Part shown: positions 1 through 64,000 of the stretch, piece by piece | Position numbering within the stretch: position 1 is the first letter of the stretch | Layout of the letters: each line of letters starts with the position of its first letter | Assembly (NCBI GenBank): GCA_032128375.1 | Contig: JAQBGU010000135.1 | Location: 7,213-71,212 of the forward strand | Length of the DNA stretch: 64,000 bases | Reading direction: 5' to 3' | DNA from: Deltaproteobacteria bacterium | Lineage (GTDB): Bacteria; Myxococcota_A; UBA9160; SMWR01 | Program-made: the position numbers and the translations under genes | Notes under the pieces: generated by a model | The model's input: only the letters and a program-made list of their open reading frames with translations | What the model was told of the DNA's origin: nothing | Databases searched by the model: none

Positions 1-236
1 AACTCGAGAATTTCTTTGTCGGTTCCGGGCTCCTGGGCACCGAATTGGTTACACGGAAAACCCAGAACGGTGAGGCCATCGCGGTTCTTGTGAAGTGTAT
101 GCAGACCTGCATACTGGGGAGTGAGGCCTCATTGACTCGCGACGTTGACGACCAGGCAGAACTGGTTCTGATAATCCGACAATCTTACGGATTCTCCCTG
201 GATCGAAGTCATCTCGAATTCGTGCATATTCGCCAT
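1..236 (-). CDS. gpx: glutathione peroxidase, selenocysteine-containing (N-terminal part; gene runs off the window start); in-frame TGA at 131..129 read as Sec
   Basis: Missing from the ORF track because of the internal TGA. ATG at 236..234 is preceded by GGAGGG with an 8 nt spacer. The translation is [35 protein letters not shown]-[TGA][43 protein letters not shown]. This fits the GPx/BtuE signature VNVASxCGxTPQY ... [14 protein letters not shown], with the TGA exactly where the catalytic Cys/Sec sits. The frame stays open and family-like after the TGA. Confidence 0.85.
97..114 (-). promoter_or_regulatory. bacterial SECIS-like hairpin downstream of the gpx UGA
   Basis: The minus-strand RNA reads GUAUGCAGGUCUGCAUAC, starting 15 nt after the UGA. 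The arms GUAUGC/GCAUAC are complementary and close an AGGUCU apex. The 12-nt core UGCAGGUCUGCA is identical to the apical part of the E. coli fdhF SECIS as I remember it (GGUUGCAGGUCUGCACC). Confidence 0.7.
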
Positions 237-280
237 AGGAATTTCCCTCCGGTAGATGAACCGACGATAGGATCCAGGTC

Positions 281-612
281 ATGGGTGGGCAACCCGAAGC
301 CGCGGTGAATATCACCGCGAGCGATCGAACGGATTGGCGGGAACGCTTGCTCGCGCGCCTGGAGGCGGGTGGGCGCTATCGCTCCTGGGTCTTGTTGGCC
401 GCGCTGGCGGGGATGTTCGCTGCGACATTCCCGATCAGCATTCTTGCCGTTTCGCTCGGCACGATCGCACGCGGGCCGGGCTGTCCGCTGTCGCATTGGT
501 GTTGGCAGCGGTGCTCTTGCGCGAGACCGAACGTCAGCGAGTCCGATTCGATCTGCTCGGCGCGGCGATGCGAGCCTCTGAGCCGGGCGCCTACTTCGAA
601 AGGACGGAATAA
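281..612 (+). pseudogene. remnant of an EmrB/QacA-type MFS transporter gene (internal deletion/frameshift plus truncation)
   Basis: The frame starting at 281 reads ...RYRSWVLLAALAGMFAATFPISILAVSLGTIA, typical of the N-terminus/TM1 of drug-exporter MFS proteins, and loses sense near 470. A second frame (ORF 334..612) reads GLSAVALVLAAVLLRETERQRVRFDLLGAA, resembling the TM6/central-loop region of the same family, then stops. Only about 330 nt is present where a gene of roughly 1.5 kb is expected. Confidence 0.45.
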
Positions 613-1523
613 ATCAGCAGCCCCTGTTGTGTATCTCGGGTGACGCTGATGGTCCGAACGCCGATCGACCGATGGATCCGTGTCCGCCCACTCGTGTCGG
701 CCGCCACCTGTGAAACCAGTGGTTCGATTCGGCGCTCGAATGCATCCGCGCGGGATCCGAATACGGCCTGGTTGATCCTATGGATCGCGTGGTTGGCTTT
801 GTCTGGCGCTGTGCGTCGCCTGGGTGCGATCGGAGCGCTCACAGTAATCACTTCGGAGCGTACCACGTAGCGCGTCGTGCCGGAAGTTGCGATTTGTGCC
901 GGATTGCCGTCGGGCATTTTCCCCGTTCGCCACTGAGTGACGCCCGGGTCCGCCGCGGACAGCGGTGTCCGAAGCCGCCTCACAATGGCTTTTGCGTCGA
1001 AGCTCTGGAAGCTCACGCTGGAATCCGTCTGACCCCGGTCGATCGCAGCGGGTGGGGCGCTCTGCCGGCGACCCCTACCGGCGCCCGTCGGCCTGGGATT
1101 GCGGGCTAGCGCTCGCGCACTGCGCTCGGCTTGCAATGCGTCGACGGCTGGTTTGGGCAGCAGGCTGAGTAAGAATCCAGGCGTTCGCTCGTAGATTCGC
1201 ACTTCACCGGGTGGCACCATCGCGCGAGTGATCACCACCACTTCGTCTCGGGAGGTGAAGTACAGGTACAGCTGGTCGCGACTGACGATGTGCAGCCACT
1301 CCGGCCGGCCCTTACGCGTTACGATGTCGCGGACCGCAGAATCATATTCCAATTCAAGTGCGAGCCGCTGTTCGCCCTCTGGAGTGGCGGTGGACAGGCT
1401 GCGCGCGACTACATCGCCGAGCCTGTAGCCGTGTTGCACGGCGCTGCAACTCGCCAGTGTCGACGCGATGACGAATAGCAGAGCAAGTTTGATCGAGCCT
1501 GCACATGTGAAGCCAGCGCGCAT
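591..1523 (-). CDS. hypothetical lipoprotein
   Basis: 310-aa ORF with the signal peptide MRAGFTCAGSIKLALLFVIASTLASC (lipobox LASC). I recognise no family. Confidence 0.6.
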   Translation of the reverse strand: MRAGFTCAGSIKLALLFVIASTLASCSAVQHGYRLGDVVARSLSTATPEGEQRLALELEYDSAVRDIVTRKGRPEWLHIVSRDQLYLYFTSRDEVVVITRAMVPPGEVRIYERTPGFLLSLLPKPAVDALQAERSARALARNPRPTGAGRGRRQSAPPAAIDRGQTDSSVSFQSFDAKAIVRRLRTPLSAADPGVTQWRTGKMPDGNPAQIATSGTTRYVVRSEVITVSAPIAPRRRTAPDKANHAIHRINQAVFGSRADAFERRIEPLVSQVAADTSGRTRIHRSIGVRTISVTRDTQQGLLIYSVLSK

Positions 1524-1751
1524 TTGACCGGACGCCCCCCAGATACTCCTGGGAAGCCCTTCGACACAAAGCTCGCACGGCTTGAAAGAGGCTGCTCAAA
1601 TGCGCTTCTACCCCCGAACACTGACCGGATCCGTGGGGATTCAGCTTCACCCCTTGGCTCCTCGAGTCTCGGAGTTTCTCCCGTGTCGCTCGGCCATGCG
1701 GAGTAGTATGGGGTGTAGACCGCCAGTCGATCGCCAAAGGGGGCCAGTCCG

Positions 1752-2447
1752 ATGGGCCGCGAAGTCCAAACGCGTGAACGCCTACTGGATGTCGCGGAGC
1801 GTCTGTTTTCGGACCAGGGCTATGGAGCAACGTCAGGACGACAGATCACAATTCAAGCTGAAGCGAACATTGCCGCCATCCATTACCACTTCGGTGGCAA
1901 GAAGGAACTGCTACAGGCGGTGCTGGTCCGTCGGCAGGGCCCAATTACGAATGCGCGACTCGAGCGCCTCGATGCGCTGCAGGCAAGACCGGATCATCCG
2001 CCCACGGTCGAAGAGATCCTGGCCGCCTTCCTCGAACCCGCTCTTTATCGGGCGCGGCACCCCGATAATCCGACGGCGCGGATCTCGAAGCTGGTCAGCC
2101 GCCTCTTGATCGAGAAGCCAAAAGATCTCGGTGGAATCGTAACGGCTCCGTTCGCCGGCGTGCTCCTTCGTTTTATCGATGCGCTCAGACAGGCGCTACC
2201 CGGGATCTCGCGACAGGAGATATTCGTTCGCATGTCGATGGTGGTCGGCGTGCTCATCCATATCGCATCCGGGATGCAAGAGGCACCCATGCTGCCCGAC
2301 ATCGAGTCGCCGACCTACGATGATGAGGCCGTCTTGAAGCCCGTGATCGCCTTTTTGGCGGCCGGCTTCCGCGCGCCGTCCACAGAGAAGCCCATCACCA
2401 TCGATACGCAGTCGCCGCTGGCGAGCGGCTTTGGTGCCGCCGACTAG
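1752..2447 (+). CDS. TetR/AcrR family transcriptional regulator
   Basis: N-terminal HTH region RERLLDVAERLFSDQGYGATSGRQITIQAEANIAAIHYHFGGKKELLQAV is a typical TetR_N domain. It lies upstream of two acyl-CoA dehydrogenase genes. Confidence 0.9.
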   Translation: MGREVQTRERLLDVAERLFSDQGYGATSGRQITIQAEANIAAIHYHFGGKKELLQAVLVRRQGPITNARLERLDALQARPDHPPTVEEILAAFLEPALYRARHPDNPTARISKLVSRLLIEKPKDLGGIVTAPFAGVLLRFIDALRQALPGISRQEIFVRMSMVVGVLIHIASGMQEAPMLPDIESPTYDDEAVLKPVIAFLAAGFRAPSTEKPITIDTQSPLASGFGAAD

Positions 2448-2578
2448 GCAAGTGGGCCCACTATGGAAGCTCTTCTCGCTGTGTTGCTATGGTAAGGTGG
2501 ACGGCCCAGTACGACTCTTACCAAGCAGCCCCGCCGGCCAAAACGGTTCTTGACAGCTGCGCATCGAGGAAACCACGT

Positions 2579-3685
2579 ATGAATTTTGATTTCTCGGAGG
2601 AGCAGAAGCTCCTCCAAAAGACGGCCCGAGACTACCTCGCGGAGTATTCACCGCTGACTGTGGCTCGTGCCGTGATGGAGTCAGACGTCAAGTACAGCAA
2701 CGAGTTGTGGAAGGGGACCGCCGAGATGGGCTGGCTTGGCGCCGCGGTTCCCGAGGAATACGGCGGAGCGGGCTTCGGGCACCTCGAACTCGCTCTGCTC
2801 GCGCAGGAGGTTGGCCGTTCGCTTGCACCGATTCCGTTCTCTTCGTCTGTCTACTTGGCGACTGAGGCCATCACCCGGCTCGGGTCCGAGGTGCAGAAGC
2901 AGAAGTACCTGACCCGACTCGTGTCTGGCGATGCGATCGGGACGCTGGCGATCTCTGAGGGCCCCGGCGAGTTGGACTTGGAGTCGATCGAAACTCGCTT
3001 CGAGGCCGGCAAGTTGACCGGAAGCAAGACACCGGTGCCCGATGGCGACATCGCCGATCTGGTTGTCGTGCTGGCGAAGACCGCCGCTGGAACCGCGCTG
3101 GTCATCGTCAATGGCGATGCGGGTGTCGCGAAGAGGTCGCTCGAATCGATTGACCCGACTCGCTCGCTTGCGCAGCTCACTTTCGACGCTGCACCGGCAG
3201 AACTCTTGGGAGCTGACGGCGAGGGAGCCGCGCAGGTAGAGATTCTTCTGGATCGCGCGGCGGTGTTGATGGCGTTCGAACAGATCGGCAGCGCAGAGCG
3301 CGCCTTCGAAATTACGAAGGAGTACACGCTCGGCCGCTACGCGTTCGGGCGCCCGATCGCGTCATTCCAGGCCATCAAGCATCGGCTCGCCGACCTGTAT
3401 ACGATGATCGTGCTGGCCACCTCCAATGCCTACTTCGGCGCCTGGGCCTTGGAGAACGAATCGGAAGAACTGGGTACCGCGGCGTGTGCGGCGCGTGTGA
3501 GCGCGATAGAAGCCTTTGACCGAGCCGGAGAAGAGATCATACAGATGCACGGGGGCGTCGGATTTACCTGGGAGTATGACTGCCACATGTTCTATCGACG
3601 CTCGAAGCTGACCGGCCTCGTTTTGGGCAGCGCAGCCGAGTGGCGCGAGAAACTGATCCAGCGACTGGAAGCCGGCTCCAACTGA
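2579..3685 (+). CDS. acyl-CoA dehydrogenase family protein
   Basis: The ORF 2489..3685 has its family-typical start MNFDFSEEQKLLQKTARDYL at ATG 2579. The C-terminus reads GGVGFTWEYDCHMFYRRSKL, an ACAD signature. Confidence 0.9.
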   Translation: MNFDFSEEQKLLQKTARDYLAEYSPLTVARAVMESDVKYSNELWKGTAEMGWLGAAVPEEYGGAGFGHLELALLAQEVGRSLAPIPFSSSVYLATEAITRLGSEVQKQKYLTRLVSGDAIGTLAISEGPGELDLESIETRFEAGKLTGSKTPVPDGDIADLVVVLAKTAAGTALVIVNGDAGVAKRSLESIDPTRSLAQLTFDAAPAELLGADGEGAAQVEILLDRAAVLMAFEQIGSAERAFEITKEYTLGRYAFGRPIASFQAIKHRLADLYTMIVLATSNAYFGAWALENESEELGTAACAARVSAIEAFDRAGEEIIQMHGGVGFTWEYDCHMFYRRSKLTGLVLGSAAEWREKLIQRLEAGSN

Positions 3686-3720
3686 GGTCCTATCACAACG
3701 GGTTTTCGCTGAACTAAATG

Positions 3721-3824
3721 GATAGGCCGAATCGATAGGCCGAATCGATAGGCCGAATCGATAGGCCGAATCGATGGGCCGAATCGATAGGCCGAATCGA
3801 TAGGCCGAATCGATGGGCCAGATT
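3721..3824. repeat. tandem repeat, 13-bp unit GATAGGCCGAATC x8
   Basis: Read directly: six perfect units, then variants GATGGGCCGAATC and GATGGGCCAGATT. It sits in the 166-bp spacer between the two ACAD genes and ends 28 nt before the ATG at 3852. The period is not a multiple of 3. Confidence 0.95.
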
Positions 3825-3851
3825 CGCAGGCACGAATCAACAGGAGAAGAC

Positions 3852-5084
3852 ATGGATTTCGAAGACACTCCGGAAGAAGCCGCCTTTCGCGCCGAAGCTC
3901 GCGCATGGCTCGACGCCAACGCGAAATTGTTGGATCCCAATGAGTCGGTGCAGGGGTTGATGGAAAGCGAAGGAGGTGGTGGCGTCAAGCGGGCGCAACA
4001 GTGGCAGGCAAAGAAGGCCGATGCCGGTTGGGCGTGCATCACCTGGCCCAAGGAATACGGAGGCCGCGCGGCGACTTCGATCCAGAGCGTGATTTGGAAT
4101 CAAGAGGAGGCGCGATACCGCACCCCACCGAGCATTTTCGGCATCGGCCAGGGCATGCTCGGGCCAACCATCATGACTCACGGTACGCAGCAGCAGAAGG
4201 ATCGATACATCCAGCCGATGCTGCGGGGCGAGGAAATCTGGTGCCAGTTGTTCAGTGAGCCTGCGGCCGGATCAGACCTGGCTGGCTTGCGCACGACCGC
4301 CGTGAGGGACGGGGATGATTGGATCGTCAACGGCCAGAAGATCTGGACCACGGGCGCGCAATTCTGTAAGTGGGGGATGATCGTGACGCGCACCGATACC
4401 AGCGCGGTCAAGCACGCGGGGATCACCTACTTCATCGTCGATATGGAATCTCCCGGCATCGAGATCCGGCCCATCAAGCAGATCGCCGGCTCGAGCGGCT
4501 TCAACGAGGTGTTTTTCACCGGTTGCCGGATTCCGGACCAGAACCGGGTCGGTGCGGTAAACGACGGCTGGCGGGGCGCGATTACCACGCTGATGAACGA
4601 GCGCTCGTCGATCGGCGGTGGTGGTGGCGGCGCCGGTGTGAAGGAATTGATGCGGTTGGCGAAGCAGTGCAAGCGCAACGGGCGGCCTGCTATCGAGGAT
4701 GCTTCCGTGCGTCAGCAGATTGCGGACTTCTATATCCGCGGCAAAGGACTTTCCTACACGGGGTCGCGAACGCTGACTGCGATCTCGCGCGGTACCACTC
4801 CGGGGCCGGAGAGTTCGATCGGCAAGCTGGTTGGCGCACCACTGCGCCAGCAGATGGCTGCATTCGCGATCGACTTGCAGGGTGCGGCCGGTTTGCTGGT
4901 CAACCAGGACGCCGCCCAGGATGGTGTCTGGCAGATGGCTTGGCTTGGGGCTCCAGGCATGCGCCTGGCTGGCGGAACAGACGAAATCCTGCGCAACATC
5001 GTGTCCGAACGCGTCCTGGGCCTTCCCTCCGAGATGCGGGCCGACAAGGGTGTGCCATTTTCGGAGATTCCGACGGGTATCTAA
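3852..5084 (+). CDS. acyl-CoA dehydrogenase family protein
   Basis: The ORF 3813..5084 has a likely start MDFEDTPEEAAFRAEARAWL at ATG 3852, after AGGAGAAG. It carries ACAD motifs, including C-terminal GGTDEILRNIVSERVLGLP. Confidence 0.9.
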   Translation: MDFEDTPEEAAFRAEARAWLDANAKLLDPNESVQGLMESEGGGGVKRAQQWQAKKADAGWACITWPKEYGGRAATSIQSVIWNQEEARYRTPPSIFGIGQGMLGPTIMTHGTQQQKDRYIQPMLRGEEIWCQLFSEPAAGSDLAGLRTTAVRDGDDWIVNGQKIWTTGAQFCKWGMIVTRTDTSAVKHAGITYFIVDMESPGIEIRPIKQIAGSSGFNEVFFTGCRIPDQNRVGAVNDGWRGAITTLMNERSSIGGGGGGAGVKELMRLAKQCKRNGRPAIEDASVRQQIADFYIRGKGLSYTGSRTLTAISRGTTPGPESSIGKLVGAPLRQQMAAFAIDLQGAAGLLVNQDAAQDGVWQMAWLGAPGMRLAGGTDEILRNIVSERVLGLPSEMRADKGVPFSEIPTGI

Positions 5085-5096
5085 GCCCAGCCAGCA

Positions 5097-5290
5097 CTGG
5101 TTCGCCGGAGCCAGTGGTCCCTGCTGGGCCCCAGCCGCACTTGAGCTATAGCGAGCGGCGAGAACTGGTTCGCCGGAGCCAGTGGGTCCCTGCTGGGCCC
5201 CAGCCGCACTCGAGCTATGGCGAGCGGCGAGAACTGGTTCGCTGGAGCCAGTGGGTCCCGGCCGGGCCCCAGCCGCACTTTCGCTGTGGG
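5097..5290. repeat. tandem repeat, 68-69-bp unit x about 3 (REP-like, hairpin-forming)
   Basis: CTGGTTCGCCGGAGCCAGTGG(G)TCCCTGCTGGGCCCCAGCCGCACT.GAGCTAT.GCGAGCGGCGAGAA recurs with starts at 5097, 5165 and 5234. Unit junctions (GGCGAGAACTGGTTCGCC) are self-complementary. It lies between convergent genes that end at 5084 and 5297. Confidence 0.9.
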
Positions 5291-5296
5291 ACTGTG

Positions 5297-5767
5297 TTAG
5301 TGGGGCCGGCAGAGATCTCCGTGGGGGGACCCGTCGAGCAGCGCGATGAATTCGGGGCCGCCCATGTAGACCAATTCCCTGTGGTCGCCACCTTCGAAGT
5401 ACACGCACGATAGCCGCCGCAGTCGGTCGTCGTACACCACTGGGATTCCGAAGGCTCCGCCCAGCGGAGGAATCGCGCCGGGTTCGCAATCTGGGAAGAT
5501 CAACGGCATTTCGCCCTCGGTCGCAAGTTCCAGTTGCCGGTGCAATTCGGTTTCCAATTTTTTCAAATCGACCCGATGCGAAGCTGGAACGATCGCCATG
5601 ATGTAGCCGCGCTCATCTTCGAGCAGAACCGTCTTGGCAAGCTGGTCCTCCCAGATATATGCCGCGCCGGCCGTCTCGGAGCTGTTGTGAGAGTGCGGAT
5701 GCTGCAATACCTCGTAGCTGACCTCGCGTGAATCGAGATACCACTGGACCGTCTTCGAAATGGACAT
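5297..5767 (-). CDS. YbaK/EbsC-type aminoacyl-tRNA editing (deacylase) domain protein
   Basis: The YbaK-like pattern is present: AKTVLLEDERGYIMAIVPASHRVDLKKLE ... GAIPPLGGAFGIPVVYDD ... VYFEGG. The start is set at MSISKT (ATG 5767) behind GGAGGGAGG. Confidence 0.75.
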   Translation of the reverse strand: MSISKTVQWYLDSREVSYEVLQHPHSHNSSETAGAAYIWEDQLAKTVLLEDERGYIMAIVPASHRVDLKKLETELHRQLELATEGEMPLIFPDCEPGAIPPLGGAFGIPVVYDDRLRRLSCVYFEGGDHRELVYMGGPEFIALLDGSPHGDLCRPH

Positions 5768-6101
5768 GGAAACCTCCCTCCTCATACACAATACACATAC
5801 GCGATACGTGCAATGTCAATCCGAATTAACTCCGTCGGGCACTGGCCGACGTCCGAGAAGATGGGACCCACGGAAACAGAAGATACAGCGGGGATCGCGC
5901 GTGACTGGCAAGCGAGCGTCCGAAGGAGTACTCCTCGACTCTGCGCCAGCTGTTGTTCAAAACGCAAGAAGAATCACGCGCACCCGAGTCGCTTCTGCCC
6001 GTAGTGATTCTCTCCCGACGCGGGCAAGATTGGACTTTCCGGCTTGCGAAGGCTCGGGTGACAGTTGGAAGGAGTCTGTGAGGAGACGGCTGACGGGTCG
6101 A

Positions 6102-6773
6102 ATGAACTTTTTCGCGCTTGGGACGCTTGTCTTGGGGCTGGCCCCTGCCAGCCCGGCCCGGTCGAGCGACACCGACAGCGACGGAAGCTGCCCCTATCGA
6201 CGTGTGTCGTTGAGTACGCCACAACGTCTTCTAAAGGCACCCGGTGACGGCACTCTACAAGCGGAATTTCTTGGCGTGTTTGGATTTCATCTCGGGCGTG
6301 CCGGCTTCGAGGTGATCGAGCCGACCCAATCGGGGTTCACTTGGGAAATATTCAGCCAGGTGGAACCGCTCGGAGACGGGCGGTTGGCTTGGAGCTATGC
6401 GTTGCTCCCGATGCCTGGCCTGGCGGATGGGGTGATCGAATTTCCCACGTTTTCGGTCGTTGAACGACCCGGTGGCGAGCGTGTGCAGTTCACGACGTAT
6501 CACGGGCTGGAAAGCCTTCGCTCCACCGATTTTCCCCTTCGCGCAGCACTGGCATCAGAGAAGCTCGCAAACTTGTACCTCCCAGTGGCGCTGAAGCTCT
6601 GCGCTGAGCGGGGCTCGATATTGGAGATGGAGGCGGCTCGGCTGGAGCGCATCCGCAGCGAACTCAGCGCCGAAATCGAACGCGTTGCGGCGCGACGCTC
6701 ACGACAGAACAAGCACCTGGAGTTGAAAACCGAGGACGGAATGCAGGACCCGCCCGGGTCAGCGAGCGATTGA
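6102..6773 (+). CDS. hypothetical secreted protein
   Basis: Within ORF 5760..6773, the signal-peptide-like start MNFFALGTLVLGLAPASPA is at ATG 6102. The C-terminus is coiled-coil-like (EMEAARLERIRSELSAEIERVAARR). I recognise no family. Confidence 0.5.
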   Translation: MNFFALGTLVLGLAPASPARSSDTDSDGSCPYRRVSLSTPQRLLKAPGDGTLQAEFLGVFGFHLGRAGFEVIEPTQSGFTWEIFSQVEPLGDGRLAWSYALLPMPGLADGVIEFPTFSVVERPGGERVQFTTYHGLESLRSTDFPLRAALASEKLANLYLPVALKLCAERGSILEMEAARLERIRSELSAEIERVAARRSRQNKHLELKTEDGMQDPPGSASD

Positions 6774-6774
6774 A

Positions 6775-7542
6775 TCAGGCAGCGATTCGATCGGCGGATT
6801 GCTCGGCAGCACTGTCATTGGCGATGCGCACGATACCCAGCGCTGCGAGTGAGCGGATCACGAAGTAGGCGGGGTCGATTTCGAACCAGCGAACGCCGAA
6901 GTTGATCGACATGCCGGCCTTGTGGTGGTTGTTCTGAAAGAGCTCACCAAGAGTGACGAAATCAAAGGGCAGCGAATTGCGCGAGAGGTCGTTTCCCTCG
7001 AAATTTCGATAGCCATACTTGTGGCCGCACCAGTTCACTATGGCTCCGTGGATTGGACCCATCAGGAAATGCGCCGGCAGCAGCAGGAAGTAGATCGCGC
7101 TCGGTGCGAATGCAACATAAAACAGTGTGTAGGCCACGCCGAAGCCGATGCGTACGGGCCAGCGGTTTGCGAGCCGGTCGAGTTCTACCCATTGCGGGTA
7201 GCCGCCATCGAAGCGCGGCTCGGGCTCGATTTCGTGGTGCACGAAATCGGAGTAGCGATTCTTGGTGTTGAGCATCATCGCCACCACATTTGGGAAGAAA
7301 TGTGGAGAATGCGGGTCGCGCTCCGTATCGCTGAATGCGTGGTGTTCGCGGTGCAAGATCGCGTAGCCGCGCGGCTCCAGAAACGATGAGCCCTGGGTCA
7401 ACCAGGTTGCGAAATAGAAAATTCGCTCCCAGCGCCTGCTCATCGTGAACTGCCGATGGGCACCGTATCGGTGCAAGAAGAACGTCTGGAAGAATACTGA
7501 CGAGAGCCAGTGACCGACAAAGAATATGGCAATTGCGAGCAT
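6775..7542 (-). CDS. acyl-CoA/acyl-lipid fatty acid desaturase (membrane di-iron, delta-9-like)
   Basis: Three His boxes are present: HRYGAH, HREHHAFSDTERDPHSP and NNHH. The start is set at MLAIAIFFVGHW (ATG 7542) behind AAGGGAGAG; the tracked 355-aa ORF is over-extended. Confidence 0.85.
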   Translation of the reverse strand: MLAIAIFFVGHWLSSVFFQTFFLHRYGAHRQFTMSRRWERIFYFATWLTQGSSFLEPRGYAILHREHHAFSDTERDPHSPHFFPNVVAMMLNTKNRYSDFVHHEIEPEPRFDGGYPQWVELDRLANRWPVRIGFGVAYTLFYVAFAPSAIYFLLLPAHFLMGPIHGAIVNWCGHKYGYRNFEGNDLSRNSLPFDFVTLGELFQNNHHKAGMSINFGVRWFEIDPAYFVIRSLAALGIVRIANDSAAEQSADRIAA

Positions 7543-7711
7543 CCGCTCTCCCTTGCAGCCTTGGTCACGAGGCCGTGAAGGTTCGAGACCCGTGGCGAGT
7601 CGGTACAAAGCTACCGAGGTCAAGAGCTGGAGTCCGCTGAGTTTCGTAATAGTTGTGTGATACCAATTCGTTGGGAGTTCACGGCTCGCACGCGGGTAGG
7701 ATTCGTCGCCA

Positions 7712-9412
7712 ATGCAGCGGCATATCGAAATCGGATTGATCGGAGTCTGCGGCCTGGCCTGCATGTCGCTCCTATTGAAGAACCTCTCGTATCCCCTGAT
7801 GTGGCAGGACGAGGCCGAGACCGCGGTATTTGCGACCCGCATCCTGGACTACGGATTTCCCAAGGTGCACGGCAGTCGAAATGTGGTTTACGAATTCGGC
7901 TCGAACGTGGCACTTGGAATCGATGAGCGAACTGACGCTTACATTGGAACTACCTGGGGACACTTCTACTTCGCGGTTCCAGGTGTTCTGGCAGCCGCGG
8001 CAACCGACGATCTCTACGCGAAGACATGGCGGATCCGTCTGCCCTTCGCGCTGACCGGTGCACTCGGCATCGGCCTGACGGTGCTCGCGGTGATCCCGGT
8101 CTTTCGGGGTCGCCCCGGCCTGGCCAGGCGATTTGTGATCTATTTCTTGTTGCTCTCGTGCGCATCGATTTCGCTGCTGTTGCATCTTCGCGAGGCACGC
8201 TACTACGCGTTGTTGATTCTGCTGGTGGCTGCGATCGGCTGGGTTCACCTGCGCCATGTCGTGTTCGAAACGCTCAGCTACCGCCGATATGCGATCGCCC
8301 TCACGGGGCTGATGGTCCTGCTGTTCAACGTGTTCTACTCAGCGTTCTTCATGATTGGCCTGATACTGGCAATCGAAGCGCTGTGGCGGGAACGCCGCTC
8401 TTGCATCATGAGCCCCCCCCAGATCGGCTCGGGTGCGGCTCGGCGAATCGCGACGTCACTCGCGCCGCTGGCAGCCGCCGGGGTCTGCGTAATACCGCTG
8501 TTGGTCTACTTCGAGACGTTTCCGATCGCGGCCGAATTTTCGAAGCACGTTGGGTTCAGCGCGGCCGTATACCTGGCGAATAGTGAGAACCTCGTTTTCC
8601 ATCTGTTGCGACACGAACTGCTGGCGGTCGTAGTGTTATGCCGTGTAGCGGTTCTGGCCGCCGATCGGGTTTTGGGGGAGCCTCTCGAGCGCTGGGAAGC
8701 ACAGAGCCGTCGAGTCGCCTCGCAGATCGTTGGGTTTGCGCTGGGATATTCGCTGCTCAGTTGCCTCAATCCACTGGTATACGAGCGCTACTACATCGTG
8801 TTGAGCCCCCTGTTGACAGTGGTATTCGTTCTCGATGCGATGTGCCTCAGCGCGCGGGCGAGGGCACACGACCGATCCCGGGGCGGGTGGGTCAACGTGT
8901 TTGCAGTCGCGACGATCCTCGCGTTGACCACAGTGACGGGAACCACGCGAATCCAGGACGTGCGCGGCCGGTTGCGCGAGATTTCGGAGCCCTATCTCGG
9001 CCCGTTGGACTACGTGATCCCGTGGATCCGCGAACAATATCCACATCCGGAGGCGCTCGTGATCGCGACAAACTACGAGAATCATCCCTACATGTACTAC
9101 CTGGGCAGCCACACGATCGTAGGCCTCAGCCGCAATAACATCCGCCGGGACAGGCTGCTCGAGCCGGACCTGGTGGTGCCGCGTCGTCGCTGGCGCGCTT
9201 CGTTGCGAGACGCCATGGCCTTCGTTGAGCGTCGGCGTGGCGAATATCGCTCCGAAGTGTTCGAAGTGCGCGATCTGCACTACAACAATGTGCCGGCGCT
9301 CTCGAGATCGATGTCGACTCCCGATCCGCACCGGTTCGTGACGGCGCTTGCGGACCGCGACGAGCAGAGGCTCGAGGTCTATGTACGAGTCGAGCCGGAG
9401 GCGACGCCCTGA
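7712..9412 (+). CDS. polytopic membrane glycosyltransferase, GT-C fold (ArnT/PMT, GT39/83-like)
   Basis: 566 aa with many predicted TM helices. An early loop has YPLMWQDEAETAVFATRI (the family-typical DE motif), followed by a WRIRLPFALTGALGIGLTVLAV-type helix. Confidence 0.6.
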   Translation: MQRHIEIGLIGVCGLACMSLLLKNLSYPLMWQDEAETAVFATRILDYGFPKVHGSRNVVYEFGSNVALGIDERTDAYIGTTWGHFYFAVPGVLAAAATDDLYAKTWRIRLPFALTGALGIGLTVLAVIPVFRGRPGLARRFVIYFLLLSCASISLLLHLREARYYALLILLVAAIGWVHLRHVVFETLSYRRYAIALTGLMVLLFNVFYSAFFMIGLILAIEALWRERRSCIMSPPQIGSGAARRIATSLAPLAAAGVCVIPLLVYFETFPIAAEFSKHVGFSAAVYLANSENLVFHLLRHELLAVVVLCRVAVLAADRVLGEPLERWEAQSRRVASQIVGFALGYSLLSCLNPLVYERYYIVLSPLLTVVFVLDAMCLSARARAHDRSRGGWVNVFAVATILALTTVTGTTRIQDVRGRLREISEPYLGPLDYVIPWIREQYPHPEALVIATNYENHPYMYYLGSHTIVGLSRNNIRRDRLLEPDLVVPRRRWRASLRDAMAFVERRRGEYRSEVFEVRDLHYNNVPALSRSMSTPDPHRFVTALADRDEQRLEVYVRVEPEATP

Positions 9413-9523
9413 TGGGTCGACTCAGGGCATCGCAGGAAGCGACCGGAGCGGAAGGTTGTGGGCATTCGGCCGGGAGAAACGATTAGACTCGGGCCGAGCG
9501 GGGCAGAGCATGGGTGAGCGAGC

Positions 9524-10351
9524 ATGAAGTCGGTGTCTCGAGACAACCAGACGATTCGCGATTTCGGTGAACAATGGTCGCACTACGGCGACAACGAGGG
9601 TTTTTACGGCTCCGTCGAACTGCTCGCAGACATGCTGGGGCCGCTGGTTTCATTCGATGATCTGCGCGGGGCACGAGTCGCAGACATCGGCAGCGGTACC
9701 GGCAGGATCGTTCGAATGTTGCTCGACGCTGGTGTCGAGAGCGTGGTGGCAATCGAGCCTTCCGTGGGGGTCGAGATCCTTCGTGAGAATCTCCGCGAGT
9801 TCGGCGATCGCGTCGAGGTGATCCACGGCACCGGCGACGAGTTGCCGGCCGATCGCGAGCTGGATTTCGCGATTTCGATCGGTGTAATCCAGTTCATCCG
9901 AGATCCGCAACCCACGTTGCGAGCCGCACTCGGCGCGCTGCGACCCGGAGGCAAAGTCGTCATCTGGGTCTATGGCCACGAGGGCAATACTGCATATGTG
10001 CTCGCGTTGACTGCGCTGCGCTCGATCACGACGCGGCTGCCGCACTGGGCGCTAGCGGGGGTCTGTCAGCTCATGACAGGCTTCGTCGACGCGTACATCG
10101 CGTTATGCAGACTCACTGGGCTCCCGTTGCCATTGCACAACTACCTGGTCAACACATTGGCGCGTGTGACGCGGCGTGAGCGAACGCTGACGATCTACGA
10201 CCAGCTCAATCCCAGCTATGCGAAGTATTACCGTCGCAACGAGGTCGCTGAGATGCTCGAGAGAGCGGGTTTTGTTGACGTCCAGCTCCATCATCGACGC
10301 GAATACAGCTGGACGGCCATTGGCACCAGGCCCGAGCCGCGAAAATCGTGA
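9524..10351 (+). CDS. class I SAM-dependent methyltransferase
   Basis: Motif I VADIGSGTGRIVRMLLDAG is followed by a post-I acidic residue and GGKVVIWVY. Confidence 0.8.
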   Translation: MKSVSRDNQTIRDFGEQWSHYGDNEGFYGSVELLADMLGPLVSFDDLRGARVADIGSGTGRIVRMLLDAGVESVVAIEPSVGVEILRENLREFGDRVEVIHGTGDELPADRELDFAISIGVIQFIRDPQPTLRAALGALRPGGKVVIWVYGHEGNTAYVLALTALRSITTRLPHWALAGVCQLMTGFVDAYIALCRLTGLPLPLHNYLVNTLARVTRRERTLTIYDQLNPSYAKYYRRNEVAEMLERAGFVDVQLHHRREYSWTAIGTRPEPRKS

Positions 10352-10427
10352 GGTTTCTTCCGTGTCGTCGCCTGCACGATGAAGCGCGAGGCTGTCTGGC
10401 CCCTCCCCACGCGAAATTGAGCTAGAT

Positions 10428-11399
10428 TTGAAACCGTTGGTGCCGAAAACACGCCCTGACAACCCCCTCGTTTCGATTGTCGTGCCCGTTCTCAACGAGG
10501 AGGGCTGCGTCGGCGAACTCGCACGCCGTGTCGCGGCGGCTCTGGCGACTGCGAACACCCGTTACGAATTGCTTTTTGTCGACGACGGCAGCCGGGACGG
10601 CACGGCAGCGGCGATCGCCGACCTCCGCAGATCGGACCCCAGCGTGAAGACGATTCGTTTCACCAGGAGCTTCGGCCATCAGGCCGCGCTGGCTGCCGGG
10701 TTCAAACACGCAGCTGGTGATGCGGTCGTTATCATGGACGGTGACCTGCAGCATCCACCCGAGTTCATTCCCACGCTGATCAGCGCCTGGCTCGAGGGGA
10801 TCGACGTGGTCAGCACGATCCGTCGATCGCCCGCCGATTCGCGCTTGGATTCCAAGGAGCTTCTCGGGCGCGCCTTCTACCGGGTCATGTCCGCACTGAC
10901 GCCGATTTCCATCACGCCGGCCGCGGCTGACTTCCGCCTATTGGACCGTCGCGTCGTCGACGCGTTCAATGGGCTCGAGGAGCGCTTCATTTTCGCGCGC
11001 GGCCTGATCCCGTGGCTGGGTTTCGAAGAGGTCTATTTCGACTACGCGGTAGGCGATCGTTTTGCCGGCCGCAGCAAGTATCGGTTCTGGTCGATGCTTC
11101 GGCTGGCGCTCGATGGGATCTTCTCGTTTTCGGTAGTACCGCTGCGGCTGATCTCGTTGCTGGGTTTCGGGACCACATTGTTTGGGATCGGGTTCGGGAT
11201 CTTTTCCGTGTTTTCGTACCTGGCGGGCAACGTCGACGGTACGGGATGGACGACACTCGTCGTGCTGATCCTGACTTTTGGCGGGATCCAGATGCTCTCG
11301 ATCGGGATCGTCAGCGAATACATCGGCCGGACCTATGAGGAAGTGAAACGCCGTCCGCGCTACGTGATCGACTCTACGGCTGGGCTCGATCGACGGTGA
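10428..11399 (+). CDS. GT2 polyprenyl-phosphate glycosyltransferase (GtrB/ArnC/CsbB-like)
   Basis: VSIVVPVLNEE ... LLFVDDGSRDGT ... VIMDGDLQHPPEFIP, plus two C-terminal TM helices and EYIGRTYEEVKRRPRY. It has a TTG start, and its stop overlaps the next gene's GTG (GTGA at 11396..11399). Confidence 0.9.
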   Translation: MKPLVPKTRPDNPLVSIVVPVLNEEGCVGELARRVAAALATANTRYELLFVDDGSRDGTAAAIADLRRSDPSVKTIRFTRSFGHQAALAAGFKHAAGDAVVIMDGDLQHPPEFIPTLISAWLEGIDVVSTIRRSPADSRLDSKELLGRAFYRVMSALTPISITPAAADFRLLDRRVVDAFNGLEERFIFARGLIPWLGFEEVYFDYAVGDRFAGRSKYRFWSMLRLALDGIFSFSVVPLRLISLLGFGTTLFGIGFGIFSVFSYLAGNVDGTGWTTLVVLILTFGGIQMLSIGIVSEYIGRTYEEVKRRPRYVIDSTAGLDRR

Positions 11400-13516
11400 G
11401 CCGTTGGACGGTCGCGACCGCGATCGCCACGGCGCTGCTGTGGATCTCGCTGGGGACCCAGGCGTCACTGCCGACGCTGACCCGCGGCGCCGAGGATTGG
11501 TCTGGTGACTTCCGCTCCTACTACCTGCCCAACGCCGAGTTCGCGGCGAACCAGCTAGCGGAAGGACGCCTTCCGTTGTGGAATCCGTACCAGGGCGCGG
11601 GTGGGCCGTTCCTGGCGACGATCCAGCCGGGCGTCTTCTACCCGCCCAACTGGCTTCATCTGCTGCTGCCGTCTGCAACGGCATTCCTTGTGTTGATCGC
11701 ACTGCACCTGGCACTCGCGGTCGTGACCGCGAGCGCTCTTGCGCAACGCCTGGGCGCGTCGCCGATCGGTGGAGCAGTAGCGGGGCTGGCCTACGCGACA
11801 TCGTTTCAGCTGATTGGCAGCGTATGGACCCCACCGCTGGTTTACACTGCGTCGTGGATGCCGGCGGTGTTATTCGCTGTTGATCGGATCATCGATCGAC
11901 CCTCAGCGAAGTCGACGGCGCTGCTTGCGGCAGTGACCGCGCTTCCCGCGCTCGCGGGCTGGCCGTATACTCTGATGCTGACAGCACTGACCTGCGCGAT
12001 GTATGCAGCCACTCGCATGCTGATGGGGCTGGTGCGCGCGCGAGCGATTCCGTGGCGCGTGGGTGTTGCGCTTTCGGCCGGGGCGGCGATCGGCCTGCTG
12101 TTGGCGGCGCCGCAGTTGTACCCGGCATCGGAGTTGCTGGGGCGCAGTTGTCGCGCGTTGGGCTCGATCATCGAGGAGCAGGCCATCTTCGTGCCGGGTC
12201 CGCACGATCCGGAGATATTCATGAGAAGTATTCTCAGAAGCGGATTCAACGATGGCGTTCCGGGTTACGCGGCCTTGCTGCTTTCGCCCCTGGCGCTGTT
12301 GCTGCCGGGTCCACATCGGGGTCGCGTCGCGCTGCTGCTCGCCATCGGGGGCTTCGGGTTGCTCGCATCCTTCCCCGGCTCGGTTCCAGTCTACGGCTGG
12401 TTGCGGGAACTGCCCATTCTCGCTGATTTTCGATTTCCGTACCGGTACCGGCTGCTGTCGACGCTGGCACTCTCGATCGCCGCCGGCGTTGGCGCATCTC
12501 ACCTCCAGTACGCATTGCGCCGCTACTCACACGCTGGTTCCGCTGCTGGGGTAGTGGCGCTGATGGCTGCACTGGGATGGGGCAGCCTCCCGGTGCTGAA
12601 CACGGCAAGTCGCTTTGCGCGCGATTTCGGTCCGTCTCAATCGGTGGCCGAGCAGATCGCACAGATCGGTGCGGATTGGAAACCCGAGCCGTACGAGCGT
12701 GTCTACTGGACCGGTCGATCCCACAAGCTCCGCGATCCGAGCAACGTGTTCGTTGTCCACGACATGGAGCCGTTGACATTGGCGCGAACCGCACAATTGT
12801 TGACGTTCTTCGAAACCGGACGAGCCAGGACACTCCTCACGCTGAAGCCATCCAGCGATCCTCGCAAGAAGTACGAGGATTGGGTGGCAGCCCCGTTCTT
12901 CGGTTGGCTGAACCTTCCCGGTGACAGTGCACGGGCTGCGATCCTCGACGTGTTCTCGATCGGAACGATTGTCGACCGCGCGCCGCCGTATTGGCTGACC
13001 GACCGCTACGAGCGGATCTCGCCTGCCGGTGCCGAGTCGTCGGTCTTCCGCAACCCTCACGCGCTGCCCCGCGCGTACCGGGTCGCAGTTGCCATTGCGG
13101 AGCCGGCGAAGTTGGCGGACGCGTTGCGCCTGATGACATCGGAGCGTTTCAATCCACGCTCGATGGTGCTGTTGGACAACCCGCCCGCCCGGCTCTTGAC
13201 ACGCCGCCGCCCCGTGCCGTTCGACCCGAGCGGCGTCGAAATCGAACGCTATCTCCCAGATCGGGTCCGGCTGCAGACACGCGGCGCGACGGCGGCGATC
13301 GTCGTGCTGACCGACGCGCACTTCCCAGGCTGGACGGCGAGCTTGGATGGACAGCCGGTCGAGTTGTATCGGGCGAACGCGAATTTTCGCGGTGTTGCGG
13401 TCCCCGCCGGCGAACATGTGGTCGAGATGTACTACGCACCGCAATCATTGGCGTTCGGCAGCTGGCTGGCGGCGTTGGGCGCGCTTGGGATCGCGGTCGC
13501 GGTGTGGCGAAATTGA
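11396..13516 (+). CDS. YfhO-family membrane protein (GT-C-type glycosyltransferase)
   Basis: 706 aa and polytopic. The N-terminal region LAEGRLPLWNPYQGAGGPFLATIQPGVFYPPNWL is the YfhO-type signature as I know it. It is translationally coupled to the GT2 gene. Confidence 0.7.
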   Translation: MSRWTVATAIATALLWISLGTQASLPTLTRGAEDWSGDFRSYYLPNAEFAANQLAEGRLPLWNPYQGAGGPFLATIQPGVFYPPNWLHLLLPSATAFLVLIALHLALAVVTASALAQRLGASPIGGAVAGLAYATSFQLIGSVWTPPLVYTASWMPAVLFAVDRIIDRPSAKSTALLAAVTALPALAGWPYTLMLTALTCAMYAATRMLMGLVRARAIPWRVGVALSAGAAIGLLLAAPQLYPASELLGRSCRALGSIIEEQAIFVPGPHDPEIFMRSILRSGFNDGVPGYAALLLSPLALLLPGPHRGRVALLLAIGGFGLLASFPGSVPVYGWLRELPILADFRFPYRYRLLSTLALSIAAGVGASHLQYALRRYSHAGSAAGVVALMAALGWGSLPVLNTASRFARDFGPSQSVAEQIAQIGADWKPEPYERVYWTGRSHKLRDPSNVFVVHDMEPLTLARTAQLLTFFETGRARTLLTLKPSSDPRKKYEDWVAAPFFGWLNLPGDSARAAILDVFSIGTIVDRAPPYWLTDRYERISPAGAESSVFRNPHALPRAYRVAVAIAEPAKLADALRLMTSERFNPRSMVLLDNPPARLLTRRRPVPFDPSGVEIERYLPDRVRLQTRGATAAIVVLTDAHFPGWTASLDGQPVELYRANANFRGVAVPAGEHVVEMYYAPQSLAFGSWLAALGALGIAVAVWRN

Positions 13517-13591
13517 TTGGCGTGAGTCGATTCGCGATCGAGCTACCTGAGTTGCCGGACCTGAGACGCCCGACTCGTATGGGTCAGCCTG

Positions 13592-15133
13592 CTAGATGAT
13601 ACGCGACTTGCGATCGCCCCAGTAGCGGTCCTTCAGCAACCGCTTGTAGAGCTTTCCGGTTGGGTGCCGCGGAAGCTCGGCCTCGAAGTCGATCGAGCGC
13701 GGGCATTTGATCTTCGCCAGCTGGGACTTGCAATACTCCAATAACTCGGCCTCCAGTTCGGAGTTCGCGTCCGCCATGTCGATGGGTTGGACAACAGCCT
13801 TCACCTCTTCGCCGAAATCCTCGTTGGGAATGCCGAACACCGCGGCGTCTGCGACTTTGGGGTGCGTAATGAGAACGTTTTCTGCCTCCTGCGGGTAGAT
13901 GTTCACGCCGCCGGAGATGATCATGTTCGACTTGCGATCCGTCAGGAAGAGATAGCCCTCTTCGTCCAGGTAGCCGATGTCGCCCAGCGTGCTCCAGCCC
14001 TTGGCGTTCTGGGATTCCGCGGTCTTCTTCGAGTCTCCGTGGTATTCAAACTTTCCGCCACCTGCGAAGTAGATTCCACCCGGTGTCCCGATCGGCTGCT
14101 CCTCGCCGGCGTCATCGAGGATGTGAATTTCGCCAAGCAGCGCTCGGCCGACCGAACCCTTGTGGGTCATCCACTCGTCCGAGTTGATCGTGGTGAATCC
14201 GTTGCCTTCGGTGCCCGCGTAGTATTCGAACAATACAGGTCCCCACCAATCGATCATTTTTTCTTTTACCGGCACAGGGCAGGGGGCTGCGGCGTGGATC
14301 GCACTTTTCAGGCTCGACAAGTCGTGGAGCGCGCGCTGCTCGTCGCTGAGTTTGAACATCCGCACGAACATCGACGGCACCCATTGGCTGATAGTCACCT
14401 GGTGCGCTTCGATCAGGCGCAGTGCCTCCATCGCATCGAAGGACTCCATCAAAACGCAGGTCGCGCCGAGCCGCATCATCGCCATGTTGAAGCGCAACGG
14501 CGCCGCGTGATAGAAGGGGGCGGGTGACAGGTAGACGCTGTCCTGATCGGCTCCGTACAGGCCCTTCAGCAGTCCGAGCATCGCGGGTGCCGTACCGATC
14601 GGCTTGCCATCGAACGGGATCGAGACGCCTTTGGGGCGCCCTGTCGTTCCCGATGAATACAGCATGTCGTTGCCCTCGACTTCATCATCGATCGGCTCGG
14701 ACGGCTGCGCTGCGATGGTCTTTTCCCAATCGGGGTATGCATCGATCGAACCGCCAACCAGATAGCGGCCGTCCAGGCCGGACAGCGGTTCGCGCACCTG
14801 CTCGGCTACGTCGCGGAGCTGGTGCGACCCGACATACACGCGCGCGCCGCAATTCGTGACGATGTACTCGAGCTCGGATGCCGTCAGCCGCGAGCTGATC
14901 GCGGTGTAGATGATGCCGGAACGTTGCGCGGCCCAACAGATCTCGAAAAAGCGCGCGTTGTTTTCCATGTGGATCGCGATGTGGTCGCCCGCCTGCAGGC
15001 CGAGCGAGCGGAACAACTGGGCGCCGCGATTCGAAGCTTCGTCAAGCTGCCCGTACGTGATGGTCTCGCCGCTGGCGGCCATCCGATACGCGACCTTGTC
15101 GGGCAGTGTCTTGGCGAGTTCACCGGGATACAT
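13592..15133 (-). CDS. acyl-CoA synthetase / AMP-dependent ligase
   Basis: AMP-binding motif YSSGTTGRPKGV; the C-terminal region reads GDIGYLDEEGYLFLTDRKSNMIISGGVNIYP ... PRHPTGKLYKRLL. Confidence 0.92.
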   Translation of the reverse strand: MYPGELAKTLPDKVAYRMAASGETITYGQLDEASNRGAQLFRSLGLQAGDHIAIHMENNARFFEICWAAQRSGIIYTAISSRLTASELEYIVTNCGARVYVGSHQLRDVAEQVREPLSGLDGRYLVGGSIDAYPDWEKTIAAQPSEPIDDEVEGNDMLYSSGTTGRPKGVSIPFDGKPIGTAPAMLGLLKGLYGADQDSVYLSPAPFYHAAPLRFNMAMMRLGATCVLMESFDAMEALRLIEAHQVTISQWVPSMFVRMFKLSDEQRALHDLSSLKSAIHAAAPCPVPVKEKMIDWWGPVLFEYYAGTEGNGFTTINSDEWMTHKGSVGRALLGEIHILDDAGEEQPIGTPGGIYFAGGGKFEYHGDSKKTAESQNAKGWSTLGDIGYLDEEGYLFLTDRKSNMIISGGVNIYPQEAENVLITHPKVADAAVFGIPNEDFGEEVKAVVQPIDMADANSELEAELLEYCKSQLAKIKCPRSIDFEAELPRHPTGKLYKRLLKDRYWGDRKSRII

Positions 15134-15235
15134 GGGGCTCCTTCAGGTCGCCGCGCTGTGTGACGATGCATCGAGTTGCTTCGTCTCGCCGCTGCTCTCG
15201 CAACGGCAGGCCCGAGTCTAGATTCGATGAGCCCG

Positions 15236-16192
15236 TCACGCAGCGGGTGCTGGAAACAGCAGGTCGATCTGTGCGGTGAGCTGGCCGGGAATCGACAACC
15301 CCGAAGCCGCGACGTTTTCTTCGAGTTGACTCGTGTGCGTCACACCGACGATCGCGCTGGCGACATGCGGCTCCCGGAGACACCACGCGATCGCGAGTTG
15401 GGCCATCGAAACGTCCAGTTTTTCCGCGATCGCCGACAGCGCCTGGACACGTTCGAGGGCCGCGGGCTCTAGTAGATTCCTCATCCAGCCACTTCTTTCG
15501 GCATCGGCTGCCCGGCTGTTGGCCCCGCGCGCGCCACCGGAATACTTGCCGCTCAGCACTCCCTGGGCCAGTGGGCTGAAGACGATATGAGATAGCCCCT
15601 CGCGGACACAGGTGGCTGTCACGTCCGATTCGATGCCGCGCCTCAGGATTGAGTACTCGGGCTGACTGGAAACCGGTTGGAACGCGCCGTGGCGCTCCGC
15701 TGCGCGGCAGGCCTGTTCGATCTGTTTGCTCGTCCATTGGGAAACCCCCCAGTACAAGAGTTTCCCTTGGCGAATCAGGTCTTCGTATGCGCGGACGGTT
15801 TCGTCGATGGGCGTTGTCGGGTCCCAACGGTGGCATTGGTGGAGGTCCAGGTAGTCGACGCGAAGCCGGCGCAGCGACTCCTCCACGCTTTCGAACAGGT
15901 GCTTGCGCGACAGCCCGCGGTCGTTGGCGCGATCCGAGATCGGGAAGAAACACTTGCTGGCGATGACCAGGTGCCGTCGGGGGAGCCCCTCCAAAGCGCG
16001 GCCGAGCTCGATCTCGGCGGCGCCGTCGGCATAGACATCCGCGGTATCGAACAGGTTCACTCCCAGCTCGAACGCGCGCCGGACGATCTTGCGGCTGGCC
16101 TGAGAATCGAGCTTGGAGCCGAGCGTGAGCCACGACCCCAACCCGATTTCGCTAACCGCAAGTCCACTATGGCCGAGTCGTCGGTACTGCAC
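15236..16192 (-). CDS. aldo/keto reductase
   Basis: MQYRRLGHSGLAVSEIGLGSW ... AFELGVNLFDTADVYADG is the canonical AKR N-terminus. Confidence 0.92.
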   Translation of the reverse strand: MQYRRLGHSGLAVSEIGLGSWLTLGSKLDSQASRKIVRRAFELGVNLFDTADVYADGAAEIELGRALEGLPRRHLVIASKCFFPISDRANDRGLSRKHLFESVEESLRRLRVDYLDLHQCHRWDPTTPIDETVRAYEDLIRQGKLLYWGVSQWTSKQIEQACRAAERHGAFQPVSSQPEYSILRRGIESDVTATCVREGLSHIVFSPLAQGVLSGKYSGGARGANSRAADAERSGWMRNLLEPAALERVQALSAIAEKLDVSMAQLAIAWCLREPHVASAIVGVTHTSQLEENVAASGLSIPGQLTAQIDLLFPAPAA

Positions 16193-16290
16193 GGTCGCGA
16201 ATTCTATCTCAACTGGGCTTTTTGCCTCAGTTCAGTCAGTACTCCTTTCGGCACTCCTTTCGATACAACAATCGGTAGACTTCGAGCGCT

Positions 16291-16866
16291 GTGTTGAATC
16301 TCGCCGCTGAAACCGACCCGACTTGGGTCGACCGAGCCCTCGCTGATCTCGAGGAGCTGCTCCTCGACCACGCGCACTGCGAGCGCAAGGCCGCGGGCTT
16401 GGCCGTACGCATGATGTTCCGCTACCCCGACCTTGGGTACTTGCACGAACCGTTATCGCGGCTGGCGCGTGAGGAACTCGCCCACTATGAAGAAGTGCTG
16501 CGCGTGATCGGTGCCCGCGGCGGTGTACTGCGGCGCCAGAAACCCAGCTCCTACGCGGGCCAACTGACAAAGGCGATTCGAGGCCGGGAACCGGAAAGGC
16601 TGATCGACACATTGGTCGTGGCCGCGATCATCGAGGCCCGCAGTTGCGAACGCTTCAAACTGCTGGCGGCTGCGGTCGGCGACCCGACACTGGCGAAACT
16701 CTACAGTGGTCTGCTGGCTTGTGAGGCGCGCCATCACAACATCTACTTCGAGCTGGCGGTCCGCGCCGGCGGCGAGGTCGTCGCCAAAGATCGGCTGCGC
16801 GAACTCGCCGCGCGCGAGGCTGAAATCCTGTCGACCCCCGGGCCGAGCGTTCGAATGCACAGCTGA
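16291..16866 (+). CDS. miaE: tRNA-(ms2io6A)-hydroxylase MiaE-like di-iron protein
   Basis: LLLDHAHCERKAAG ... LAREELAHYEEVL ... IIEARSCERF ... LACEARHHNIYFEL is the MiaE four-helix di-iron pattern. GTG start. Confidence 0.8.
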   Translation: MLNLAAETDPTWVDRALADLEELLLDHAHCERKAAGLAVRMMFRYPDLGYLHEPLSRLAREELAHYEEVLRVIGARGGVLRRQKPSSYAGQLTKAIRGREPERLIDTLVVAAIIEARSCERFKLLAAAVGDPTLAKLYSGLLACEARHHNIYFELAVRAGGEVVAKDRLRELAAREAEILSTPGPSVRMHS

Positions 16867-16946
16867 CACGACGTCGCCCGACCCAGCATGAGTCGGGCTC
16901 CTTGCCACACCCAACACAGCCAATTCGAGCATCAGGAGGAACCACG

Positions 16947-17690
16947 ATGGACATCACGACCGAACCAATTTCGATTCCAGTTTCGGACGGAAGCACGATG
17001 GGCGGATTCCTCGCGCGCCCAAGTGCGGGGGGAACCTACCCGGCGGTCATCGTTTACATGGAGATCTTCGGTGTGAACGCGCACATCCGTGACGTAACCG
17101 AGCGCGTCGCACGCGAAGGCTACGTGGCGTTGGCGCCTGACTACTTTCATCGGACCGGCCCGGGTGTCGAATATGCCTATGACGAGCAAGGCATGGGAAA
17201 GGGCATCGCGTTGATGGGGCGGCTCAAAGCGGACGAGATGATCGCCGACGCGAATGCGGCGATTCAAGCACTGCGCAAGCGCTCAGAAGTGAACGGCGAC
17301 AAAATCGGATGCATGGGTTTTTGCATCGGCGGCCACATGACCTACCTGACCGCCTGCGAGACAGACGTAGCGTGTGCGGCCAGCTTCTACGGTGGCGGAA
17401 TCGCAGCACCCGTGGGGCTCGGTGGAGCAGCCTCCACGATCGGACGAACGGCGAAGATCAAAGGGCAAATCTTGTGTCTATTCGGCGCCAACGACGGCTT
17501 CATTCCACTCGATCAAGTCGAGGCCATCAAGTCGGCGCTCGCCGACGCAGGCGTGGATCACGAAACGGTTGTGTACCCCGGCGCAGACCACGGATTCTTC
17601 TGCGATGCCCGCGATGGTTTTCAGCAAGCCGCCGCCAGCGATGCGTGGGAGCGAGTCAAGGAGATGTTTCACTCCAAGCTCGCGAGCTGA
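16947..17690 (+). CDS. dienelactone hydrolase family protein
   Basis: PAVIVYMEIFGVNAHIRDVTERVAREGYVALAPDYFHR plus the nucleophile elbow GFCIGG. The ATG at 16947 lies behind AGGAGGA. Confidence 0.9.
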   Translation: MDITTEPISIPVSDGSTMGGFLARPSAGGTYPAVIVYMEIFGVNAHIRDVTERVAREGYVALAPDYFHRTGPGVEYAYDEQGMGKGIALMGRLKADEMIADANAAIQALRKRSEVNGDKIGCMGFCIGGHMTYLTACETDVACAASFYGGGIAAPVGLGGAASTIGRTAKIKGQILCLFGANDGFIPLDQVEAIKSALADAGVDHETVVYPGADHGFFCDARDGFQQAAASDAWERVKEMFHSKLAS

Positions 17691-17936
17691 CGAACCAGCG
17701 TCGAATTTCCCCCGGGGTGATGTACCCGTTCGCCGCAGGAGAGATTGCAGAACACTTGACAAACGAAGGTGGCGCAGGGCACCTTGAAGTCGCGCTGACT
17801 GGGCTGTAACCCCGTTTTGGCCTCGTGGTGGGGCCGTTGATCGAAGGCGCACGAGAAAAGTTCGGCAGCCCATTGTGTGTTACCCCTTCTATGGTCAGCA
17901 CGTTCGATGAACACCGGAAGGGTAGGAGAGGAAATA

Positions 17937-18140
17937 ATGGCAGGCGGTACAGTAAAGTGGTTCAGCGATGAGAAGGGCTATGGATTCATCGTTCCCGACG
18001 ATGGCTCGAAAGATCTCTTCGTGCATTTCTCCAACATCGAGGGCGATGGTTTCAAGTCGCTTTCCGAGGGCCAGAAAGTGACCTTCGAGCCGGGCGAAGG
18101 CCGCAGGGGACCGGAGGCCACTATCGTCCGACCTGCTTGA
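17937..18140 (+). CDS. cspA: cold-shock protein (CspA family)
   Basis: [34 protein letters not shown] contains the RNP1/RNP2 motifs. The start lies behind GGTAGGAGAGG, and the upstream untranslated spacer is long (about 245 nt). Confidence 0.95.
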
Positions 18141-18168
18141 ATGCGCGAAAACAGCAACGGAACCCAAC

Positions 18169-18200
18169 GGCGGCCCCGATCGCGGGCCGCCGCATCTTTG
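18169..18200 (+). terminator. rho-independent terminator after cspA
   Basis: GGCGGCCC-CGATCGC-GGGCCGCC forms a perfect 8-bp GC stem and is followed by GCATCTTTGT. Confidence 0.6.
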
Positions 18201-18306
18201 TCAGACCGGCCGCACGCGAGTAGTTCGAGTGGCCGCAGGCGCTTTGTTCCGGCGGCAGACGCTCTATTTGACCGGTCGTCATCTCTTGGACCGCCGATAT
18301 GTGTGA

Positions 18307-18996
18307 TTGGAGAATCGATTGCCCTTGCCGTTATCTGACCTACGCGATCACGAACGTGGCACCTACTCCCAATTCGGCGAGGAGGGTGTGCTGGCTCGCA
18401 TCTTTGAATCGATTGGTGTTCGGCATCGCTATTGCGTTGAATTCGGCGCCAAAGATGGGGAGACCCTTTCCAACACGGCTTCGCTGCGCCGCGAACAGAA
18501 CTGGTCGAGCTTGCTGATGGAGGCGGATCCGGCCTTCGCCGGAGAGGGCGTCCAAACCGAATTTGTGACGGCTGAAAACGTCAACGCGCTGTTCGCCAAA
18601 CACCATGTACCGGCTGAGTTCGATTTGCTGTCCATTGATGTCGACGGCAACGACTACTGGATCTGGCGCGCGATCGACGCTTTCGAGGCGCGTGTCGTGG
18701 TCGTCGAGTACAACATTTTCTTCGGGTTGGATGTCGCGAAGACGATTGAATACCGGCCCGATCACGTCTGGGACGGAACGACCTACCACGGCGCAAGTCT
18801 CGCTGCGCTAGACAAGCTGGGACGCGCCAAGGGCTATAGCCTCGTTCACACCGAGAGTTGGGCCCCCAATGCATTCTTCGTGAAGAATTCGGAACTCCCT
18901 CAGGGCTACGTCGAGCGGCCGATTCACGAGCTGACGAATTGGGCGTCGTATCGGGAACCTCGCGATACTCCGGATCGAAGCTGGGTATCCGTCTGA
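18307..18996 (+). CDS. FkbM-like methyltransferase-fold protein (uncertain)
   Basis: YSQFGEEGVLARIF ... YCVEFGAKDGETLSNT ... DLLSIDVDGNDYWIW resembles FkbM-type methyltransferases. TTG start. Confidence 0.5.
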   Translation: MENRLPLPLSDLRDHERGTYSQFGEEGVLARIFESIGVRHRYCVEFGAKDGETLSNTASLRREQNWSSLLMEADPAFAGEGVQTEFVTAENVNALFAKHHVPAEFDLLSIDVDGNDYWIWRAIDAFEARVVVVEYNIFFGLDVAKTIEYRPDHVWDGTTYHGASLAALDKLGRAKGYSLVHTESWAPNAFFVKNSELPQGYVERPIHELTNWASYREPRDTPDRSWVSV

Positions 18997-19115
18997 GGGT
19001 TCAGGCAGCAACCCACGAATGGCGCAGCCGGCTGGTTCCCACCGCTCATGGCTACTTGTCCCGCGAGAAGGAATTCTGCATACTCGCCGCCGAACTCCGC
19101 CTCCTCCAGAAATAG

Positions 19116-20051
19116 ATGCCTGATATCGTTGGGGCTCCAATGGCCGCCTCGGTTCCGGATCAGATCGTAGAGCGGCCCGACGCTGCCGCGTTATTGCCGT
19201 ATTCTGTCAAGCTCCCGGTCTTCGAAGGACCGCTTGATCTATTGCTGCATCTGATCAAAGTGAACGAAGTCGAGATCACCGATATTCCGATCGCGCGAAT
19301 TGGCGAGCAGTACCTCCAGTACCTCGGCGTGATGCGCGTGCTGGACCTGGATGTCGTCGGCGAGTATCTGTTGATGGCGGCCACGCTCGCGTGGATCAAG
19401 TCCCGGATGCTGCTGCCGGCAGAACGGGTCGGCGAGGACGGTGAGGAAATCGATCCACGCGCCGAACTCGTTGCACGGTTGCTCGAGTACCAGCGATTCA
19501 AGGAAGTTTCCCAGGAACTGGGGGAGCGCAATCGGCTGGACCGGGATGTCTTTGCCGGCCAATGCATGGATCTCGAGCCGCCGGCCGATGCGGACCGCGA
19601 GATCGAGGTCGGCTTGTTCGACTTGGTCAACGCATACCGCCAGGTCCTCGAAGAGAAGCGGGATGAGGAACCGGAAGCGCACGAAATCGAAGCCGAAGAA
19701 GTGACGATTCGGGATCGGATGCTTGCGATCATGCAGGTGCTCGAGGTTCGGTCGTCTGTGGAGTTCGATGTGTTTCTGGGTGACGAGCACCACAATCACG
19801 GGCATGATCATCACGGGTACCATCACGGGCAGCACAGGGAAGACCCTGAAGCGGGGAGCGCCGTGCGGACGATCCGCGTGTCTATGATCGTCGCGACATT
19901 CATCGCGATGCTCGAGCTGACTCGACTCGCTGCAATCCGGATCTACCAATCTCTCGACGACGTCGGCGCCCCGAGCGGTCCGATTCACCTGCGGCTGGCA
20001 GTTGCTACCGGGGATCGCAGTTGGGCGAAAGATCTGCCGGAGCACATGTAA
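19116..20051 (+). CDS. scpA: segregation and condensation protein A (kleisin ScpA), with a His-rich insertion
   Basis: [38 protein letters not shown] is the ScpA N-terminal signature. It is followed by scpB and rluB, a conserved order. Confidence 0.9.
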
Positions 20052-20085
20052 CGCGGCCTCGTTCGATCCGGCTGGATTCACGGCC

Positions 20086-20177
20086 TGTGAAGTTGTGAAG
20101 TTGTGAAGTGAAAAGCTAAAAAGTTGAATAGCTGAAAACAGAATGCAAAATGCAAAATGCAAAAAGCAGAAAGCAGG
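20086..20177. repeat. AT-rich microsatellite block: TGTGAAGT x3 ... ATGCAAA x3, AAGCAG(A/G) x2
   Basis: Read directly. By my count 32 of 92 bases are G or C, in an otherwise GC-rich window. It lies in the 186-bp spacer between scpA and scpB. Confidence 0.9.
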
Positions 20178-20237
20178 CATCAACGACGAAATCTTGTCGG
20201 CAACGGCTGTCGGTCGAACAGGATCTAGGGAGACGCC

Positions 20238-20927
20238 ATGGACGAAACCGAAAAGCGGGGCATCGCGGAAGCTCTGATTCTTGCATCGGTAGAGCCGCTT
20301 CCGGTCGCGCGACTCGCGAAACTGATCCCCCGCTGCACGCCGTCAAACGCCAAGGCATTGGTGGACTCGCTCAATGCGGACTACGTCGCGCAGCAGCGCG
20401 CGTTCGAGATCTGTGAAGTCGCGGGCGGCTACCAAATGCGCACGAACCCCGAGTACAAGACATACCTGGCGCAACTGCAGAAGACGCGGCCGTTGCGACT
20501 GTCCAATGCGGCGCTCGAGACGCTGTCGATCGTCGCCTACCGCCAACCGGTCACGCGGGGAGAAGTCGAACACGTCCGCGGAGTCGATGCCGGACCGGTC
20601 ATGCGAAGCCTGCTCGAGCGAAATCTCGTCAAGATTGCGGGTCACCGCGAAGTTCCGGGGCGTCCAATGCTGTATGCGACCACCAAGCGTTTCTTAGAAG
20701 TGTTCGGCCTGTCCGATCTCGAAGATCTCCCGACATTGCGTGAGCTCGAAGAGTTGCAGCCGATTGAGTCAGTGGCCGCTGAGGGGGATGGCGCCCGGCA
20801 TCTTTTGGAAGAGAGTCAAGACCTGATGAGCGATTCGTCGGAAGCGGACGATTCGAATGCTGTGCAGCAGGTCTCGGACGCGGACGTCGCACTCGAACAC
20901 CTGGAGATCGGCGGTAAGCCGAACTGA
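20238..20927 (+). CDS. scpB: segregation and condensation protein B (ScpB)
   Basis: IAEALILASVEPLPVARLAKLI ... LETLSIVAYRQPVTRGEVEHVRGVD ... GRPMLYATTKRFLEVFGL are the ScpB winged-helix motifs. Confidence 0.92.
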   Translation: MDETEKRGIAEALILASVEPLPVARLAKLIPRCTPSNAKALVDSLNADYVAQQRAFEICEVAGGYQMRTNPEYKTYLAQLQKTRPLRLSNAALETLSIVAYRQPVTRGEVEHVRGVDAGPVMRSLLERNLVKIAGHREVPGRPMLYATTKRFLEVFGLSDLEDLPTLRELEELQPIESVAAEGDGARHLLEESQDLMSDSSEADDSNAVQQVSDADVALEHLEIGGKPN

Positions 20928-20946
20928 CGGGCAGCGGCTCCGATAT

Positions 20947-21002
20947 CAAGCCCACTGCCAAGCCCGATACCAAGCCCTATGCCAAGCCCAGCCAAGCCCG
21001 AT
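20947..21002. repeat. 12-bp tandem repeat (CCAAGCCCGATA-like) x about 4.5
   Basis: CAAGCCC recurs at 20947, 20959, 20971, 20983 and 20993. It spans the scpB-rluB junction and the first codons of rluB, encoding PSPx repeats. Confidence 0.8.
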
Positions 21003-21740
21003 ACGCAGCGGCTGCAGAAAATTCTCGCAGCGGCCGGGGTCGGATCGCGCCGAGCTTGCGAGTCGCTGATCGGTACGGGCCGCGTTTCGGTCAACGGCCG
21101 GCGCGCGTCGCTCGGTGAGTCAGCCGACCCGGAGCGCGACGAGATCGCGGTCGATGGGACGCCGATCCTACGCGAGGCGTTCGAGTACTGGGTCGTCAAC
21201 AAGCCGCCCGGTGTGTTGTCGACAGTTCGCGATACCCGGGGCCGGCCGACCGTGCTGGACCTCGTTCCGGACCGATCCGCACGCGTGTATCCCGTCGGAC
21301 GTCTCGATCGAGACACTGAGGGACTCGTTCTACTGACAAACGATGGTGAACTGACCCATCGCATGTTGCATCCCTCATTCGGTGCCGAGCGTGAATACCG
21401 GGTGACCGCGCGAGGCCAGATTTTGGAACCGGTGTTGGCTCGCCTCGCGGCAGGTGTCGAACTCGACGACGGTCCCACCGCGCCGGCACAGGTCGGCGCG
21501 TCGAGCTTTGATCGCGTTTCGAAACGGACGCGTTTCAGTCTGACGTTGATCGAAGGCAAGAAGCGGCAAATTCGCCGGGTCATGCGCGAACTCGGCCACC
21601 CGGTGATTCAGCTCGTTCGCGTACGGATGGGACCGATATTTCTCGGAGACCTCCCTGTGGGCGATTCGAGGCCGGCGACCGCAGCCGAGCGCAGGGCGCT
21701 GCTCAGGCATCGCGGGTCGCGCTCATCTGAGCGCAACTGA
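20979..21740 (+). CDS. rluB: 23S rRNA pseudouridine synthase, RluB/RsuA family
   Basis: S4 domain RLQKILAAAGVGSRRACESLIGTGRVSVNG plus the catalytic VGRLDRDTEGLVLLTNDG. Confidence 0.9.
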   Translation: MPSPAKPDTQRLQKILAAAGVGSRRACESLIGTGRVSVNGRRASLGESADPERDEIAVDGTPILREAFEYWVVNKPPGVLSTVRDTRGRPTVLDLVPDRSARVYPVGRLDRDTEGLVLLTNDGELTHRMLHPSFGAEREYRVTARGQILEPVLARLAAGVELDDGPTAPAQVGASSFDRVSKRTRFSLTLIEGKKRQIRRVMRELGHPVIQLVRVRMGPIFLGDLPVGDSRPATAAERRALLRHRGSRSSERN

Positions 21741-21811
21741 TCGCGCAAGCTCAGTCGATCCATCCGCTTTTTTGTACTTGCCAATTCACTTCGCAAAAAT
21801 TCGCTATCTGA

Positions 21812-21841
21812 TTGATATTTATCATCTTTCAGGCGTATTAT
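21812..21841 (+). promoter_or_regulatory. sigma70-type promoter candidate (TTGATA - 18 nt - TATTAT)
   Basis: The -35 TTGATA is at 21812..21817 and the -10 TATTAT at 21836..21841. It sits in an AT-rich island about 80 nt upstream of the 21923 gene. Confidence 0.5.
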
Positions 21842-21922
21842 GCAGAGGTCGGGGCGGATTCTGGAAGCTGTAATCGGTGTAGCTCGGCTGCCGTGTAGTT
21901 CGGAGAGGGTGTTGGAGGCGTG

Positions 21923-22798
21923 ATGGCGAAAGAATCGAGCTGGCGCGATAGGGGCATTGTTGTGACGACCCGTGCGTTGTTGGCGGTCGCGCTGCTTGCG
22001 CCTGTCTCTGCCGCTGCCAGCATCACTGGCGTTTGCCCCGACGGGAGCATGTTCATTGTTCAGCGTGCGGATTCCATTCCGTGTCGCGGCGCCAAGGCGG
22101 TTGACCCCAGTGACATGCCGCCCTTGAAGCCAGAGTTTCTCCCTCGTCCGTACGGCTGGGAGGTCTTCAACCGGCGCAGCGATCCGAACAATCCCTACAA
22201 CCTGATCCAATCCGCTCCGATTGATGATCCGGTCGCGCTTGGCGAACGGCAACCCGGAGGGGCCGAGCCTGACGAGCGTGTAGCGGTTCGCTCCGAGTTC
22301 GTCAGCCAGAGCACGGCGCCCGTGTCCACGCCGCAACCGGCGCCTCCCGAAGCGACGCCGCTGGGGTTGGCGAATGGCGAGATTCGAGACCTCGTCATGA
22401 TCGTCGATCTATCGCAGCAGCGCGCACCGGCGGCACTGATGTCGGCCGGCTCGGGTGGCCGCGTTCAGTTGGCCATGTCGCCTGCGTTCGAGGCGCGGCT
22501 GCGTCAGCGCTTCGCAGAGAACGGGCGTTCTAGCAGTGGAAACGTCGTTCTGTTCAGTGCCGATACAGAGCAGGCGGGATCGTTCTACGGAAACCTGACG
22601 TTCGTCCAGGGACACATTGCCTACCAACCAGATTCAAGCGATCCGTTCCAACTCGGGTTGGTTCATGGAAGCATGGGGGAACTCGGGGTCGATGAACCCG
22701 TGCTCGGCTACGTGGTTCTGCCCGAGCACATGGACCTGACCGAGCCGGTCGACATCTACTGGAACGATCTCCAGATCACGGCAACACTGAGGCCTTAG
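21923..22798 (+). CDS. hypothetical secreted protein
   Basis: ORF 21920..22798. The ATG at 21923 follows GGAGG. The signal peptide reads TTRALLAVALLAPVSAAAS. I recognise no family. Confidence 0.55.
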   Translation: MAKESSWRDRGIVVTTRALLAVALLAPVSAAASITGVCPDGSMFIVQRADSIPCRGAKAVDPSDMPPLKPEFLPRPYGWEVFNRRSDPNNPYNLIQSAPIDDPVALGERQPGGAEPDERVAVRSEFVSQSTAPVSTPQPAPPEATPLGLANGEIRDLVMIVDLSQQRAPAALMSAGSGGRVQLAMSPAFEARLRQRFAENGRSSSGNVVLFSADTEQAGSFYGNLTFVQGHIAYQPDSSDPFQLGLVHGSMGELGVDEPVLGYVVLPEHMDLTEPVDIYWNDLQITATLRP

Positions 22799-22844
22799 TC
22801 GTTAGTCGTTGGCCACCCCATGGGAGGCTACCGCCACCCGACCC

Positions 22845-23348
22845 CTAGCGGGGAATCGACATGTAGAGCTGGGTGTAGAGCAGCGACCCATCCTTTGCGC
22901 GGATAATCCCTACACCGGTCGAGTTCATCGCGGGGGCCAACAGGTTGCGGCGGTGATCGGGCGAGTTCAACCATCCCTGCACGATCGCAAGGGTTGGATC
23001 GCTATCGCGAGTCAGGCCGAGGTTCTCTGCCGCCAGCGTCATGTCGCCAATGCCGGCTGCTTGGATGCGATCGACAGGGTTGGCGCCTTCGGGTGACTCG
23101 TGACTGAAATAGCCGCGTTGGGCCATGTCTTCGCTGTGGGCCGCCGCAACGCGGTCGAGGTCGCTGCGCCGCGCCAGCGGAATCAAGTGGTGTTGTGCAC
23201 GGACGCGATTGACCTCCGCGAACAAATGCTGCTCCAATCGCTCGAGCGTGGAGTCGCTGGCGGCTGCGGAAACCAGAAGTGGCGACAATGCGATTGCGAT
23301 CCACATTCCCAGCAGGAATCCGATGGCTTGTCCGATGGTTCTGGGCAT
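22845..23348 (-). CDS. CAP/SCP/PR-1 domain protein (YkwD-like), secreted
   Basis: VNRVRAQHHL ... LDRVAAAHSEDMAQRGYFSHESPEG ... AENLG ... WLNSPDHRRNLL are CAP-domain motifs. An N-terminal signal sequence is present. Confidence 0.85.
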   Translation of the reverse strand: MPRTIGQAIGFLLGMWIAIALSPLLVSAAASDSTLERLEQHLFAEVNRVRAQHHLIPLARRSDLDRVAAAHSEDMAQRGYFSHESPEGANPVDRIQAAGIGDMTLAAENLGLTRDSDPTLAIVQGWLNSPDHRRNLLAPAMNSTGVGIIRAKDGSLLYTQLYMSIPR

Positions 23349-23358
23349 GAAGGCCGGG

Positions 23359-24915
23359 TTAATGCAGCCGTCGTGGGTTCGAGTCTTGAACGGCGAGTTC
23401 CGGTGCGTCCAACAACTCTTTCCGTACCAGACGACCGTTGCGGTAGTGCGAGATTACCTCCACGTTTCCGTCGCCGTCGCTGTCCTCTTCGCTCCGGACT
23501 ACTTGGTCATTTTCGTCGTAGAAGAGTTCTACATTCGGCTCGCCATCCGCATCGAGGTCGCGGGTTTCGCGAAGCCTTCGCCCATCTTGATAGAAGCTGA
23601 TTGCATCGCGATACCCGTCATGGGTCGTATCCTGTTCGTGGCGTACCAGTTCGCCAGAGCGATAGAAGCTCCAGGTATCCACCGCGCCGTCTCCATCCGA
23701 GTCCGCACGCCGTCGAGCGATCGCACCTTGTTGGTATTCGGTCCACGTATCGATTGCGCCGGCCCCGTTGTTGTCCTCTTCCACGAGACGGATTTGATGC
23801 GACGCGACGTCGGTGTGGATGATCCGATCGACGTGGCCGTTGAAGTCCTCGTCGAGTTCCTCCCGCTCGATCTCGCCGTGATTGCGGTAGATCCACTGGT
23901 CGATTCGGCCATCGCTGTTGCGGTCCACGATGCCGTCGGCGATCGTCGAGTCAGAACTCGGATTGGCGGTCGCAGCGGAGTGATCCCTTGCGGGTACGCG
24001 GGGTGTGTTCGACGAACGCGATGGGATTGTCGAGTCGTGCGGGTCTTCGCGGTCTTTCCCCGGCCCGCGGCTCGGTAGATCGGGCGTCCGACGCAGCGCT
24101 TCGAGTTCGGCCGCGATCGACAGCCCATCGGTCGCGGCAAGAGACGCCGTGGTCAGCGTTGAGTCGGGCGCCAGTCCCTGGTGTGCGCTGTCCCTCTCTT
24201 GGCGCGCTTGGCGTTCGCTGAGTTCTTGCGACATGTTCTGAAGCGTCCGTTCCTCGTAGTTCTGCGCTCGGGGGGGCGGAGGCTGGGCCGACTGTGAGGT
24301 CGGATTGGGGGGTCGCGGTACCGCCGGACCCGGCTCCGGTTCGCCGACGATGGCTTCCTTCGCGAGCACGAACGGCGCGGCCGCGATCACCAGCGGCGCC
24401 GTCAAGTATTTCATGAACAGCGGGTCTTCGCGGATCGTGGTGTGTCGAGTGATGTCTTCGCGAGCGCCGCCTAGCATCGTCATGCCCGCATCGGGGTCGC
24501 TCTGTGGGGCCGGGGGTGGCTGATAGGCCGGCTGATACGAGGGTTGACCCTGGGGTTGCGTCGAGCGCGGATCCGCATTGGGCCGCCCGGGCGGGCCAGC
24601 GTACTGACTGCTTTGCCCGGATTGACCGTTGGGTCCGTTCGATTGCGAGGAGTAGGTCTGAGCAGCGGTGCTCCCCGGCGGCGGAGGCAGCGTGGGAAGG
24701 TTCGGCGCAGATTGTCCCGGGTAGATGATCGAGGCGCGGCTGCCGATATTCACGATCGGCGTTCGATCCAGGTCACGGTCGGAATGGCTATAGGCCATAC
24801 AGCCCCCAAGCGGAAGCAACGCAAGCGTCCCGAGCATGGCGGATCGGATCTGGCCTAGCCGTTTGGCACGGCGAGGTTGACGGGTAGCCTGCGAAGTAGT
24901 TCGACGGTTCGACAT
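23359..24915 (-). CDS. lipoprotein with a Pro/Gln-rich linker and about 7 C-terminal DxDxDG-type repeats
   Basis: Start re-set to MSNRRTTSQATRQPRRAKRLGQIRSAMLGTLALLPLGGC (lipobox LGGC; ATG 24915). The C-terminus has roughly 23-aa repeats such as DSDGDGAVDTWSFYRSGELVRHE and DSDGDGNVEVISHYRNGRLVRKE. Confidence 0.65.
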   Translation of the reverse strand: MSNRRTTSQATRQPRRAKRLGQIRSAMLGTLALLPLGGCMAYSHSDRDLDRTPIVNIGSRASIIYPGQSAPNLPTLPPPPGSTAAQTYSSQSNGPNGQSGQSSQYAGPPGRPNADPRSTQPQGQPSYQPAYQPPPAPQSDPDAGMTMLGGAREDITRHTTIREDPLFMKYLTAPLVIAAAPFVLAKEAIVGEPEPGPAVPRPPNPTSQSAQPPPPRAQNYEERTLQNMSQELSERQARQERDSAHQGLAPDSTLTTASLAATDGLSIAAELEALRRTPDLPSRGPGKDREDPHDSTIPSRSSNTPRVPARDHSAATANPSSDSTIADGIVDRNSDGRIDQWIYRNHGEIEREELDEDFNGHVDRIIHTDVASHQIRLVEEDNNGAGAIDTWTEYQQGAIARRRADSDGDGAVDTWSFYRSGELVRHEQDTTHDGYRDAISFYQDGRRLRETRDLDADGEPNVELFYDENDQVVRSEEDSDGDGNVEVISHYRNGRLVRKELLDAPELAVQDSNPRRLH

Positions 24916-25223
24916 CGCTGAAGTCCTCGGTCGCAAGGTGAAGTCATCAGCGCAGATGGGGTCATCGACGCGGATGGAGTCGTCCAGCCAAGACTGATGC
25001 AAGTTCCGTGCGCGCGAGCCCACTCGAATCGATGCGTCTTGAATCGGCGATACTTGTGAACAGTTGGACGAACACATGCATCTGAGTTGCGAACGAACTG
25101 CCACTTCGGGCTTATGCAGCTGGCGGGCAATTGGCGGAATGGCTGTACCCATTCGCACCGAAACGCCCGCGCGAATGATCAGGTTGACCCGAATGGATCG
25201 ATTCGAAGCGGCAATCGCGCTCG

Positions 25224-26237
25224 TCAGTCGAGGTTCGAGTGGGAACCCATCCGCCCGATTCCGACGGTCGCGCCAAAGCCCAGCGCGATCAGCGCCAGCG
25301 CTGATCCGGCCTCGCCCGCAGCAGGCGAGTACGCGACCTGGCGCCAGTCTTCGTGATCGATGCTCGCAAGGTTCTCGTCGGTGACGACCACACCCTTCAG
25401 GGTCTCACCTGCGACAGGAGCTTCAGCCCGTTGGAACGGCCACAGGCCCACGACTGCGCCGAGCAACAAGCCGAGCAGCGCACCCAGCGTCGCCTTGCGA
25501 TAGCGCAAGAGCAGCCACTTCAGCAGATTGCTGACCGCCACGACTCCCAACACAATCCCGATGCCCAGCGGAACGACGACCTTCATTGCGTCCAAAACGA
25601 GTGCGAGATCGCTGCCGGAGCCAGCGCCGTCGCCGAGCAGGCCCCGCTTCAGTTGATCGACGGTGCCGAGAATCGATTCGTATTGGCCCAGGATCAGCAG
25701 CAGGTAGCCGCCGCTGATTCCCGGCAGGATCATCGCAGAAGAAGCTGCCATGCCCGATAGGAAGATCAACGTCAGGCTGGCATCCTGCATCGAGCTGCCT
25801 GCTCCCCGGGTGAGCGTCATCAAAAGCATCAGAACGAAACCGCCTAGCGCGCCGAGTGCGAGCGAACCCGACATGGGGCGAGCCATTCGCCACACCAAGG
25901 GGACGCCACCGAGTGTCAACCCAATGAACAGGCTGTACATGATCCAGCGATGGTCGATGACGAGTCCCTTGACGGTTCCGGCGAGCAGCAGGATCGCAAG
26001 TGCCGCGCTGGCGACGATGGCTCCCAGCAGGATGATCGAGCGCGACCGAAAGCGCAGAGTGGTAACCTCGGCGATTCCCGAGATGAAGCCCGGGTAAACA
26101 CCAGCTGCCAACAACATCGTGCCGCCGCTGATTCCCGGCACCAGATTGGCGAGACCCATCAGAGTGCCACCGATCGCTCCGCGAACCAACAGCGAGAGCG
26201 GAGCGGTTTCGATGTCGTGGGATTCGGGCTCGTTCAT
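25224..26237 (-). CDS. DUF368 family membrane protein (polyprenyl-phosphate transporter family)
   Basis: The motif is duplicated: NLVPGISGGTMLLAAGVY and MILPGISGGYLLLILGQYE. The protein is polytopic. Start re-set to MNEPESHDIE (ATG 26237). Confidence 0.8.
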   Translation of the reverse strand: MNEPESHDIETAPLSLLVRGAIGGTLMGLANLVPGISGGTMLLAAGVYPGFISGIAEVTTLRFRSRSIILLGAIVASAALAILLLAGTVKGLVIDHRWIMYSLFIGLTLGGVPLVWRMARPMSGSLALGALGGFVLMLLMTLTRGAGSSMQDASLTLIFLSGMAASSAMILPGISGGYLLLILGQYESILGTVDQLKRGLLGDGAGSGSDLALVLDAMKVVVPLGIGIVLGVVAVSNLLKWLLLRYRKATLGALLGLLLGAVVGLWPFQRAEAPVAGETLKGVVVTDENLASIDHEDWRQVAYSPAAGEAGSALALIALGFGATVGIGRMGSHSNLD

Positions 26238-26353
26238 AGGGTCTCTCAGGCTGCTGTGTGTGCGCAGGACGCGGTACTGTAGCAGCGCATCGAGTGAGTG
26301 CATTCTCGAAAGCAGCAGATGTCCAGGGACATAGGAGCGTTGGGGGGACCGCC

Positions 26354-27061
26354 GTGTGCGGAAGATTCTCATTGATCGCCAATCCGGACGAATTGGCCGA
26401 ACACTTCAAGATCGACTTCGAGCCCGGTCTCGAATTCGCGCCAACGTGGGAACCTCGATTCAACGTCGCTCCCAGTCAGCCGGTCAAAACGGTGTATGTG
26501 CCGGACACGTCGGCGCAGCGCGCGGTCGTGGAACGGCGCTGGGGCCTGATCCCGTCGTGGGCGAAAGATCCGAAAATCGGCAACCGGCAAATCAACGCGC
26601 GCTCTGAAACGCTGGCCGAAAAGCCGGCGTTTCGGCAAGCGCTCGAGCAGCGACGCTGCCTGGTCGCCGCGGATGGCTTCTACGAGTGGTCGGGGCCGCC
26701 GCGTTCCAAACAGCCCTACTACATTGCGCTGGACGACCAGGCAATCTTCGGCTTCGCGGGACTCTGGGAGCGCTGGCGCAACCCCGAAGGCCTCGAAGTG
26801 GAAAGCTGCACGGTGATCACTGCGGCAGCCAATTCGCTGCTTGGCGAGCTGCATTCGCGCATGCCGGTGATCTTGGATCCCGAGCAATACGAGGCGTGGT
26901 TGGATCCGTCGAGTCAGACCGCGGCCGAGTTGCTGGCGCTGCTCCGTTCGCATCGTTGCGACGCGCTGCGCTACTACCCGGTGAGCTATCGCGTCAACAA
27001 CGTCGCATACGATGATCCCGCTTGCCTCGAACCGGTCGAAGCCCAGCCGACGCTATTTTGA
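26354..27061 (+). CDS. SOS response-associated peptidase (SRAP/YedK family)
   Basis: A GTG at 26354 gives the obligatory N-terminus M-CGRFSL (catalytic Cys2). The family motifs follow: RFNVAPSQ, WGLIPSWAKD, NARSET, RRCLVAADGFYEW. Confidence 0.88.
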   Translation: MCGRFSLIANPDELAEHFKIDFEPGLEFAPTWEPRFNVAPSQPVKTVYVPDTSAQRAVVERRWGLIPSWAKDPKIGNRQINARSETLAEKPAFRQALEQRRCLVAADGFYEWSGPPRSKQPYYIALDDQAIFGFAGLWERWRNPEGLEVESCTVITAAANSLLGELHSRMPVILDPEQYEAWLDPSSQTAAELLALLRSHRCDALRYYPVSYRVNNVAYDDPACLEPVEAQPTLF

Positions 27062-27149
27062 CGAGCGTATCGAGGACCGTCTCGATTGCCGCTGCTGACG
27101 CGCGCGATGGTGGCGAGCGATTCCTCGAATCGACGGGGGGCGAAAATTC

Positions 27150-27419
27150 ATGGGAGACCAACGTGTGGGCAAGACCGCTGCGTTACCGCGCTGGGCCCCG
27201 GTAGTCCGGCGAGTATTGCTGGGTGCGATCGGTGTGCTGTTCGTCATCTCGATTCCGTGGTATCGCGATGGGACCGAGCAGTCACGATGGTTCGGACTTC
27301 CGGATTGGGTGACGGTCGCGCTGGTCTGCTATGCGGCCGTCGCGGTGCTGAACTCGGCGGCCTGGATACTCACCGATATCTCGGATGGTGAGGACGATCG
27401 GCCGGGCACCTCCCGATGA
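27150..27419 (+). CDS. small two-TM membrane protein (DUF3311-like) coupled to the symporter
   Basis: 89 aa with two hydrophobic helices and an IPWYRD...WFGLPDW pattern. Its stop overlaps the symporter ATG (ATGA at 27416..27419). Confidence 0.6.
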   Translation: MGDQRVGKTAALPRWAPVVRRVLLGAIGVLFVISIPWYRDGTEQSRWFGLPDWVTVALVCYAAVAVLNSAAWILTDISDGEDDRPGTSR

Positions 27420-28924
27420 GCTTCGGCGAAATGGGGGTCGCCGGCCTCATGGTGTACCTCATTGCGCTGAGCGGAATCGCGCTCGCAGCAGCGCGCGCGA
27501 GGCAGAGCGACGCTCCATCGGACCACTTCCTGGCCGGGCGCGATCTCGGTGTCTTTGTGCTGTTTATGACACTGTACGCGACCGCTTACAGCGGCAACTC
27601 GCTGCTGGGCTATCCGGGCGAAGCTTACCGGCGCGGTTTCTCGTGGATTATGGCGACCGGCTTCATGATGTCGATCGTCGTGGTATTTCACCTGTTGGTG
27701 CCGAAGTTGCGCCCGGTCGCCGTTCGCGAGAATTTTGTAACGCCCGGCGATTGGGTTCGCTTCCGGTTCCGCGGCGAGCCCGCATCACGCGCGTTGTTGA
27801 CGGGTGTTGCCGCGTTGATGAGCTTGGCGCTGGCGAATTTCCTGTTCGCGCAGCTCAAAGCAATGGGCGAAATGGCGGAGCAGGTGACAGGCGGCCTGAT
27901 TTCCTACGAGATTGGGATCGTCGTGCTGGCGGCCATGATCCTATTCTACGAGACGCTCGGTGGTATGCGCGCCGTTGCCTGGACCGATGCCTTGCAGGGC
28001 ATCTTGATGCTGGTCGGGCTGGCCGCGCTACTGAGTTGGCTATTGAACGCGTCGGGTGGCCTGGAGTCGCTGACGACGGGCATTCTCGAAGTTCGCCCCC
28101 ATGCTGGAGATGTTCCGGACGCCACCGAACTTGCGAATTGGTTCAGCACGATCCTGCTGCTGGGGCTGGCGAGCGTAATCTACCCACAGGCGATCCAGAG
28201 AATCTATGCGGCCCGAAGCGGAACCGTGCTGAAGCGCTCCTTCGCGTTGATGACCTTCATGCCGCTGACCACGACGTTGGTCGTAACGCTGATCGGTCTG
28301 GCCGCGATCACCCGTCTGCAAGGGCTGGGAACGCTAGAGGCGGACCGGGTGATGCCACTGTTGCTGGGCCAGTGGGCCAGCTCGGGCGGGGTTGGGGCGA
28401 TCGCTGCAATGGTGGTTTTTCTGGGCGCCCTCGCCGCAATCATGTCGACAGCGGACTCGGTCCTACTCTCGCTCGGGTCGATAGCGGCGGAGGATCTGGT
28501 CGGGAAGGCGCACGATGACCCCGATGCGACACGATTGGGTAAGCGCATCGCCACGGCCTCAATCGTCGCAATCGCAGGCTTGGCCATGCTGGCGCGCGAT
28601 ATCACGCTTTGGGGCCTGATCGAATTGAAGATGGAGCTGTTGATTCAGTGCGTGCCAGTGTTTCTGATTGCGATCCACTGGCCGCGGCTCCGCGCGCGCC
28701 CGGCTCTTATCGGTCTGGTCGTCGGGACGATCATCGCGGTCACCGGTGTGTTCCTGGGCTCGAAGCGGATCGGAGGAGTGCACATCGGAGTGATCGGCTT
28801 GACGGTCAATGCGTTGATTGCGTGTACCGGGTCGCTCGGCAAAGGACCCCCCAACGAACCCCGATCCGTCGAAAGTCGGACAGCGGAGGAGGCCGTCTCT
28901 GGCCAGCTCCGTGCTCCCCGCTGA
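27416..28924 (+). CDS. sodium:solute symporter (SSS) family transporter
   Basis: 502 aa, polytopic. The N-terminal region DHFLAGRDLGVFVLFMTLYATAYSGNSLLGYPGEAY is typical of the SSS family. Confidence 0.88.
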   Translation: MSFGEMGVAGLMVYLIALSGIALAAARARQSDAPSDHFLAGRDLGVFVLFMTLYATAYSGNSLLGYPGEAYRRGFSWIMATGFMMSIVVVFHLLVPKLRPVAVRENFVTPGDWVRFRFRGEPASRALLTGVAALMSLALANFLFAQLKAMGEMAEQVTGGLISYEIGIVVLAAMILFYETLGGMRAVAWTDALQGILMLVGLAALLSWLLNASGGLESLTTGILEVRPHAGDVPDATELANWFSTILLLGLASVIYPQAIQRIYAARSGTVLKRSFALMTFMPLTTTLVVTLIGLAAITRLQGLGTLEADRVMPLLLGQWASSGGVGAIAAMVVFLGALAAIMSTADSVLLSLGSIAAEDLVGKAHDDPDATRLGKRIATASIVAIAGLAMLARDITLWGLIELKMELLIQCVPVFLIAIHWPRLRARPALIGLVVGTIIAVTGVFLGSKRIGGVHIGVIGLTVNALIACTGSLGKGPPNEPRSVESRTAEEAVSGQLRAPR

Positions 28925-28955
28925 TCCCAAGTTTCGGATCAGGGGGCAGCGCACT

Positions 28956-31154
28956 TCAACGTGTCTGTGGCGCCGGCAAATCGACGTACGCGCGGCCGGC
29001 GCGATAGTCCTCGAGGCGGCGCCGAATATCCTCGGCCAGATTCGCGTTCTGGTCGCTATCGGCGCTGATTGCGGCTTGCTCAGCAACCCGTGTCGCCTGT
29101 TCGAAATGCCCAGCGGTGGCGTGTGCGGCCGCCAACGTGTCCAGCAGATCCGCGCTGCGAACCTCGTGCGAAAGAGATTCCATAGCGAGCGCCAACGCCT
29201 CCTCGCCGTCCGCTCGGGTGGCACCGGGTCGCGTTGCGAGTAGCCAAGCCAGGTTATTGGATACCGGGTGCCAACCCGGTGAGAGCTCTAGCGCGATTCG
29301 ATAGTGCTCGATGGCTTCGCTCACCCGCCCGAGTTCGCTTGTCGCCTGTCCCAGCCCGAATTCAACCTCGATCGTATTCAATCCATTTCGCTGCGCGTCG
29401 GTCAGAAAGGTGAGCGCGCGCGCCGGTTCATTCATGCGCAACAGCACAAACCCGAGGTTGGCCGCAGCCTCCGCCCAGGCGGGCCGTGCGGCCAGCGCCA
29501 TCTCATACTCCGACACGGCTTGCTCTAGAGCTCCGGTTTGAGCCAGCGCTTGCCCCAGCAGCCCGTGCAGATGTGCGAACCCCACGTTTCGCTGCGCGCG
29601 TTGCGCCAGTCGCAGATGCTCGACGGCTTCCGCGCCGCGGTTGAGATCGATGAGTGCCGAGGCCAGGTTCGCGTGGGCGCGCGGGTGATTGGGCGCCAGG
29701 CGCAGCGCGGCCTGGTAATGGCCGATTGCCGCCTCGGGCTCATGGCGCGTCAGGAGCAAGTCGCCAAGCGTCACCCTGGGATCGGGCCAGCGGGGCTTGA
29801 TTCGAATCGCTTCGCGCACGTGGGCTTCCGCTGCGTCGAGATCGCCGGATTCGATCAGCTCCACGGCAAGACCGTTTTCGGCCAAGAAATTCTCTTGGGT
29901 GACAGCGATCGCCCGTTCATACAGCGCGAGCGAATCTCGCCAGTGCGCCAGCTGCGACCGCGTCGCGAAACTGAGCGAGATGATCGCAAGCAGCCCCGAA
30001 GCGATTCCGAGCCATCTCGGCAAGGGTGTCCACGCGACCATCATCGCGACCCCGATCAGGGGGAGATACATGTAGCGGTCAGCGCGTGCTTGCATGCCCG
30101 CTTGAACCACGCCGATCACGGGTACTAGCGTGATTGCGAACCACAACGAACCAACGAGTAGCTGCGGCCGCGAAGTTGCCAATCGAATGGCAACGCTGAA
30201 CGAGACCACCGACAACACCGCACCGACCCACCACTGGCTGGGTACTGCGAGCAGATGCGGATAAAAGACCGCGAGGTCGGTCGGCCAAAAACTCGCGAAC
30301 GCATACCAGCGATAGGAGTCGAGAGCAGTCGTCAGGCGCACCACCAGCGGCAGCAGGTCGCCGTGACTCATTGCGCCACTCTCGCGCTGAACCGCGAGTG
30401 TGACGACACTCGCTGCAACGGCGAGTGCGATCAGCGGAAGTTTATCGAGTACCGCGTCCATCAACGCCGCGCTTTCTGGCCGGCCGAGGCTCCCGTCCCG
30501 ACGCAGTCTGCGCGCCGGCCAATAGTCGAGTAGAAAGAGCGCGAGCGGCAGGGTTACGACCACGGGCTTGGCGAGCAGGCCCAGAGCAAAGCACACCAGC
30601 AGCGCGACATACCGCAGGCGCCTACCACCACCCGGTGGAGCGCGCAGATAACTCGCGTATGCCCACATCGATAGCATCCAGAACAAGCCGCTCAACGTGT
30701 CCTTGCGCTCGGTCGCCCACGCCACCGATTCGACATGCAGTGGATGAACCGCGAAGACCAGCGCAACGAACGCGCTCGGACCGCGGGTGCCACTGAGTCG
30801 AGTGAGCGCGAGAAACAGCACGGCGCTGCTCACCGCATGCAGTCCGACATTGGTCAGATGGTGGCCGGTGGGTTCGAATCCGTAGCACAGGACATCGAGA
30901 TGGAGCGAAAGCCACGTCAACGGAATCCAGTTGGCCTCATACGGTGTCGAGAACGCCTGCCACACCCGCTCCCAATCGAGCGCGCTGCGTAGCTGCGGAT
31001 TCTCGACGATGTAGATGAGGTCGTCGTAGCTGACGAACGCGTGGTGTCGGACTGGCCAGTACAAGACCAGCGGCAACAGCGCGACGGCCATTGCAAGCAG
31101 CAGGTCGCGGTACGAGAGGCTGGCTGAATCAAAGCAGTCGGCGTGTGATGTCAC
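28956..31154 (-). CDS. TPR-repeat membrane protein, PMT/TMTC-like (N-terminal GT-C-like membrane domain plus C-terminal TPR array)
   Basis: The N-terminus reads LYWPVRHHAFVSYDDLIYIVENPQLRS, followed by about 10 TM segments. The C-terminal TPR repeats include AIGHYQAALRLAPNHPRAHANLASALIDL. A GTG at 31154 overlaps the upstream gene's stop (GTGA); the tracked 812-aa ORF is over-extended. Confidence 0.75.
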   Translation of the reverse strand: MTSHADCFDSASLSYRDLLLAMAVALLPLVLYWPVRHHAFVSYDDLIYIVENPQLRSALDWERVWQAFSTPYEANWIPLTWLSLHLDVLCYGFEPTGHHLTNVGLHAVSSAVLFLALTRLSGTRGPSAFVALVFAVHPLHVESVAWATERKDTLSGLFWMLSMWAYASYLRAPPGGGRRLRYVALLVCFALGLLAKPVVVTLPLALFLLDYWPARRLRRDGSLGRPESAALMDAVLDKLPLIALAVAASVVTLAVQRESGAMSHGDLLPLVVRLTTALDSYRWYAFASFWPTDLAVFYPHLLAVPSQWWVGAVLSVVSFSVAIRLATSRPQLLVGSLWFAITLVPVIGVVQAGMQARADRYMYLPLIGVAMMVAWTPLPRWLGIASGLLAIISLSFATRSQLAHWRDSLALYERAIAVTQENFLAENGLAVELIESGDLDAAEAHVREAIRIKPRWPDPRVTLGDLLLTRHEPEAAIGHYQAALRLAPNHPRAHANLASALIDLNRGAEAVEHLRLAQRAQRNVGFAHLHGLLGQALAQTGALEQAVSEYEMALAARPAWAEAAANLGFVLLRMNEPARALTFLTDAQRNGLNTIEVEFGLGQATSELGRVSEAIEHYRIALELSPGWHPVSNNLAWLLATRPGATRADGEEALALAMESLSHEVRSADLLDTLAAAHATAGHFEQATRVAEQAAISADSDQNANLAEDIRRRLEDYRAGRAYVDLPAPQTR

Positions 31155-32587
31155 TCCGCTTCCGATTGGCCGTCTGCGCCTGTGGCGCTGTCTTGTGCCT
31201 TCTCCTCCAGATAGCCGAGCGCGTGGAGTTGTTGCTGTTCGTCCCTGGAGAGCCGTTGGCGCAGTTCCGGGTGTCCAGGCTGCAGATTGTTTCGAAACCA
31301 CTCGAGTTTGGCGCGCAGTCTGTCGTGGATATCCGGTGCATCGAAGCGGCGCTCGGGGCCGTCGGGCGGGAGATGGTAGAGCTCGGTCTTCCACTGGGAA
31401 CCGACTCGCGTCAGTACGAGTTTATTCGGGCCCTCGACAATTCCGAAGCGTTTCCCCGTTCCGGAATCGAGTGTTGTCAGGTAGGGCTCGCTGGGTTGCC
31501 GCTGTTCCCTCGGAAGCATCAGGTCGCGGCCATCCGCATCGCTGGGCGCACCGATCGTCAGACCCAGTAGTGTCGGGTACAAATCGATCAGACTCGCGAT
31601 ATCCAAGCGAATTTCAGGTTCGACACCGGGCGCGCGAATCGCCAATGGGACCCGGACGAGCGGGTCAGAGAGGCGCTCGCCGTGCGCGAACCAATAGTTC
31701 TGCTCGCCGAGCGACTCACCGTGGTCCGCGGTAAACACGACCACGCAATTCTGTTTCGAGTAGTGCTCCTCCAGGGCTGTCAACAACCGGCCGACCTCCT
31801 CATCGAGGTATGCGATCTCACCGTCGTAGCCCGCACGATAGAATGCGACGCCGCGCGCGTCGCCGATTTGCTGATACCTGGGCAGCAACCCGCGACCGCC
31901 GCGACCGGTCCGTTCGGGGAGAACGCGGTCGCCATCAGGCGCAGTGCGCTCTACGGCGAGAAAACGCTCGCGATAGCCGTCCGGGGGTGTGTAGGGGCCG
32001 TGCGGGTCCTGATAGTGAACCCACAAAAAGGATCGGACGCTGGGATCCTTGAACCATCCGTCCATCACCGCGATCGCCGCATCTGTGGTGCTCGAGGCGA
32101 TCCGTTCGGGCCAGTGTCGCGTGACTTCGGTCTGGGGGAGAGCATCGTCGTAGTGGTCGAAACCGACGGCGAGGCCCGAATTGCGACGCAGTACGAAATT
32201 GCTGACCACGGCGGCTGTCCGCCAACCGTTGTCGTGGAGCACAGAAGCCAAAGTGGGAATCGTGGACCGTAAGGCGGAGCGATTGCTGACGATTCCGAGT
32301 TCTTCGGGATACTTCCCCGTCATCAACGAACTGACCGAAGGCAGTGTGTACGGCGCCGGCGCATACACGCGGCTGAAATACTGGCCTTCGGCGGCCAGCG
32401 CATCGATGTGGGGGGTGAGTCCCAGTGTGCTGCCGCCCGCACCGATGCGGTCGGCACGCAGCGTGTCCACGGTGATCAGGATCAACACGCGAGGCGCGGG
32501 GGAACCGAACCCACAGCAGAACGAAACGATTGAGAGCGCCACGCAAACGGCGGCGCACAGTGTCTGAAGTTCGGGCCGGCGTCGCAT
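31151..32587 (-). CDS. sulfatase-fold (alkaline phosphatase superfamily) protein with Thr at the nucleophile position
   Basis: LILITVDTLRADRIG matches the metal-binding N-terminal motif. At the sulfatase signature position the sequence is PYTLPSVSSLMTG instead of C/S-x-P-x-R. The start is set at MRRRPELQTLCAAVCVALSIV (ATG 32587). Confidence 0.8.
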   Translation of the reverse strand: MRRRPELQTLCAAVCVALSIVSFCCGFGSPAPRVLILITVDTLRADRIGAGGSTLGLTPHIDALAAEGQYFSRVYAPAPYTLPSVSSLMTGKYPEELGIVSNRSALRSTIPTLASVLHDNGWRTAAVVSNFVLRRNSGLAVGFDHYDDALPQTEVTRHWPERIASSTTDAAIAVMDGWFKDPSVRSFLWVHYQDPHGPYTPPDGYRERFLAVERTAPDGDRVLPERTGRGGRGLLPRYQQIGDARGVAFYRAGYDGEIAYLDEEVGRLLTALEEHYSKQNCVVVFTADHGESLGEQNYWFAHGERLSDPLVRVPLAIRAPGVEPEIRLDIASLIDLYPTLLGLTIGAPSDADGRDLMLPREQRQPSEPYLTTLDSGTGKRFGIVEGPNKLVLTRVGSQWKTELYHLPPDGPERRFDAPDIHDRLRAKLEWFRNNLQPGHPELRQRLSRDEQQQLHALGYLEEKAQDSATGADGQSEAE

Positions 32588-32826
32588 CACGGGTCGGAAA
32601 GCAGCGTAGCACGAGGGGACGAGACCGAAGCCGGATAGCGGAGGACTGAGAATGGTTGGTCGAAATCCCGGCGCGCGAGCCGGGCCCGTTCCCGGCCCGA
32701 GGGTTCGGGTGTGTTCGTGGGTTCGGCACAGCCACTGGTAAAAGTCGGGTCGCGGGGTTCGGTCTTGGGTTCTGCTGCTAAGCTCCGTCCGGCGCGCATG
32801 GTTGTTATCAATATGAAGGGGACCTG

Positions 32827-33615
32827 ATGGCTCAATCGATAACTCGTTCGTCCCGACTGGCTGTGACCACGCTGATGGTCGCATTGCTCGGGACCGGATG
32901 CACGGTGATCGAGGACGGCGAGGTGGGGGTATCGAAGAGCTTTGGCGCGATTTCCGATACGCCGGTCGGACAGGGCATCGTGATTCAGGTCCCGGTGGTT
33001 CGCACGGTCGAGACCTGGAACGTGAAGCTGCAGGAACTGAAGGAGACCGCGCAGGTGCCGTCTTCTGAGGGCCTGATCGTCGGTCTCGATACGTCGCTGC
33101 TGTTTCGGGTTACGCCCGATAGAGCGCCCCAGATCCGCAAGACCATCGGGATCAACTATGTCGAGGGCTTGATTCGGCCGTACTTTCGCAGCGCGCTGCG
33201 CGATACCGTCAGTGGATACCCGGTCAAGACGGTGTATACCGAAGCGGGCCGCAAGGAGATCGCAGCCAGTATCAAGAATTTTCTGATGGACAGCATGGCC
33301 AAGGAAGGCATCACCATCGTCGATGTGCTGCTGCGCGACGTCAAGCTTCCCACGCGCTTCAAGGAGAGTATCGAGGCGAAGCTGACCGCAGAGCAACGCG
33401 TCCAGCAGAAGCAGTTCGAACTCGAACAGGCCGTGAAGGATGCCGAGATCGAAGTGGCACGCGCGAAGGGTGCGGCGCAGGCCCAGGAGATCGTTCGGTC
33501 GACTCTATCGGATTCTTATCTGCAGTATCTGTGGATCAAGACGCTGAACGAGAATCCGAATGTCATCTACGTCGCGACCGAGGCCAACCTGCCGCTGTTC
33601 AAGCAGTCGAAATAG
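32827..33615 (+). CDS. SPFH/band-7 (prohibitin-like) domain lipoprotein
   Basis: Lipobox LLGTGC, then EDGEVGVSKSFGAI ... VETWNVKLQE ... SSEGL.VGLDTSLLFRV and a C-terminal coiled coil. Confidence 0.85.
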   Translation: MAQSITRSSRLAVTTLMVALLGTGCTVIEDGEVGVSKSFGAISDTPVGQGIVIQVPVVRTVETWNVKLQELKETAQVPSSEGLIVGLDTSLLFRVTPDRAPQIRKTIGINYVEGLIRPYFRSALRDTVSGYPVKTVYTEAGRKEIAASIKNFLMDSMAKEGITIVDVLLRDVKLPTRFKESIEAKLTAEQRVQQKQFELEQAVKDAEIEVARAKGAAQAQEIVRSTLSDSYLQYLWIKTLNENPNVIYVATEANLPLFKQSK

Positions 33616-33818
33616 CCGTCAACGCGGGGTGAACAGGAAAAGGCCCGCCCCGGGCTCTGGGCAACGAGGCTCGCGGTAAGAACAGCCGACGCGAACCCTA
33701 GTGGCACATCCGGAAAGTTCTGGTACATGCTGACAAAGGGATCACCGTCGCGTTGTCCGACGGAGAAGAGCGTTCTGTCGGCTTCAATCATGGGTACCGA
33801 AACTTGGCGGGTGTTGCA

Positions 33819-35198
33819 CTAGTCCCGTCGGCGCATCAGATAGAGAACCCGGTCCGACCCCGGAATCGGCGTTCGATCCTCGGTTTCGAAACGGCGAGCG
33901 AATGCGGCTTCGAAATCCTGTGGGGTGTAGTTGTCGAACACGTCGGTTCGGTTCGCGAGCAGCAGCTGTGCCTTCGGGTCACTCTTGGGCACGAACTCGA
34001 TGATCAGCCGGCCGGACAGACGCGCGAACCAATCGGCGACGCGGCTCAGCGGCACGTTGTTCGAAATGGCCAGGTGGTGAATCAACGCGAGAGCCATGAC
34101 CAGGTCCGCTGGACCCCGATCGACGAGCGACGCGCGCTCCTCGTGTGCCCAGCCGAGGCTCGGGCTGGGATTCGAAAGGTCGAGTAGTAGCGGCAGCAAA
34201 CGCGTCTCACGTTCACGTCGCATCTTGCGATAATTGCGGTCGACACACGCAGGGTCGACATCGAACGCCAGCGTCAGCATTCCGCGCTGGGCCGCGAGCC
34301 GGCTGTATTCGCCGGTATTCGCGCCCAGGTCCCACACACTCGCCGGCTGTGCGCGATCGAGGTAAGTCGCGACGATCTGGTGCTTCTGCTCTTCGGCCGC
34401 TTCGGAATAGCTATCGCCTTCGTAGTAGTCGGCCCATTCGGTTCCCGCGGCATCCCAGCGGAGCTTTTCGACGGCTGTCTCGAGCGCTGTCAGCAGGTTC
34501 GCCAGTGATTTCTTCGGAACGGGTCGAACCGTCACTTTCTCGGTCGCTGTCTGGTAGCGATTCTGGTAGCCCGCGTGCATTCGGATGTGCATGAATAAGT
34601 GGATATTGAGCCAGGCACGCCGGGGCAGCAGCGTACGCGCGAGATCGAGCGGTATGCCGTCGAGGTTCACACGCAGCAATTTCGCGAGCCGAATGTCGCA
34701 ATAAGACATCAGCGCCAGCGGCGCCAGAAAATGTTGGCAGAACTGGCGGTATCCGACCCAGGGAGTATCTGGCTGGTAGATTTCGAACGACAACGTATCG
34801 ATGAACACGGGTGCGCCGCGGTGGAACTGGACATTGTAGGCACTAGCGTCCTTCAGCGTCATTCCGAACCGAAGAGCCGCGTGTTGGATCTGTAGTGTCA
34901 GCAGTGCCGCCGCTCGGAGTTGGCTGAACGACCACTCGTACGGGTAGGACACGAAGTCCACCCGTTCGGGTTTCAAGGTGAGGTAGTCGTCGAGCTCGAC
35001 GTCCGGTTCCGGCTCGTCGACGCTCTGGTGCGGAATCAACAGCCTGCGTTCGACCAACTCATCGTACAGCCCTGATTTCATCAGGCATTCGTAATCGTCG
35101 GCGTAGCTGCGCCGGACTCGCCGGAACAACTCACCGTCGCGCTCGAACAGATACCCGCTGGGATCGCGAAAGGACGCGCCCAGGGAGCGTTCATTCAT
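33819..35198 (-). CDS. SAM-dependent methyltransferase (NoeA-like family)
   Basis: The N-terminus is FRDPSGYLFERDGELFRRV, and the C-terminal half carries VWDLGANTGEYSRLAAQRGMLTLAFDVDP (motif I). Confidence 0.75.
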   Translation of the reverse strand: MNERSLGASFRDPSGYLFERDGELFRRVRRSYADDYECLMKSGLYDELVERRLLIPHQSVDEPEPDVELDDYLTLKPERVDFVSYPYEWSFSQLRAAALLTLQIQHAALRFGMTLKDASAYNVQFHRGAPVFIDTLSFEIYQPDTPWVGYRQFCQHFLAPLALMSYCDIRLAKLLRVNLDGIPLDLARTLLPRRAWLNIHLFMHIRMHAGYQNRYQTATEKVTVRPVPKKSLANLLTALETAVEKLRWDAAGTEWADYYEGDSYSEAAEEQKHQIVATYLDRAQPASVWDLGANTGEYSRLAAQRGMLTLAFDVDPACVDRNYRKMRRERETRLLPLLLDLSNPSPSLGWAHEERASLVDRGPADLVMALALIHHLAISNNVPLSRVADWFARLSGRLIIEFVPKSDPKAQLLLANRTDVFDNYTPQDFEAAFARRFETEDRTPIPGSDRVLYLMRRRD

Positions 35199-35436
35199 CG
35201 CGCGATTCGGGGCCCGCCGGCGGCGTCTCGGAATCGTCTGGCTTGGCTCCGAATCCGAACAGCGTCTTGATCTTGTTCCAATAGATATTCACGGTGACGA
35301 TGATTCCCGCCATGGCCGCCACCAATGCCTGCAGCAGGAAGCTGCCTGCACCGGGATCGACGTACGAAAGCAGCGGCCCGTGAACAAACGACGCGGGCTC
35401 CAGCGTCATCAGGGTCGTGGACACCCACCCAATCAT
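35191..35436 (-). CDS. small membrane protein (81 aa)
   Basis: MIGWVSTTLMTLEPASFVHGPLLSYVDPGAGSFLLQALVAAMAGIIVTVNIYWNKIK... lies behind a GGAGG RBS. Its stop overlaps the downstream methyltransferase start by 8 nt (ATGAATGA). The tracked 258-aa ORF upstream part is Arg/Ser-rich and overlaps the opposite-strand gene. Confidence 0.5.
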   Translation of the reverse strand: MIGWVSTTLMTLEPASFVHGPLLSYVDPGAGSFLLQALVAAMAGIIVTVNIYWNKIKTLFGFGAKPDDSETPPAGPESRDE

Positions 35437-35450
35437 CGTGCGCCTCCATA

Positions 35451-35499
35451 TGCCTTGCAGGACTGGAATGCCTGACTGGAATGCCGGACTGGAACGCCG
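35451..35499. repeat. tandem repeat, 13-bp unit GACTGGAATGCC(T/G) x about 3.5
   Basis: Read directly: units at 35461, 35474 and 35487, plus a partial unit before them. It lies 15-63 nt upstream of the minus-strand start at 35436. Confidence 0.9.
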
Positions 35500-35660
35500 G
35501 GCCCAATCATGACACTCCATCCCCCGCCCCACCAGCAACCAGCGGTACCCCCGACCGATCGCCTGAGCCCGATCGCGGTCGATTGCAGCGAGAATCGCTG
35601 CAGAACTCGAGCCGGAGCTGGAGTCGGAACCCGGCATGGCTATCGTGACGGTCGAGCGAG

Positions 35661-37964
35661 ATGACGAAGAGCGCGGATCGGACAGGGCAGGGGTCGCGCA
35701 TCGGCGCGATGGTGGGATTGTTCGCGGCGGCCATCGCTGTTCGCGCGCTACCAGCGCCGACTGTTCTGCTCGGCGATCGCGTTCAGCCGTTTGGCGGCGA
35801 CGCGTTCTACCACCTGCGCCGAATCGCGTATTCGATCGAGCAATTCCCTCATGTACTCGAATTCGATCGCTACGTGAACTTCCCGACAGGCGCGATTGCG
35901 ATCTGGACACCGGTTTTCGACTGGCTGATCGCCGCGCTGGCGATCTGCCTCCGAGCCGAGCCGGCATCCCTCGAGATGGAACGAATCGCGGTCTGGGTTC
36001 CGCCGGTTCTTGGAGCAGCGACCGTCGTGGTGCTGTATCGACTGGCGGCGCGCACCTTTGGCGAGCCGATCGGGCGCACGGCTGGTGCGCTTTTGTGCAT
36101 CAGTTCCGCGCACTTCTGGTACTCGCAGATCGGCTTCGTCGACCATCACGTTGCGGTCGCGCTCGTCACTACGCTGCTGCTGGGTCGCGCGATCGCGTAC
36201 CTGGACGCGCAGTCGGAACCTGCCCCGGCATGGCCGTTGGGGCTCGCGCTCGGCGCAGCATTGTGGATCTGGCCCGGTACGCTACTTCACGTCGGCATCA
36301 TCGAAGCCGCACTGCTGATCGCGCTCTTGACGGAGGCCGACGCATCCGCGGCCGCTGCACGGCGTTTCACAAACGTGCAGTGCATTGCACTGCTGTTGAT
36401 GCTGCCCTCCGGTGTCACAAACAGCTGGCCGCAATGGGGGGCCTTCAGCCCGGTCGTGCTCTCACTGTTTCAGCCCTGGCTATTCGCCACATTGACACTG
36501 TTTGGGTTCGGGTGCAGCGCACTGTGGCTCCACACGCGGCTCGGCGCGTCCGTCGGGAGGCGCGCACTCAGCGCTGCAGCAATCGGCTTCACATTGTTGC
36601 TGTGTAGCCTTCTTGCGATTCCAGAATTGTGGATCGGTGCGCACGATGCGTGGCAGTGGTTCGGAAAGACGGAGGTTTTTCAGGCCCTCGTCAGTGAATC
36701 ATTGCCTCTGTTGGAGCTCGATGGCGATTTCAGCACCCAGGTGGCCTCGAGTCGCCTGTCCTACTTCGTATTTCTGTCTCCGATCGCGCTGCTCTGGGCG
36801 GCGACCAGCGCCTGGCGAGGAGAACGTGAGCGCGGACGATTGTTGCTGGTCGGCTGGACCGCGGTGCTGCTGGCCGCGACGCTGTGGCAGAAGCGCTTCT
36901 TCAATACCTCCTCGGTCGGCCTGGCTCTGCTGATGGCATGGACACTAGCCGGCGTACATCGCGCATGGACCGCGCGAGCGGGTGGCCACTCGCGGCTCGC
37001 GAGCGCGGTCGTCGTATCTGTCACCGCGCTGCTGTTGCTTCCGAGCGTCGCGAGTTTTCGCGGCTTCCTGCCGAACTGGCGCGGCGACGGTACGATCGCA
37101 GGTTCTCGCCTGCAACTCGCGCAGAATGTCGCGATTGCGACTTCGGAATATCTGCGTCGAGAAACCCCGACGACTTCCGGATGGCTGGACGCCGATGCTT
37201 GGCCCGAGTATTCCGTGATGGGTCCGTGGCCGATCGGGCACGTGATCGAATACGTCGGACGCCGACCGACAGTGACTGACGGATTCGGCGACGACCTGGG
37301 GCCCGAGAACTTCGAACGAGCGGCACGTTACTATGCTGCTGAAGAGCCAGAGGCACTCGCGATCGCAGAACGACTCGGTGTTCGGTATGTAATCGCGCAG
37401 CGCAGCGCAACTTTTCTGGGGAGAGAACCCGGCGCCGCCAGTATGCTGACCGCTTTGTTTGTTCGCGATGGGTCTGAGAGGCCGCTCCCTTCGACCCGAG
37501 ATGCCGGCGCTATTGCACCACCTTCGCCGACGACCTTCCCGGCACTGCATCGCCACCGGCTCATCTACGAATCCGCGCCTCCCGGAGAACGGAGTCCCGA
37601 GCGCGAGTCGTTGTTCAAGCTGTTCGAGATCGTGGTTGGGGCCGAGATCGTGGGTCGCGCGACGCCTGGTGGGCGTGTAAGCGCCGCTGTGGAGCTGAAG
37701 ACGAATCGGAAACGCGATTATCTCTATTTCACGAGCACGACTGTTCGGGAAGATGGCGGCTACACGCTACGCCTCCCGTATGCCAATGGAGGGCCAAACA
37801 AGCGCGGTGTCGTCGGGGTAGGCATGCATTACACGATCGCGTGTGGGGATGCGAAGCGTCCCATCGGCGTGACGGAGCGCGACGTTCAGTCCGGAGCGAA
37901 GCTCCGCGTACCGGAACTGGACTGTCAGTCAGGAATGAAAAAGAGCGATGCTTGGACGCAATAA
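35661..37964 (+). CDS. STT3/AglB-like oligosaccharyltransferase-family membrane protein (divergent)
   Basis: The first loop FGGDAFYHLRRIAYSIEQFP resembles the archaeal AglB D-x-YYHLR motif. There are about 13 TM segments and then a soluble C-terminal domain. At the WWDYG position the sequence reads MGPWPIGHVIEYVGRRPTVTDGFG. Confidence 0.6.
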   Translation: MTKSADRTGQGSRIGAMVGLFAAAIAVRALPAPTVLLGDRVQPFGGDAFYHLRRIAYSIEQFPHVLEFDRYVNFPTGAIAIWTPVFDWLIAALAICLRAEPASLEMERIAVWVPPVLGAATVVVLYRLAARTFGEPIGRTAGALLCISSAHFWYSQIGFVDHHVAVALVTTLLLGRAIAYLDAQSEPAPAWPLGLALGAALWIWPGTLLHVGIIEAALLIALLTEADASAAAARRFTNVQCIALLLMLPSGVTNSWPQWGAFSPVVLSLFQPWLFATLTLFGFGCSALWLHTRLGASVGRRALSAAAIGFTLLLCSLLAIPELWIGAHDAWQWFGKTEVFQALVSESLPLLELDGDFSTQVASSRLSYFVFLSPIALLWAATSAWRGERERGRLLLVGWTAVLLAATLWQKRFFNTSSVGLALLMAWTLAGVHRAWTARAGGHSRLASAVVVSVTALLLLPSVASFRGFLPNWRGDGTIAGSRLQLAQNVAIATSEYLRRETPTTSGWLDADAWPEYSVMGPWPIGHVIEYVGRRPTVTDGFGDDLGPENFERAARYYAAEEPEALAIAERLGVRYVIAQRSATFLGREPGAASMLTALFVRDGSERPLPSTRDAGAIAPPSPTTFPALHRHRLIYESAPPGERSPERESLFKLFEIVVGAEIVGRATPGGRVSAAVELKTNRKRDYLYFTSTTVREDGGYTLRLPYANGGPNKRGVVGVGMHYTIACGDAKRPIGVTERDVQSGAKLRVPELDCQSGMKKSDAWTQ

Positions 37965-38197
37965 ACAGATTTCGGCTGGCAGCGATCAGATCGATCAACA
38001 AGGTCAGGCGTCGACGCAAGCCTTGCGTCGCGAGCCGCCCCAACGAGTGGTTCGTCGGGATTGACCAGCGGATCCATCGAGTTGGCTGCGCAGATGCCGC
38101 TGGCTGCGCTCGCGGCCAAGTTCCAACTCGGGCAACCCGATGTAGTAAAATCACCACGAAGATGAAGTGGTGATCCTGGCGTGGGTGATTTTCTCCT

Positions 38198-38286
38198 GCT
38201 CCACGACAAGAGCAAACCCGGCGAGAGCCGGGGACGCAAAGCCAGTGCCCAGCCTCGGGAATCCGAGTCGGGTCGAACGGCTGCCG
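38198..38286 (+). promoter_or_regulatory. c-di-GMP-I (GEMM-I) riboswitch-like aptamer
   Basis: CCACGACAAGAGCAAACC-[CGGC GAGA GCCG hairpin, GNRA loop]-GGGACGCAAAGCC-[second hairpin CUCGG GAAU CCGAG with extended stem]. This parallels the V. cholerae Vc2 aptamer as I recall it (CACGCACAGGGCAAACC-AUUCGAAAGAGU-GGGACGCAAAGCC...). It ends immediately before the AAAGGAG RBS of the 38300 gene. Confidence 0.75.
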
Positions 38287-38299
38287 AAAGGAGTTGTGC

Positions 38300-38917
38300 A
38301 TGACCGCTCCCCGTCGACTGACAACCGCTTTCCTCGTCGCGGCGATCTCCGTGGCTTCCTGTGGTGCCACGCCTTTCGCTGAACTGGCGAGTACGAGCGA
38401 GAATCCTCCGCTCGGTTATTCGCCATCCGCGCTCAGCGGGGACGCGCTCGCTGCGTCTCGTGTGTTGGGAGGGCTGAACACCGGGTTGCTTCCCGATGAA
38501 GTCGCGAGGCTCGGCGTCGCAATCGTCATGGAGTCGCGACGAGCTGGGATTCCGATGGAGTTGGTGCTGGCGCTGATCCAGGTCGAAAGTAGTGGCAACG
38601 CCTTCGCGGTGTCCGGTGTCGGCGCGATCGGGCTCATGCAGCTTCGCCCGAGCACGGCCGAGGAAGTCGCTGGCCGACTCGGAATCCGCTGGATGGGCGC
38701 TGCAACATTGTTCGAGCCGGTGACGAACGTTCGGCTGGGCGTCGAGTATCTCCGCCAATTGATCGAGCACTACGACAGCGTTTCGATCGCACTCGCCGCC
38801 TACAACTGGGGGCCGGGAACGATCGGGAAGAGGCTGCGGCTGGGCGAAGCGATCCCGGCCGGCTACTCGGATAAAGTCATGGCAAAATATCGCCGACCCC
38901 TGCACCGCGCGATCTAG
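38300..38917 (+). CDS. lytic transglycosylase (SLT domain) lipoprotein
   Basis: Lipobox SVASC. Catalytic motif LIQVESSGNAFAVSGVGAIGLMQL ... AYNWGPG. The ATG at 38300 is 6 nt after AAAGGAG. Confidence 0.9.
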   Translation: MTAPRRLTTAFLVAAISVASCGATPFAELASTSENPPLGYSPSALSGDALAASRVLGGLNTGLLPDEVARLGVAIVMESRRAGIPMELVLALIQVESSGNAFAVSGVGAIGLMQLRPSTAEEVAGRLGIRWMGAATLFEPVTNVRLGVEYLRQLIEHYDSVSIALAAYNWGPGTIGKRLRLGEAIPAGYSDKVMAKYRRPLHRAI

Positions 38918-38978
38918 GGCGAGTTCATTGGCGCGTGTTCGGGCTGTCGGCGCAGACTCCTGGCTCGGGCGGCTCCGA

Positions 38979-39560
38979 TCAGGAAGCGTCCGTCACGATC
39001 ACGCTGATACGTGAGTCTCCCTTCGTACCTGAGATGTTGACTGTCACCTTGCGGGAGTCTTTGAGCCCGGCGAGCCCTAGCTGGCCGCCAAAACTTTCCT
39101 CTTCTGCGATCGCCCAACCCTGCTCTGCGAGCTTGGTCTGATAGAACTCGTAGATATCCTGCTGGGAATCCATCGTCTTGAACGTGACCATGCTGCCTTC
39201 AGCACCTGCCGACATCGCCGCCATCGGCTCGGCTCCCGGATACAGCGGGATATCGGTCGGAAATGAACGCGGTACCTTCGCATCCTCCCCGATACTGGCC
39301 TCGAATGCATTGCCTTGCCCATCTGTCCCAGAGAAGCGAACCGGGTTGCCTTCGGCGTCGCGCTGATCGACCGTCACATTATTGGGAATGTCGGGCGGGG
39401 GTACCTTCTTCGCAGGCACAGCAGCGGGCTCTTTTGCCGCTGTCGCTGCCGGCGCCTGTGTCGGCGCGGGTGCCTCGTCGCTTCCGCACGCAACGAAGAA
39501 GAGAAATGACGCCGCGATGACCAGTAGTGCGCAGCGCGCATGAAGCGTTTTTGCGAACAT
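38979..39560 (-). CDS. hypothetical lipoprotein
   Basis: Start re-set to MFAKTLHARCALLVIAASFLFFVAC (lipobox FVAC; ATG 39560). An Ala/Pro-rich linker is followed by a globular domain. I recognise no family. Confidence 0.6.
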   Translation of the reverse strand: MFAKTLHARCALLVIAASFLFFVACGSDEAPAPTQAPAATAAKEPAAVPAKKVPPPDIPNNVTVDQRDAEGNPVRFSGTDGQGNAFEASIGEDAKVPRSFPTDIPLYPGAEPMAAMSAGAEGSMVTFKTMDSQQDIYEFYQTKLAEQGWAIAEEESFGGQLGLAGLKDSRKVTVNISGTKGDSRISVIVTDAS

Positions 39561-39765
39561 GCTGTTTTCGTACCCCCGGTTGCTGAGTTCGGCAGATCCT
39601 ACATCGGAGCGACTCAATTGAGTAGCTCTGAGTTTGCTCGCTTGGCTGTGCTTCTCAGGCACCTTTTGCGCCTGTTTGGTCCGGCGTTAGACTCCCGCCA
39701 ACCCGGCACGGTTCAACCGTCCATCCACCCGCGATTATCGACTTCAGAACAAGGACTCGAATACT

Positions 39766-40479
39766 GTGTATACCCGATCCATTCGTTCGATGGCTGTCCC
39801 CGTCGCCTGCTGTGCGTTCGGCATCATGCTGATCGCTTGCCAACTGCCACAGGCTGCCTTTGCGGCCCCGCCGGCGACAAACGCCGTTCCACAGACAGAC
39901 CCCGAGAAGGTCCTTTACATACTCGGCATTATGTTGGGGAACTCACTCGAGCAGTTCAAGCTGACGGAAAAGGAATTGGAATGGGTGCAGCGCGGTACCG
40001 CCGACCAGGTGATGGGACGGGATGCCGTGGTGAACCCGGATGAGTATCAGAGCCAGTTCAAGCAGTTCGTTCAAGAACGCACTCAAAGCTCGGCCGAACT
40101 CGACGCCGACGCCGTCGCATTTCTCGAGAAGCAGTCGAGCATTGACGGCGCCGTTGTGTCGGAGTCGGGACTGATCATGCAGGAAATGGTCGCGGGCGCG
40201 GGCGCTTCACCCACAGCGACCGATTCCGTTTCGGTTCACTACCACGGCACGCTGGTAGACGGGACCGTGTTCGACAGCTCTGTCGAGCGCGGCGAGCCGG
40301 CGCGCTTTCCGCTCAACCGGGTGATTCCGTGTTGGACCGAAGGGGTGGCGAAGATGAAGGTCGGGGGAAAGAGCCGCCTGATCTGCCCGCCGCAGATCGC
40401 GTACGGCGCGCGCGGCGCCGGCAAGATCCCGCCGAACGCGCCGATCGTGTTCGAAGTGGAATTGCTCGAGATCGAATAG
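39766..40479 (+). CDS. FKBP-type peptidyl-prolyl cis-trans isomerase (FkpA/Mip-like)
   Basis: C-terminal FKBP domain VHYHGTLVDGTVFDSSVERGEPARFPLNRVIPCWTEGV ... IPPNAPIVFEVELLEI, with an N-terminal signal sequence. The start is ambiguous: GTG 39766 or ATG 39790. Confidence 0.88.
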   Translation: MYTRSIRSMAVPVACCAFGIMLIACQLPQAAFAAPPATNAVPQTDPEKVLYILGIMLGNSLEQFKLTEKELEWVQRGTADQVMGRDAVVNPDEYQSQFKQFVQERTQSSAELDADAVAFLEKQSSIDGAVVSESGLIMQEMVAGAGASPTATDSVSVHYHGTLVDGTVFDSSVERGEPARFPLNRVIPCWTEGVAKMKVGGKSRLICPPQIAYGARGAGKIPPNAPIVFEVELLEIE

Positions 40480-40519
40480 CGCTCCATCGCTCTCGCTCGA
40501 GACCTTCCGCAAAACCCCT

Positions 40520-41629
40520 CTACTGCAGCTTGGTCACGTCGATCTGGTAGAGTTCGCTGACGTTGCCCGACAGGATTCGCTCTGCTTGTTGGTCGGTCAG
40601 GTGGTCCTTGTGCTCGGCCAGCACCTCTTGAGACCAGGGCCAGGTAGAGTCGCTGTGCGGTAAATCGTTCGCCCACATCAGCCGTTCCGAGTTCATGAGC
40701 CCCGCGATCCGGAACGCCACCCAGTCGTCTTGAAACGTCACATAGATGTTCTCTCGGAAATACTCCGATGGCAGCTTCGACAGTTCCTGACCCGGTGGCA
40801 GCCAATTGCGATGGCGCTTGAACGCGTGATCCATGCGGTACATGTAATGCGGTACCCAGCCAGCGTCCGCCTCGACGCAGACGATCTTCAATTCGGGGTT
40901 GCGCTCGAACACCCCGCCGAGCACCAGCGTGCCCATGATGTCCTGGCAGCCACGCACGATGGAGAGGAAGCCGTTCATCTTGGGCCCGCGGGTCTTTGCA
41001 TCCGGCATCGTCAAGATATGGAACGAAAGTGGAAGTCCGAGTTCGATGGCCCGCTGCCAGAACGGGTCATAGATCGGTGAGTCGTAGTCGTCGATTGCCG
41101 GTACGCCCGGCATCATTACGCCGCGCAGCCCTTGCTTCGCGATTGCCTCCAGCTCCGTGATGCCGTCTTCGACCGAGCGCATCGAGACCTGGCCGACGCC
41201 GAGCAGTCTTTCGGTGTGGGTCGCGCAGTAGTCAACGATCCAGCGATTGTAAGCTTCGAAGCAGGCTTTCTTGAAATCGAAGTCAGTATGATTGCAAATC
41301 AACATCCCGACGGTCGGATAGATGACCTCGGCGTTCACACCGTCGCGTTGCTGGTCCGCCAGCCGCGCAGAAGGATCCCAGCCGCTTCTGTGCATATCGG
41401 CGAATCGTTTGCCGAGCACCGTGATTTCCTCGGGCGGGACCCCGGCCGCCGCCACCAGCCCCATGGGTATGGGCCGCTTCATGCCCGGGATGATGTATAG
41501 GCTGCCGGCTTTCTCGTCTTCGATCATGTGGGGTGCCTTGTCGCGCCACTTCGGATCGATGTAGTCGATATACGCGTTGCCGGGTTCGGTGATATGCGAA
41601 TCCGCAGAGATGATCGGATAGCTACTCAT
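40520..41629 (-). CDS. amidohydrolase family protein (amidohydrolase_2/ACMSD-like)
   Basis: The start MSSYPIISADSHITEP (ATG 41629, behind GGAGAAGAAGG) carries the metal-binding xDxHxH-type N-terminus. A conserved ...WANDLPHSDSTWP lies near the C-terminus. Confidence 0.8.
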   Translation of the reverse strand: MSSYPIISADSHITEPGNAYIDYIDPKWRDKAPHMIEDEKAGSLYIIPGMKRPIPMGLVAAAGVPPEEITVLGKRFADMHRSGWDPSARLADQQRDGVNAEVIYPTVGMLICNHTDFDFKKACFEAYNRWIVDYCATHTERLLGVGQVSMRSVEDGITELEAIAKQGLRGVMMPGVPAIDDYDSPIYDPFWQRAIELGLPLSFHILTMPDAKTRGPKMNGFLSIVRGCQDIMGTLVLGGVFERNPELKIVCVEADAGWVPHYMYRMDHAFKRHRNWLPPGQELSKLPSEYFRENIYVTFQDDWVAFRIAGLMNSERLMWANDLPHSDSTWPWSQEVLAEHKDHLTDQQAERILSGNVSELYQIDVTKLQ

Positions 41630-41688
41630 GGGCCTTCTTCTCCATGCCTTGCGACGAAACCTTTCGACGAAACCCTTCGACGAAAAAA

Positions 41689-43377
41689 TCAAGCGATTGT
41701 TCCCCCGCGAAGCAGTCGACCGGGAAGCTCACCGTCTGGATCGACACAGTCCTTCCCGTGTTCCCGTATCGCTGTTCCGTTGACGATGACGGCATCGATG
41801 CCGATCGCGTCGGAGATCAGACGGTCCGCGCCGCCCGGCTGGTCGTGGACTCGGCGCAGTGGCGAACAATCGACGGTGTCGAGGTCGAAGATCACCACAT
41901 CTGCAGAGAGCCCCTGCGCGAGTCGGCCGCGACCGGTCAGGCCGAAGACTTCGGCCGATCGAGAGGTGAGCAACCGAATCGCTTCCTCGACGCGCAGCGT
42001 GCCCGAATCGCGCACCCAGTGCGCAAGCAGATGCGTGGGGGCACACGCATCGCAGAGCTGGCTCATGTGTGCGCCCGCATCGGACAGCCCGAGCATCACC
42101 GCGCGGTGAGTCAGCAGTTCGGCGACGATTGCGGGTGCAGTATTCGCGACCGCGATGCGAAAGCGCGCTTCGAGATGGGTCTGGAGCCCGAGATCCAACG
42201 CGAGATCTGCCGGGTGCACGCCGCGTTCGGCCGCGACTTCTTCGACGTTTCGCTCGGCCAGGCTGGGCTCGCCCGGGCAGTCAGCAATCACCGTGTCCGA
42301 CCACCGGCCAGCAATATTGCCCGCGCTCTCGCCGCGGTCGCGCAACGCGCGACGGAATTCAGGGTCGGCGTAGATGCGCTTCTTGCCTTCGAAATCCGCC
42401 TGCGACACGGGCTTGAACATCGACATGCTCTCGAATGGAAACGGCGCCTTCCACTGGAATTCGAACATCAGCGGCCGCGGCGTGACCTGCGGGTAGATCT
42501 CGATTCCCTCGTCCTGGAGCTTCGCACACGCCTCGAGGACGCCGCGATGTCCTTCTGGGCCGAACATGCCACCGAGTAGTGCGGTCCATGAGATGGGTCG
42601 TCCGGTCGATTTGAAGATCTCTGTGAACTCGCCGAGGAACAACCCGCGCCCGAGCGTCGCCTGCATCGTGCCGTGACCGACCTCGCGCATGCATCCAGCG
42701 AGTCGTTGAATTTCGCTCAGCGCCGCCGCTCTACTGGGTACCGGTCGGCCTTCGTATCCCACATGGGTGGGAGCCCAGGAGGTCGCGAACCCGATGGCGC
42801 CTGCCCGCATCGCGTCTGCGACAATCGCCTCCATCTGCGCGACTTCGTCTTCGGTTGCTTCGCGCTCGGTTGCTTCTTCGCCCATCACGTACATGCGTAC
42901 CGGCGTGTGTCCCACGAGTGCACCGACGTTGATCGCGCTTCCGCGGTGTTCGATGGCGTCGAGGTACTCGGGAAAGCTCTCGAACGGCCATTGTTCTCCC
43001 AACCCCTCCCACAAGGCCGCGAGGTTCATACCCTCGACGTTCTCGAGCGTGCGCAGGATCAGGTCACGATGGGCGGCGCGCGTCGGTGCAACGCCGAACC
43101 CGCAGTTGCCCATCACGACCGACGTGACGCCGTGCCACGGCGAAATCGTGAGCATGCGGTCCCAGAAGATCTGTGCGTCGTAGTGGGTGTGGATATCGAC
43201 AAAGCCGGGCGCGACGACGCGTCCGCCCGCGTCGATCGTCCGGCTCGCTGTGCCGAGCGATTCGCCGATCGCCGCGATGCGTCCATCTCGGATCCCGAGG
43301 TCCCCGGTCGACGCCGGGGCGCCGGATCCGTCTACCAGGGTTCCGCCGCGAATGAGCAGGTCGAACTGTTCGGACAT
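41689..43377 (-). CDS. N-acyl-D-amino-acid deacylase (D-aminoacylase) family amidohydrolase
   Basis: DLLIRGGTLVDGSG ... IRDGRIAAIG ... DAGGRVVAPGFVDIHTHYD is the canonical N-terminus of this family. Confidence 0.88.
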   Translation of the reverse strand: MSEQFDLLIRGGTLVDGSGAPASTGDLGIRDGRIAAIGESLGTASRTIDAGGRVVAPGFVDIHTHYDAQIFWDRMLTISPWHGVTSVVMGNCGFGVAPTRAAHRDLILRTLENVEGMNLAALWEGLGEQWPFESFPEYLDAIEHRGSAINVGALVGHTPVRMYVMGEEATEREATEDEVAQMEAIVADAMRAGAIGFATSWAPTHVGYEGRPVPSRAAALSEIQRLAGCMREVGHGTMQATLGRGLFLGEFTEIFKSTGRPISWTALLGGMFGPEGHRGVLEACAKLQDEGIEIYPQVTPRPLMFEFQWKAPFPFESMSMFKPVSQADFEGKKRIYADPEFRRALRDRGESAGNIAGRWSDTVIADCPGEPSLAERNVEEVAAERGVHPADLALDLGLQTHLEARFRIAVANTAPAIVAELLTHRAVMLGLSDAGAHMSQLCDACAPTHLLAHWVRDSGTLRVEEAIRLLTSRSAEVFGLTGRGRLAQGLSADVVIFDLDTVDCSPLRRVHDQPGGADRLISDAIGIDAVIVNGTAIREHGKDCVDPDGELPGRLLRGGTIA

Positions 43378-43473
43378 CGAGGTTGCCTCGCTGGGATACG
43401 AATCGGATCGTCGGATCCCATCATACCAGCTGCGCCAGCCGTGCGTTGCGCAACCGTGACTCGCAGCCGCTCG

Positions 43474-45561
43474 CTAGACGAGGGTCGCACCGGTAGCCAG
43501 CGAAGACGGCGTTCCGACCGAGGTCAGCCATAACTGGTGAATGGCTCGGGTGGCGCCCACGTGCAGCAACCGCCGGGACGCTGACGTGCCGGGATAGTTC
43601 TGGTCAGTGACGTCGACGAGCACAACGTAGTCGAATTCGAGACCCTTGACCTGCTCAATCTCGGTCACTTCGATCCCCGGGGAGAAGGTGAAATCCTGGT
43701 TCTCCACCAGCCGAACCTGGGGCAGATCGCTGTTGACGAGCCCCTGGTAGTACAGCGCACTCGCTGCTGGCGAGGGCGTCAGAAGGGCGACCGACGCGCT
43801 GGGTTCGCTTCTGCTCAAGTCGCGCAGCGCTTCCGCCAGGAACCCAACGCACGCCCCCCGGTCGCTAAACCGAAACAACTCGACCGGCGGCCCGACCCGC
43901 GTCGTCACGGCCGGCTCTTCGTCCTCTCGCAGGTCTCCAAGGAGTGAAAGCGCGAACTCGAGAATCTGCTGCGTGGATCGGTAGCTGATTCTGAGCGTTT
44001 CGATGGCCGACCCGGGAATTCCCAGGCGTGACAAGAACTCGCTCCACGAGGTGAAACCGCTGTTCTCGATGACGTGCTGCTGGGTGTCTCCGGCGAGCGT
44101 GATCGAGCGGTCGCGATCCAGGCAATCCAACAAAACCTGAACTTCGATCGGCGAAAAGTCCTGAACTTCGTCGATTGCGATGTGCCGGTATCGGATGGGC
44201 CGCTTGCCGCGCAGCATCAGCGGGCCGGTCCGCAGCTGCCATGCCCGCAGCAGCAGCGCGTCGTCTTCGGGGTCGAGTTCGGCCTGGTTGTGCGTGTCGC
44301 CATCGAGGCGCGCAAAGAGTTCTTCATTGCGCCGACGGTTCCAATCTGCGAAACGCCGCAGATCCTCGCTGCTGAACGCGGGGTGTGTTTCTGCAGCGTT
44401 GGCTTCCTCGAGCAGCGCCAGGTTGGTGATCGCGCTCGCCCAATCGTCGATCGCCTGAGTGGAGTTCCTCGCACCCGACACCCGCTCGACTTGTTTGCGC
44501 AACGCCGTATCGAGTAGCGGATGCAGCTTGATACGTTGCACGATGACCGGCGCGTCGCCGCGGGCACCGCGGGGCAGCTGCGGAAAGTGGCGGCGGCGCT
44601 GGTCGATCGCCCATTCCGAGAATGTTGAAATCTGAACATGGCCGAGTCCGAGAGACGGCAACACGTGGCTCACGAAGTTGCGCAATGCCGGGGAGAAAAC
44701 CGCCACTAGCGTCTCGTCGGAATCGATGCACGAGTCCGCGTAAGCAAGGTACGCAATCCGGTGCAACGCGACGGTGGTCTTGCCGGACCCGGCAGTTCCC
44801 CGAATTGCCAGAAAGCCGGCAGACGGTCGGGTAATCAGGCCGAACTGGTCCGGATCGATCAGACCTGTGATCTCGGGCAGCCGCTTGTCGAGCCGCGACT
44901 GAGCGCCCGCTCGATCGGTCCCGAGCCGCGCCGCGACGCCTGCGTCCAGATCGTGTGCGCGAACAGCGCTGGCTTCGCCGCCAGCCAAGCGTGGTCGGTC
45001 GCGCTCGATCCTCCGCCAGCGATCGGGCTGGCTTTCGTCCAACGCGAAGATGCCCTCGGGTGCCTCGACGCGGTGCAGGATTCCGTCGACGATATTCACC
45101 GTTCGGCGCGCGACCACGACACCGCTGCGGACTCGGTCGGCCAGGGTCTCTTCGAAGTCCTCGCCCTGTTGATAGCGGTAATAGATCCGCGAGATCGGCG
45201 CGTTGCGCCAATCGACGACGCGTACACCACCATCGATGCAGGTGGCGCGACCGACGCACAGATCGCGTACCTGGTCTCCCTCGCGCAATCGCAGGTGTGC
45301 GAAGTACGGCGATCGGGGGTCGATCTGGGGGGCACCTCGAGCGGATCTCAGTTGGACGAGCAGCGAACTCTGGCGGTGCCACTGCTGGGTGAGCGCGAGT
45401 GTGTCCTTGGCTTCGGAGCCGTCGATCAGTCGTTCACGAATGTTCTCGAGCTCTTCGATGATCGGCGCTTCGTCGGCGGTCACCGGCTCATCCATTTCGG
45501 CAATTCTGTGGCTGACTTTCTCGAGTAGCTCCAGTTCCTCTGCAACGATCGGATCCGGCAC
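43474..45561 (-). CDS. UvrD/PcrA-superfamily helicase, HelD-like
   Basis: Walker A is IRGTAGSGKTTVALHRIAYL. The N-terminal VVDWRNAPISRIYY resembles HelD-type proteins, and the C-terminus has KGLEFDYVVLVDV. The start is uncertain: GTG 45561 behind GGAGAG, TTG 45585, or the tracked ATG 45816, which would overlap the divergent gene. Confidence 0.8.
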   Translation of the reverse strand: MPDPIVAEELELLEKVSHRIAEMDEPVTADEAPIIEELENIRERLIDGSEAKDTLALTQQWHRQSSLLVQLRSARGAPQIDPRSPYFAHLRLREGDQVRDLCVGRATCIDGGVRVVDWRNAPISRIYYRYQQGEDFEETLADRVRSGVVVARRTVNIVDGILHRVEAPEGIFALDESQPDRWRRIERDRPRLAGGEASAVRAHDLDAGVAARLGTDRAGAQSRLDKRLPEITGLIDPDQFGLITRPSAGFLAIRGTAGSGKTTVALHRIAYLAYADSCIDSDETLVAVFSPALRNFVSHVLPSLGLGHVQISTFSEWAIDQRRRHFPQLPRGARGDAPVIVQRIKLHPLLDTALRKQVERVSGARNSTQAIDDWASAITNLALLEEANAAETHPAFSSEDLRRFADWNRRRNEELFARLDGDTHNQAELDPEDDALLLRAWQLRTGPLMLRGKRPIRYRHIAIDEVQDFSPIEVQVLLDCLDRDRSITLAGDTQQHVIENSGFTSWSEFLSRLGIPGSAIETLRISYRSTQQILEFALSLLGDLREDEEPAVTTRVGPPVELFRFSDRGACVGFLAEALRDLSRSEPSASVALLTPSPAASALYYQGLVNSDLPQVRLVENQDFTFSPGIEVTEIEQVKGLEFDYVVLVDVTDQNYPGTSASRRLLHVGATRAIHQLWLTSVGTPSSLATGATLV

Positions 45562-45652
45562 AGGCTCTCCAACATGACCTGCCAAAATGGCGGCTGGCTC
45601 GCTTGCTGACCACGGGGCCCCACCTGAATCCGCTGATGCGAATCCCCATGCG

Positions 45653-45706
45653 TCTCTCAGTTCTCTCAGTTCTCTCAGTTCATCCAGTTCATCCAGTTCA
45701 TCCAAT
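45653..45706. repeat. 9-bp tandem repeats: TCTCTCAGT x3 then TCATCCA(G/A)T x3
   Basis: Read directly. The array sits in the region shared by the two divergent ORFs. On the minus strand it would read ELDELDELDELRELRELR, and on the plus strand SLSSLSSLSSSSSSSSS. Confidence 0.9.
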
Positions 45707-45775
45707 TCTTCTCTGAGTACATCTCCCGATGCGGAAAGATGCGGAAAAGGGGCACGGATCTTACCATCAGTTGCA

Positions 45776-47581
45776 ATGGGGATGTCAGAGGCGATCGAAA
45801 ACTCAGCGCAGCGCATTTACGAAAGAAGACTGAGGGCGCGCGAACTCGACGCGGAAAGGCGTGGTCGGCGCGCCTCGATCACGTCGAATCTGCGCCTTGT
45901 CGTGTTTTTCTCGGGGGTGCTGATCGCCTGGCTGGTGTTTGGCACGCGCTCAATGGCAGCTGGCTGGCTCGGGCCGCCCGCGGCCACGTTTGCTGTGCTG
46001 CTGGTGGTACACGACCGGCTGCTGACGCGAAAAGATCGAGCGCTGCGTTCAGTGGCGTTCTACCAGCGCGGCCTGGATCGGCTCAACGCCAGTTGGTCGG
46101 GTGGCGGGGAGCCTGGCGAGCGGTTCCGGGATGCGCACCATCCCTATGCCGATGATCTGGATCTGTTCGGTGAAGGATCGCTATTCGAGCTGTTGTGCAC
46201 CGCTCGGACCCGCGCGGGTGAGGAGCGTCTGGCCCAGTGGCTACTGGAGCCTGCGGCTCCCGATGCGATTCGGGCGCGGCAGGAAGCCGTTGCGGAACTA
46301 CGCGGCCGCCTCGACCTGCGCGAGGATCTGGCGCGGTTGGGCGATGAGGTGCGGGCCGGCTTGCACCCCGAGGCGTTGAGCAACTGGGGCAACGCTCGGG
46401 CAACGCTGGACTCGCGAGCGTTGGCCGTTGCCGCAGCCGCCATGGCGGGACTGACCGTTGCCGGACTCCTGGTGTGGATCTTGACGCCGCTCGGTGCGTT
46501 TCCCTTTGGCGTCGCGCTGCTGGTAGGGACGGGATTCACCATGACGGCAAACCGCCGGGTGTCCGCTGTGATCCGCGCGATGCAGGCGCCGGCCCGCGAT
46601 CTTTCGCTGTTTTCGCACCTGCTCGAGCGCTTGGAGAGCGAGTCCTATGCTTGTGCGATGTTGGTCTCGCTGCGCGCAGAACTCGATGAGGACGGCGCTC
46701 CGCCATCCAAGCAGATCGCTCGACTTCGCTTGTTGATCGATCTGATCGATGCCAGCCGAAATCAGCTGTTTATTCCGATTGCATGGATGTTGTTGTGGAA
46801 TCTGCAACTCGCCTGCGCGATCGACCGATGGCGCGTGAAGTGTGGTCCGGCGCTATCGCGCTGGATCGACGCGGTGGGAGAATTCGAGGCGCTCTCGGCA
46901 TTTTCGACCTTTGGCTACGAACACCCGGATTTCCCGTTTCCGGAAATCGTCGAAGACGCAGTGCATTTCGAAGGCACAGCACTGGGACATCCTCTGCTGC
47001 CAGCCGATCGTTGCGTCCGCAACGATCTGAGTCTGATTGCGCCATTGCAGGTCCTGATCGTCAGCGGCTCGAACATGTCCGGAAAGAGTACGCTGATGCG
47101 AACGGTCGGGACCAATACAGCGCTCGCGCTGGCGGGTGCTCCGGTGTGCGCCCAGAGCCTACGCCTGGCACCTGTGTCGATTGGTGCGTCGATTCGGATT
47201 CAAGATTCGCTACAGGAGGGGAGTTCGCGCTTCTACGCCGAGATCTTGCGCTTGCGCCAGATCACAGAACTCGCGCGCGAGCACGGGCCGGCGCTCTTCT
47301 TGCTGGATGAGATTTTGCACGGGACGAACTCACACGATCGCGGCATCGGTGCTGAGGCCGTTGTGCGCAGCCTGGTCAAATCGGGCTCGATTGGCATCGT
47401 CACCACCCATGACCTCGCGCTGACCCAGCTAGCCGATGCGTTGGAGGGGCGCGCTCGGAACGTCCATTTTCAAGATCACTTGGAAGAAGGCGTTATCAAA
47501 TTCGATTACCGGATGCACCCGGGAGTGGTGACCAAGAGCAACGCGCTGGAATTGATGCGAGCGGTTGGGCTCGAAGTCTGA
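45776..47581 (+). CDS. MutS-related ATPase (MutS domain V only) with N-terminal transmembrane segments
   Basis: The start is set at MGMSEAIENSAQRIYERRL (ATG 45776). Hydrophobic helices include LRLVVFFSGVLIAWLVF. The C-terminal ABC-type ATPase has VSGSNMSGKSTLMRTVG ... FLLDEILHGTNSHDR ... TTHDL. Confidence 0.8.
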   Translation: MGMSEAIENSAQRIYERRLRARELDAERRGRRASITSNLRLVVFFSGVLIAWLVFGTRSMAAGWLGPPAATFAVLLVVHDRLLTRKDRALRSVAFYQRGLDRLNASWSGGGEPGERFRDAHHPYADDLDLFGEGSLFELLCTARTRAGEERLAQWLLEPAAPDAIRARQEAVAELRGRLDLREDLARLGDEVRAGLHPEALSNWGNARATLDSRALAVAAAAMAGLTVAGLLVWILTPLGAFPFGVALLVGTGFTMTANRRVSAVIRAMQAPARDLSLFSHLLERLESESYACAMLVSLRAELDEDGAPPSKQIARLRLLIDLIDASRNQLFIPIAWMLLWNLQLACAIDRWRVKCGPALSRWIDAVGEFEALSAFSTFGYEHPDFPFPEIVEDAVHFEGTALGHPLLPADRCVRNDLSLIAPLQVLIVSGSNMSGKSTLMRTVGTNTALALAGAPVCAQSLRLAPVSIGASIRIQDSLQEGSSRFYAEILRLRQITELAREHGPALFLLDEILHGTNSHDRGIGAEAVVRSLVKSGSIGIVTTHDLALTQLADALEGRARNVHFQDHLEEGVIKFDYRMHPGVVTKSNALELMRAVGLEV

Positions 47582-47596
47582 GGAGCGGGCTCGTCG

Positions 47597-47986
47597 TCAG
47601 ATTTCGAGTTCCAGGACCGCGCGCCCGCCGATGCGGCCGGTCAGCGTGGAGAAAAAGTCCAGCAGACGCATCTGCCAGCCGTATTTTGCCCGGAGCGCCG
47701 CGTAGGCACGCTGCTCGGTGGCGCCGTCTTCGATGCGGCGCCCCTTGCCTTCGAACCACTCGCCGCTGACCTGTCCGCCGACGCTGCAGGCCGCGACGCG
47801 AACCCGCTCATCATTGCGCAATCGCTTGACCTTCCAAGCATCGGCTTCGGTGAAGACGTAGAGCCTGCCCCCGTCGGCGGCAAACCAGACCGGTGTTCGA
47901 ACCGCGTCGCCACTGCGACGAAACGTAGCCAGGCTGATGTAGGGCTTGCGATCCAACACGGACAATTCGGTCGGGTTCAGAGCCAT
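47597..47986 (-). CDS. PPOX-class (pyridoxamine 5'-phosphate oxidase-like) flavin/deazaflavin-binding protein
   Basis: YISLATFRRSGDAVRTPVWFAADGGRLYVFTEADAWKVKRLRNDERVRVA is a typical split-barrel PPOX-class sequence. Confidence 0.75.
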   Translation of the reverse strand: MALNPTELSVLDRKPYISLATFRRSGDAVRTPVWFAADGGRLYVFTEADAWKVKRLRNDERVRVAACSVGGQVSGEWFEGKGRRIEDGATEQRAYAALRAKYGWQMRLLDFFSTLTGRIGGRAVLELEI

Positions 47987-48090
47987 TTTTCGATCTCCTG
48001 CGCGCGGACGTCACCGGGTCTGTGCTCGGCGACGCTACAGTGAACGGGTACCTCAGCGAAGGTAACCCTGAACCGCACAGGGAGTCACCC

Positions 48091-49299
48091 GTGCCCAACC
48101 ACCCGACCCGACACGAGATCCAACTACTCGACGGACGCTTTTACGCCGCCGATCCGCATCCATTCTTTGAGTGGATGCGCGACAACGCCCCGGTCTACTG
48201 GGACGATTCCTGGAAGATCTGGGGCGTCACACGACACGCCGACATCATGGCCTGTTCGAAACAGCCAAGGCTGTTTTGTAGTGGGCAGGGTTCGCGTCCG
48301 GATTCACCGCCGATACCGTCGATGATCAATCTCGACGATCCGCTTCACAAACGGCGTCGCAATCTGGTCAACCGCGGCTTCACACCCCGCCAGGTCGACA
48401 TCCAGGAAGACAAGATCCGAGGGATCTGCCGCGAACTGATCGACCGTGCCCTCGAACTGGATACGTTCGATTTCGTCAAGGAAGTCGCCGCACCGCTGCC
48501 GATGATCGTGATCGGCGACATGCTGGGTGTCGCGCCGCAGGATCGCGACAAGCTGCTGCGTTGGTCCGATGACTTGATCCTGGGAACCTCCGCGACCGCG
48601 ACACCGGAGGCCGCAGCCAACGCGGCCAAATCGGCCGGTGAATACATCGGGTATGCGCGCGAGGTGATTTCGGATCGCAGGGCGAGACCCCCTCAGGACG
48701 ATTTGATGAGCGCACTGGTCCACGCGGAAATCGACGGTCAAAGCCTCGATGACGACGCGCTGATTCAGGAATCGCTGCTCATTCTGGTCGGCGGCGACGA
48801 GACGACGCGCCACGTGATCAGCGGCGGGATGGAGCAACTGATCCGCAACCCAGACCAACAGCAAAAACTCGTCGACGATCCCGCAAAGATCCCTGTTGCG
48901 GTCGAGGAAATGCTTCGCTGGGTGACGCCGATCCAGAATATGTCCCGAACCGCCACGCGTGATGTGGAGCTGGGCGGCGAGACGATTCGAAAGGGTGACC
49001 GGCTGCTGCTGCTGTATCCCTCAGGGAACCGCGATGCCGCCGTGTTCGACCACCCATATCGGTTTGACGTCGAGCGCAGCCCGAACGACCACGTGGCATT
49101 TGGCGGTTACGGCGCTCACTTCTGTCTCGGTGCGCCACTCGCTCGCCTCGAGTTGAGAGTGATGTTCGAGGAGCTGGTCGGGCGGGTCTCAGGCCTCCAA
49201 CTCGTCAAGAATGAACCGCTGCCGATCCGCAAGTCGAATTTCATTGCCGGAATCGAGCGGATGGAAGTCCGCGTCGAGACAACCGCCGCTCGTGAATGA
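48091..49299 (+). CDS. cytochrome P450
   Basis: Heme-binding loop FGGYGAHFCLGAPLARLE, an ExxR (EEMLRW) and an I-helix LILVGGDETT. A GTG at 48091 lies 6 nt after AGGGAG; the tracked start is 48022. Confidence 0.92.
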   Translation: MPNHPTRHEIQLLDGRFYAADPHPFFEWMRDNAPVYWDDSWKIWGVTRHADIMACSKQPRLFCSGQGSRPDSPPIPSMINLDDPLHKRRRNLVNRGFTPRQVDIQEDKIRGICRELIDRALELDTFDFVKEVAAPLPMIVIGDMLGVAPQDRDKLLRWSDDLILGTSATATPEAAANAAKSAGEYIGYAREVISDRRARPPQDDLMSALVHAEIDGQSLDDDALIQESLLILVGGDETTRHVISGGMEQLIRNPDQQQKLVDDPAKIPVAVEEMLRWVTPIQNMSRTATRDVELGGETIRKGDRLLLLYPSGNRDAAVFDHPYRFDVERSPNDHVAFGGYGAHFCLGAPLARLELRVMFEELVGRVSGLQLVKNEPLPIRKSNFIAGIERMEVRVETTAARE

Positions 49300-49529
49300 G
49301 CCTCAGCACACGACTCGTGCGCACGTTGAATCGATCGGGCTGATGTTGCGTCCAATGCGCCGTCCATGGGCCAGCCCCACATCCCGAATCGGCGGAGCCT
49401 CCTGATGAATCGGTATGAATCGGTCTCAGTAGCCGCATTGATTGAGCCGATGGGAAAGAGAACCATTGCATCCGCGGAGATTAGACGACCGCGGAACAGC
49501 AGAAGCCACAGCGACGAACAGGAGTATCC

Positions 49530-50018
49530 ATGACCCAATCAAGCATCCCGGCTGCGGGAGCCGACTTTCGAAAAGTTCTCACAATCGCCATCCTGGCTGT
49601 CTCGATGTCCGCATGTGCCCAAGCGGGTCCCAAGACAACTCTGGGCGCGGCCACGGGTGCAGCTGCCGGCGGCCTGATCGGCGCGGCGGCCGGCGGCGGG
49701 GCTGAGGGGATCGTGGCTGGGGTACTGCTGGGCGGGTTGCTCGGTGGTGCGATTGGAAACTCTCTCGACAACCGCGATCGCGAGTACGTGCGACGCAGCA
49801 ACTATCAATCGTGGGAATACGGTCGCAATGGTGAGGCTTCGACCTGGCGCAATCCAGATTCGGGCCACTACGGAAGCGTGACTCCGACGCGCACCTACCA
49901 AGAGCGCGGCGGCAACTACTGCCGAGAGTTCAACCAGACCGTGATCGTCAATGGTCAGCAGCAGGATGCCTACGGTACGGCGTGTCGTCAGCCGGACGGC
50001 TCCTGGATGATCCGATAG
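49530..50018 (+). CDS. outer-membrane lipoprotein, glycine-zipper plus 17-kDa surface-antigen-like domain
   Basis: Lipobox MSAC. The glycine zipper is GAATGAAAGGLIGAAAGGGAEGIVAGVLLGGLLGGAIG. The C-terminus reads GNYCREF ... QDAYGTACRQPDGSW. RBS CAGGAG. Confidence 0.75.
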   Translation: MTQSSIPAAGADFRKVLTIAILAVSMSACAQAGPKTTLGAATGAAAGGLIGAAAGGGAEGIVAGVLLGGLLGGAIGNSLDNRDREYVRRSNYQSWEYGRNGEASTWRNPDSGHYGSVTPTRTYQERGGNYCREFNQTVIVNGQQQDAYGTACRQPDGSWMIR

Positions 50019-50155
50019 AAGTGTGCGCGGCAACGGGCTGATATGGAGCCTGACCCAAGATGGGTCAGGTGAGGTCATGGATCCTATTGTGGGCAAGCGG
50101 CGAACGCGAAACGAGCGGCGGGTTCAGAAGGCAGCGAAAGGCGTCGCGTCCTCGA

Positions 50156-51898
50156 GTGAGTCGCGCCTCGGGTTGCGCTGCTGGGTCGTTCACGCTGGCC
50201 GTGTGTATGTTTGGCTGCTCGCTGTCCGGATGCAGCGAAACGGACCGAAGTCGCTGGAGCGCCCGACTCGGCAACGACGACGACAAAGTAGCCTTCGCAC
50301 AGCAGCTCGCCGATGGCCCCGACCCGGACCCGGTCGAAGCCCTGAGCTGGTTCGTGGAGGCCGCAGACAACGGTCATCGCGGCGCGATCCTGGCATTGGC
50401 GCGTCGATCGCTCGACGGTGACGGACTCGTCAAGGACGAGGCAGCGGCAGCGCGTTGGTACCTTGAAGCGGCCGAGGCGGGTGTCATCGAAGCTCAGTTG
50501 GCGCTCGTTGCGATCTACAGCGACGGGCGCGGAGTCGATAGCGACCGGAAAGAAGCGGGCCGTTGGCTACTGCGCGCTGCCGAAGCCGGCGAAGTCGAGG
50601 CCCAGCTCGAGCTGGCCACTCGCTACCTGGCGGGCGACGGACTGCCCAAGGATGGCACCCGCGCATTCCGATGGTTCGGCGAAGTCGCGAAACAGGGCAT
50701 CGTCGAAGGCGAGTTCCAGATGGGTCTTCAATACGAGCGGGGCTTCGGTGTGTTTCAGGATTTCCAGCAGGCCGCCGCGCTGTATCGCTCTGCTGCCGAG
50801 CAGGGCCACCTTCAAGCGCACAATCACCTTGCGGTGCTCACCGTCGCCGGGCGCGGCGTTCCAAAGGACGAAGCGCTGGCGTTGGAGTGGATCGCTAAAG
50901 CGGCCGAATTGGGTGATGTCCAGGCACAGCGGAATCTGGCCGTCGTCTACGCGAAGGGAATAGGCGTCGACCCCAACCCTGTGGAATCGATGCGATGGCG
51001 TCGCATGGCCGCCGAGGCCGGTAGCGCGGACGAGCAGTCGGCGCTCGCCGAGATGTTCACCTACGGCACATCGGTGCCGGTGGACGCCAGTCAGGCGACT
51101 TACTGGTACACCCGCTCGGCAGAGCAGGGAAACCTGAAGGCTCAACTGGAGGTGGTCAGGCGCTACGCGAAAGGCATCGGAACGGACCCCGATCTCGCGG
51201 CCGTCGCGAAATGGACGCGGCTAGCGGCAGAGCAAGGGCACCTCGAATCGATATTCCAGGTAGGCGTGCATCATTTAGCAGGCGAGGGAGTGCAGCGCGA
51301 CACGAGCGAAGCAGCGAAATGGCTGTTGAAGGCTTCGCGGCGGGAGCACACAGGGGCCCAGGCGAGACTCGGTGCATGCTACGCAGCCGGCGAAGGTGTC
51401 CCGCGGGATGAGAAAGAGGCCGAGCATTGGCTCGGGCTCGCTGCGGAAAAGGGTCACGCACAGGCACAGCTCGACCTCGGCGAATTGCTCGTCGAGGCTA
51501 CCGGAACCCGCGCTGACCCGGTTCGGGGATCCGATTGGATCTTGCGGGCGGCGGAGCAGGGGCTCGCCGAGGGCCAGCGGAAGATCGCCCTGCTGTATGT
51601 GCAGGGTATTGGAGTCCGGAAGCAACGCGGATTGGCTGCCTCTTGGTTTGGCAAGGCTGCCGAGCAGGGCGATGCGGAGGCGCAACTGGCGTTGGGGCAC
51701 GCATTTGCGACCGGGGCAGGCGTAGTGAGGAATCCAGTGGTCGCCCACAAGTGGCTATCACTCAGTGCTGCGGCTGGTGACCCCCACGCCCCCAAATTGC
51801 GCGCAGAGATCGAATCGCAACTCGAACCTCGAGAAATTGACGAAGCGCGGAGCTTGGCGCAGCAATGGCGGGATGAGCATTCCCTCCCGCCCAACTGA
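50156..51898 (+). CDS. Sel1-like (SLR/TPR-family) repeat lipoprotein
   Basis: There are more than 12 Sel1 repeats of the form A..W..kAAEqG...Aq..Lg..Y..G.GV..D. The lipobox SLSGC implies a start upstream of M50. GTG 50156 is proposed, but the start is uncertain. Confidence 0.8.
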   Translation: MSRASGCAAGSFTLAVCMFGCSLSGCSETDRSRWSARLGNDDDKVAFAQQLADGPDPDPVEALSWFVEAADNGHRGAILALARRSLDGDGLVKDEAAAARWYLEAAEAGVIEAQLALVAIYSDGRGVDSDRKEAGRWLLRAAEAGEVEAQLELATRYLAGDGLPKDGTRAFRWFGEVAKQGIVEGEFQMGLQYERGFGVFQDFQQAAALYRSAAEQGHLQAHNHLAVLTVAGRGVPKDEALALEWIAKAAELGDVQAQRNLAVVYAKGIGVDPNPVESMRWRRMAAEAGSADEQSALAEMFTYGTSVPVDASQATYWYTRSAEQGNLKAQLEVVRRYAKGIGTDPDLAAVAKWTRLAAEQGHLESIFQVGVHHLAGEGVQRDTSEAAKWLLKASRREHTGAQARLGACYAAGEGVPRDEKEAEHWLGLAAEKGHAQAQLDLGELLVEATGTRADPVRGSDWILRAAEQGLAEGQRKIALLYVQGIGVRKQRGLAASWFGKAAEQGDAEAQLALGHAFATGAGVVRNPVVAHKWLSLSAAAGDPHAPKLRAEIESQLEPREIDEARSLAQQWRDEHSLPPN

Positions 51899-52056
51899 TG
51901 GGCGACAATTCGCGCCCATCCGGCCCACCCCGGCCAGCACGGTTCGCCCCAATTGCGGCCGTCGTCGGGCCGAATGCTTTGATAGACTCTCGTATCGCCC
52001 GTATCGCCGAAAACCGCTGCCTAAGCATCGATACCTATCCGAACGAGGAGAACACG

Positions 52057-53022
52057 ATGAAGCGCTTCATCCAGCACGAAGAACTCGCGCGCGACAGCCG
52101 ATTCATTCGTCAAACTAACGCCGTTGCGAGCGTACTTTCATCGATGCCCGATGACGTCGACCGCGTCGTCGAGGTCTTCGAACAACTCGATCCGATGATC
52201 GCGCAATCGGTAATCGGGACTGCGGCCGAGGCGCTCTATGATGAGTACGGACCGGCCTTCGGGTTGATCACGCTCAACGAACCGCTCGATCCGAACCACA
52301 CCGCAACACTGGGCGCGCGCATGCGGCTGGTCCTGCGCATGCACGGGATCTTTGCCGGCGAGCTTCAGGCCCTCGAAGGCGCTGGCCGATCGCTGTGGGA
52401 CTTCCCGGACGCTCCGTGGGAGTTCAAGATGAACATGGCGCGCCAGTGTTGGGACGAGGCGCGTCACGTGCAGATCTTCGAGAAGCTGTTGAACCACGTC
52501 GGTGGCGAGATCGGGATGTTCCCAGAGGCCACGTTCCTGTTCGAATGCGCATGTGCGGACGACCCCGCCCAGCGCGTCGCGGGCGTCAATCGCGCACTCG
52601 AAGGGCTCGCCTGTGACGTCTTTCGCGACATGATCAAATACGCGACGCAGACGGATGACGAGTTGATGCGCCAATCGATCGACTACGTGCTTGCGGACGA
52701 GTTGACCCACGTACGGTTCGGCAGCGAATGGGTCAAGGAATTCACGAAGGATGACCCGGAACGCTTCAAAGCTGCACGGAATTTTCAGCGCGAGGTCGAC
52801 AAGCAATTCAGCTTTGGAGGCGCCCGGTCGGCACGCGAGGACGCGGCCATTCCGATTGCCTGGGACGACCGGCTCGAAGCCGGATTCAGCGAGGAAGAAC
52901 TGCAAGAGCTGGCCCAGGTTTCGGGCGGCGGTCCGTCTCGAGAAACTTTGCGCAAGGCGGCCCAAATCCTCGGCGAGCGACACCGCGCCAAGCACAATCG
53001 CACCGCGGAGGTCGCGCAATGA
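52057..53022 (+). CDS. ferritin-like di-iron carboxylate protein (DUF455-like)
   Basis: The ATG at 52057 is 6 nt after GAGGAG. The four-helix ligand pattern is AGELQALEG / CWDEARHVQIF / NRALEGLACD / LADELTHVRFG, i.e. E, ExxH, E, ExxH. Confidence 0.7.
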   Translation: MKRFIQHEELARDSRFIRQTNAVASVLSSMPDDVDRVVEVFEQLDPMIAQSVIGTAAEALYDEYGPAFGLITLNEPLDPNHTATLGARMRLVLRMHGIFAGELQALEGAGRSLWDFPDAPWEFKMNMARQCWDEARHVQIFEKLLNHVGGEIGMFPEATFLFECACADDPAQRVAGVNRALEGLACDVFRDMIKYATQTDDELMRQSIDYVLADELTHVRFGSEWVKEFTKDDPERFKAARNFQREVDKQFSFGGARSAREDAAIPIAWDDRLEAGFSEEELQELAQVSGGGPSRETLRKAAQILGERHRAKHNRTAEVAQ

Positions 53023-53720
53023 GCGAAGAAAAAGGCGAAGTTCCGAAGGAAGGCCGGATGTATCCGGGCATGCGCCAGGACGAGAGGACCGTCTTCGAAC
53101 CCTATTCAGCGTTCGATATCCCGGCCGATCTCCGTGAGCTGCATGGTCGCTACGACGTCGTCGCCACCGCGCTTCGAGTGCGCAACTTCCGTTACGCAGA
53201 AGAGTGGATGATGATGATGATGGGAGGTTGGCTCGCCACGATTCCCGAGCTTCCGGCCAAGACGGGGCTCGCGAAGGTGATCTGGGAGACCGCGCAAGCT
53301 GCGGACGCGCTCGGCAAGCGGCTCCCGGAGCTGCGCTGTGGGCGCAAGGCGGCGACCGCCTCCGAATCCGCCAACCAGGCGTTCGCCGACTTCATAGAAG
53401 CAGTTTCCGAGCCCGAGAGTCCCGACCTCACAGTCGAGAAGCTGACCGGAATCGTCGACGTGCTCAAGCCTCACCTGATTCAAGTCTATGAAAAGACCGC
53501 TCGCGAAACCGACCAGATCTGCGACGCGCCGACGATCGAACTGCTGGAAGACATCGTGCGCAAGACCCGGCGGCATGTGAGCTGGGGCAAGGAGGTGCTG
53601 GACCGATTGTGCGATACAGACGCGAAGCGACAGCGTCGTCAGCATCGCTCCAGCCAATTGCAAGCGCAGCTCGAGGTCTGTGGCGGAGTGACAGGCGAGT
53701 TGACAGTGGCAAGCGCCTGA
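53019..53720 (+). CDS. hypothetical helical protein, probable degenerate ferritin-like partner subunit
   Basis: Its ATG overlaps the upstream stop (ATGA at 53019..53022). It contains RYAEEWMMMMMGGWLATIPE and IWETAQAADALGKRLPELR but no paired ExxH motifs. Confidence 0.55.
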   Translation: MSEEKGEVPKEGRMYPGMRQDERTVFEPYSAFDIPADLRELHGRYDVVATALRVRNFRYAEEWMMMMMGGWLATIPELPAKTGLAKVIWETAQAADALGKRLPELRCGRKAATASESANQAFADFIEAVSEPESPDLTVEKLTGIVDVLKPHLIQVYEKTARETDQICDAPTIELLEDIVRKTRRHVSWGKEVLDRLCDTDAKRQRRQHRSSQLQAQLEVCGGVTGELTVASA

Positions 53721-53808
53721 ACGATCGGCTCACTGCCACACCCGGCCTGACGCAGGGATCGGGCTCGAGAACTGATTTCGGACTGAGGTTGATACTGAGG
53801 ATGAATAG

Positions 53809-55053
53809 ATGGGTGAAGTGCTCGAGCTCTCTGAACGCGCATGGGCGGGCGAACTCGGCGCAACAGAGATTCACCCAAGCCGTGCGCTAGTCGGTCTCGA
53901 GGAGTTCGACACCGGCCTGGCATTCATGTCGGCGTTTTCGAACGTCGCGGTGATCGACACCGCGGAAGGCTTGGTGTTCATCGATACAAGCGGTCCCTTT
54001 CACGCAGCGAAGGTCCACCAATGCGTGCGAGCGTGGTCGGATCGGCCTCTGAACACCGCGATCTACACACACGGGCATGTCGACCACGTTTCGGGGCTGG
54101 GCGCATTCGAGGCGGAACTCGACGGTCCGAAAGTGCGTGTGATTGCGCACACGGCCTGCCCAGCGCGCTTCGACCGCTACCGGCTGACCCACGGCTACAA
54201 TGGCGTGGTCAACATGCGCCAGTTCGGCTTCCCAAAGCCGCTGTTTCCAAAGGAGTTTCGTTATCCGGACGAGACACTGCAGGAAAGCCGGGTGCTCGAA
54301 ATCGGCGGCGAGCGTATCGAACTCTTCCACGACAAGGGCGAGACAGACGACCACCTGTGGGCCTGGCTCCCAGATCGCAAGACGCTGTACACAGGTGACC
54401 TGTTTATCTGGGCCGCTCCCAACTGCGGCAACCCACAGAAAGTCCAGCGGTATCCCCGCGAATGGGCAATCGCGCTGCGAAAGATGCAGGCGCTGGGTGC
54501 CGAGCGGTTGTTCCCAGGCCACGGGCCGCCGATTCTGGGTGTCGACAGGGTCAACCGCGCGCTCTCAGAATCGGCCGAACTGCTCGAGACATTGGTCGAA
54601 CAAACGCTGGTGTTGATGAACGAGGGCATGCGGCTGAATGACTTGCTTCACGAAATCGAACTCCCCGAACACCTGCTCGCGCGGCCGTACCTGCGCCCCG
54701 TCTATGACGACCCGATGTTCATCGTGCGAAACCTGTGGCGGCTGTACGGGGGCTGGTACGACGGCGATCCTCCGAGTCTGAAACCGGCGCGGGACATCGA
54801 TGTCGCGCGGGCGCTCGCCGAACTGAGCGGAGGTGCCCGCACGTTGGCGAAGCGCGCCGAGCAATTCGCCGCAGAGGGCGAACTGGCGGTGGCTTGCCAT
54901 CTGGTCGAGTTCGCCTGGCGAGCTGCGCCCGAGGATTCCGGCATCGCATCGATCCGAACCGTGATCTACCGATTGCGCGCAGAATCGGAGCGGAGCTTGA
55001 TGGCCAAGGGGATTTTCGGCGCCGCGGCCCGCGATTCGGATCCAGCCACGTAG
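53809..55053 (+). CDS. MBL-fold metallo-hydrolase, alkyl/aryl-sulfatase-like (no SCP2 tail)
   Basis: Metal motif IYTHGHVDHVSG with later ETDDHLW and PGHG. The helical dimerisation-type region (LNDLLHEIELPEHL ... YDDPMFIVRNLWRLYGGWYDG) is typical of SdsA1/BDS1-like enzymes. Confidence 0.75.
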   Translation: MGEVLELSERAWAGELGATEIHPSRALVGLEEFDTGLAFMSAFSNVAVIDTAEGLVFIDTSGPFHAAKVHQCVRAWSDRPLNTAIYTHGHVDHVSGLGAFEAELDGPKVRVIAHTACPARFDRYRLTHGYNGVVNMRQFGFPKPLFPKEFRYPDETLQESRVLEIGGERIELFHDKGETDDHLWAWLPDRKTLYTGDLFIWAAPNCGNPQKVQRYPREWAIALRKMQALGAERLFPGHGPPILGVDRVNRALSESAELLETLVEQTLVLMNEGMRLNDLLHEIELPEHLLARPYLRPVYDDPMFIVRNLWRLYGGWYDGDPPSLKPARDIDVARALAELSGGARTLAKRAEQFAAEGELAVACHLVEFAWRAAPEDSGIASIRTVIYRLRAESERSLMAKGIFGAAARDSDPAT

Positions 55054-55099
55054 TCCTTGGTTTGGTCCGGAACACGAACGTGCTCGAGCGGGTGAAGAG

Positions 55100-56155
55100 G
55101 TGGGGTTGAAGCGCGCAGGTATTCTGGCAGTGATCTGCGCAGCGTTGCTTCTGACGCTAGGCCCGATTCTCGGACAGAACTTCAATCCCGTGGTCGACGG
55201 ATCCATCTACCGGAGCGCACAACTGGACGCTGAGGATCTCGCGTTGCGGGCAGCCGAGTTCGGGCTCGCATCGATCGTCGCGGTACGGCCGGCGCGACCC
55301 AGCAAGGCGTGGTACACCGCCGAAAAATCCGTTGCCGACACGCTCGGACTGAAGCTGGTCAACGTGAGTCTCAGCGCAGACCGGATGCCGTCGCGCCAAC
55401 GCCTGCAAACGCTGGTCGGAGCGTTGGATGCCGCGCCGCGTCCGATGCTGCTGCATTGCCGAGCAGGCGTCGAACGCAGTGGCCTCGCGGCAGCAGTCGC
55501 GCTGCTTCTGGAGGGGGAGTCGGTCGAGTCCGCCCGCGGACAATTTTCGCTTCGATACGGTTTCCATCCATGGCTGTCTCAATCGGACCTGCCACGGGTC
55601 CTGGATCGATACGAGCAATGGCTGGAAGTTTCGGGCATCGACAGTTCGGCTGAGAATTTCCGCGGCTGGGTCGACGCTGTCTACGTCGCGGCGTTTTACA
55701 AAGCCGACCTCGAGATCGTCGATTTTGATGCCGACGCGCGGGCCGGTCAACCGATCCCGTTTTCGTTGCGGGTCACGAACCGGAGCCCAGACACGCAGCA
55801 TTTTCGAGCGGCGAACGATTTCGGAGTTCACGTCTCCACGCTGATCGAGGGGATCAGCAGTCCCGATTATCGACACGAGGGGCGCTGGGGAAGGCAAGAT
55901 GTCGATGTGGCTGCCGGCGCATCCCATGTTTTTGATATCGAATTAGCGGCTCTGCCCAGTGCTGGGATGTATCGATTGACCATCGATCTCGTCGACGAGA
56001 GTGTTGCGTGGTTTTCGGATATGGGGTCGACGGTTCTGGTTCGGGAATTCGAGTTGGGACCGGTTCCCGAGGTCGCCGCAGGTCCAGTGGTGATCGAGCA
56101 ACAGAACGAATTCGAGGCGGAACGCGATCGGCCAGCGAGGTCGCGAACCGAGTGA
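55100..56155 (+). CDS. membrane-anchored protein-tyrosine/dual-specificity phosphatase-like protein with an unknown C-terminal domain
   Basis: An N-terminal TM helix is followed by the CX5R P-loop LLHCRAGVERSG. The last ~190 aa have no family I recognise. Confidence 0.65.
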   Translation: MGLKRAGILAVICAALLLTLGPILGQNFNPVVDGSIYRSAQLDAEDLALRAAEFGLASIVAVRPARPSKAWYTAEKSVADTLGLKLVNVSLSADRMPSRQRLQTLVGALDAAPRPMLLHCRAGVERSGLAAAVALLLEGESVESARGQFSLRYGFHPWLSQSDLPRVLDRYEQWLEVSGIDSSAENFRGWVDAVYVAAFYKADLEIVDFDADARAGQPIPFSLRVTNRSPDTQHFRAANDFGVHVSTLIEGISSPDYRHEGRWGRQDVDVAAGASHVFDIELAALPSAGMYRLTIDLVDESVAWFSDMGSTVLVREFELGPVPEVAAGPVVIEQQNEFEAERDRPARSRTE

Positions 56156-56164
56156 AGACTCTGG

Positions 56165-57280
56165 TCACGCCCGTCTGTCGGCGCGCTGTAGCGCGCCGCG
56201 CAGGAAGCCCCGTTCGCGATTCAGCAGCTCTACGAGGCGCAATTGTGCGCGGAAGCGATCGAGGTTTTGGTTGGGGCGCTGGATCTTGAAGTAGACGTCG
56301 CCCTCCAGGTGGTCCGTCAGGAAGCGCGCGCCGTTTTCGAACGCCATCACGGACCCCGCGAGAGGCAGCACTTCGAGCTCCGCAGGCGTGAGGAGCGACT
56401 GCGCGCCCACGCGGTAACCGAGCGCTATCGCCTCCAGTAAATCGGATTCGATCGCCATCGTTTCGGTGCGAGTCTCGTCTTCGGGAGATCGACAGGCCGT
56501 AGTCCGGACCAGCTCACCGAAGTCGGAAAGGACCGTCCCGGTCATCACGGTGTCCAAGTCGATCACACACATTGCCTCGCCGGTTTGTTCATCCAACAGC
56601 ACATTGTTGATTTTGCAGTCGTTGTGGACGATTCGCTCCGGCAGTTCGGAGTGACCGGAGACAGACAACTCGGCTGAAAGCGACTCATAGGCAGCAGCCG
56701 TATGTTCGATTTCCCGGCCGAGAGAACGGGCACGCCCGTGCGAATCTGCGCCGACTGCCGCCTGCAAAGTGGCATAGCGGTGTGGCAGATCGTGAAAATG
56801 GGGGATCGTCTCGGCGAGTGGCGGAGCCGCCAACCCTTCGAGCAGGCGGACAAAATCGGCGAAAGCCCGGGCAGCCTGATAGGCCTGCGCTGGACTCTCG
56901 ACCGCGTCGACGCTGCGGGTCCGCTCCTGGAACCGGAAGCAGCGCCAATAGGCACCGTGTTCATCGAGCCAGATCGGAGAGCCGGATCGTGTCGCCATCA
57001 CCCGCAAGCAGCGCCGATCGGCATCCAAGACGCGAGCGTTCTCGAGCTCGCTTTGGAGGTGTCCGCAGATTCGGCCGATGTTGTCCATCAACGAGGTGGG
57101 GTCGCGAAATATGCCCGCATTGATGCGCTGGAGAATGTGGCGCTCGGGCGACCCGCCTGGGGCCAGTCCGGCCGAAACCGAGTGGCGGACGACGAATGTG
57201 TCGTGAATGTGTCCACCACCGATCGGCTCTGCACCTGCAAAGGTCCCGGAAATATTGAACTGTGCAGCGATGGTCTCCAC
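56165..57280 (-). CDS. APH-fold phosphotransferase (N-acetylhexosamine 1-kinase/NahK-like)
   Basis: FNISGTFAGAEPIGGGHIHDTFVV, the Brenner motif HNDCKINNVLLD, and VIDLDTV. A GTG at 57280 gives a family-like N-terminus; the tracked ATG 57367 adds 29 Arg/Pro-rich residues. Confidence 0.75.
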   Translation of the reverse strand: METIAAQFNISGTFAGAEPIGGGHIHDTFVVRHSVSAGLAPGGSPERHILQRINAGIFRDPTSLMDNIGRICGHLQSELENARVLDADRRCLRVMATRSGSPIWLDEHGAYWRCFRFQERTRSVDAVESPAQAYQAARAFADFVRLLEGLAAPPLAETIPHFHDLPHRYATLQAAVGADSHGRARSLGREIEHTAAAYESLSAELSVSGHSELPERIVHNDCKINNVLLDEQTGEAMCVIDLDTVMTGTVLSDFGELVRTTACRSPEDETRTETMAIESDLLEAIALGYRVGAQSLLTPAELEVLPLAGSVMAFENGARFLTDHLEGDVYFKIQRPNQNLDRFRAQLRLVELLNRERGFLRGALQRADRRA

Positions 57281-57566
57281 GAGAACGTGAGCATAGCGGC
57301 TGGGTCTTGGACGCGGGGCGCGAGTCGCGAACGGGACGGGCCTACACCCCAGTGAAGTCCTTCGCATGCGGGCGACGGCTGAACGGCTACCCTCGCATTC
57401 TGGACGGGTCTTCGACGATGATCAAATCAGGCAGTCTGCCGCGCATCGCCCACACGCTGCCGCGCAAGAATGCCGATACGCTGAATCGGAGCATGCTCCT
57501 TCGCTGGAGCTGTGCATGGCTGATAGGCTGGTCGCGCGCGGAACGTTGGAAAATGGATCGATAGCG

Positions 57567-59261
57567 ATGAGTTTTGCGCACCACGACGACGATCTGACGA
57601 TGCCGTTTACGTGTCCGGAGTGCGGCGACACCGGCGCCAGGCAGCGCTTCGCATCATTCCACTTCAGCTGTCCCGGATGCAACCTGAGTGTGGCGCACGT
57701 CGACTTGGCACCGACCGGAATAGTGCGAGAGGTGTTTGGCTGGCTGTTGCCCCCGGGCACGCTGCTGGCCGACCGATACAGGGTCAACAGTCTGCTGGGA
57801 CGGGGTGGCTTCGCCGCCACCTACGGTGTGGCGGATACGCGGCTTGCGAATCGACGCTGCGCGTTGAAGGAAGTCCCCCGGGTGTTGTTCGATAGCGGGG
57901 AGATGGAGATCCTCAGTCGGCTCGACCATCCCGGGATCCCCAACATTCGCGACAAGTTCGAGCTGGGCTCCATGGTGTACCTGGTCCTCGAATTCGGAGG
58001 CAGTCGCTCGCTGGCCACGGAGCGAATCCAGCGCGGCGGAACGATCCCGGCTGCCACGTTGTTGCCGTGGATCAGCCAGCTGTGCGGCGTGCTCGAGTAC
58101 CTGCATGCGCAAGACCCGCCGATCGTCCACCGGGATCTGAAGCCCGGCAATGTGCTGCTGACCGAAGGCGGCCGGATCAACCTGATCGATTTCGGGATCG
58201 CGAAAGAGACACTGACGGGCACGCAGACCCGGACGATTGCGCGCTCGGCAACCCATGGATTTTCGCCCCCAGAGCAGGTGTTGGGGACCGGGACCGACGA
58301 GCGATCCGACGTGTATTCGCTCGGCGCGACTCTCTTCCAGCTGCTGACCGGCCACAAGCCGCCGCCGGCTCACGAGCGTGTTGCGGGTGCGGAACTGGCG
58401 CGGCCCGGATCGCTGGTGGAGGGTGTTTCGCCGACGCTCGACGAGCTGATTCTGCGCGCGATGGAACTGAACATCCACAAGCGCATTCAATCGATCCGGG
58501 ATTTTGCGGCCCGGCTCGACGCGATTTCTGCCGGAGAGCCAATCCCGCTGATGTCGACCGACAGCCAGCGGCCATTGGCGGATGACGCCCCAACCCTCGG
58601 ATCCGATCGCAGACTACCCGCGAACCTGTCGGACGCTGAAACGCTCTATCTGGGGAGCGACCCACCGGCATTCCAGACGTCGAGTCGATCGGGTGAAACA
58701 CGGCGATTCTCGGCGGCTCTCGTCGCATGGTTGGTATTCGGGTTGGCAGGAGTCGGCGGCGCGATGTGGTGGCTGCAACGCGAACCCGCGGCACGCAGCG
58801 AGCGGCCCGCCCAGGTTGCCGCGGTTCCGGAGCCCCAGCCGCCCGCGTTGGGTTCGCAAACTGATGTCGCTTCGCCAACAGCCCCACCGATAGCGATCGC
58901 TCCCGAAGCGAATGCACCGGCAACACCCGACTCCGTTCGCGAATCCGCCGGGGTCCAGCTAGAACCCGATTCCGAACCGCAATCGACCCCTGATTTGGCT
59001 CGGATCCAGCCGGAACGGCAATCGATTCCGGTCCCGATTCCGGTCCAAAGTCGGATCGAGCCCGGGCCGAGTGTGGATCCCGTTGCACCGGCTCGGTTGG
59101 TGCCACCACCCAGCCGGCCAGTCGTCAGTACCTTGGCGTCGGATGGCGTCGAGCCGGTTCCATCCGGAACGAGTGAACAAGTGGAGCCCCGCTCCCCGGA
59201 CCCCGCCAAGCCGAATTGGGGAGCGGGATTCAAGAAGGGGTCAGTCCGGCGCATCGATTGA
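57567..59261 (+). CDS. Ser/Thr protein kinase with N-terminal zinc ribbon, one TM helix and a Pro-rich C-terminal tail
   Basis: The zinc ribbon is CPECG...CPGC. Hanks motifs are GRGGFAATY, ALKEV, HRDLKPGNVLL, DFGIAK and SPPE. The TM helix is AALVAWLVFGLAGVGGAMWW. Start at MSFAHHDD (ATG 57567). Confidence 0.88.
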   Translation: MSFAHHDDDLTMPFTCPECGDTGARQRFASFHFSCPGCNLSVAHVDLAPTGIVREVFGWLLPPGTLLADRYRVNSLLGRGGFAATYGVADTRLANRRCALKEVPRVLFDSGEMEILSRLDHPGIPNIRDKFELGSMVYLVLEFGGSRSLATERIQRGGTIPAATLLPWISQLCGVLEYLHAQDPPIVHRDLKPGNVLLTEGGRINLIDFGIAKETLTGTQTRTIARSATHGFSPPEQVLGTGTDERSDVYSLGATLFQLLTGHKPPPAHERVAGAELARPGSLVEGVSPTLDELILRAMELNIHKRIQSIRDFAARLDAISAGEPIPLMSTDSQRPLADDAPTLGSDRRLPANLSDAETLYLGSDPPAFQTSSRSGETRRFSAALVAWLVFGLAGVGGAMWWLQREPAARSERPAQVAAVPEPQPPALGSQTDVASPTAPPIAIAPEANAPATPDSVRESAGVQLEPDSEPQSTPDLARIQPERQSIPVPIPVQSRIEPGPSVDPVAPARLVPPPSRPVVSTLASDGVEPVPSGTSEQVEPRSPDPAKPNWGAGFKKGSVRRID

Positions 59262-59284
59262 TGAGCATCACGAGATCGGCGATT

Positions 59285-59340
59285 GGGTACGACAGATTCG
59301 GTACGACAGATTCCGTACTACACATTCCGTACTACCAGGA
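59285..59340. repeat. tandem repeat, 14-bp unit x4 (GGTACGACAGATTC x2, CGTACTACACATTC, CGTACTACCAGGAA)
   Basis: Read directly. It ends at the RBS region (AGGGGAGGG) of the gene starting at 59356. Confidence 0.9.
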
Positions 59341-59355
59341 AGAAGGGGAGGGCTG

Positions 59356-59961
59356 ATGACCAGAACCGCACGTATGGCCTGTTGTGTCGTGCTCGGTAGT
59401 GCGCTCGTGACAGGCTGCACCACAACCCAGGGAATCGGAGCGTTGGGTGGGGCAGCCACCGGCGCGCTCATCGGTGGCCTCGCCGGAGGCAACGCGACGG
59501 GCGCTTTGATCGGCGCGGCTGCTGGCGCAGCGGCCGGGTGGGGCGCTGCGGCGCTGTACGAGTATCACGTCAACCAGAGTCGTTCTGTGGAACAAGACGC
59601 CGAGATCTACGGATACACACCCGGCGTGGGCCCAATCGTGAAGATCCGCGATGCGAGCTGTTCCCCGCGGACTGCGAGAGCGGGCGAATCGGTGCGGATC
59701 CGAAGTGACTACTCGGTGAATTCCGTCTCGGGCGAGCCGGTGATGATCTCGGAACAATGGCACCTCGAAAAGGACGGCGAGGTGCTCCACGAATTCCCGG
59801 TGAACCGAGAAACCCGAGCATCGGGCGGGTGGCTGGCTGAGAATTCCTTCGAACTTCCTCAGGATGCGCCGCCAGGAACCTACGTATTTGTCAACCGAAT
59901 TCAGGCCGATGACGGCAGTGAGGATCGCCGGGATGCGGTCTTCATTCTTTCGGAGGGATAA
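59356..59961 (+). CDS. glycine-zipper lipoprotein
   Basis: The ATG at 59356 follows AAGGGGAGGG. Lipobox VTGC. The glycine zipper is GALGGAATGALIGGLAGGNATGALIGAAAGAAAG. The C-terminal beta-rich domain is unknown. Confidence 0.7.
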   Translation: MTRTARMACCVVLGSALVTGCTTTQGIGALGGAATGALIGGLAGGNATGALIGAAAGAAAGWGAAALYEYHVNQSRSVEQDAEIYGYTPGVGPIVKIRDASCSPRTARAGESVRIRSDYSVNSVSGEPVMISEQWHLEKDGEVLHEFPVNRETRASGGWLAENSFELPQDAPPGTYVFVNRIQADDGSEDRRDAVFILSEG

Positions 59962-60043
59962 GGAATTTTGGCGGAAACCAGCATGGTTCCCCCAGGTAGA
60001 GCGCACGGGCTACCGGGCGAACTGCCAGGCGCCAGGTAGTCCG

Positions 60044-60757
60044 TTGCGATCTGGAGCCGCCAATCCGCATGGCGGAATTCTGGCGCTCGGGCTCGTCGCG
60101 TTGTGGGTCGGTTGCGCGCAGTCGACCTCGATCGCCGGAGACTGCCAGAACGAGCGCGAACGCGCCCGGAACGTCGCCCGGAAGATCAACGAACAGTGGC
60201 CTCTGCGCAGCGCCGACTACGTGACCGAACTGGTGGAAGCCGTGGTCTGGCGGCTGGCCAGTGTCGATCAGCAACGACGCTGGGAGATCGTTGTTTTTCG
60301 CAGCCGCAGGGCCGAGGCCTACTCGATCGGCGACAGTCGCATCTACATCAGCGATGGAACCGTGCGCGCTTGTGAGACGGAGTCAGAACTCGCTGCGATT
60401 CTCGCGCACGAGATGGCCCACCAGCTGCTTGGGCATTTCTGCGAGGGCGCGGGCGCGAGCCTCGGGCGCGCACGGTCCATCGGTTCGATTTCTCTTGGGA
60501 TCGACAAATCCAAGGAACTCGCGGCAGATCGTTTCGGGCTCGACCTGATCGCGCGCGGTGGCTACGACCCACGCGCTGCGCTGAACATCGTCCGTAGAGT
60601 CCAGTCCGGAAACCCGCGCGGACATCTCGACGAAACGGGTCGAGTCGCTCGGCTGGAAGGACTCCTGGCGCGTTATTCCGCGCGTTCGGGATTCGAGACA
60701 GAGCAGTTCGCCAAGGCGCGCGCGATGCTGCACGCCGAACGCGGTCTACGGCCGTAA
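60044..60757 (+). CDS. M48 family zinc metallopeptidase lipoprotein
   Basis: HEMAHQLLGH (HExxH) in the context ESELAAILAHEMAH; lipobox WVGC. The start is uncertain: TTG 60044 is proposed and the tracked ORF starts at 59864. Confidence 0.75.
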   Translation: MRSGAANPHGGILALGLVALWVGCAQSTSIAGDCQNERERARNVARKINEQWPLRSADYVTELVEAVVWRLASVDQQRRWEIVVFRSRRAEAYSIGDSRIYISDGTVRACETESELAAILAHEMAHQLLGHFCEGAGASLGRARSIGSISLGIDKSKELAADRFGLDLIARGGYDPRAALNIVRRVQSGNPRGHLDETGRVARLEGLLARYSARSGFETEQFAKARAMLHAERGLRP

Positions 60758-60880
60758 TCGGGCCGTGAGGAGTCAGCGCAATCGCCCAGCGCTCGGCGGT
60801 TGCGTCAGGGCTTCGATGCTGGCTGCGCGACTCACGGGTGGCTGGGGCTATAGTGCGAATCCGCCTCAGGGGAGAATCCG

Positions 60881-62497
60881 ATGGAATTCAATCTCGCTGA
60901 TCTTTTCGAAAACGCCGTCGATGCGTTCGCTGACCGCGAGTGCATCATCGCCGACGGGCAGCGCCGAACCTACGCAGAGATGGATGCTCGGGCCAACCAG
61001 CTGGCGCATCACCTCGCAGACAACGGCGTGGGGCCGGGGGCGCACGTCGGAATCTACGCTTACAATTCGGTCGAGTGGGTCGAATCGCTGTGGGCTGTAT
61101 TCAAGCTCCGCGCGATCTGGATCAACATCAATTTTCGATACGTCGAAGACGAACTGCGTTACCTGTTCGACAACGCCGAGCTCGACGCACTGATCTACCA
61201 GCGCCAATTCGCGCCGAGAGTCGCAGCCTTGCGCGACAAGCTCCCGAAGCTCCGTCACACGATTGCCATCGAGGACGGTAGTGGCGCGGATCTGGCGAAG
61301 GTTGATTCCGCCGAGTACGAGGCCGCCTTGTCGAGTGAATCGACTGATCGCGAATTCGCTCCCCGATCGGGCGATGATCACTACATGCTGTATACCGGCG
61401 GTACGACGGGAATGCCCAAAGGGGTTGTCTGGCGCCACGAGGATGTATTTTTCGCGCTCGGGGGTGGGATCGACCAGGTCGACGGCAGCCGCGTCGATCG
61501 TGGCGAAGAAATGGTGGCCAAGGGCCAGGGCATCCCGCAGTCGGTCTTCCTGCCGATCGCGCCTTTGATGCACGGTGCGACCCAGTGGTCCGTGATGGGA
61601 GGGAGCCTGGTCGGCCGCAAGAACGTACTCGTCGCGAACTTCGACCCGGACGAAGTCTGGCGGCTGGTGGGTCGAGAGAAGATCAACGGCGTGATGATCA
61701 CCGGCGATGCGATGGGCCGGCCGTTGGTGGAAGCCCTGCATGGCAATATCGCGAACTACGACCTGACATCGCTGGGAGCGATCGTCAGCAGCGCAGCGGT
61801 ATTCTCCCCGACCGTCAAAGATGAGTTCTTCGAACATCTGCCGAACCTCGTCATCACTGACAGCATTGGCTCGTCGGAAAGTGGTGGCAATGGAGTCGCG
61901 ATCATTACCAAGGGCAACACCGCGATGAAGGGCGGGGGCCCTACAGTCCGAGCTGGAGCGAACGCGCACGTTCTCGATGAGAACCTCGACCCGGTGGAGC
62001 CGGGCACGGGCGTGATCGGAAAACTGGCGCGGTCGGGGAATATTCCGCTCGGCTACTACGGCGATCCCGTGAAATCCGCCGAAACCTTCGTCGAGAAAGA
62101 CGGCGTGCGCTACTCGATGCCCGGCGACTTCGCGATGCTCGAAGCCGATGGCACGATCACGCTGCTGGGGCGCGGTTCGGTTTCGATCAATTCCGGCGGA
62201 GAAAAAATTTTTCCCGAAGAGGTCGAATCGGCGATCAAATCACACCCTCATGCATTCGACGCAATCGTCGTGGGGGTCCCGGACGAGCGTTGGGGAAGTC
62301 GGGTTTCTGCGGTCGTGCAACTGCGAGAGGGAGCGAGCCTCGCACTCGAGGATCTGCAGGCGCATTGTCGGACGAAACTCGCCGGCTACAAGGTGCCGCG
62401 CGAACTCCATCTGGTCGATCGCGTCGAGCGCTCGCCGACCGGCAAGCCGGACTATCCCTGGGCGCAGCAGGTCGCGATGGGTGAACTAGACAGTTGA
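60881..62497 (+). CDS. acyl-CoA synthetase (AMP-binding; FadD3-like subgroup)
   Basis: MLYTGGTTGMPKGVVWRHEDVFFALGG, the C-terminal GGEKIFPEEVE and PTGKPDY. The stop codon lies inside the 13-bp repeat array. Confidence 0.92.
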   Translation: MEFNLADLFENAVDAFADRECIIADGQRRTYAEMDARANQLAHHLADNGVGPGAHVGIYAYNSVEWVESLWAVFKLRAIWININFRYVEDELRYLFDNAELDALIYQRQFAPRVAALRDKLPKLRHTIAIEDGSGADLAKVDSAEYEAALSSESTDREFAPRSGDDHYMLYTGGTTGMPKGVVWRHEDVFFALGGGIDQVDGSRVDRGEEMVAKGQGIPQSVFLPIAPLMHGATQWSVMGGSLVGRKNVLVANFDPDEVWRLVGREKINGVMITGDAMGRPLVEALHGNIANYDLTSLGAIVSSAAVFSPTVKDEFFEHLPNLVITDSIGSSESGGNGVAIITKGNTAMKGGGPTVRAGANAHVLDENLDPVEPGTGVIGKLARSGNIPLGYYGDPVKSAETFVEKDGVRYSMPGDFAMLEADGTITLLGRGSVSINSGGEKIFPEEVESAIKSHPHAFDAIVVGVPDERWGSRVSAVVQLREGASLALEDLQAHCRTKLAGYKVPRELHLVDRVERSPTGKPDYPWAQQVAMGELDS

Positions 62498-62583
62498 ACT
62501 AGACAGTTGAACTCGACAGTTGAACTCGACAGTTGAACTAGACAGTTGGACTAGGCAGTTGAACCCGACCGGTGAATTCGACA
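62480..62583. repeat. tandem repeat, 13-bp unit GTTGAACT(A/C)GACA x8
   Basis: Read directly, with units at 62480, 62493, 62506, 62519, 62532, 62545, 62558 and 62571; the last three are degenerate. The first 1.4 units encode the C-terminal ELDS-stop of the synthetase. Confidence 0.95.
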
Positions 62584-62623
62584 GATGAAAAGGTTTGGCC
62601 AAGCGCGATTCGTCGCACGGCTC

Positions 62624-63193
62624 TCAGCCCGCTCTCAAGGCCGCGCGACTTTTCCGCGCGAGCCGCAACAGGCTCGCTTCGGTGATCCAGCGTTCGAGGC
62701 GATCGAGTTCGAACCACGCGAGATCGTGTGATTCGTCGCTGACGGCGATGTGCTGGTCCGGCCCCGCGATCAGCAGGAAGCGCAGATCATGGTGATCGTG
62801 TGCTGGATCGTTGCCAATGGCCGGAATGCGGTGAACGTCGACGTCGATGAGTGACGGGTCTTGTGTGGCCGGGACGAAATCGAATTGTCGCATGCCCGAC
62901 TCTTCGCGTGCTTCGCGCAGCGCGACGGCGCAAATATCCGGGTTGCCGTCTGCGTGGCCTCCGAGCTGAAGCCAGCGGTTGAGCTTCTTGTGGTGCGTGA
63001 GCAGGTAACGCTGCCGGTCCGCCGATGCGATCCAGACCGACGCGGTGATGTGCCCGGGCAGGCAGCGGCGCTCGAAGCAGTCCGGGTTCGTGGTGACCAG
63101 CGAGATGATTCGCGAGACACAGTCGCTTTCATCGGGGTGGGCGGCCTCGTAGCGTCGCAGCAACGCAAGGAGCGGTTCGCGGTGCATGATCAA
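62624..63193 (-). CDS. NUDIX hydrolase
   Basis: Nudix box GGHADGNPDICAVALREAREESGM (GX5EX7REUXEEXGU pattern). Confidence 0.88.
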   Translation of the reverse strand: MIMHREPLLALLRRYEAAHPDESDCVSRIISLVTTNPDCFERRCLPGHITASVWIASADRQRYLLTHHKKLNRWLQLGGHADGNPDICAVALREAREESGMRQFDFVPATQDPSLIDVDVHRIPAIGNDPAHDHHDLRFLLIAGPDQHIAVSDESHDLAWFELDRLERWITEASLLRLARKSRAALRAG

Positions 63194-63391
63194 ATCTCCG
63201 ATTCAGCGGCGCGTGGCGACCCGGAAGACGCGAACCGGCCGAATTTCGAATACGCGTTTCAATTCGGGATGCCGCGACAACCGGCGTGAGGCTCGCGTCC
63301 GCGCGACCCGGTAGAATTCGCGCGCTGAGATGTCGCCACGCAGGCTTGCGAGCGCTTCGCCGTGGTGTCGCGACTTCAGTTCGACGTCACT

Positions 63392-63820
63392 TCAGCTGGA
63401 GATGTAGCGCTCGAGCTGCTCGATCGTGAACTGCTGGTCCTCGATGATGGCCTTCACCACGTCACCAATCGAAATCACTCCCGAGAGTCGCGTTTTGTCC
63501 CGTACGACGAGGTGGCGGATACGCCTTTCGGTCATGACTGACATGCACATGTCGACGCTCGTGTCACTCGTCACGCAGACGACGTCTCGGGTCATGATGT
63601 CACGAACCTGCGTGTCCTTCGAATGGCGGCCCTTCAAGATGACCTTTCTCGCGTAGTCTCGTTCCGAGACGATTCCAGCCAGTTCCCCATCATCGACGAC
63701 CACCATGGCACCGATCTCGTCGTGCGCCATCCGCTGTAATGTTTCGAAAACGGTAGCGTCCGAGTTGATCGTGTGGAGCCGATAGCCCTTGACATCGAGG
63801 ATTTGTCCGACGGTCTTCAT
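63392..63820 (-). CDS. CBS domain pair protein
   Basis: Start at MKTVGQILDVKG (ATG 63820). Two CBS motifs are present: VVVDDGELAGIVSERDYARKV and LVVRDKTRLSGVISIGDVVKAI. Confidence 0.88.
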   Translation of the reverse strand: MKTVGQILDVKGYRLHTINSDATVFETLQRMAHDEIGAMVVVDDGELAGIVSERDYARKVILKGRHSKDTQVRDIMTRDVVCVTSDTSVDMCMSVMTERRIRHLVVRDKTRLSGVISIGDVVKAIIEDQQFTIEQLERYISS

Positions 63821-64000
63821 GGATTCATCGTACACCCGTCGGTTCGTCAGAGAACGCACTTTTTCGTGTCTTGGTGGTGATTTCTGCTGTGGGGGTCTCG
63901 CCTCCAGCGTGAAATGCGGAGACGTTCCGCGGTGATGCACGATCGTTGCCGCCGGGTTGCCGTCAGCCGATTCGCTCGAGGGCGATCGGCAGTCCGTCGC

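Follow-up and report, generated by a model that had tools for sequence, protein, structure and literature searches.

An AglB-like protein of a bacterial STT3-superfamily radiation with a conserved catalytic center and a putatively dismantled sequon pocket

The stretch of bacterial DNA analyzed here (64 kb; hereafter, the window) encodes a single AglB-like protein of the STT3 superfamily, no further copy being found within the window. This protein is best explained, with a probability of roughly 0.6, as a descendant of a euryarchaeal AglB-type oligosaccharyltransferase (OST) which has remained a catalytically competent, periplasm-facing GT-C transferase using a polyprenyl-phosphate-linked sugar donor, and whose acceptor is something other than N-X-S/T; its activity, donor and acceptor are all inferred. 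STT3-family N-glycosylation is defined across all domains of life by the N-X-S/T sequon, which is read by the WWDYG motif together with a DK or MI motif. Judged by its sequence, the AglB-like protein probably still transfers sugar, but to a different target.

Relationship to archaeal AglB and occurrence in bacteria

Sequence, profile and fold comparisons were in agreement with the preliminary description of this DNA, which had termed the product STT3/AglB-like and of archaeal type. The AglB-like protein matched 3WAJ in a phmmer search (4.7e-17), and the profile of its family matched Archaeoglobus fulgidus AglB-L (AfAglB; 5GMY/3WAJ) with an E value of 1.4e-56. The Pfam models STT3 (1.8e-9), AglB_core-like (5.9e-7) and AglB_L1 (Table 1) each scored above their gathering scores, and the AF2 (AlphaFold) model of the protein (pLDDT 92) was matched by Foldseek to 7E9S with a TM score of 0.79 (E = 1.4e-32), such that both the profile and the structural checks proposed in the preliminary description returned matches. 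Alignment by hhalign to Methanosarcinales-type AglBs spanned 702 columns with a probability of 100 (E = 5.2e-86). The protein is, therefore, a genuine AglB-type STT3 homologue, the similarity being far beyond chance. The closest NCBIfam model is TIGR04154 (archaeo_STT3, archaeosortase A-associated OST), of which the protein is nevertheless not a member, as its score of 312.5 bits (E = 6.7e-93) falls short of the 450-bit curated cutoff.

The open reading frame was recovered at exactly the coordinates first reported for it, and its product possesses approximately 13 transmembrane (TM) helices followed by a C-terminal globular domain composed of CC and P1 units, thus corroborating the run of TM helices and the soluble domain that had been described.

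Relatives of the protein form an AglB-derived radiation in uncultured Myxococcota and a few Planctomycetota, and the individual metagenome-assembled genomes carry two to four paralogues each, with x-W-x-x-G-H motifs that differ between paralogues. A search at E ≤ 1e-30 returned 2039 representatives, a number in which archaeal AglBs are counted, and the top 150 of these all had E values below 1e-149. In a neighbor-joining tree of the family, the window protein belongs to one clade of this bacterial radiation, which is extensive and comprises multiple paralogues. No description of this family was found in the full-text literature on AglB, STT3 or GT66 in Myxococcota, Planctomycetes and Deltaproteobacteria; Lombard 2016 goes no further than noting "a few bacterial homologues within the euryarchaeal clade."

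Table 1. Positions of the AglB-like gene, its motifs and neighboring features within the window
Feature	Coordinates	Strand	Basis or remark
AglB-like (STT3 superfamily) GT-C glycosyltransferase gene	35661..37964	+	767 aa, ATG start
First external-loop motif GGDAFYHLRR, residues 45-54	35793..35822	+	Alignment to AfAglB
D47, counterpart of AfAglB Asp47, metal ligand of first DXD motif	35799-35801	+	Alignment
Second DXD motif, D161-H162-H163	36141..36149	+	Same letters and numbering as AfAglB Asp161-His162-His163
TIXE-like L343-V344-S345-E346, external loop 5	36687..36698	+	Aligns to AfAglB T357-I358-A359-E360
Q410-K411-R412-F413	36888..36899	+	R412 = AfAglB Arg426, lipid-phosphate site
P522-W523-P524-I525-G526, degenerate WWDYG counterpart	37224..37238	+	Alignments to AfAglB
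RRPTVTDGFGDD, bacterial-family-specific motif	37260..37295	+	120-member alignment
Q580-G587, stretch of AfAglB variant DK motif (E613...K618, kinked helix)	37398..37421	+	No Lys here
AglB_L1 (P1 peripheral beta-rich unit, C-terminal domain)	37638..37898	+	PF18079, 2.7e-16; aligned to AfAglB 753-865
GtrB/ArnC/PgfS-type GT2, polyprenyl-phosphate sugar synthase	10428..11399	+	5EKP, 1.8e-74; ArnC, 2.6e-47
706-aa membrane protein, YfhO C-terminal match, putative GT-C partner of GT2	11396..13516	+	PF09586, 2.8e-11
459-aa protein, C-terminal ~190 aa class I SAM-methyltransferase domain	33819..35198	-	Domain and structure matches
Small single-pass membrane protein, ~81 aa, motif YVDPGAGS	35191..35436	-	No Pfam or NCBIfam match
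c-di-GMP-I riboswitch aptamer, upstream of SLT	38201..38288	+	61 bits; gathering score 35
SLT-domain lytic transglycosylase gene	38294..38917	+	PF01464, 8.4e-27

Conservation of the catalytic center

Residue conservation was assessed in an alignment of 120 relatives sharing 39 to 100% identity, in which conservation reaches 93% or more in 108 columns. The archaeal-type first-loop motif, which had been recognized from the sequence as GGDAFYHLRR followed by EQFP, aligns with G44-G-N-D47-PWYYYR...NFP of AfAglB, and D47, Y50, H51, R53 and R54 are each present in 119 relatives, the remaining sequence being gapped at this point. Within the second DXD motif, D161 and H163 are invariant and H162 is found in 119/120 sequences, while the TIXE-like motif of external loop 5, the first position of which is variable, retains V344 (119/120) and E346 (120/120). 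Q410, R412 and F413 are likewise each invariant, as are S347 and W204. The roles of Asp47, the DXD residues, TIXE and Arg426 in AfAglB have been detailed previously (PMC8342417).

Counterparts of the metal-binding and catalytic residues of AfAglB are thus invariant across the 120 relatives, and the whole catalytic center is kept. Because the metal site (D47, D161 and H163), the loop-5 glutamate (E346 in V-x-E) and the lipid-phosphate arginine (R412) are retained, it is proposed that a polyprenyl-phosphate-linked donor would still supply the enzyme with the sugar or short glycan to be transferred. The phosphate-site residue His81 of AfAglB is replaced by Ile81, and donor binding may, therefore, differ as well. 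As D47 and E346 are required for any reaction at the metal site, their conservation is silent as to whether the acceptor is a protein or another molecule, and as to whether the glycan is transferred or hydrolyzed.

Remodeling of the acceptor site

The residues GPWPIGH (positions 521 to 527), which the preliminary description had placed where OSTs carry WWDYG, do occupy that position, PWPIG aligning column by column with W550-W551-D552-Y553-G554 of AfAglB. The acidic residue reported as missing is the Asp (D552) that binds the +2 Ser/Thr, which is replaced by Pro at position 524, the column that varies most within the motif (P in 26 relatives, E in 21, G in 17, S in 12, Y in 12, H in 9, T in 8, and D in 7). 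W523, G526 and H527 are retained in the family. A search of the whole protein for WW, WWD and W.D.G returned none, so that a clean motif had not been overlooked elsewhere in it. WWDxG is present in none of the 120 relatives, and WWD occurs in 1 of 130 additional 50%-identity representatives; WWDLG, FWDLG or IWDYG is kept in basal bacterial relatives. With Asp or Glu at position 524 in 28/120 relatives (about 23%), some family members may have some Ser/Thr contact.

The second part of the pocket, the DK motif, comprises E613 and K618 on a kinked helix in AfAglB (PMC3703281). By sequence register in the 120-relative alignment, their counterparts are the variable residues S582 and G587, and hhalign places two deletions of approximately 17 residues each opposite the archaeal "..EMIxxKFxSIA.." segment, while the AF2 model has confident coil at residues 581 to 594. 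The helix segment bearing the archaeal DK-motif Lys thus appears to be deleted and, with it, both parts of the +2 Ser/Thr pocket (WWD and the DK Lys) appear to be gone.

Downstream of the degenerate motif lies the family-specific RRPTVTDGFGDD, in which R535, F542, G543 and D545 are invariant among the 120 relatives and P536 and D544 are found in 119 and 113 of them, respectively. By register, this motif presumably sits at the position of DGGK in PglB. G543 of its F-G-D-D is the counterpart of AfAglB Gln571, a residue described as "close to the peptide site" (PMC8342417), and the conserved F-G-D-D would thus occupy the former peptide-site position. Such conservation from R535 to D545 suggests remodeling rather than decay of the acceptor region, and the loss of the pocket appears to be family-wide and not a one-off decay. 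With the sequon pocket dismantled in this manner (P-W-x with x free in place of WWD, the DK segment gone and F-G-D-D at the peptide site), the acceptor would be other than a canonical N-X-S/T sequon, being either a protein site set by other features or a nonprotein envelope molecule.

Genomic context

The neighborhood was examined in the window and at homologue loci (designated by L-numbers). As had been outlined in the preliminary description, the AglB-like gene is divergent from a conserved two-gene operon, the first gene of which encodes the small membrane protein and the second the 459-aa methyltransferase-domain protein, and is followed by a riboswitch-controlled SLT gene. Assignment of the 459-aa protein as a WbdD-like kinase-methyltransferase was rejected, as WbdD is matched via the methyltransferase domain alone, and the N-terminal approximately 270 aa had no recognized fold match in the structure search. 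The c-di-GMP-I riboswitch directly upstream of the SLT gene is conserved at four related loci (L001, L007, L010 and L018); functional coupling of this gene to the AglB-like gene was, therefore, rejected, and the SLT gene and its riboswitch are regarded as a unit of their own within a backbone of conserved synteny. A link to exosortases, prompted by the archaeosortase association of TIGR04154 and by an EpsH gene 2.6 kb away in L003, is treated as coincidental, since MutS2 occupies the corresponding place in the window and the EpsH query matched only L003, L004 and L008, which all carry the same protein (P0012).

The GtrB-type GT2 encoded 24 kb upstream of the AglB-like gene is a candidate source of the lipid-monophosphate sugar donor, and in L005 its orthologue (61% identity) and an AglB-like paralogue are 8 kb apart. 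PMT_2 genes adjoin the AglB-like gene in L001, L003/L008, L005, L010, L018, L048, L058, L069 and L082, and PMT_2 was the commonest family in a Pfam census of 81 neighbors around 19 other paralogue loci; none is adjacent to the AglB-like gene in the window itself. Clusters of the L003/L069 type include a gene of 467 aa in addition to the PMT_2 and AglB-like genes. Among the 25 families that the census returned most often, there was no phosphoglycosyltransferase, Wzx or GT4 family. No pgl-like genes for lipid-linked oligosaccharide (LLO) assembly were found in the Pfam-scanned parts of the window (7.7 to 16.9, 19 to 33.6, and 38 to 52 kb) or at L001 to L006, and none of the about 25 loci examined had an LLO assembly operon nearby.

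This genomic association suggests that the enzyme probably acts in a pathway with PMT_2-type and GtrB-type partners, although the link is drawn from other genomes and from synteny in related lineages, which can outlast functional coupling. In such a pathway, a PMT_2-type GT-C enzyme and a GtrB-type polyprenyl-phosphate sugar synthase would cooperate with the AglB-like enzyme in stepwise periplasmic glycosylation. A parallel is found in Haloferax, in which the first step falls to AglB; mannose from Dol-P-Man, itself the product of the GT2 AglD, is then added by the GT-C enzyme AglS.

Acceptor specificity and alternative explanations

Two options had initially been put forward, namely, an OST relative with a different acceptor and a noncatalytic paralogue. 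The former is favored here on account of the family-wide loss of the pocket, the missing DK segment and the conserved FGDD. The latter, by which the protein would be a scaffold or pseudo-enzyme, has nothing in its favor other than the loss of WWDYG and DK and is scarcely credible given invariant metal-binding and catalytic residues among 120 relatives as divergent as 39% identity, the 108 highly conserved columns, an intact open reading frame and a confident fold prediction. Hardly more plausible is a lipid-linked-glycan hydrolase with water as its acceptor, which would release free periplasmic oligosaccharides. Campylobacter PglB hydrolyzes its lipid-linked glycan as a side reaction. An intact donor and catalytic site beside a dismantled acceptor pocket would fit such an activity, as would the LLO-hydrolyzing activity of AfAglB in vitro (PMC8342417); a hydrolase would, however, have no need for an invariant FGDD, a conserved loop 5, or two to four paralogues with distinct pocket motifs, and no LLO operon was found nearby.

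It is improbable, if less so, that the protein is a conventional N-oligosaccharyltransferase which still acts on N-X-S/T and reads the +2 hydroxyl through, for example, W523, H527 or D544/D545. The conserved V-x-E corresponds to the TIXE motif that pairs with the sequon backbone in AfAglB (PMC8342417), and the retention of W523, G526 and H527, the acidic residue at position 524 in a minority of members, and the WWD-like motifs of the basal bacterial relatives are all in keeping with such a role. Against this stand the loss from WWD of its first Trp and its Asp, an Asp column which is unconstrained within the orthologous group, and the deletion of the helix segment bearing the DK Lys, substitution of this Lys being lethal in yeast STT3 and lowering the activity of PfAglB (PMC3703281), as well as the lack of an LLO assembly operon near the loci examined. 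An acceptor that is not a protein at all, i.e., an envelope glycan or lipid (LPS/lipid A-like, periplasmic glucan or exopolysaccharide) modified in a manner mirroring the donor chemistry of ArnT and YfhO, is unlikely but deserves more weight. The gene recurs beside those for PMT_2 GT-Cs and AP-superfamily ("sulfatase") periplasmic enzymes and the SLT gene, GtrB- and YfhO-like genes are present in the window, the peptide-specific pocket is lost, and fold likeness extends, though more weakly, to ArnT and AftA. Conversely, the nearest structural relatives (AglB, STT3, DPY19 and PglB) all modify proteins, and the TIXE-like motif of loop 5 and the CC domain, parts that hold the peptide in OSTs, are highly conserved. 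The PMT_2 neighborhood does not discriminate between acceptor types, since PMT_2 also includes protein O-mannosyltransferases.

Beyond the favored reading of an active transferase with a non-sequon acceptor, we tentatively propose, as a possibility at somewhat less than even odds, that the Myxococcota/Planctomycetota AglB-like radiation represents a new functional class of STT3-superfamily enzymes. The radiation comprises hundreds of 50%-identity clusters, and the two to four paralogues of a genome diverge chiefly at the former WWD pocket; each of them would glycosylate another non-sequon acceptor, the possible products being new forms of bacterial protein glycosylation (e.g., at Asn without a +2 Ser/Thr or at another residue) or envelope-glycan modification; polyprenyl-monophosphate sugars, and not a pgl-type LLO pathway, would feed the class. 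Such an offshoot, large and conserved in bacteria, with its chemistry kept and its sequon reader dismantled, would show how acceptor specificity in the superfamily can be rewired. Were its targets proteins, bacterial protein glycosylation would extend further than is currently known, and enzymes for glyco-engineering free of the sequon constraint could be obtained; were they envelope glycans, an STT3-derived branch would be added to bacterial cell-surface biosynthesis.

Comparison with characterized systems

AglB-L of A. fulgidus (3WAJ, 5GMY and 7E9S), together with the TIGR04154 Methanosarcinales-type AglBs, constitutes the best match in sequence, profile and fold. The window protein shares with AfAglB the first-loop D47, D161-H162-H163, the TIXE-like Glu, the QxRF Arg, and the CC and P1 units, and the helix count of its AF2 model fits the 13-TM architecture of STT3, AglB and PglB (PMC8342417). 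It differs from AfAglB in having PWPIG for WWDYG, no E613...K618 segment, FGDD for Gln571 and Ile for His81, in being approximately 100 residues shorter, with the region that joins the CC strand to P1 much reduced, and in its bacterial host. PglB of Campylobacter (3RCE, 5OGL and 6GXC) is likewise a single-subunit, bacterial, periplasm-facing enzyme sharing the overall fold and the DXD and TIXE logic but is much more distant (TM score of about 0.5; Foldseek E values of 1e-9 to 2e-8) and was absent from the PDB matches with E ≤ 0.01 to the family profile; the window protein has neither its WWDYG, MI motif and DGGK nor its pgl LLO operon.

The DPY19 C-mannosyltransferases (7ZLG to 7ZLI; TM score of about 0.53) set a precedent in that their GT-C fold is STT3-like but devoid of WWDYG, using a lipid-monophosphate monosaccharide donor (Dol-P-Man) and a non-Asn protein acceptor, although they are eukaryotic, carry another luminal domain and have no specific sequence relationship to the window protein. 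Finally, the PMT_2, ArnT and YfhO GT-Cs, which are fed by a GtrB-type GT2 in three-component systems, share the donor logic proposed here and are recurrent neighbors, whereas their likeness in fold is distant (TM score of 0.35 for ArnT) and they are devoid of the AglB CC/P1 domain and the TIXE loop.

The bacterial AglB-like protein retains a catalytic and donor site but not the Ser/Thr pocket

The open reading frame of the AglB-like gene, which is single copy within the window, was confirmed exactly as preliminarily described (ATG start, 767 aa), with the first external-loop motif GGDAFYHLRR...EQFP at residues 45 to 63 and the degenerate WWDYG motif, GPWPIGH, at residues 521 to 527. A phmmer search of PDB sequences matched residues 40 to 580 and 650 to 749 to Archaeoglobus fulgidus AglB-L (AfAglB; 3WAJ/5GMY) at 4.7e-17, improving to 1.4e-56 with a profile of 46 family members, for which human STT3A reached just 9e-4 and PglB was absent from the matches at E<=0.01. 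The suggested STT3/AglB affinity was borne out by Pfam STT3, AglB_core-like and AglB_L1, each above gathering score, while NCBIfam TIGR04154 (archaeo_STT3) scored 312 bits (E 6.7e-93), below its cutoff of 450 bits. An AlphaFold2 model made from the family alignment (mean pLDDT 92, pTM 0.92) displayed a helix pattern compatible with 13 transmembrane helices and a globular C-terminal domain; its top Foldseek match was AfAglB (7E9S, E 1.4e-32, TM 0.79), followed by eukaryotic STT3A/B (~0.6), DPY19 (~0.53), PglB (~0.5) and ArnT/AftA (~0.35). Profile-profile alignment (hhalign) against five archaeal AglBs from Methanosarcinales, Methanocella, Methanothrix and Nanoarchaeia covered 702 columns (probability 100, E 5.2e-86). 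The protein is a genuine AglB-type STT3 homolog.

Residue roles established for AfAglB (Taguchi et al. 2021, PMC8342417) were transferred through phmmer and family-profile alignments, whereby the metal ligands Asp47, Asp161 and His163 correspond to D47, D161 and H163, His162 near the metal site to H162, Glu360 of the loop-5 motif T-I-A-E to E346 of L-V-S-E, and phosphate-site Arg426 to R412, while phosphate-site His81 is changed to Ile81. When the 120 best relatives in the database (39 to 100% identity) were aligned with MAFFT, D161, H163, E346, S347, Q410, R412, F413 and W204 proved invariant, and D47, H162 and V344 are conserved in 119. W204 aligns with AfAglB Trp215, a putative phosphate-site residue. 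The previously considered option of a non-catalytic paralog is made unlikely by these near-invariant catalytic residues and by the 108 columns conserved at >=93%, a pattern which reads as that of a selected enzyme rather than a decaying paralog.

The pocket reading the +2 Ser/Thr of the sequon has fared differently. AfAglB WWDYG (550 to 554) aligns with P522-W523-P524-I525-G526, and the 120 relatives present P (105), W (116), a free position, L/I, G (120) and H (120); the free (Asp) position is occupied by P26, E21, G17, S12, Y12, H9, T8, D7 and others, and WWDxG occurs in 0/120. Neither a WW dipeptide nor a W.D.G pattern was found anywhere in the window protein, so that no clean WWDYG had been overlooked. 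The other half of the AfAglB pocket is a variant DK motif, Glu613 and Lys618 separated by four residues, on a kinked helix right behind the strand VKYVVSD (Matsumoto et al. 2013, PMC3703281). The counterpart of this strand is VRYVIAQ(580), behind which S582 and G587, in register with the DK motif, are variable and never mainly Lys among the 120 relatives; hhalign places two deletions of ~17 residues each in the bacterial family at the archaeal ..TDxEMIxxKFxSIA.., and residues 581 to 594 are modeled as confident coil. With WWDYG replaced and the DK segment deleted or variable, both signature elements of +2 Ser/Thr recognition are missing; the preliminary description had recognized the former change, while the latter had escaped notice.

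Right behind the degenerate motif, the bacterial family carries R534-R535-P536-x-V-x-(D/N)-N-F542-G543-D544-D545, in which R535, F542, G543 and D545 (120/120), P536 (119/120) and D544 (113/120) are conserved, and where archaeal relatives have NNFQ at the FGDD position. By register, this segment presumably represents the DGGK position of PglB. G543 aligns with AfAglB Gln571, given as "close to the peptide site" (Taguchi et al., PMC8342417); judged from this sequence register, the part of the active site that faces acceptor and donor glycan looks rebuilt, not merely eroded.

A multi-paralog radiation in uncultured Myxococcota

When a single genome was scanned for each GTDB species, 159 relatives came to light, and 78 loci were retained (loci in other genomes carry L numbers). 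Almost all are MAGs labeled Myxococcota, "Deltaproteobacteria" or Myxococcales, with a few Planctomycetota or Phycisphaerae and some bins labeled Spirochaetales; archaeal AglBs share 24 to 26% identity, and the nearest named relative, from a Myxococcota MAG, 81%. Searched exhaustively with the profile, 1.84 billion representatives clustered at 50% identity gave 2039 matches at E<=1e-30, archaeal AglBs counted in, the best 150 all being <1e-149; WWD occurred in just 1 of 130 new representatives among the best matches. The window protein belongs to a large multi-paralog radiation of uncultured Myxococcota.

At the WWDYG position, archaeal sequences read WWDYGN (L081 alone SWSYGN), basal bacterial and Planctomycetota sequences IWDYGN, WWDLGH or FWDLGH, the Myxococcota clade of the window PWx[LIM]GH, and other Myxococcota [AP]WGDGH, RWGEGH, PWGYGH, SWD[YH]GH or DWS[TSD]GH; WWD-retaining sequences are basal in a rough neighbor-joining tree with an archaeal root. 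In one Myxococcota subclade (L015, L017, L021; LPGIGH, MPGVGH or DVGIGH), the remaining Trp is lost too.

Several MAGs harbor two to four paralogs each, including OC6_3000m_MAG_334 with four (L024, L041, L042, L043) and MFD05684.bin.2.192 with three; further paralog groups are L027/L039/L067, L016/L023 and L057/L059. Paralogs of one genome differ at the WWDYG position (e.g., PWGYGH, FWTHGH, HWQYGH, AWGDGH). The published rule that paralogs within one organism have the same pocket type (Matsumoto et al. 2013, PMC3703281) does not hold in this family.

Genomic context

The window is syntenic with L001, whose AglB-like protein is 51% identical, the common order being DUF368/PopT-like transporter, SRAP, SSF, TPR, "sulfatase," Band_7, AglB-like, SLT (lytic transglycosylase), AF_1845, FKBP, two amidohydrolases, UvrD, MutS2 and PNPOx. 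L001 has an additional PMT_2 gene between "sulfatase" and Band_7, whereas the window has an additional gene pair, for a 459-aa protein with a methyltransferase domain and for a membrane protein of ~81 aa. A fuller arrangement, sulfatase(-), PMT_2(+), Band_7(+), [459-aa + small](-), PMT_2(+), 467-aa(-), PMT_2(-), AglB-like(+), is present in same-clade L003/L008, L069, L018, L010, L048, L058 and L082.

Features of the window and of related loci
Feature	Location	Strand	Remarks
AglB-like gene	window 35661-37964	+	
Gene cluster	window 7712-13516	+	566-aa membrane protein, methyltransferase, GtrB-type glycosyltransferase, YfhO-like membrane protein
GT2 gene	window 10428-11399		GtrB/ArnC/PgfS-type polyprenyl-phosphate glycosyltransferase (5EKP 1.8e-74, ArnC 2.6e-47)
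DUF368/PopT-like polyprenyl-phosphate transporter gene	window 25224-26372	-	Pfam VCA0040-like 9e-41; below NCBIfam PopT cutoff
"Sulfatase"-family gene	window 31151-32884	-	T-L-P-S-V in YTLPSVSSLMTG
Two-gene operon	window 33819-35436	-	single-pass membrane protein (~81-99 aa, YVDPGAGS motif) and 459-aa protein
Same operon	L003 3331-4987; L085 7745-9401; L087 7724-9470		
c-di-GMP-I riboswitch	window 38201-38288	+	61 bits; 5' of SLT
SLT gene	window 38294-38917		
c-di-GMP-I riboswitch	L001 12464-12553; L007 4810-4907; L010 8551-8644; L018 12579-12665		
Exosortase EpsH-family gene	L003 14970-15614	+	short; 2.6 kb downstream of AglB-like gene

A paralog at L005 is adjoined by PMT and DUF2142 genes, with a GT2 and a methyltransferase gene 8 kb off. 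The window GT2 is 61% identical to this L005-linked GT2 and neighbors the methyltransferase, YfhO-like and 566-aa membrane proteins, a cluster resembling a three-component system for periplasmic glycosylation; the 566-aa protein is 37% identical to the product of a gene near the L005 paralog. Among 81 genes that surround 19 loci from other paralog clades and were classified with Pfam, PMT_2 led with four members, followed by GT2, Band_7 and methyltransferases with two each, and no phosphoglycosyltransferase, Wzx or GT4 was among the 25 commonest families. It is therefore with periplasmic GT-C enzymes and a lipid-monophosphate sugar synthase that the AglB-like genes recurrently associate, rather than with a lipid-linked oligosaccharide pathway of the pgl type; the AfAglB donor is of the monophosphate type.

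The position of the DUF368/PopT-like gene is conserved in L001 and L082. True sulfatases carry a C/S-x-P-x-R formylglycine motif, which T-L-P-S-V replaces in the "sulfatase" product; this protein is more probably an alkaline-phosphatase-superfamily phosphotransferase or phosphodiesterase with Thr as its nucleophile. Its longest ORF overlaps the Band_7 start, and its true start therefore probably lies further downstream. The EpsH-family gene of L003, found in one MAG and seen at no other locus, recalls that the NCBIfam model closest to the window protein is archaeosortase-associated.

The 459-aa protein is a member of a vast, strongly conserved family that is extremely abundant in metagenomes (at least 8000 matches; the best 120 at 57 to 100% identity), in which the small membrane protein gene always precedes it. 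Matches to known structures, without exception class I SAM methyltransferases, are confined to its last ~190 residues, and the first ~270 residues matched nothing. The pair adjoins the AglB-like gene in L085/L086 and is solitary in L087; it forms a module of its own, with frequent but not constant linkage to AglB-like genes. The small SLT gene proved to be directly preceded by a riboswitch, as originally proposed; with its own c-di-GMP-I element, kept in four related loci, it is a separately regulated neighbor, which suggests that c-di-GMP controls a peptidoglycan-cleaving enzyme in this Myxococcota lineage.

Proposed function

The window protein is an AglB-derived GT-C protein whose catalytic and donor site is intact and whose Ser/Thr pocket is dismantled. 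We infer that it is active, uses a polyprenyl-phosphate-linked sugar donor and a non-N-X-S/T acceptor, and probably acts together with PMT_2-type enzymes. Because the TIXE-like loop and CC domain are retained, a protein site is somewhat favored as the acceptor over an envelope glycan or lipid. Since two motifs that define an N-oligosaccharyltransferase were sought and are absent, it should not be filed as such. A literature search on AglB/STT3-type bacterial homologs found no paper describing this family, Lombard (2016) having reported only a few bacterial homologs, nested among Euryarchaeota; its proper placement is as a newly recognized divergent form inside the STT3/AglB superfamily.

Follow-up and report, generated by a model that had tools for sequence, protein, structure and literature searches.

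GEMM-I (c-di-GMP-I; RF01051) riboswitches form a class that is already well understood, and a further member of the class is not in itself news. In the Gs1761 RNA, P1 comprises G1-G8/C76-G84, J1/2 A9-A14, P2 C15-G40, J2/3 A41, P3 A42-U73 and J1/3 G74-C75, and C75, which corresponds to C92 of Vc2, forms a Watson-Crick pair with a guanine of the ligand (PMC6274999). The change of G20 to A, with A47 and C92 kept, is the defining difference between the cGAMP and the c-di-GMP riboswitches (PMC6140456; PMC6456294); the corresponding A14 of Gs1761 is the final nucleotide of J1/2, beside P2 (PMC6274999; PMC6140456), and most of the characterised cGAMP riboswitches are from Geobacter (PMC8835794). Natural RNAs that carry A20 range from those that are approximately 1200-fold selective for cGAMP (PMC6456294) to the c-di-GMP-preferring Cbe 1-2, which binds c-di-GMP at 30 nM and cGAMP at 463 nM (PMC6140456). 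The Vc2 G20A variant binds both ligands, c-di-GMP at 53 nM, and in these two A20 RNAs (viz. Vc2 G20A and Cbe 1-2) c-di-GMP is bound equally well as or better than cGAMP (PMC6140456).

In the present work, we have analysed a window of 64,000 nucleotides from a contig labelled Deltaproteobacteria bacterium, the G+C content of which is even (58-65% throughout). An earlier reading of its sequence had placed a GEMM-I-like leader before a lytic transglycosylase lipoprotein gene in this window, had named a score for RF01051 below the gathering threshold as grounds for giving up that assignment, and had asked for the motif and for covariation to be sought in orthologous leaders. An Rfam scan of both strands of the window (4227 families, gathering thresholds) identified the leader as its sole gathering-level match, to RF01051, at 61.0 bits (E 1.8e-9) and over model positions 1-87 of 87; no tRNA, rRNA or further family was found at this level between positions 1 and 64,000. 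The score lies far above the gathering score of 35 bits and hence favours a riboswitch, and the motifs quoted in the original prediction were all located in place (Table 1). We consider it probable (roughly 0.7) that the segment 38198..38294 is a functional GEMM-I riboswitch which senses a cyclic dinucleotide and controls the initiation of translation of the SLT gene downstream, its ligand being most likely 3',3'-cGAMP or cGAMP together with c-di-GMP.

Table 1. Positions of the leader, its parts and the surrounding genes in the 64,000-nucleotide window.
Feature	Position	Strand	Remarks
Band_7 gene	32827-33615		
Gene beside STT3 gene	33819-35198	-	no confident family match
Gene beside STT3 gene	35191-35967	-	no confident family match
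STT3/AglB-type oligosaccharyltransferase gene	35661-37964	+	PF02516, PF18079, PF22627
Conserved block CAAGTTCC	38117-24	+	alignment of nine orthologous intergenic regions
Conserved block CCGATGTAGT	38137-46	+	alignment of nine orthologous intergenic regions
ATCACCAC	38150-57	+	predicted motif, position confirmed
Hairpin AUCACCAC / GUGGUGAU, 9-nt loop	38150..38174	+	predicted by RNAfold (MFE and centroid)
GTGGTGAT	38167-74	+	predicted motif, position confirmed
Purine-rich strand GGCGUGGGUGA (38178-88), U-rich loop, CUCCU (38193-97)	38178..38197	+	candidate alternative structure
GTGGGTGAT	38181-89, then TTT	+	predicted motif, position confirmed
P1 5' strand GCUCC-A-CG	38198..38205	+	GCUCC, anti-SD; CG, junction-proximal P1
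P1 outer pairs	C38202:G38290, C38201:G38291, U38200:A38292, C38199:G38293, G38198:U38294	+	
P1 internal loop	A38203 opposite AAA 38287-89	+	mapping to Gs1761 / RF03167
P1 inner pairs	G38205:C38285, C38204:G38286	+	mapping to Gs1761 / RF03167
RF01051 match	38201..38288	+	Rfam scan
J1/2 ACAAGA	38206..38211	+	A38211 at position of Vc2 G20 / Gs1761 A14
AGAGCAAACC	38209-38218	+	predicted motif, position confirmed
P2 helix, GNRA tetraloop GAGA (38223-26)	38212..38237	+	cmscan alignment
Hairpin CGGC-GAGA-GCCG	38219-38230	+	predicted motif; GNRA loop 38223-26
GGGACGCAAAGCC	38231-38243	+	predicted motif, position confirmed
J2/3 AA	38238..38239	+	A38238 equivalent to Vc2 A47 / Gs1761 A41 (intercalating); RF01051 and RF03167 alignments
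P3 helix	38240..38282	+	cmscan alignment
P3 base AGCC/GGCU, middle GUGCC/GGU..AC, distal hairpin CUCGG-GAAU-CCGAG	distal 38254-38267	+	
J1/3 GC	38283..38284	+	C38284 equivalent to Vc2 C92 / Gs1761 C75
P1 3' strand CG-AAA-GGAGU	38285..38294	+	holds SD GGAG 38290-93
AAAGGAG	38287-38293	+	predicted motif, position confirmed
SLT-domain lytic transglycosylase gene, 205 aa	ATG 38300..38917	+	PF01464
Third GCUCC copy, codons 3-4	38306-38310	+	Ala-Pro of MTAPRR
AF_1845-family gene	38979-39662	-	PF27226, function not described

The layout of the aptamer is the standard one of three helices, with a P2 capped by a GNRA loop, a long P3 with a variable distal hairpin and a P1 that closes the junction. The loop of P2 is GNRA in all of the 12 leaders compared (viz. 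GAGA, GAAA, GUGA, GCGA, GGGA, and GGAA), one P2 pair changes from C:G to U:A in locus L180, and the nucleotides of the junction are all invariant across the orthologues, including A38238 and C38284, the equivalents of A47 and C92 of Vc2. The 11-nt tetraloop receptor wording of the Rfam consensus (CUAAG...UAUG) is not present in P3 in the cmscan alignment, and the leader presumably resembles in this respect the receptor-less subtype of GEMM-I. Judged by its sequence, it is a genuine and conserved riboswitch of the GEMM-I class, and an ordinary member of that class apart from one base of the pocket.

The aptamer precedes each of the 12 distinct orthologous SLT genes that were recovered from contigs fetched for SLT homologues (47-96% protein identity), with its 3' end about 12 nt from the start codon. 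Nine distinct orthologous leaders that were scored against RF01051 reach 53.8-60.9 bits, and a local covariance model extended to P1 and the Shine-Dalgarno (SD) sequence scores the 12 distinct leaders at 101-136 bits; the presence of a GEMM-I leader before this gene is thus borne out both by the family match and by its conservation. Homologues of the SLT protein number in the hundreds, and the sources of the close ones are metagenomes and MAGs that bear the label "Deltaproteobacteria bacterium". More distant homologues, from among the matches listed in alignment-based scans of genome and metagenome contigs (generic SLT motifs), served as negative controls, and the local covariance model found no GEMM-I element adjoining the SLT gene in the other loci fetched for them. 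In the loci L001 and L083 (43-51% identity) the SLT gene abuts an upstream ORF in an operon-like manner and the leader is absent; in L082 there is a gap before the SLT gene, yet no aptamer was found in it. When genome contigs were scanned with this one protein as query, no relatives came up. The riboswitch-SLT unit is specific to one clade and is stable inside that clade. A separate observation concerns L080, a Desulfuromonadales MAG locus with a distant SLT homologue, which carries an unrelated RF01051 riboswitch (622-728, + strand; 54.8 bits). This element precedes a PilT-like ATPase ORF (833-1897) by about 100 nt and lies about 3 kb from the SLT gene; the locus also has two tandem 5S rRNA genes (4404-4713, - strand).

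Covariation was assessed on an alignment of the 12 sequences. Standard pairs occupy 95.7% of the alignment cells, vs 21-48% in controls with the 3' partners displaced by 1-3 columns. Changes on both sides occur in five pairs (column shuffling would lead one to expect 2.1, and 5 is reached in 4 of 500 shuffles), in an alignment that was fitted to the model and in which each compensatory pair comes from one sequence. The distal hairpin of P3 holds three of these five, and the remaining covariation lies mainly in one P2 pair and in P1. The covariation that had been called for is therefore present in the orthologous leaders as five compensatory pairs, but it is thin, because the core of the aptamer is almost invariant.

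The base that sets the leader apart lies directly 5' of P2, where position 11 of the Rfam consensus model is a strongly conserved G and the window has A38211. On the basis of published descriptions (PMC6140456; PMC6274999) and of the Rfam alignments, this nucleotide maps to G20 of Vc2 and to A14 of Gs1761. It is invariant in the 12 orthologues, across their full span of 47-96% protein identity, so that the G which reads Gα of c-di-GMP is replaced by A in all 12, and the combination found, A at position 20 with the equivalents of A47 and C92 kept, is that of the GEMM-Ib RNAs. The pocket code is hence A/A/C where the canonical one is G/A/C, which makes 3',3'-cGAMP, or cGAMP and c-di-GMP both, a more likely ligand than c-di-GMP alone. 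The presence of A38211 leaves the RNA inside RF01051, which holds GEMM-Ib RNAs too, and weakens a claim of selectivity for c-di-GMP. The original prediction that the leader links c-di-GMP directly to a cell-wall-cleaving enzyme therefore stands as regards a cyclic-dinucleotide riboswitch, but the ligand that it named may be wrong or incomplete, A38211 being a GEMM-Ib signature. As read from the sequence, an A at position 20 is no proof of cGAMP selectivity: a ligand preference for cGAMP falls somewhat short of an even chance, a preference for c-di-GMP is somewhat less probable than that, and the rest of the probability goes to a bispecific RNA or to another ligand.

The foremost alternative is that the leader is a canonical c-di-GMP-selective GEMM-I riboswitch for which c-di-GMP is the sole physiological signal, A20 being tolerated and Gα bound via a protonated adenine. 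The family that the leader matches is that of c-di-GMP-I, c-di-GMP signalling is far commoner than cGAMP signalling, and we know of no cGAMP synthase in the source lineage, all of which count for this alternative, as do the affinity of Vc2 G20A and the preference of Cbe 1-2 for c-di-GMP cited above. We nevertheless regard it as unlikely, since the A is invariant across 12 orthologues at a place where the family has a strongly conserved G, since this very change is the one that defines the cGAMP riboswitches, and since the source is labelled Deltaproteobacteria, a group reported to have conserved Hypr GGDEF cGAMP synthases (PMC6456294). When all six frames of the 64-kb window were scanned for motifs of cyclic-dinucleotide enzymes, neither GGDEF nor EAL nor any other was detected; EAL- and PilZ-like strings in the window were rejected as spurious.

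P1 was mapped onto the architecture of Gs1761 and onto the explicit P1 of the RF03167 consensus, in both of which the layout c-a-cg...cg-aa-g is also found (PMC6274999). It follows from this mapping that the SD sequence GGAG, located 6 nt before the start codon, forms the 3' strand of P1. Three of the P1 pairs counted are C:G in 12/12 sequences, and the remaining one, 38200:38292, is U:A in 10, C:G in L179 and U:G in L171; the SD itself changes from GGAG to GGGG in both L171 and L179, and the anti-SD of L179 has the compensating change of U to C. The proposal of translational control through pairing of the SD is thus supported by an anti-SD, GCUCC, the pairing of which is kept in 12/12 and covaries with the SD. 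The element originally put forward as the anti-SD, CUCCU, is indeed present just 5' of the aptamer, but the covarying partner is the adjoining GCUCC (38198-38202), and CUCCU is unable to pair with the SD in 3 of the 12 leaders (viz. L169, L181, and L171). A terminator scan of 37700-39300 found none on the + strand, and a transcription-terminator platform was rejected for this reason.

The simplest reading of this arrangement is that the switch is likely a translational OFF switch. The ligand would sit in the junction, contacted by A38211, A38238 and C38284, and once bound it would stabilise P1 and lock the SD against GCUCC, so that the masked SD would receive fewer ribosomes. In the ligand-free RNA, the partner of GCUC would be GAGC (38210-13) or the purine-rich strand upstream, and either of these alternatives would break the pocket and free the anti-SD. 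In the ligand-free RNAfold ensemble, the pairing of GCUC (38198-201) with GAGC has a probability of approximately 0.99, and when the pocket is constrained, the P1:SD pairing has a predicted probability of 0.71-1.0 in 6 of the 12 orthologues. The window's own sequence is folded by the nearest-neighbour model without P1 even when the pocket is constrained; favoured instead are a helix termed P0, which the segment 38178..38197 together with 38198-38202 could form in competition with P1, and a pairing of the SD with the third GCUCC copy at codons 3-4 (probability approximately 0.6 by RNAfold). P0 is predicted by RNAfold in the window and in L161, L165, L167, L172, and L180, and its energy is no better than that of shuffled upstream sequence, so that P0 is unproven. 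The complement at codons 3-4 is missing from about half of the orthologues and may therefore be a by-product of protein conservation. Given these competing folds (viz. P0, codons 3-4, and the first CUCC copy considered next), OFF is a direction of switching that we infer.

The same aptamer could conversely serve an ON switch, in which the SD of the ligand-free RNA would be held by a first CUCC copy (38193-96) and the second copy, within the anti-SD GCUCC, would be engaged with GAGC; on binding of the ligand the second copy would be freed, the purine-rich strand would zip with both pyrimidine copies as P0 and the SD would be released. The RNAalifold ligand-free consensus does choose these two pairings, so that some masking of the SD could occur in more than one state, an 11-nt complementarity of GGCGUGGGUGA with UCUCCUGCUCC recurs in several orthologues, and ON switches have a precedent among the GEMM-I riboswitches, e.g. 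that of pilM (PMC9262584). An ON switch is improbable, however, because the first copy cannot pair with the SD in the three leaders named above, because P0 does not exceed shuffled controls in stability, because homology with Gs1761 and with the RF03167 consensus makes G38290 of the SD a P1 nucleotide, and because the pairing of the second copy with the SD is the one that is retained throughout and covaries.

Several elements lie upstream of the translational OFF switch that we favour. Two copies of GTGG(G)TGAT had been noted before the aptamer, either of which was thought able to pair with ATCACCAC. A hairpin that pairs this element with the first copy is predicted, but it is conserved only in part, with compensating changes in L164 (AUCGCCAC/GUGGCGAC) and loss of the helix in L165, L167, and L172; it may be either a hairpin of the 5' leader or an element that precedes the transcription start. 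The second of the copies, GTGGGTGA (38181-88), has its complement in the pyrimidine tract before P1, and hence it may join an alternative helix and not a terminator; GTGGGTGAT with the following TTTT was rejected as a terminator-like element, the U-tailed hairpin not being conserved. The conserved blocks CAAGTTCC and CCGATGTAGT may, from their sequence conservation, be candidate promoter elements of the leader; a sigma-70 consensus scan found no promoter at these blocks (38117..38146). A sigma-54-like TGGCTG-N5-ATGC at 38083-97, seen by eye, was dropped for want of conservation among the orthologues.

The gene downstream of the leader encodes a protein with an SLT domain (PF01464; E 8e-27, 93.5 bits vs a cut-off of 21.3). 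Its start is placed at the ATG at 38300 because the N-terminus MTAPRRL is conserved and GGAG lies 6 nt upstream. The signal peptide, of lipoprotein type, ends in a lipobox-like VAS followed by C, a Cys that is frequent among the homologues but not universal, and in 32 homologues the catalytic-type motifs VES, GLMQL, and AYNWGP show little or no variation. The relatives of the catalytic domain in the PDB are Slt70/Slt, MltC, and EmtA, and the NCBIfam model matched best, though below its cut-off, describes the catalytic region of a flagellar-assembly lytic transglycosylase. Since the next gene is convergent, the leader controls a single gene. That gene, of the AF_1845 family, converges on the SLT gene in almost every orthologous locus, the order being the riboswitch and SLT gene, the convergent AF_1845-family gene and usually then an FKBP-type isomerase; this neighbourhood is tightly conserved, and a functional link to the SLT gene is not evident.

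On its upstream side, the gene before the riboswitch varies among the orthologous loci, being an STT3 gene, a Band_7 gene or a pyridine-nucleotide oxidoreductase gene. In the window, a block of three genes that includes the STT3/AglB-type oligosaccharyltransferase gene sits between Band_7 and the riboswitch. The STT3 gene stands alone in this interval in L169 and L170, and Band_7 directly precedes the riboswitch in L165, L167, and L172; the STT3 block thus looks like a variable insertion. The original prediction had placed the enzyme next to an envelope glycosylation cluster. Because STT3-type glycosylation genes are found at some of the orthologous loci only, their adjacency is not a functional link, and these genes are no conserved partner.

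As judged by full-text literature searches, in which no paper connected a lytic transglycosylase gene with a riboswitch of the GEMM or c-di-GMP kind, the regulated function is new to GEMM-I, viz. a lytic transglycosylase as a conserved one-gene unit in a clade of uncultured bacteria. Such a unit would tie cyclic-dinucleotide signalling directly to the cleavage of peptidoglycan, possibly for the insertion of envelope-spanning machines. Because of the invariant A, these leaders are candidate sensors of cGAMP outside Geobacter, and with the SD serving as outer P1 the aptamer and expression platform together take up about 100 nt, a compactness that could suit biosensors. The most specific form of our reading, a cGAMP-selective GEMM-Ib riboswitch outside Geobacter that acts on translation through an SD inside P1 and switches off a lytic transglycosylase, is put forward tentatively, at less than even odds. 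If it is true, signalling by 3',3'-cGAMP through riboswitches extends to an uncultured lineage labelled deltaproteobacterial and to the remodelling of the cell wall, and the leader is a compact natural translational sensor of cGAMP.

In comparison with the known systems, the leader shares with Vc2 and the other GEMM-I RNAs (RF01051) the GNRA loop of P2, the GACGCAAAGCC junction, P3, the J1/3 GC with its ligand-pairing C, a P1 that starts with CG/CG beside an A-rich internal loop and a position ahead of an envelope-related gene, in its 5' leader; it differs from them in the A at position 20 and in a P3 without the GAAA-receptor wording. The variants c-di-GMP-I-GGC (RF03167) and c-di-GMP-I-UAU are orphan members of GEMM-I, and the former resembles the leader in overall sequence and structure (52.9 bits, E 3.6e-12, in E-value mode) and has an identical P1 layout. 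A GEMM-I-derived variant with a different ligand, or a structured leader, still conserved, that has lost ligand binding, is very improbable in spite of this alignment and of the missing P3 receptor wording, because the score lies below the gathering score of 59, both of the variant-defining G residues (at model position 10 and after GACGC) are A here, the pocket A/A/C is a combination with a known ligand, and the invariance of the junction argues for a binding site that is maintained.

The GEMM-Ib riboswitches of Geobacter, viz. Gs1761 upstream of pgcA and that of pilM in G. metallireducens, are alike in the A at the specificity position, the 6-nt J1/2, the J1/3 GC and the three-helix architecture (PMC6274999; PMC6140456), and also in the deltaproteobacterial label of their source and in cell-surface or envelope targets. 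The cGAMP riboswitches of Geobacter control cell-wall enzymes, viz. a lipoprotein transpeptidase operon, and peptidoglycan transpeptidases are among their surface targets (PMC6456294), so that enzymes of peptidoglycan are not an unprecedented target. They differ in that those characterised are terminator-based and transcriptional, with that of pilM being an ON switch (PMC9262584), whereas the leader described here is terminator-free, and from the inclusion of its SD in P1 an OFF switch at the level of translation is predicted.

Follow-up and report, generated by a model that had tools for sequence, protein, structure and literature searches.

Three genes, here called A, B and C, follow one another on a single strand of the 64,000-nucleotide stretch of DNA that was analysed (the window), and their coordinates are collected in Table 1. 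The ATG of gene B (53019-53021) overlaps the TGA of gene A (53020-53022) by 4 bp and has a GGAGG sequence 7 nt upstream, and gene C begins after a gap of 88 bp. The neighbouring genes in the window code for a Sel1-repeat protein, a P450, an MBL hydrolase, a phosphatase and kinases. Public gene calls contain the identical three proteins of 321, 233 and 414 aa. Comparison with the two closest relatives gave dN/dS values of 0.035-0.12 for the three genes (0.035-0.08 for A and 0.05-0.10 for B) and the homologues of gene B form more than 1000 clusters; thus, A, B and C are real genes and not chance open reading frames. Genes A and B are under strong purifying selection, their pairwise distances are correlated (r = 0.74), and gene C is also under purifying selection as judged by dN/dS. 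A search for riboswitches and other RNA families around the three genes gave no match. Promoter and terminator predictions for the same region were not informative and no terminator was detected. Small palindromes are present 5' of gene A, which are not interpretable.

Table 1. Features of the locus, with positions counted in the window
Feature	Position	Strand	Description
Shine-Dalgarno-like GAGGAG	52045-52050	+	6 nt 5' of the gene A ATG; read from the sequence
Gene A	52057-53022	+	DUF455 ferritin-like protein, 321 aa; presumed catalytic (alpha) subunit
Diiron-ligand four-helix core of A	52360-52710	+	six ligands; codons at 52360 (E102), 52456 (E134), 52465 (H137), 52600 (E182), 52699 (E215) and 52708 (H218)
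A-B coupling junction	53007-53022	+	GGAGG (53007-53011), then ATGA
Gene B	53019-53720	+	degenerate paralogue of A, 233 aa; presumed non-catalytic (beta) subunit
N-terminal arm of B, residues 13-47	53055-53159	+	RMYPGM...FEPYSAF...DLRELHGRYDV
Former metal-site positions of B	53199-53576	+	E61, T91, A94, K150, T183, H186; mapped by hhalign
Gene C	53809-55053	+	MBL-fold hydrolase with alkyl-sulfatase dimerisation domain, 414 aa; HGHVDH at 54070-54087

Gene A had been described in a preliminary description as a DUF455-like protein with a complete set of diiron ligands, and this assignment is borne out. The protein scores 89.8 bits against PF04305 (DUF455, a family of the ferritin-like clan) with an E-value of 2.7e-25, the Pfam gathering threshold being 34.3; the match covers only model positions 56-247 of 247 and the first 83 residues of A lie outside the model. 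A shares with the family the ligand set E, ExxH, E, ExxH, which is carried by the motifs ELQALEG (E102), DEARH (E134, H137), ALEGL (E182) and DELTH (E215, H218). No substitution of any of the six ligands occurs in 54 close homologues or in 19 diverse ones, stand-alone and fused. Beyond the PF04305 model, A has conserved extensions of its own, one of about 90 aa at the N-terminus (including ARDxRF) and one of about 100 aa at the C-terminus, and it has an adjacent or fused degenerate paralogue. The profile of the A family aligns with the ferroxidase ligand motifs of Desulfovibrio desulfuricans bacterioferritin over all four helices (E 6e-7). The ligands also align with the motifs of R2-like ligand-binding oxidase (R2lox), and weaker matches to R2lox and aldehyde-deformylating oxygenase (ADO) were obtained. 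In a plasmid collection, A found only two distant DUF455 matches. Identity of A with MiaE was ruled out, a genuine MiaE being encoded elsewhere in the window. In the literature searched, all mentions of DUF455 were incidental, PF04305 was never discussed and no characterised DUF455 member was found.

Gene B has no match in Pfam or NCBIfam at E <= 0.1, and searches of the PDB sequences with B or with the profile of its family returned noise only; no homologue was present in the plasmid collection. The relationship of B to A emerges when families are compared. Alignment of the A family with the B family by hhalign gives a probability of 94.8% (E 5.5e-8, 152 columns), a second BLAST segment joins A to the B-like domain of the protein P0143, and the B-family HMM has weak matches to A open reading frames. 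On these three grounds B is a paralogue of A. The metal site has been lost in it. An [E/D]xxH motif is absent throughout B, and in the close clade of 81 sequences only two of the six ligand positions are retained (E61 and H186), positions 91, 150 and 183 being variable and non-coordinating and position 94 being alanine in 73 of the 81. The AlphaFold2 (AF2) monomer model is a helical bundle (pLDDT 84.6, pTM 0.77). Thus, sequence and model agree with the earlier view of B as a helical protein which starts on the stop codon of A and keeps some acidic positions (YAEEW, IWETAQ and IELLED are all found) without a paired ExxH. When the model was searched with Foldseek, the best match was TmoE, the beta subunit of toluene-4-monooxygenase (TMq 0.64-0.68), followed by PaaA/PaaC chains (TMq 0.5-0.58); TenA/CADD folds were also among the structural neighbours. 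By sequence, the match of the B-like domain to TmoE is weak (E about 0.02). Two further parts of B are conserved. Its N-terminal arm has about 20 invariant positions across the 81 sequences and is modelled in the monomer with a mean pLDDT of 46-57 for residues 11-40, below 50 for residues 22-36 and rising at 41-47. A GG[V/I][T/A]G motif (the GGVTG tail) follows the last helix.

Co-occurrence had been proposed as a check on the pair, and it was found that A and B are co-conserved. In a genome scan made from B, which used the closer of two B alignments (the distant one was without a conserved stretch), and in which neighbouring genes were called with a GC3 filter against high-GC antisense open reading frames, A adjoins B at 75 of the 80 loci; of the five loci without an adjoining A, two lie at contig ends. 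The 4-bp overlap is the commonest junction (21 of 39 scored). The order of the two genes is reversed in some lineages and the adjacency is kept. In searches made from A, every A of at least 66% identity with room on its contig has B. Full-length A homologues of one clade, at 53-62% identity, have no B within 4 kb, which means that A-type enzymes can exist without B; these are referred to below as solo-A. Conversely, B occurs without an adjacent A at one locus (L022) and at some Acidimicrobiia loci, and at two loci (L079 and L086) no A was found beside B, though the gene calls there are poor.

The two partners are also found joined in nature. Fusion of a B-like domain to a DUF455 domain is seen in proteins of at least 457 clusters, which come from Chloroflexota, Thermomicrobiales and Syntrophorhabdaceae. 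The DUF455 half of these proteins has the six ligands without exception, and the part that corresponds to B keeps the bundle but lacks B residues 1-33. A single-chain model of one natural fusion, 35-37% identical, is a compact two-domain unit with a pTM of 0.87, compactness being judged from the pTM alone, without PAE or coordinates. One 499-aa fusion (P0271) was left out of the fusion evidence as its contig is full of fragmented genes. For the genes conserved around the Chloroflexota fusions and around the Acidimicrobiia loci, no homologue exists in the window or at any of the 80 close loci, and hence no function can be transferred from them to the pair.

These data make it probable that A and B are two subunits of a heteromeric ferritin-like (diiron-carboxylate) oxidase or oxygenase, in which B is the structural partner. 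The resemblance to PaaA/PaaC suggested in the preliminary description has gained from the profile homology, the fold of B, the adjacency and coupling of the genes, the fusions and the invariant ligands of A. None of the three findings which, according to that description, would speak against the pair was made. Phenylacetyl-CoA epoxidase (PaaABCE) likewise has a catalytic diiron subunit and a homologous subunit without a metal site. However, A and B have no match to the Pfam family PaaA_PaaC at E <= 0.1, and no PaaB, PaaD, PaaE-like reductase or paa pathway genes were seen nearby. In the bacterial multicomponent monooxygenases (BMM), such as TmoA/TmoE of toluene-4-monooxygenase, the beta subunit is a ferritin-like paralogue which lacks a metal site and supports alpha, and it is TmoE that B resembles structurally. 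Unlike these enzymes, the pair has no gamma subunit, effector, Rieske ferredoxin or reductase among its recurrent neighbours; A has 321 aa as against about 500 aa in a BMM alpha subunit, and neither protein matches the Pfam family Phenol_Hydrox. Bacterioferritin, R2lox and ADO have the same six-ligand dinuclear site as A, but they are homo-oligomers without a degenerate partner and resemble A in the ligand helices only. BioE, a ferritin-like oxygenase similar to ADO, is a homodimer and is likewise distinct. Most likely, the pair is a variant of a known architecture and not a new pathway.

Gene C was correctly recognised earlier as an MBL hydrolase with an alkyl-sulfatase dimerisation region, in agreement with its coordinates and its Pfam matches (Lactamase_B, 3.8e-18; Alkyl_sulf_dimr, PF14863, 2.7e-25 at residues 277-409). 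The zinc motif HxHxDH is present as HGHVDH at residues 88-93, and the best PDB sequence matches are sec-alkylsulfatase (4av7/2yhe), YjcS and SdsA1. C is thus like the MBL-fold (type III) alkyl sulfatases SdsA1, Pisa1 and YjcS in having the MBL domain with HxHxDH and the dimerisation domain. Its 414 aa compare with 630-670 aa in the solved alkyl sulfatases, of which those matched in the PDB have 633-668 aa, the match starting about 80 residues into them, and no Pfam match to the SCP-2-like C-terminal domain, which serves in substrate recruitment, was obtained, the protein ending just past the dimerisation domain. It was put forward in the preliminary description that the trio could form an oxygenase system. 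In such a pathway C might, for example, hydrolyse a (sulfate) ester which A and B then oxidise, or the reverse. The common strand, the short gap with no terminator detected, the selection acting on C and its position behind A and B at L007 and L008, the loci of the two closest relatives, would fit such a pathway, and the type I sulfatases often found near solo-A genes are a loose thematic echo of it. However, these two loci are the only ones of the 80 genome loci with C beside the pair, and it is missing from all 80 metagenome loci with A or B homologues. The two loci also share the surrounding PTP, APH, kinase and Sel1 genes, which indicates recent common ancestry rather than a functional linkage of C. 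Downstream neighbours of the pair are in general highly variable, the largest cluster occurring at 6 of 80 loci, and the SCP-2 domain that characterised alkyl sulfatases have is absent from C. A three-gene oxygenase system is thus not supported by the distribution of C and must be considered quite improbable; C is a lineage-specific neighbour which lies outside the conserved module.

Two other explanations concern the pair itself. A and B could be an iron-handling or peroxide- or O2-detoxifying ferritin-like protein (a ferroxidase, or rubrerythrin-like), with a catalytic and a non-catalytic chain as in H/L ferritin. Among solved structures, those nearest to A in sequence are bacterioferritins, which are ferroxidases and not oxygenases, and the match includes all four ligand helices with D-E-x-R-H. 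Foldseek places bacterioferritins and Dps first for the fusion model, fused relatives match Pfam Ferritin, and no reductase or substrate-related gene is conserved near the pair. Against this, the long N- and C-terminal extensions of A and the two-domain fusions fit poorly with cage-forming ferritins, and B has its best structural matches in oxygenase beta and PaaC-type subunits. Iron-homeostasis genes are not among the recurrent neighbours of the pair at the 80 loci. What does recur there is a TetR regulator, directly 5' of the pair and in the same orientation at 16 of the 80 loci, as in the relatives L018 and L035 (a member of the TetR cluster is present at 18 loci), an arrangement typical of small-molecule metabolism. 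A role in iron handling or detoxification is therefore unlikely. It is still less probable that B serves A as a substrate, a carrier or a sacrificial partner, its arm or GGVTG tail being modified by A, or that it regulates A. Such a role could explain why an aromatic-rich arm is nearly invariant and yet mostly of low confidence in the monomer model, and why a glycine-rich motif is conserved after the last helix; moreover, the TenA/CADD structural neighbours include a self-sacrificing enzyme. But the fusions dispense with the arm and keep the bundle, which makes the bundle the conserved functional unit, and the homology between B and A extends over the entire four-helix core, which is also the case for known alpha/beta pairs.

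In the heteromeric oxidase or oxygenase that we favour, A would bind a dinuclear Fe (or Mn/Fe) centre through E102, E134/H137, E182 and E215/H218, and would use it to activate O2 and oxidise what is probably a small-molecule substrate. B probably originated by duplication of an A-like gene followed by loss of the metal site. In a putative complex of the two, for which the fusions and the model of one of them are indirect evidence, both the helical bundle of B and its N-terminal arm, which is conserved, would pack against A, as TmoE does in BMM and PaaC in PaaAC; the arm, mostly of low confidence in the monomer model, may bind A. The overlapping stop and start codons would favour coupled translation of the two subunits. 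No reductase, ferredoxin or other third conserved partner is present among the recurrent neighbours of the pair at the 80 loci and, as no dedicated reductase is linked to it, electrons would need to be supplied by a general cellular reductant. For the pair alone, the earlier designation as an undescribed oxygenase is plausible.

A wider reading can be proposed tentatively. The pair, the B-A fusions and the solo-A enzymes could together be an unrecognised and widespread DUF455 diiron class, in which retention of a degenerate paralogue as a partner subunit has happened repeatedly and which carries out an O2-dependent reaction unassigned to any ferritin-like oxygenase. The surroundings of each clade offer different hints of what the enzymes may be doing: those of the pair hint at a lipophilic metabolism under TetR control, the fusions lie in carbohydrate loci, and solo-A genes have sulfatases as neighbours. 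Ferritin-like diiron oxidases have recently given unexpected reactions, BioE being an example (PMC12704756).

No new pathway with the MBL hydrolase is established by the present analysis, and its significance lies in the pair. DUF455 is a large family of ferritin-like proteins in which the diiron site is intact, and one of its branches is now seen as a conserved two-gene or fused module. B represents a previously unannotated family without a metal site, for which neither Pfam nor NCBIfam has a model in spite of the large number of its homologue clusters. With the pair, DUF455 would gain a defined quaternary architecture; A and B are a clear target for co-expression, and the B family is a new one for annotation. 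If the chemistry of the pair is new, it would add an extra class to the ferritin-like diiron oxidases.

In public gene calls the contig, which belongs to a Myxococcota metagenome-assembled genome, encodes proteins identical to those of genes A, B and C (321, 233 and 414 amino acids), named "uncharacterized ferritin-like protein (DUF455 family)", "hypothetical protein" and "alkyl sulfatase dimerization domain-containing protein". The gene positions, the ATGA overlap and the 88-bp gap reported in the preliminary description were confirmed in the sequence, and all the motifs quoted there were found. The antisense ORF over gene A is a typical high-GC artefact. The tandem repeat and palindromes 5' of A could be an operator.

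Features of the window in and around the A-B pair
Feature	Position	Strand	Remarks
MiaE tRNA hydroxylase	16291-16866	+	PF06175, E 9e-59
MutS2-like protein	45587-47581	+	MutS_III and MutS_V; long serine-rich low-complexity N-terminus (SLSSLSSLSSSSSSSSSNSS)
Cytochrome P450	48022-49299
Repeat and palindromes 5' of A	51980-52040	+	tandem CGTATCGCC CGTATCGCC; short GATA...TATC palindromes; within the 158-bp region 5' of A
Gene A	52057-53022	+	GAGGAG 6 nt 5' of ATG
Antisense ORF	52138-53019	-	293 aa; spans nearly the whole of A
Gene B	53019-53720	+	ATG overlaps TGA of A (ATGA); GGAGG 7 nt upstream
Gene C	53809-55053	+	starts 88 bp past the end of B
PTP/DSP-like phosphatase	55100-56155		downstream of C
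APH-like kinase	56165-57367	-	downstream of C
Ser/Thr protein kinase	57366-59261		downstream of C

In a Pfam search A matched PF04305 (DUF455) at 89.8 bits against a cutoff of 34.3. E102, E134, H137, E182, E215 and H218 do not vary among 54 close homologues, nor across an aligned set of 19 diverse relatives that takes in Acidimicrobiia and fused proteins. The A-family profile aligns with Desulfovibrio desulfuricans bacterioferritin across all four ligand helices (E 6e-7), and the single A sequence aligns with the ExxH, E, ExxH motifs of an R2-like ligand-binding oxidase. Since the ligands are invariant and aligned with those of known diiron proteins, the complete diiron set proposed for A holds in a proper alignment. 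The identity of A as MiaE was rejected, as a genuine MiaE is encoded elsewhere in the window; it is a second ferritin-like diiron enzyme, unrelated to A and B.

Nothing in Pfam or NCBIfam matched B. At E <= 1e-3 its homologues fall into 1040 clusters, the best 120 at 72-91% identity, and its dN/dS against the two closest relatives is 0.05-0.10, with dS near saturation; B is a real, constrained protein. Profile-profile comparison aligned the two families over 152 columns (probability 94.8%, E 5.5e-8), keeping the helices in register, and placed the six ligands of A, in the order listed, on E61, T91, A94, K150, T183 and H186 of B. Across 81 sequences of the close clade, Ala occupies position 94 in 73, and positions 91, 150 and 183 vary without offering a coordinating residue; elsewhere in B 82 positions are invariant. 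No [E/D]xxH occurs anywhere in B. In BLAST of A against a fusion protein the B-like domain appeared as a second segment (E 1e-4), and the B-family HMM matched A ORFs weakly. In the AF2 model of B (pLDDT 84.6, pTM 0.77) a helical bundle follows an N-terminal arm, some 45 residues long, that is poorly predicted. Foldseek against the PDB placed chain B of toluene-4-monooxygenase hydroxylase on top ("toluene 4-monooxygenase hydroxylase beta subunit"; TMq 0.64-0.68), followed by PaaA/PaaC, TenA/CADD and Dps-like proteins; with E-values this weak (5e-3), the matches back the fold class and an analogy, not membership. The family comparison, the lost ligands (four positions replaced), the BLAST and HMM cross-matches and the predicted fold thus establish B as a degenerate paralogue of A, and the idea of a degenerate ferritin-like partner stands.

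Many distant homologues of B are single proteins of 406-467 amino acids with an N-terminal B-like domain and a C-terminal DUF455 domain, in which the six ligands are invariant. Such clusters number at least 457, and some carry names from Chloroflexia, Thermomicrobiales and Syntrophorhabdaceae genomes. These natural fusions confirm the A-B link. One of them, P0143, shares 37% identity with A and 35% with B, and its model (pLDDT 86.4, pTM 0.87, linker disordered) can be read as two domains confidently packed into one unit. As evidence that A and B interact, the fusions and this model are indirect. The fusions are devoid of the first ~33 residues of B and keep an ARDxRF motif matching the N-terminus of A. 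The arm of B may clamp A when the chains are separate, which fits its absence from the fusions. At L050:7041-8675 (+) a single 544-aa ORF carries the N-terminal ~215 residues of A fused to a complete B; this may be a rare fusion in the order A then B, or an artefact of a frameshift or of assembly.

A B-based search with one genome per species gave 80 loci (B at 62-91% identity) in metagenome-assembled genomes; most of these are labelled Myxococcota/Deltaproteobacteria, others Alpha- or Gammaproteobacteria, and a few bear different labels. A and B are co-conserved: A adjoins B in 75 of these loci, and in two of the five misses B lies at a contig end. The 4-bp overlap seen in the window is the commonest junction (21 of 39 scored loci), the reversed order, still adjacent or overlapping, occurs in some Gammaproteobacteria, Immundisolibacterales and Acidimicrobiia, and the pairwise distances of A and B correlate (r = 0.74, 72 genomes). 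An A-based metagenome search gave another 80 loci, 45 with B, which accompanies every A at >=66% identity with enough contig room. In one clade of full-length A homologues (solo-A), at 53-62% identity, B is missing from the 4 kb to each side. B occurs without an adjacent A in L022 and some Acidimicrobiia loci, and no A was found in L079 or L086, which hold B and have poor gene calls. Thus B is a putative accessory subunit of particular branches and not a universal requirement of A-type enzymes.

The gene context of the pair, the fusions, the Acidimicrobiia loci and the solo-A clade gives weak functional hints which differ by clade, and the clade-specific neighbours have no homologue in the window. 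Solo-A metagenome loci are L142, L144, L149, L150, L152, L153, L155, L156, L157 and L171. Type I sulfatases (PF00884) lie near A in six solo-clade loci (L145, L149, L150, L152, L153, L156), and one syntenic group repeatedly has genes for GST, an M48 peptidase and a CitMHS_2 transporter. Near the Chloroflexota-type fusions (L092-L096) are carbohydrate genes: sugar ABC transporter, alpha-amylase, GH106, PfkB kinase, DeoC aldolase and AP_endonuc_2. In L093-L095 the fusion gene is followed by one for a protein of 450-700 aa that has no Pfam match and is partly conserved among the three loci; an unrelated, unannotated 431-aa protein takes this position in L096. The Acidimicrobiia-type loci L088-L091 share the order EamA / B-like / (DUF455) / ~185-aa hypothetical / ABM / sigma-70, with DUF455 missing in L088-L090. 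Their stand-alone B-like proteins keep potential ligands at the former metal site (E61, HxxH at 91/94, E183, D186, with H160 in addition) and so may bind metal.

Around the pair itself TetR, short-chain dehydrogenase, luciferase-like, P450 and acyl-CoA genes are found. Only a TetR regulator gene recurs as a neighbour: in 16 of 80 loci it lies immediately 5' of the pair and on its strand (cluster members in 18 in all); the window lacks it at that place. Downstream genes are very diverse, the largest cluster covering 6 of 80 loci. In 11 of 80 genomes a P450 34-38% identical to that of the window lies no more than 8 kb from the pair, a frequency that may not exceed the background of these P450-rich genomes; in four of them, L015, L016, L023 and L065, the P450 is directly upstream of A, divergently transcribed.

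It is on balance probable that A and B make up a ferritin-like diiron oxidase or oxygenase of alpha/beta type. A would be the catalytic alpha-type subunit carrying the diiron site, B a structural paralogue beside it, and electrons would come from general cellular donors; no reductase was linked to the pair. There are three main rivals. The preliminary description had joined C to the pair in a three-gene pathway. C is indeed an MBL hydrolase with an alkyl-sulfatase dimerisation domain (Lactamase_B and Alkyl_sulf_dimr in Pfam; HGHVDH intact). Only in L007 and L008, the two closest relatives, does it come after the pair, and there the flanking genes (phosphatase, kinase, Sel1) are shared as well; it is absent from all 80 metagenome loci, so that its inclusion in the system is not upheld. 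The block 55100-59261 is syntenic in these two relatives only. Other MBL-type ORFs, differing in type and position, occur in five further loci. At 414 aa C lacks the C-terminal SCP-2-like domain present in solved alkyl sulfatases of 633-668 aa, and annotating it as an alkyl sulfatase is not warranted.

The likeness to bacterioferritin would suit an iron-handling or ferroxidase role for A and B, and B could instead be a substrate or a carrier. The preferred alpha/beta arrangement has precedents: PaaAC and the multicomponent monooxygenases are familiar cases of a catalytic subunit joined by a degenerate ferritin-like paralogue. No characterised DUF455 protein was found in the literature searched. 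What is new is that this architecture extends to DUF455, with a partner, B, from an unannotated family. The pair holds no mechanistic surprise as yet; it is useful for annotation and provides a clear experimental target.
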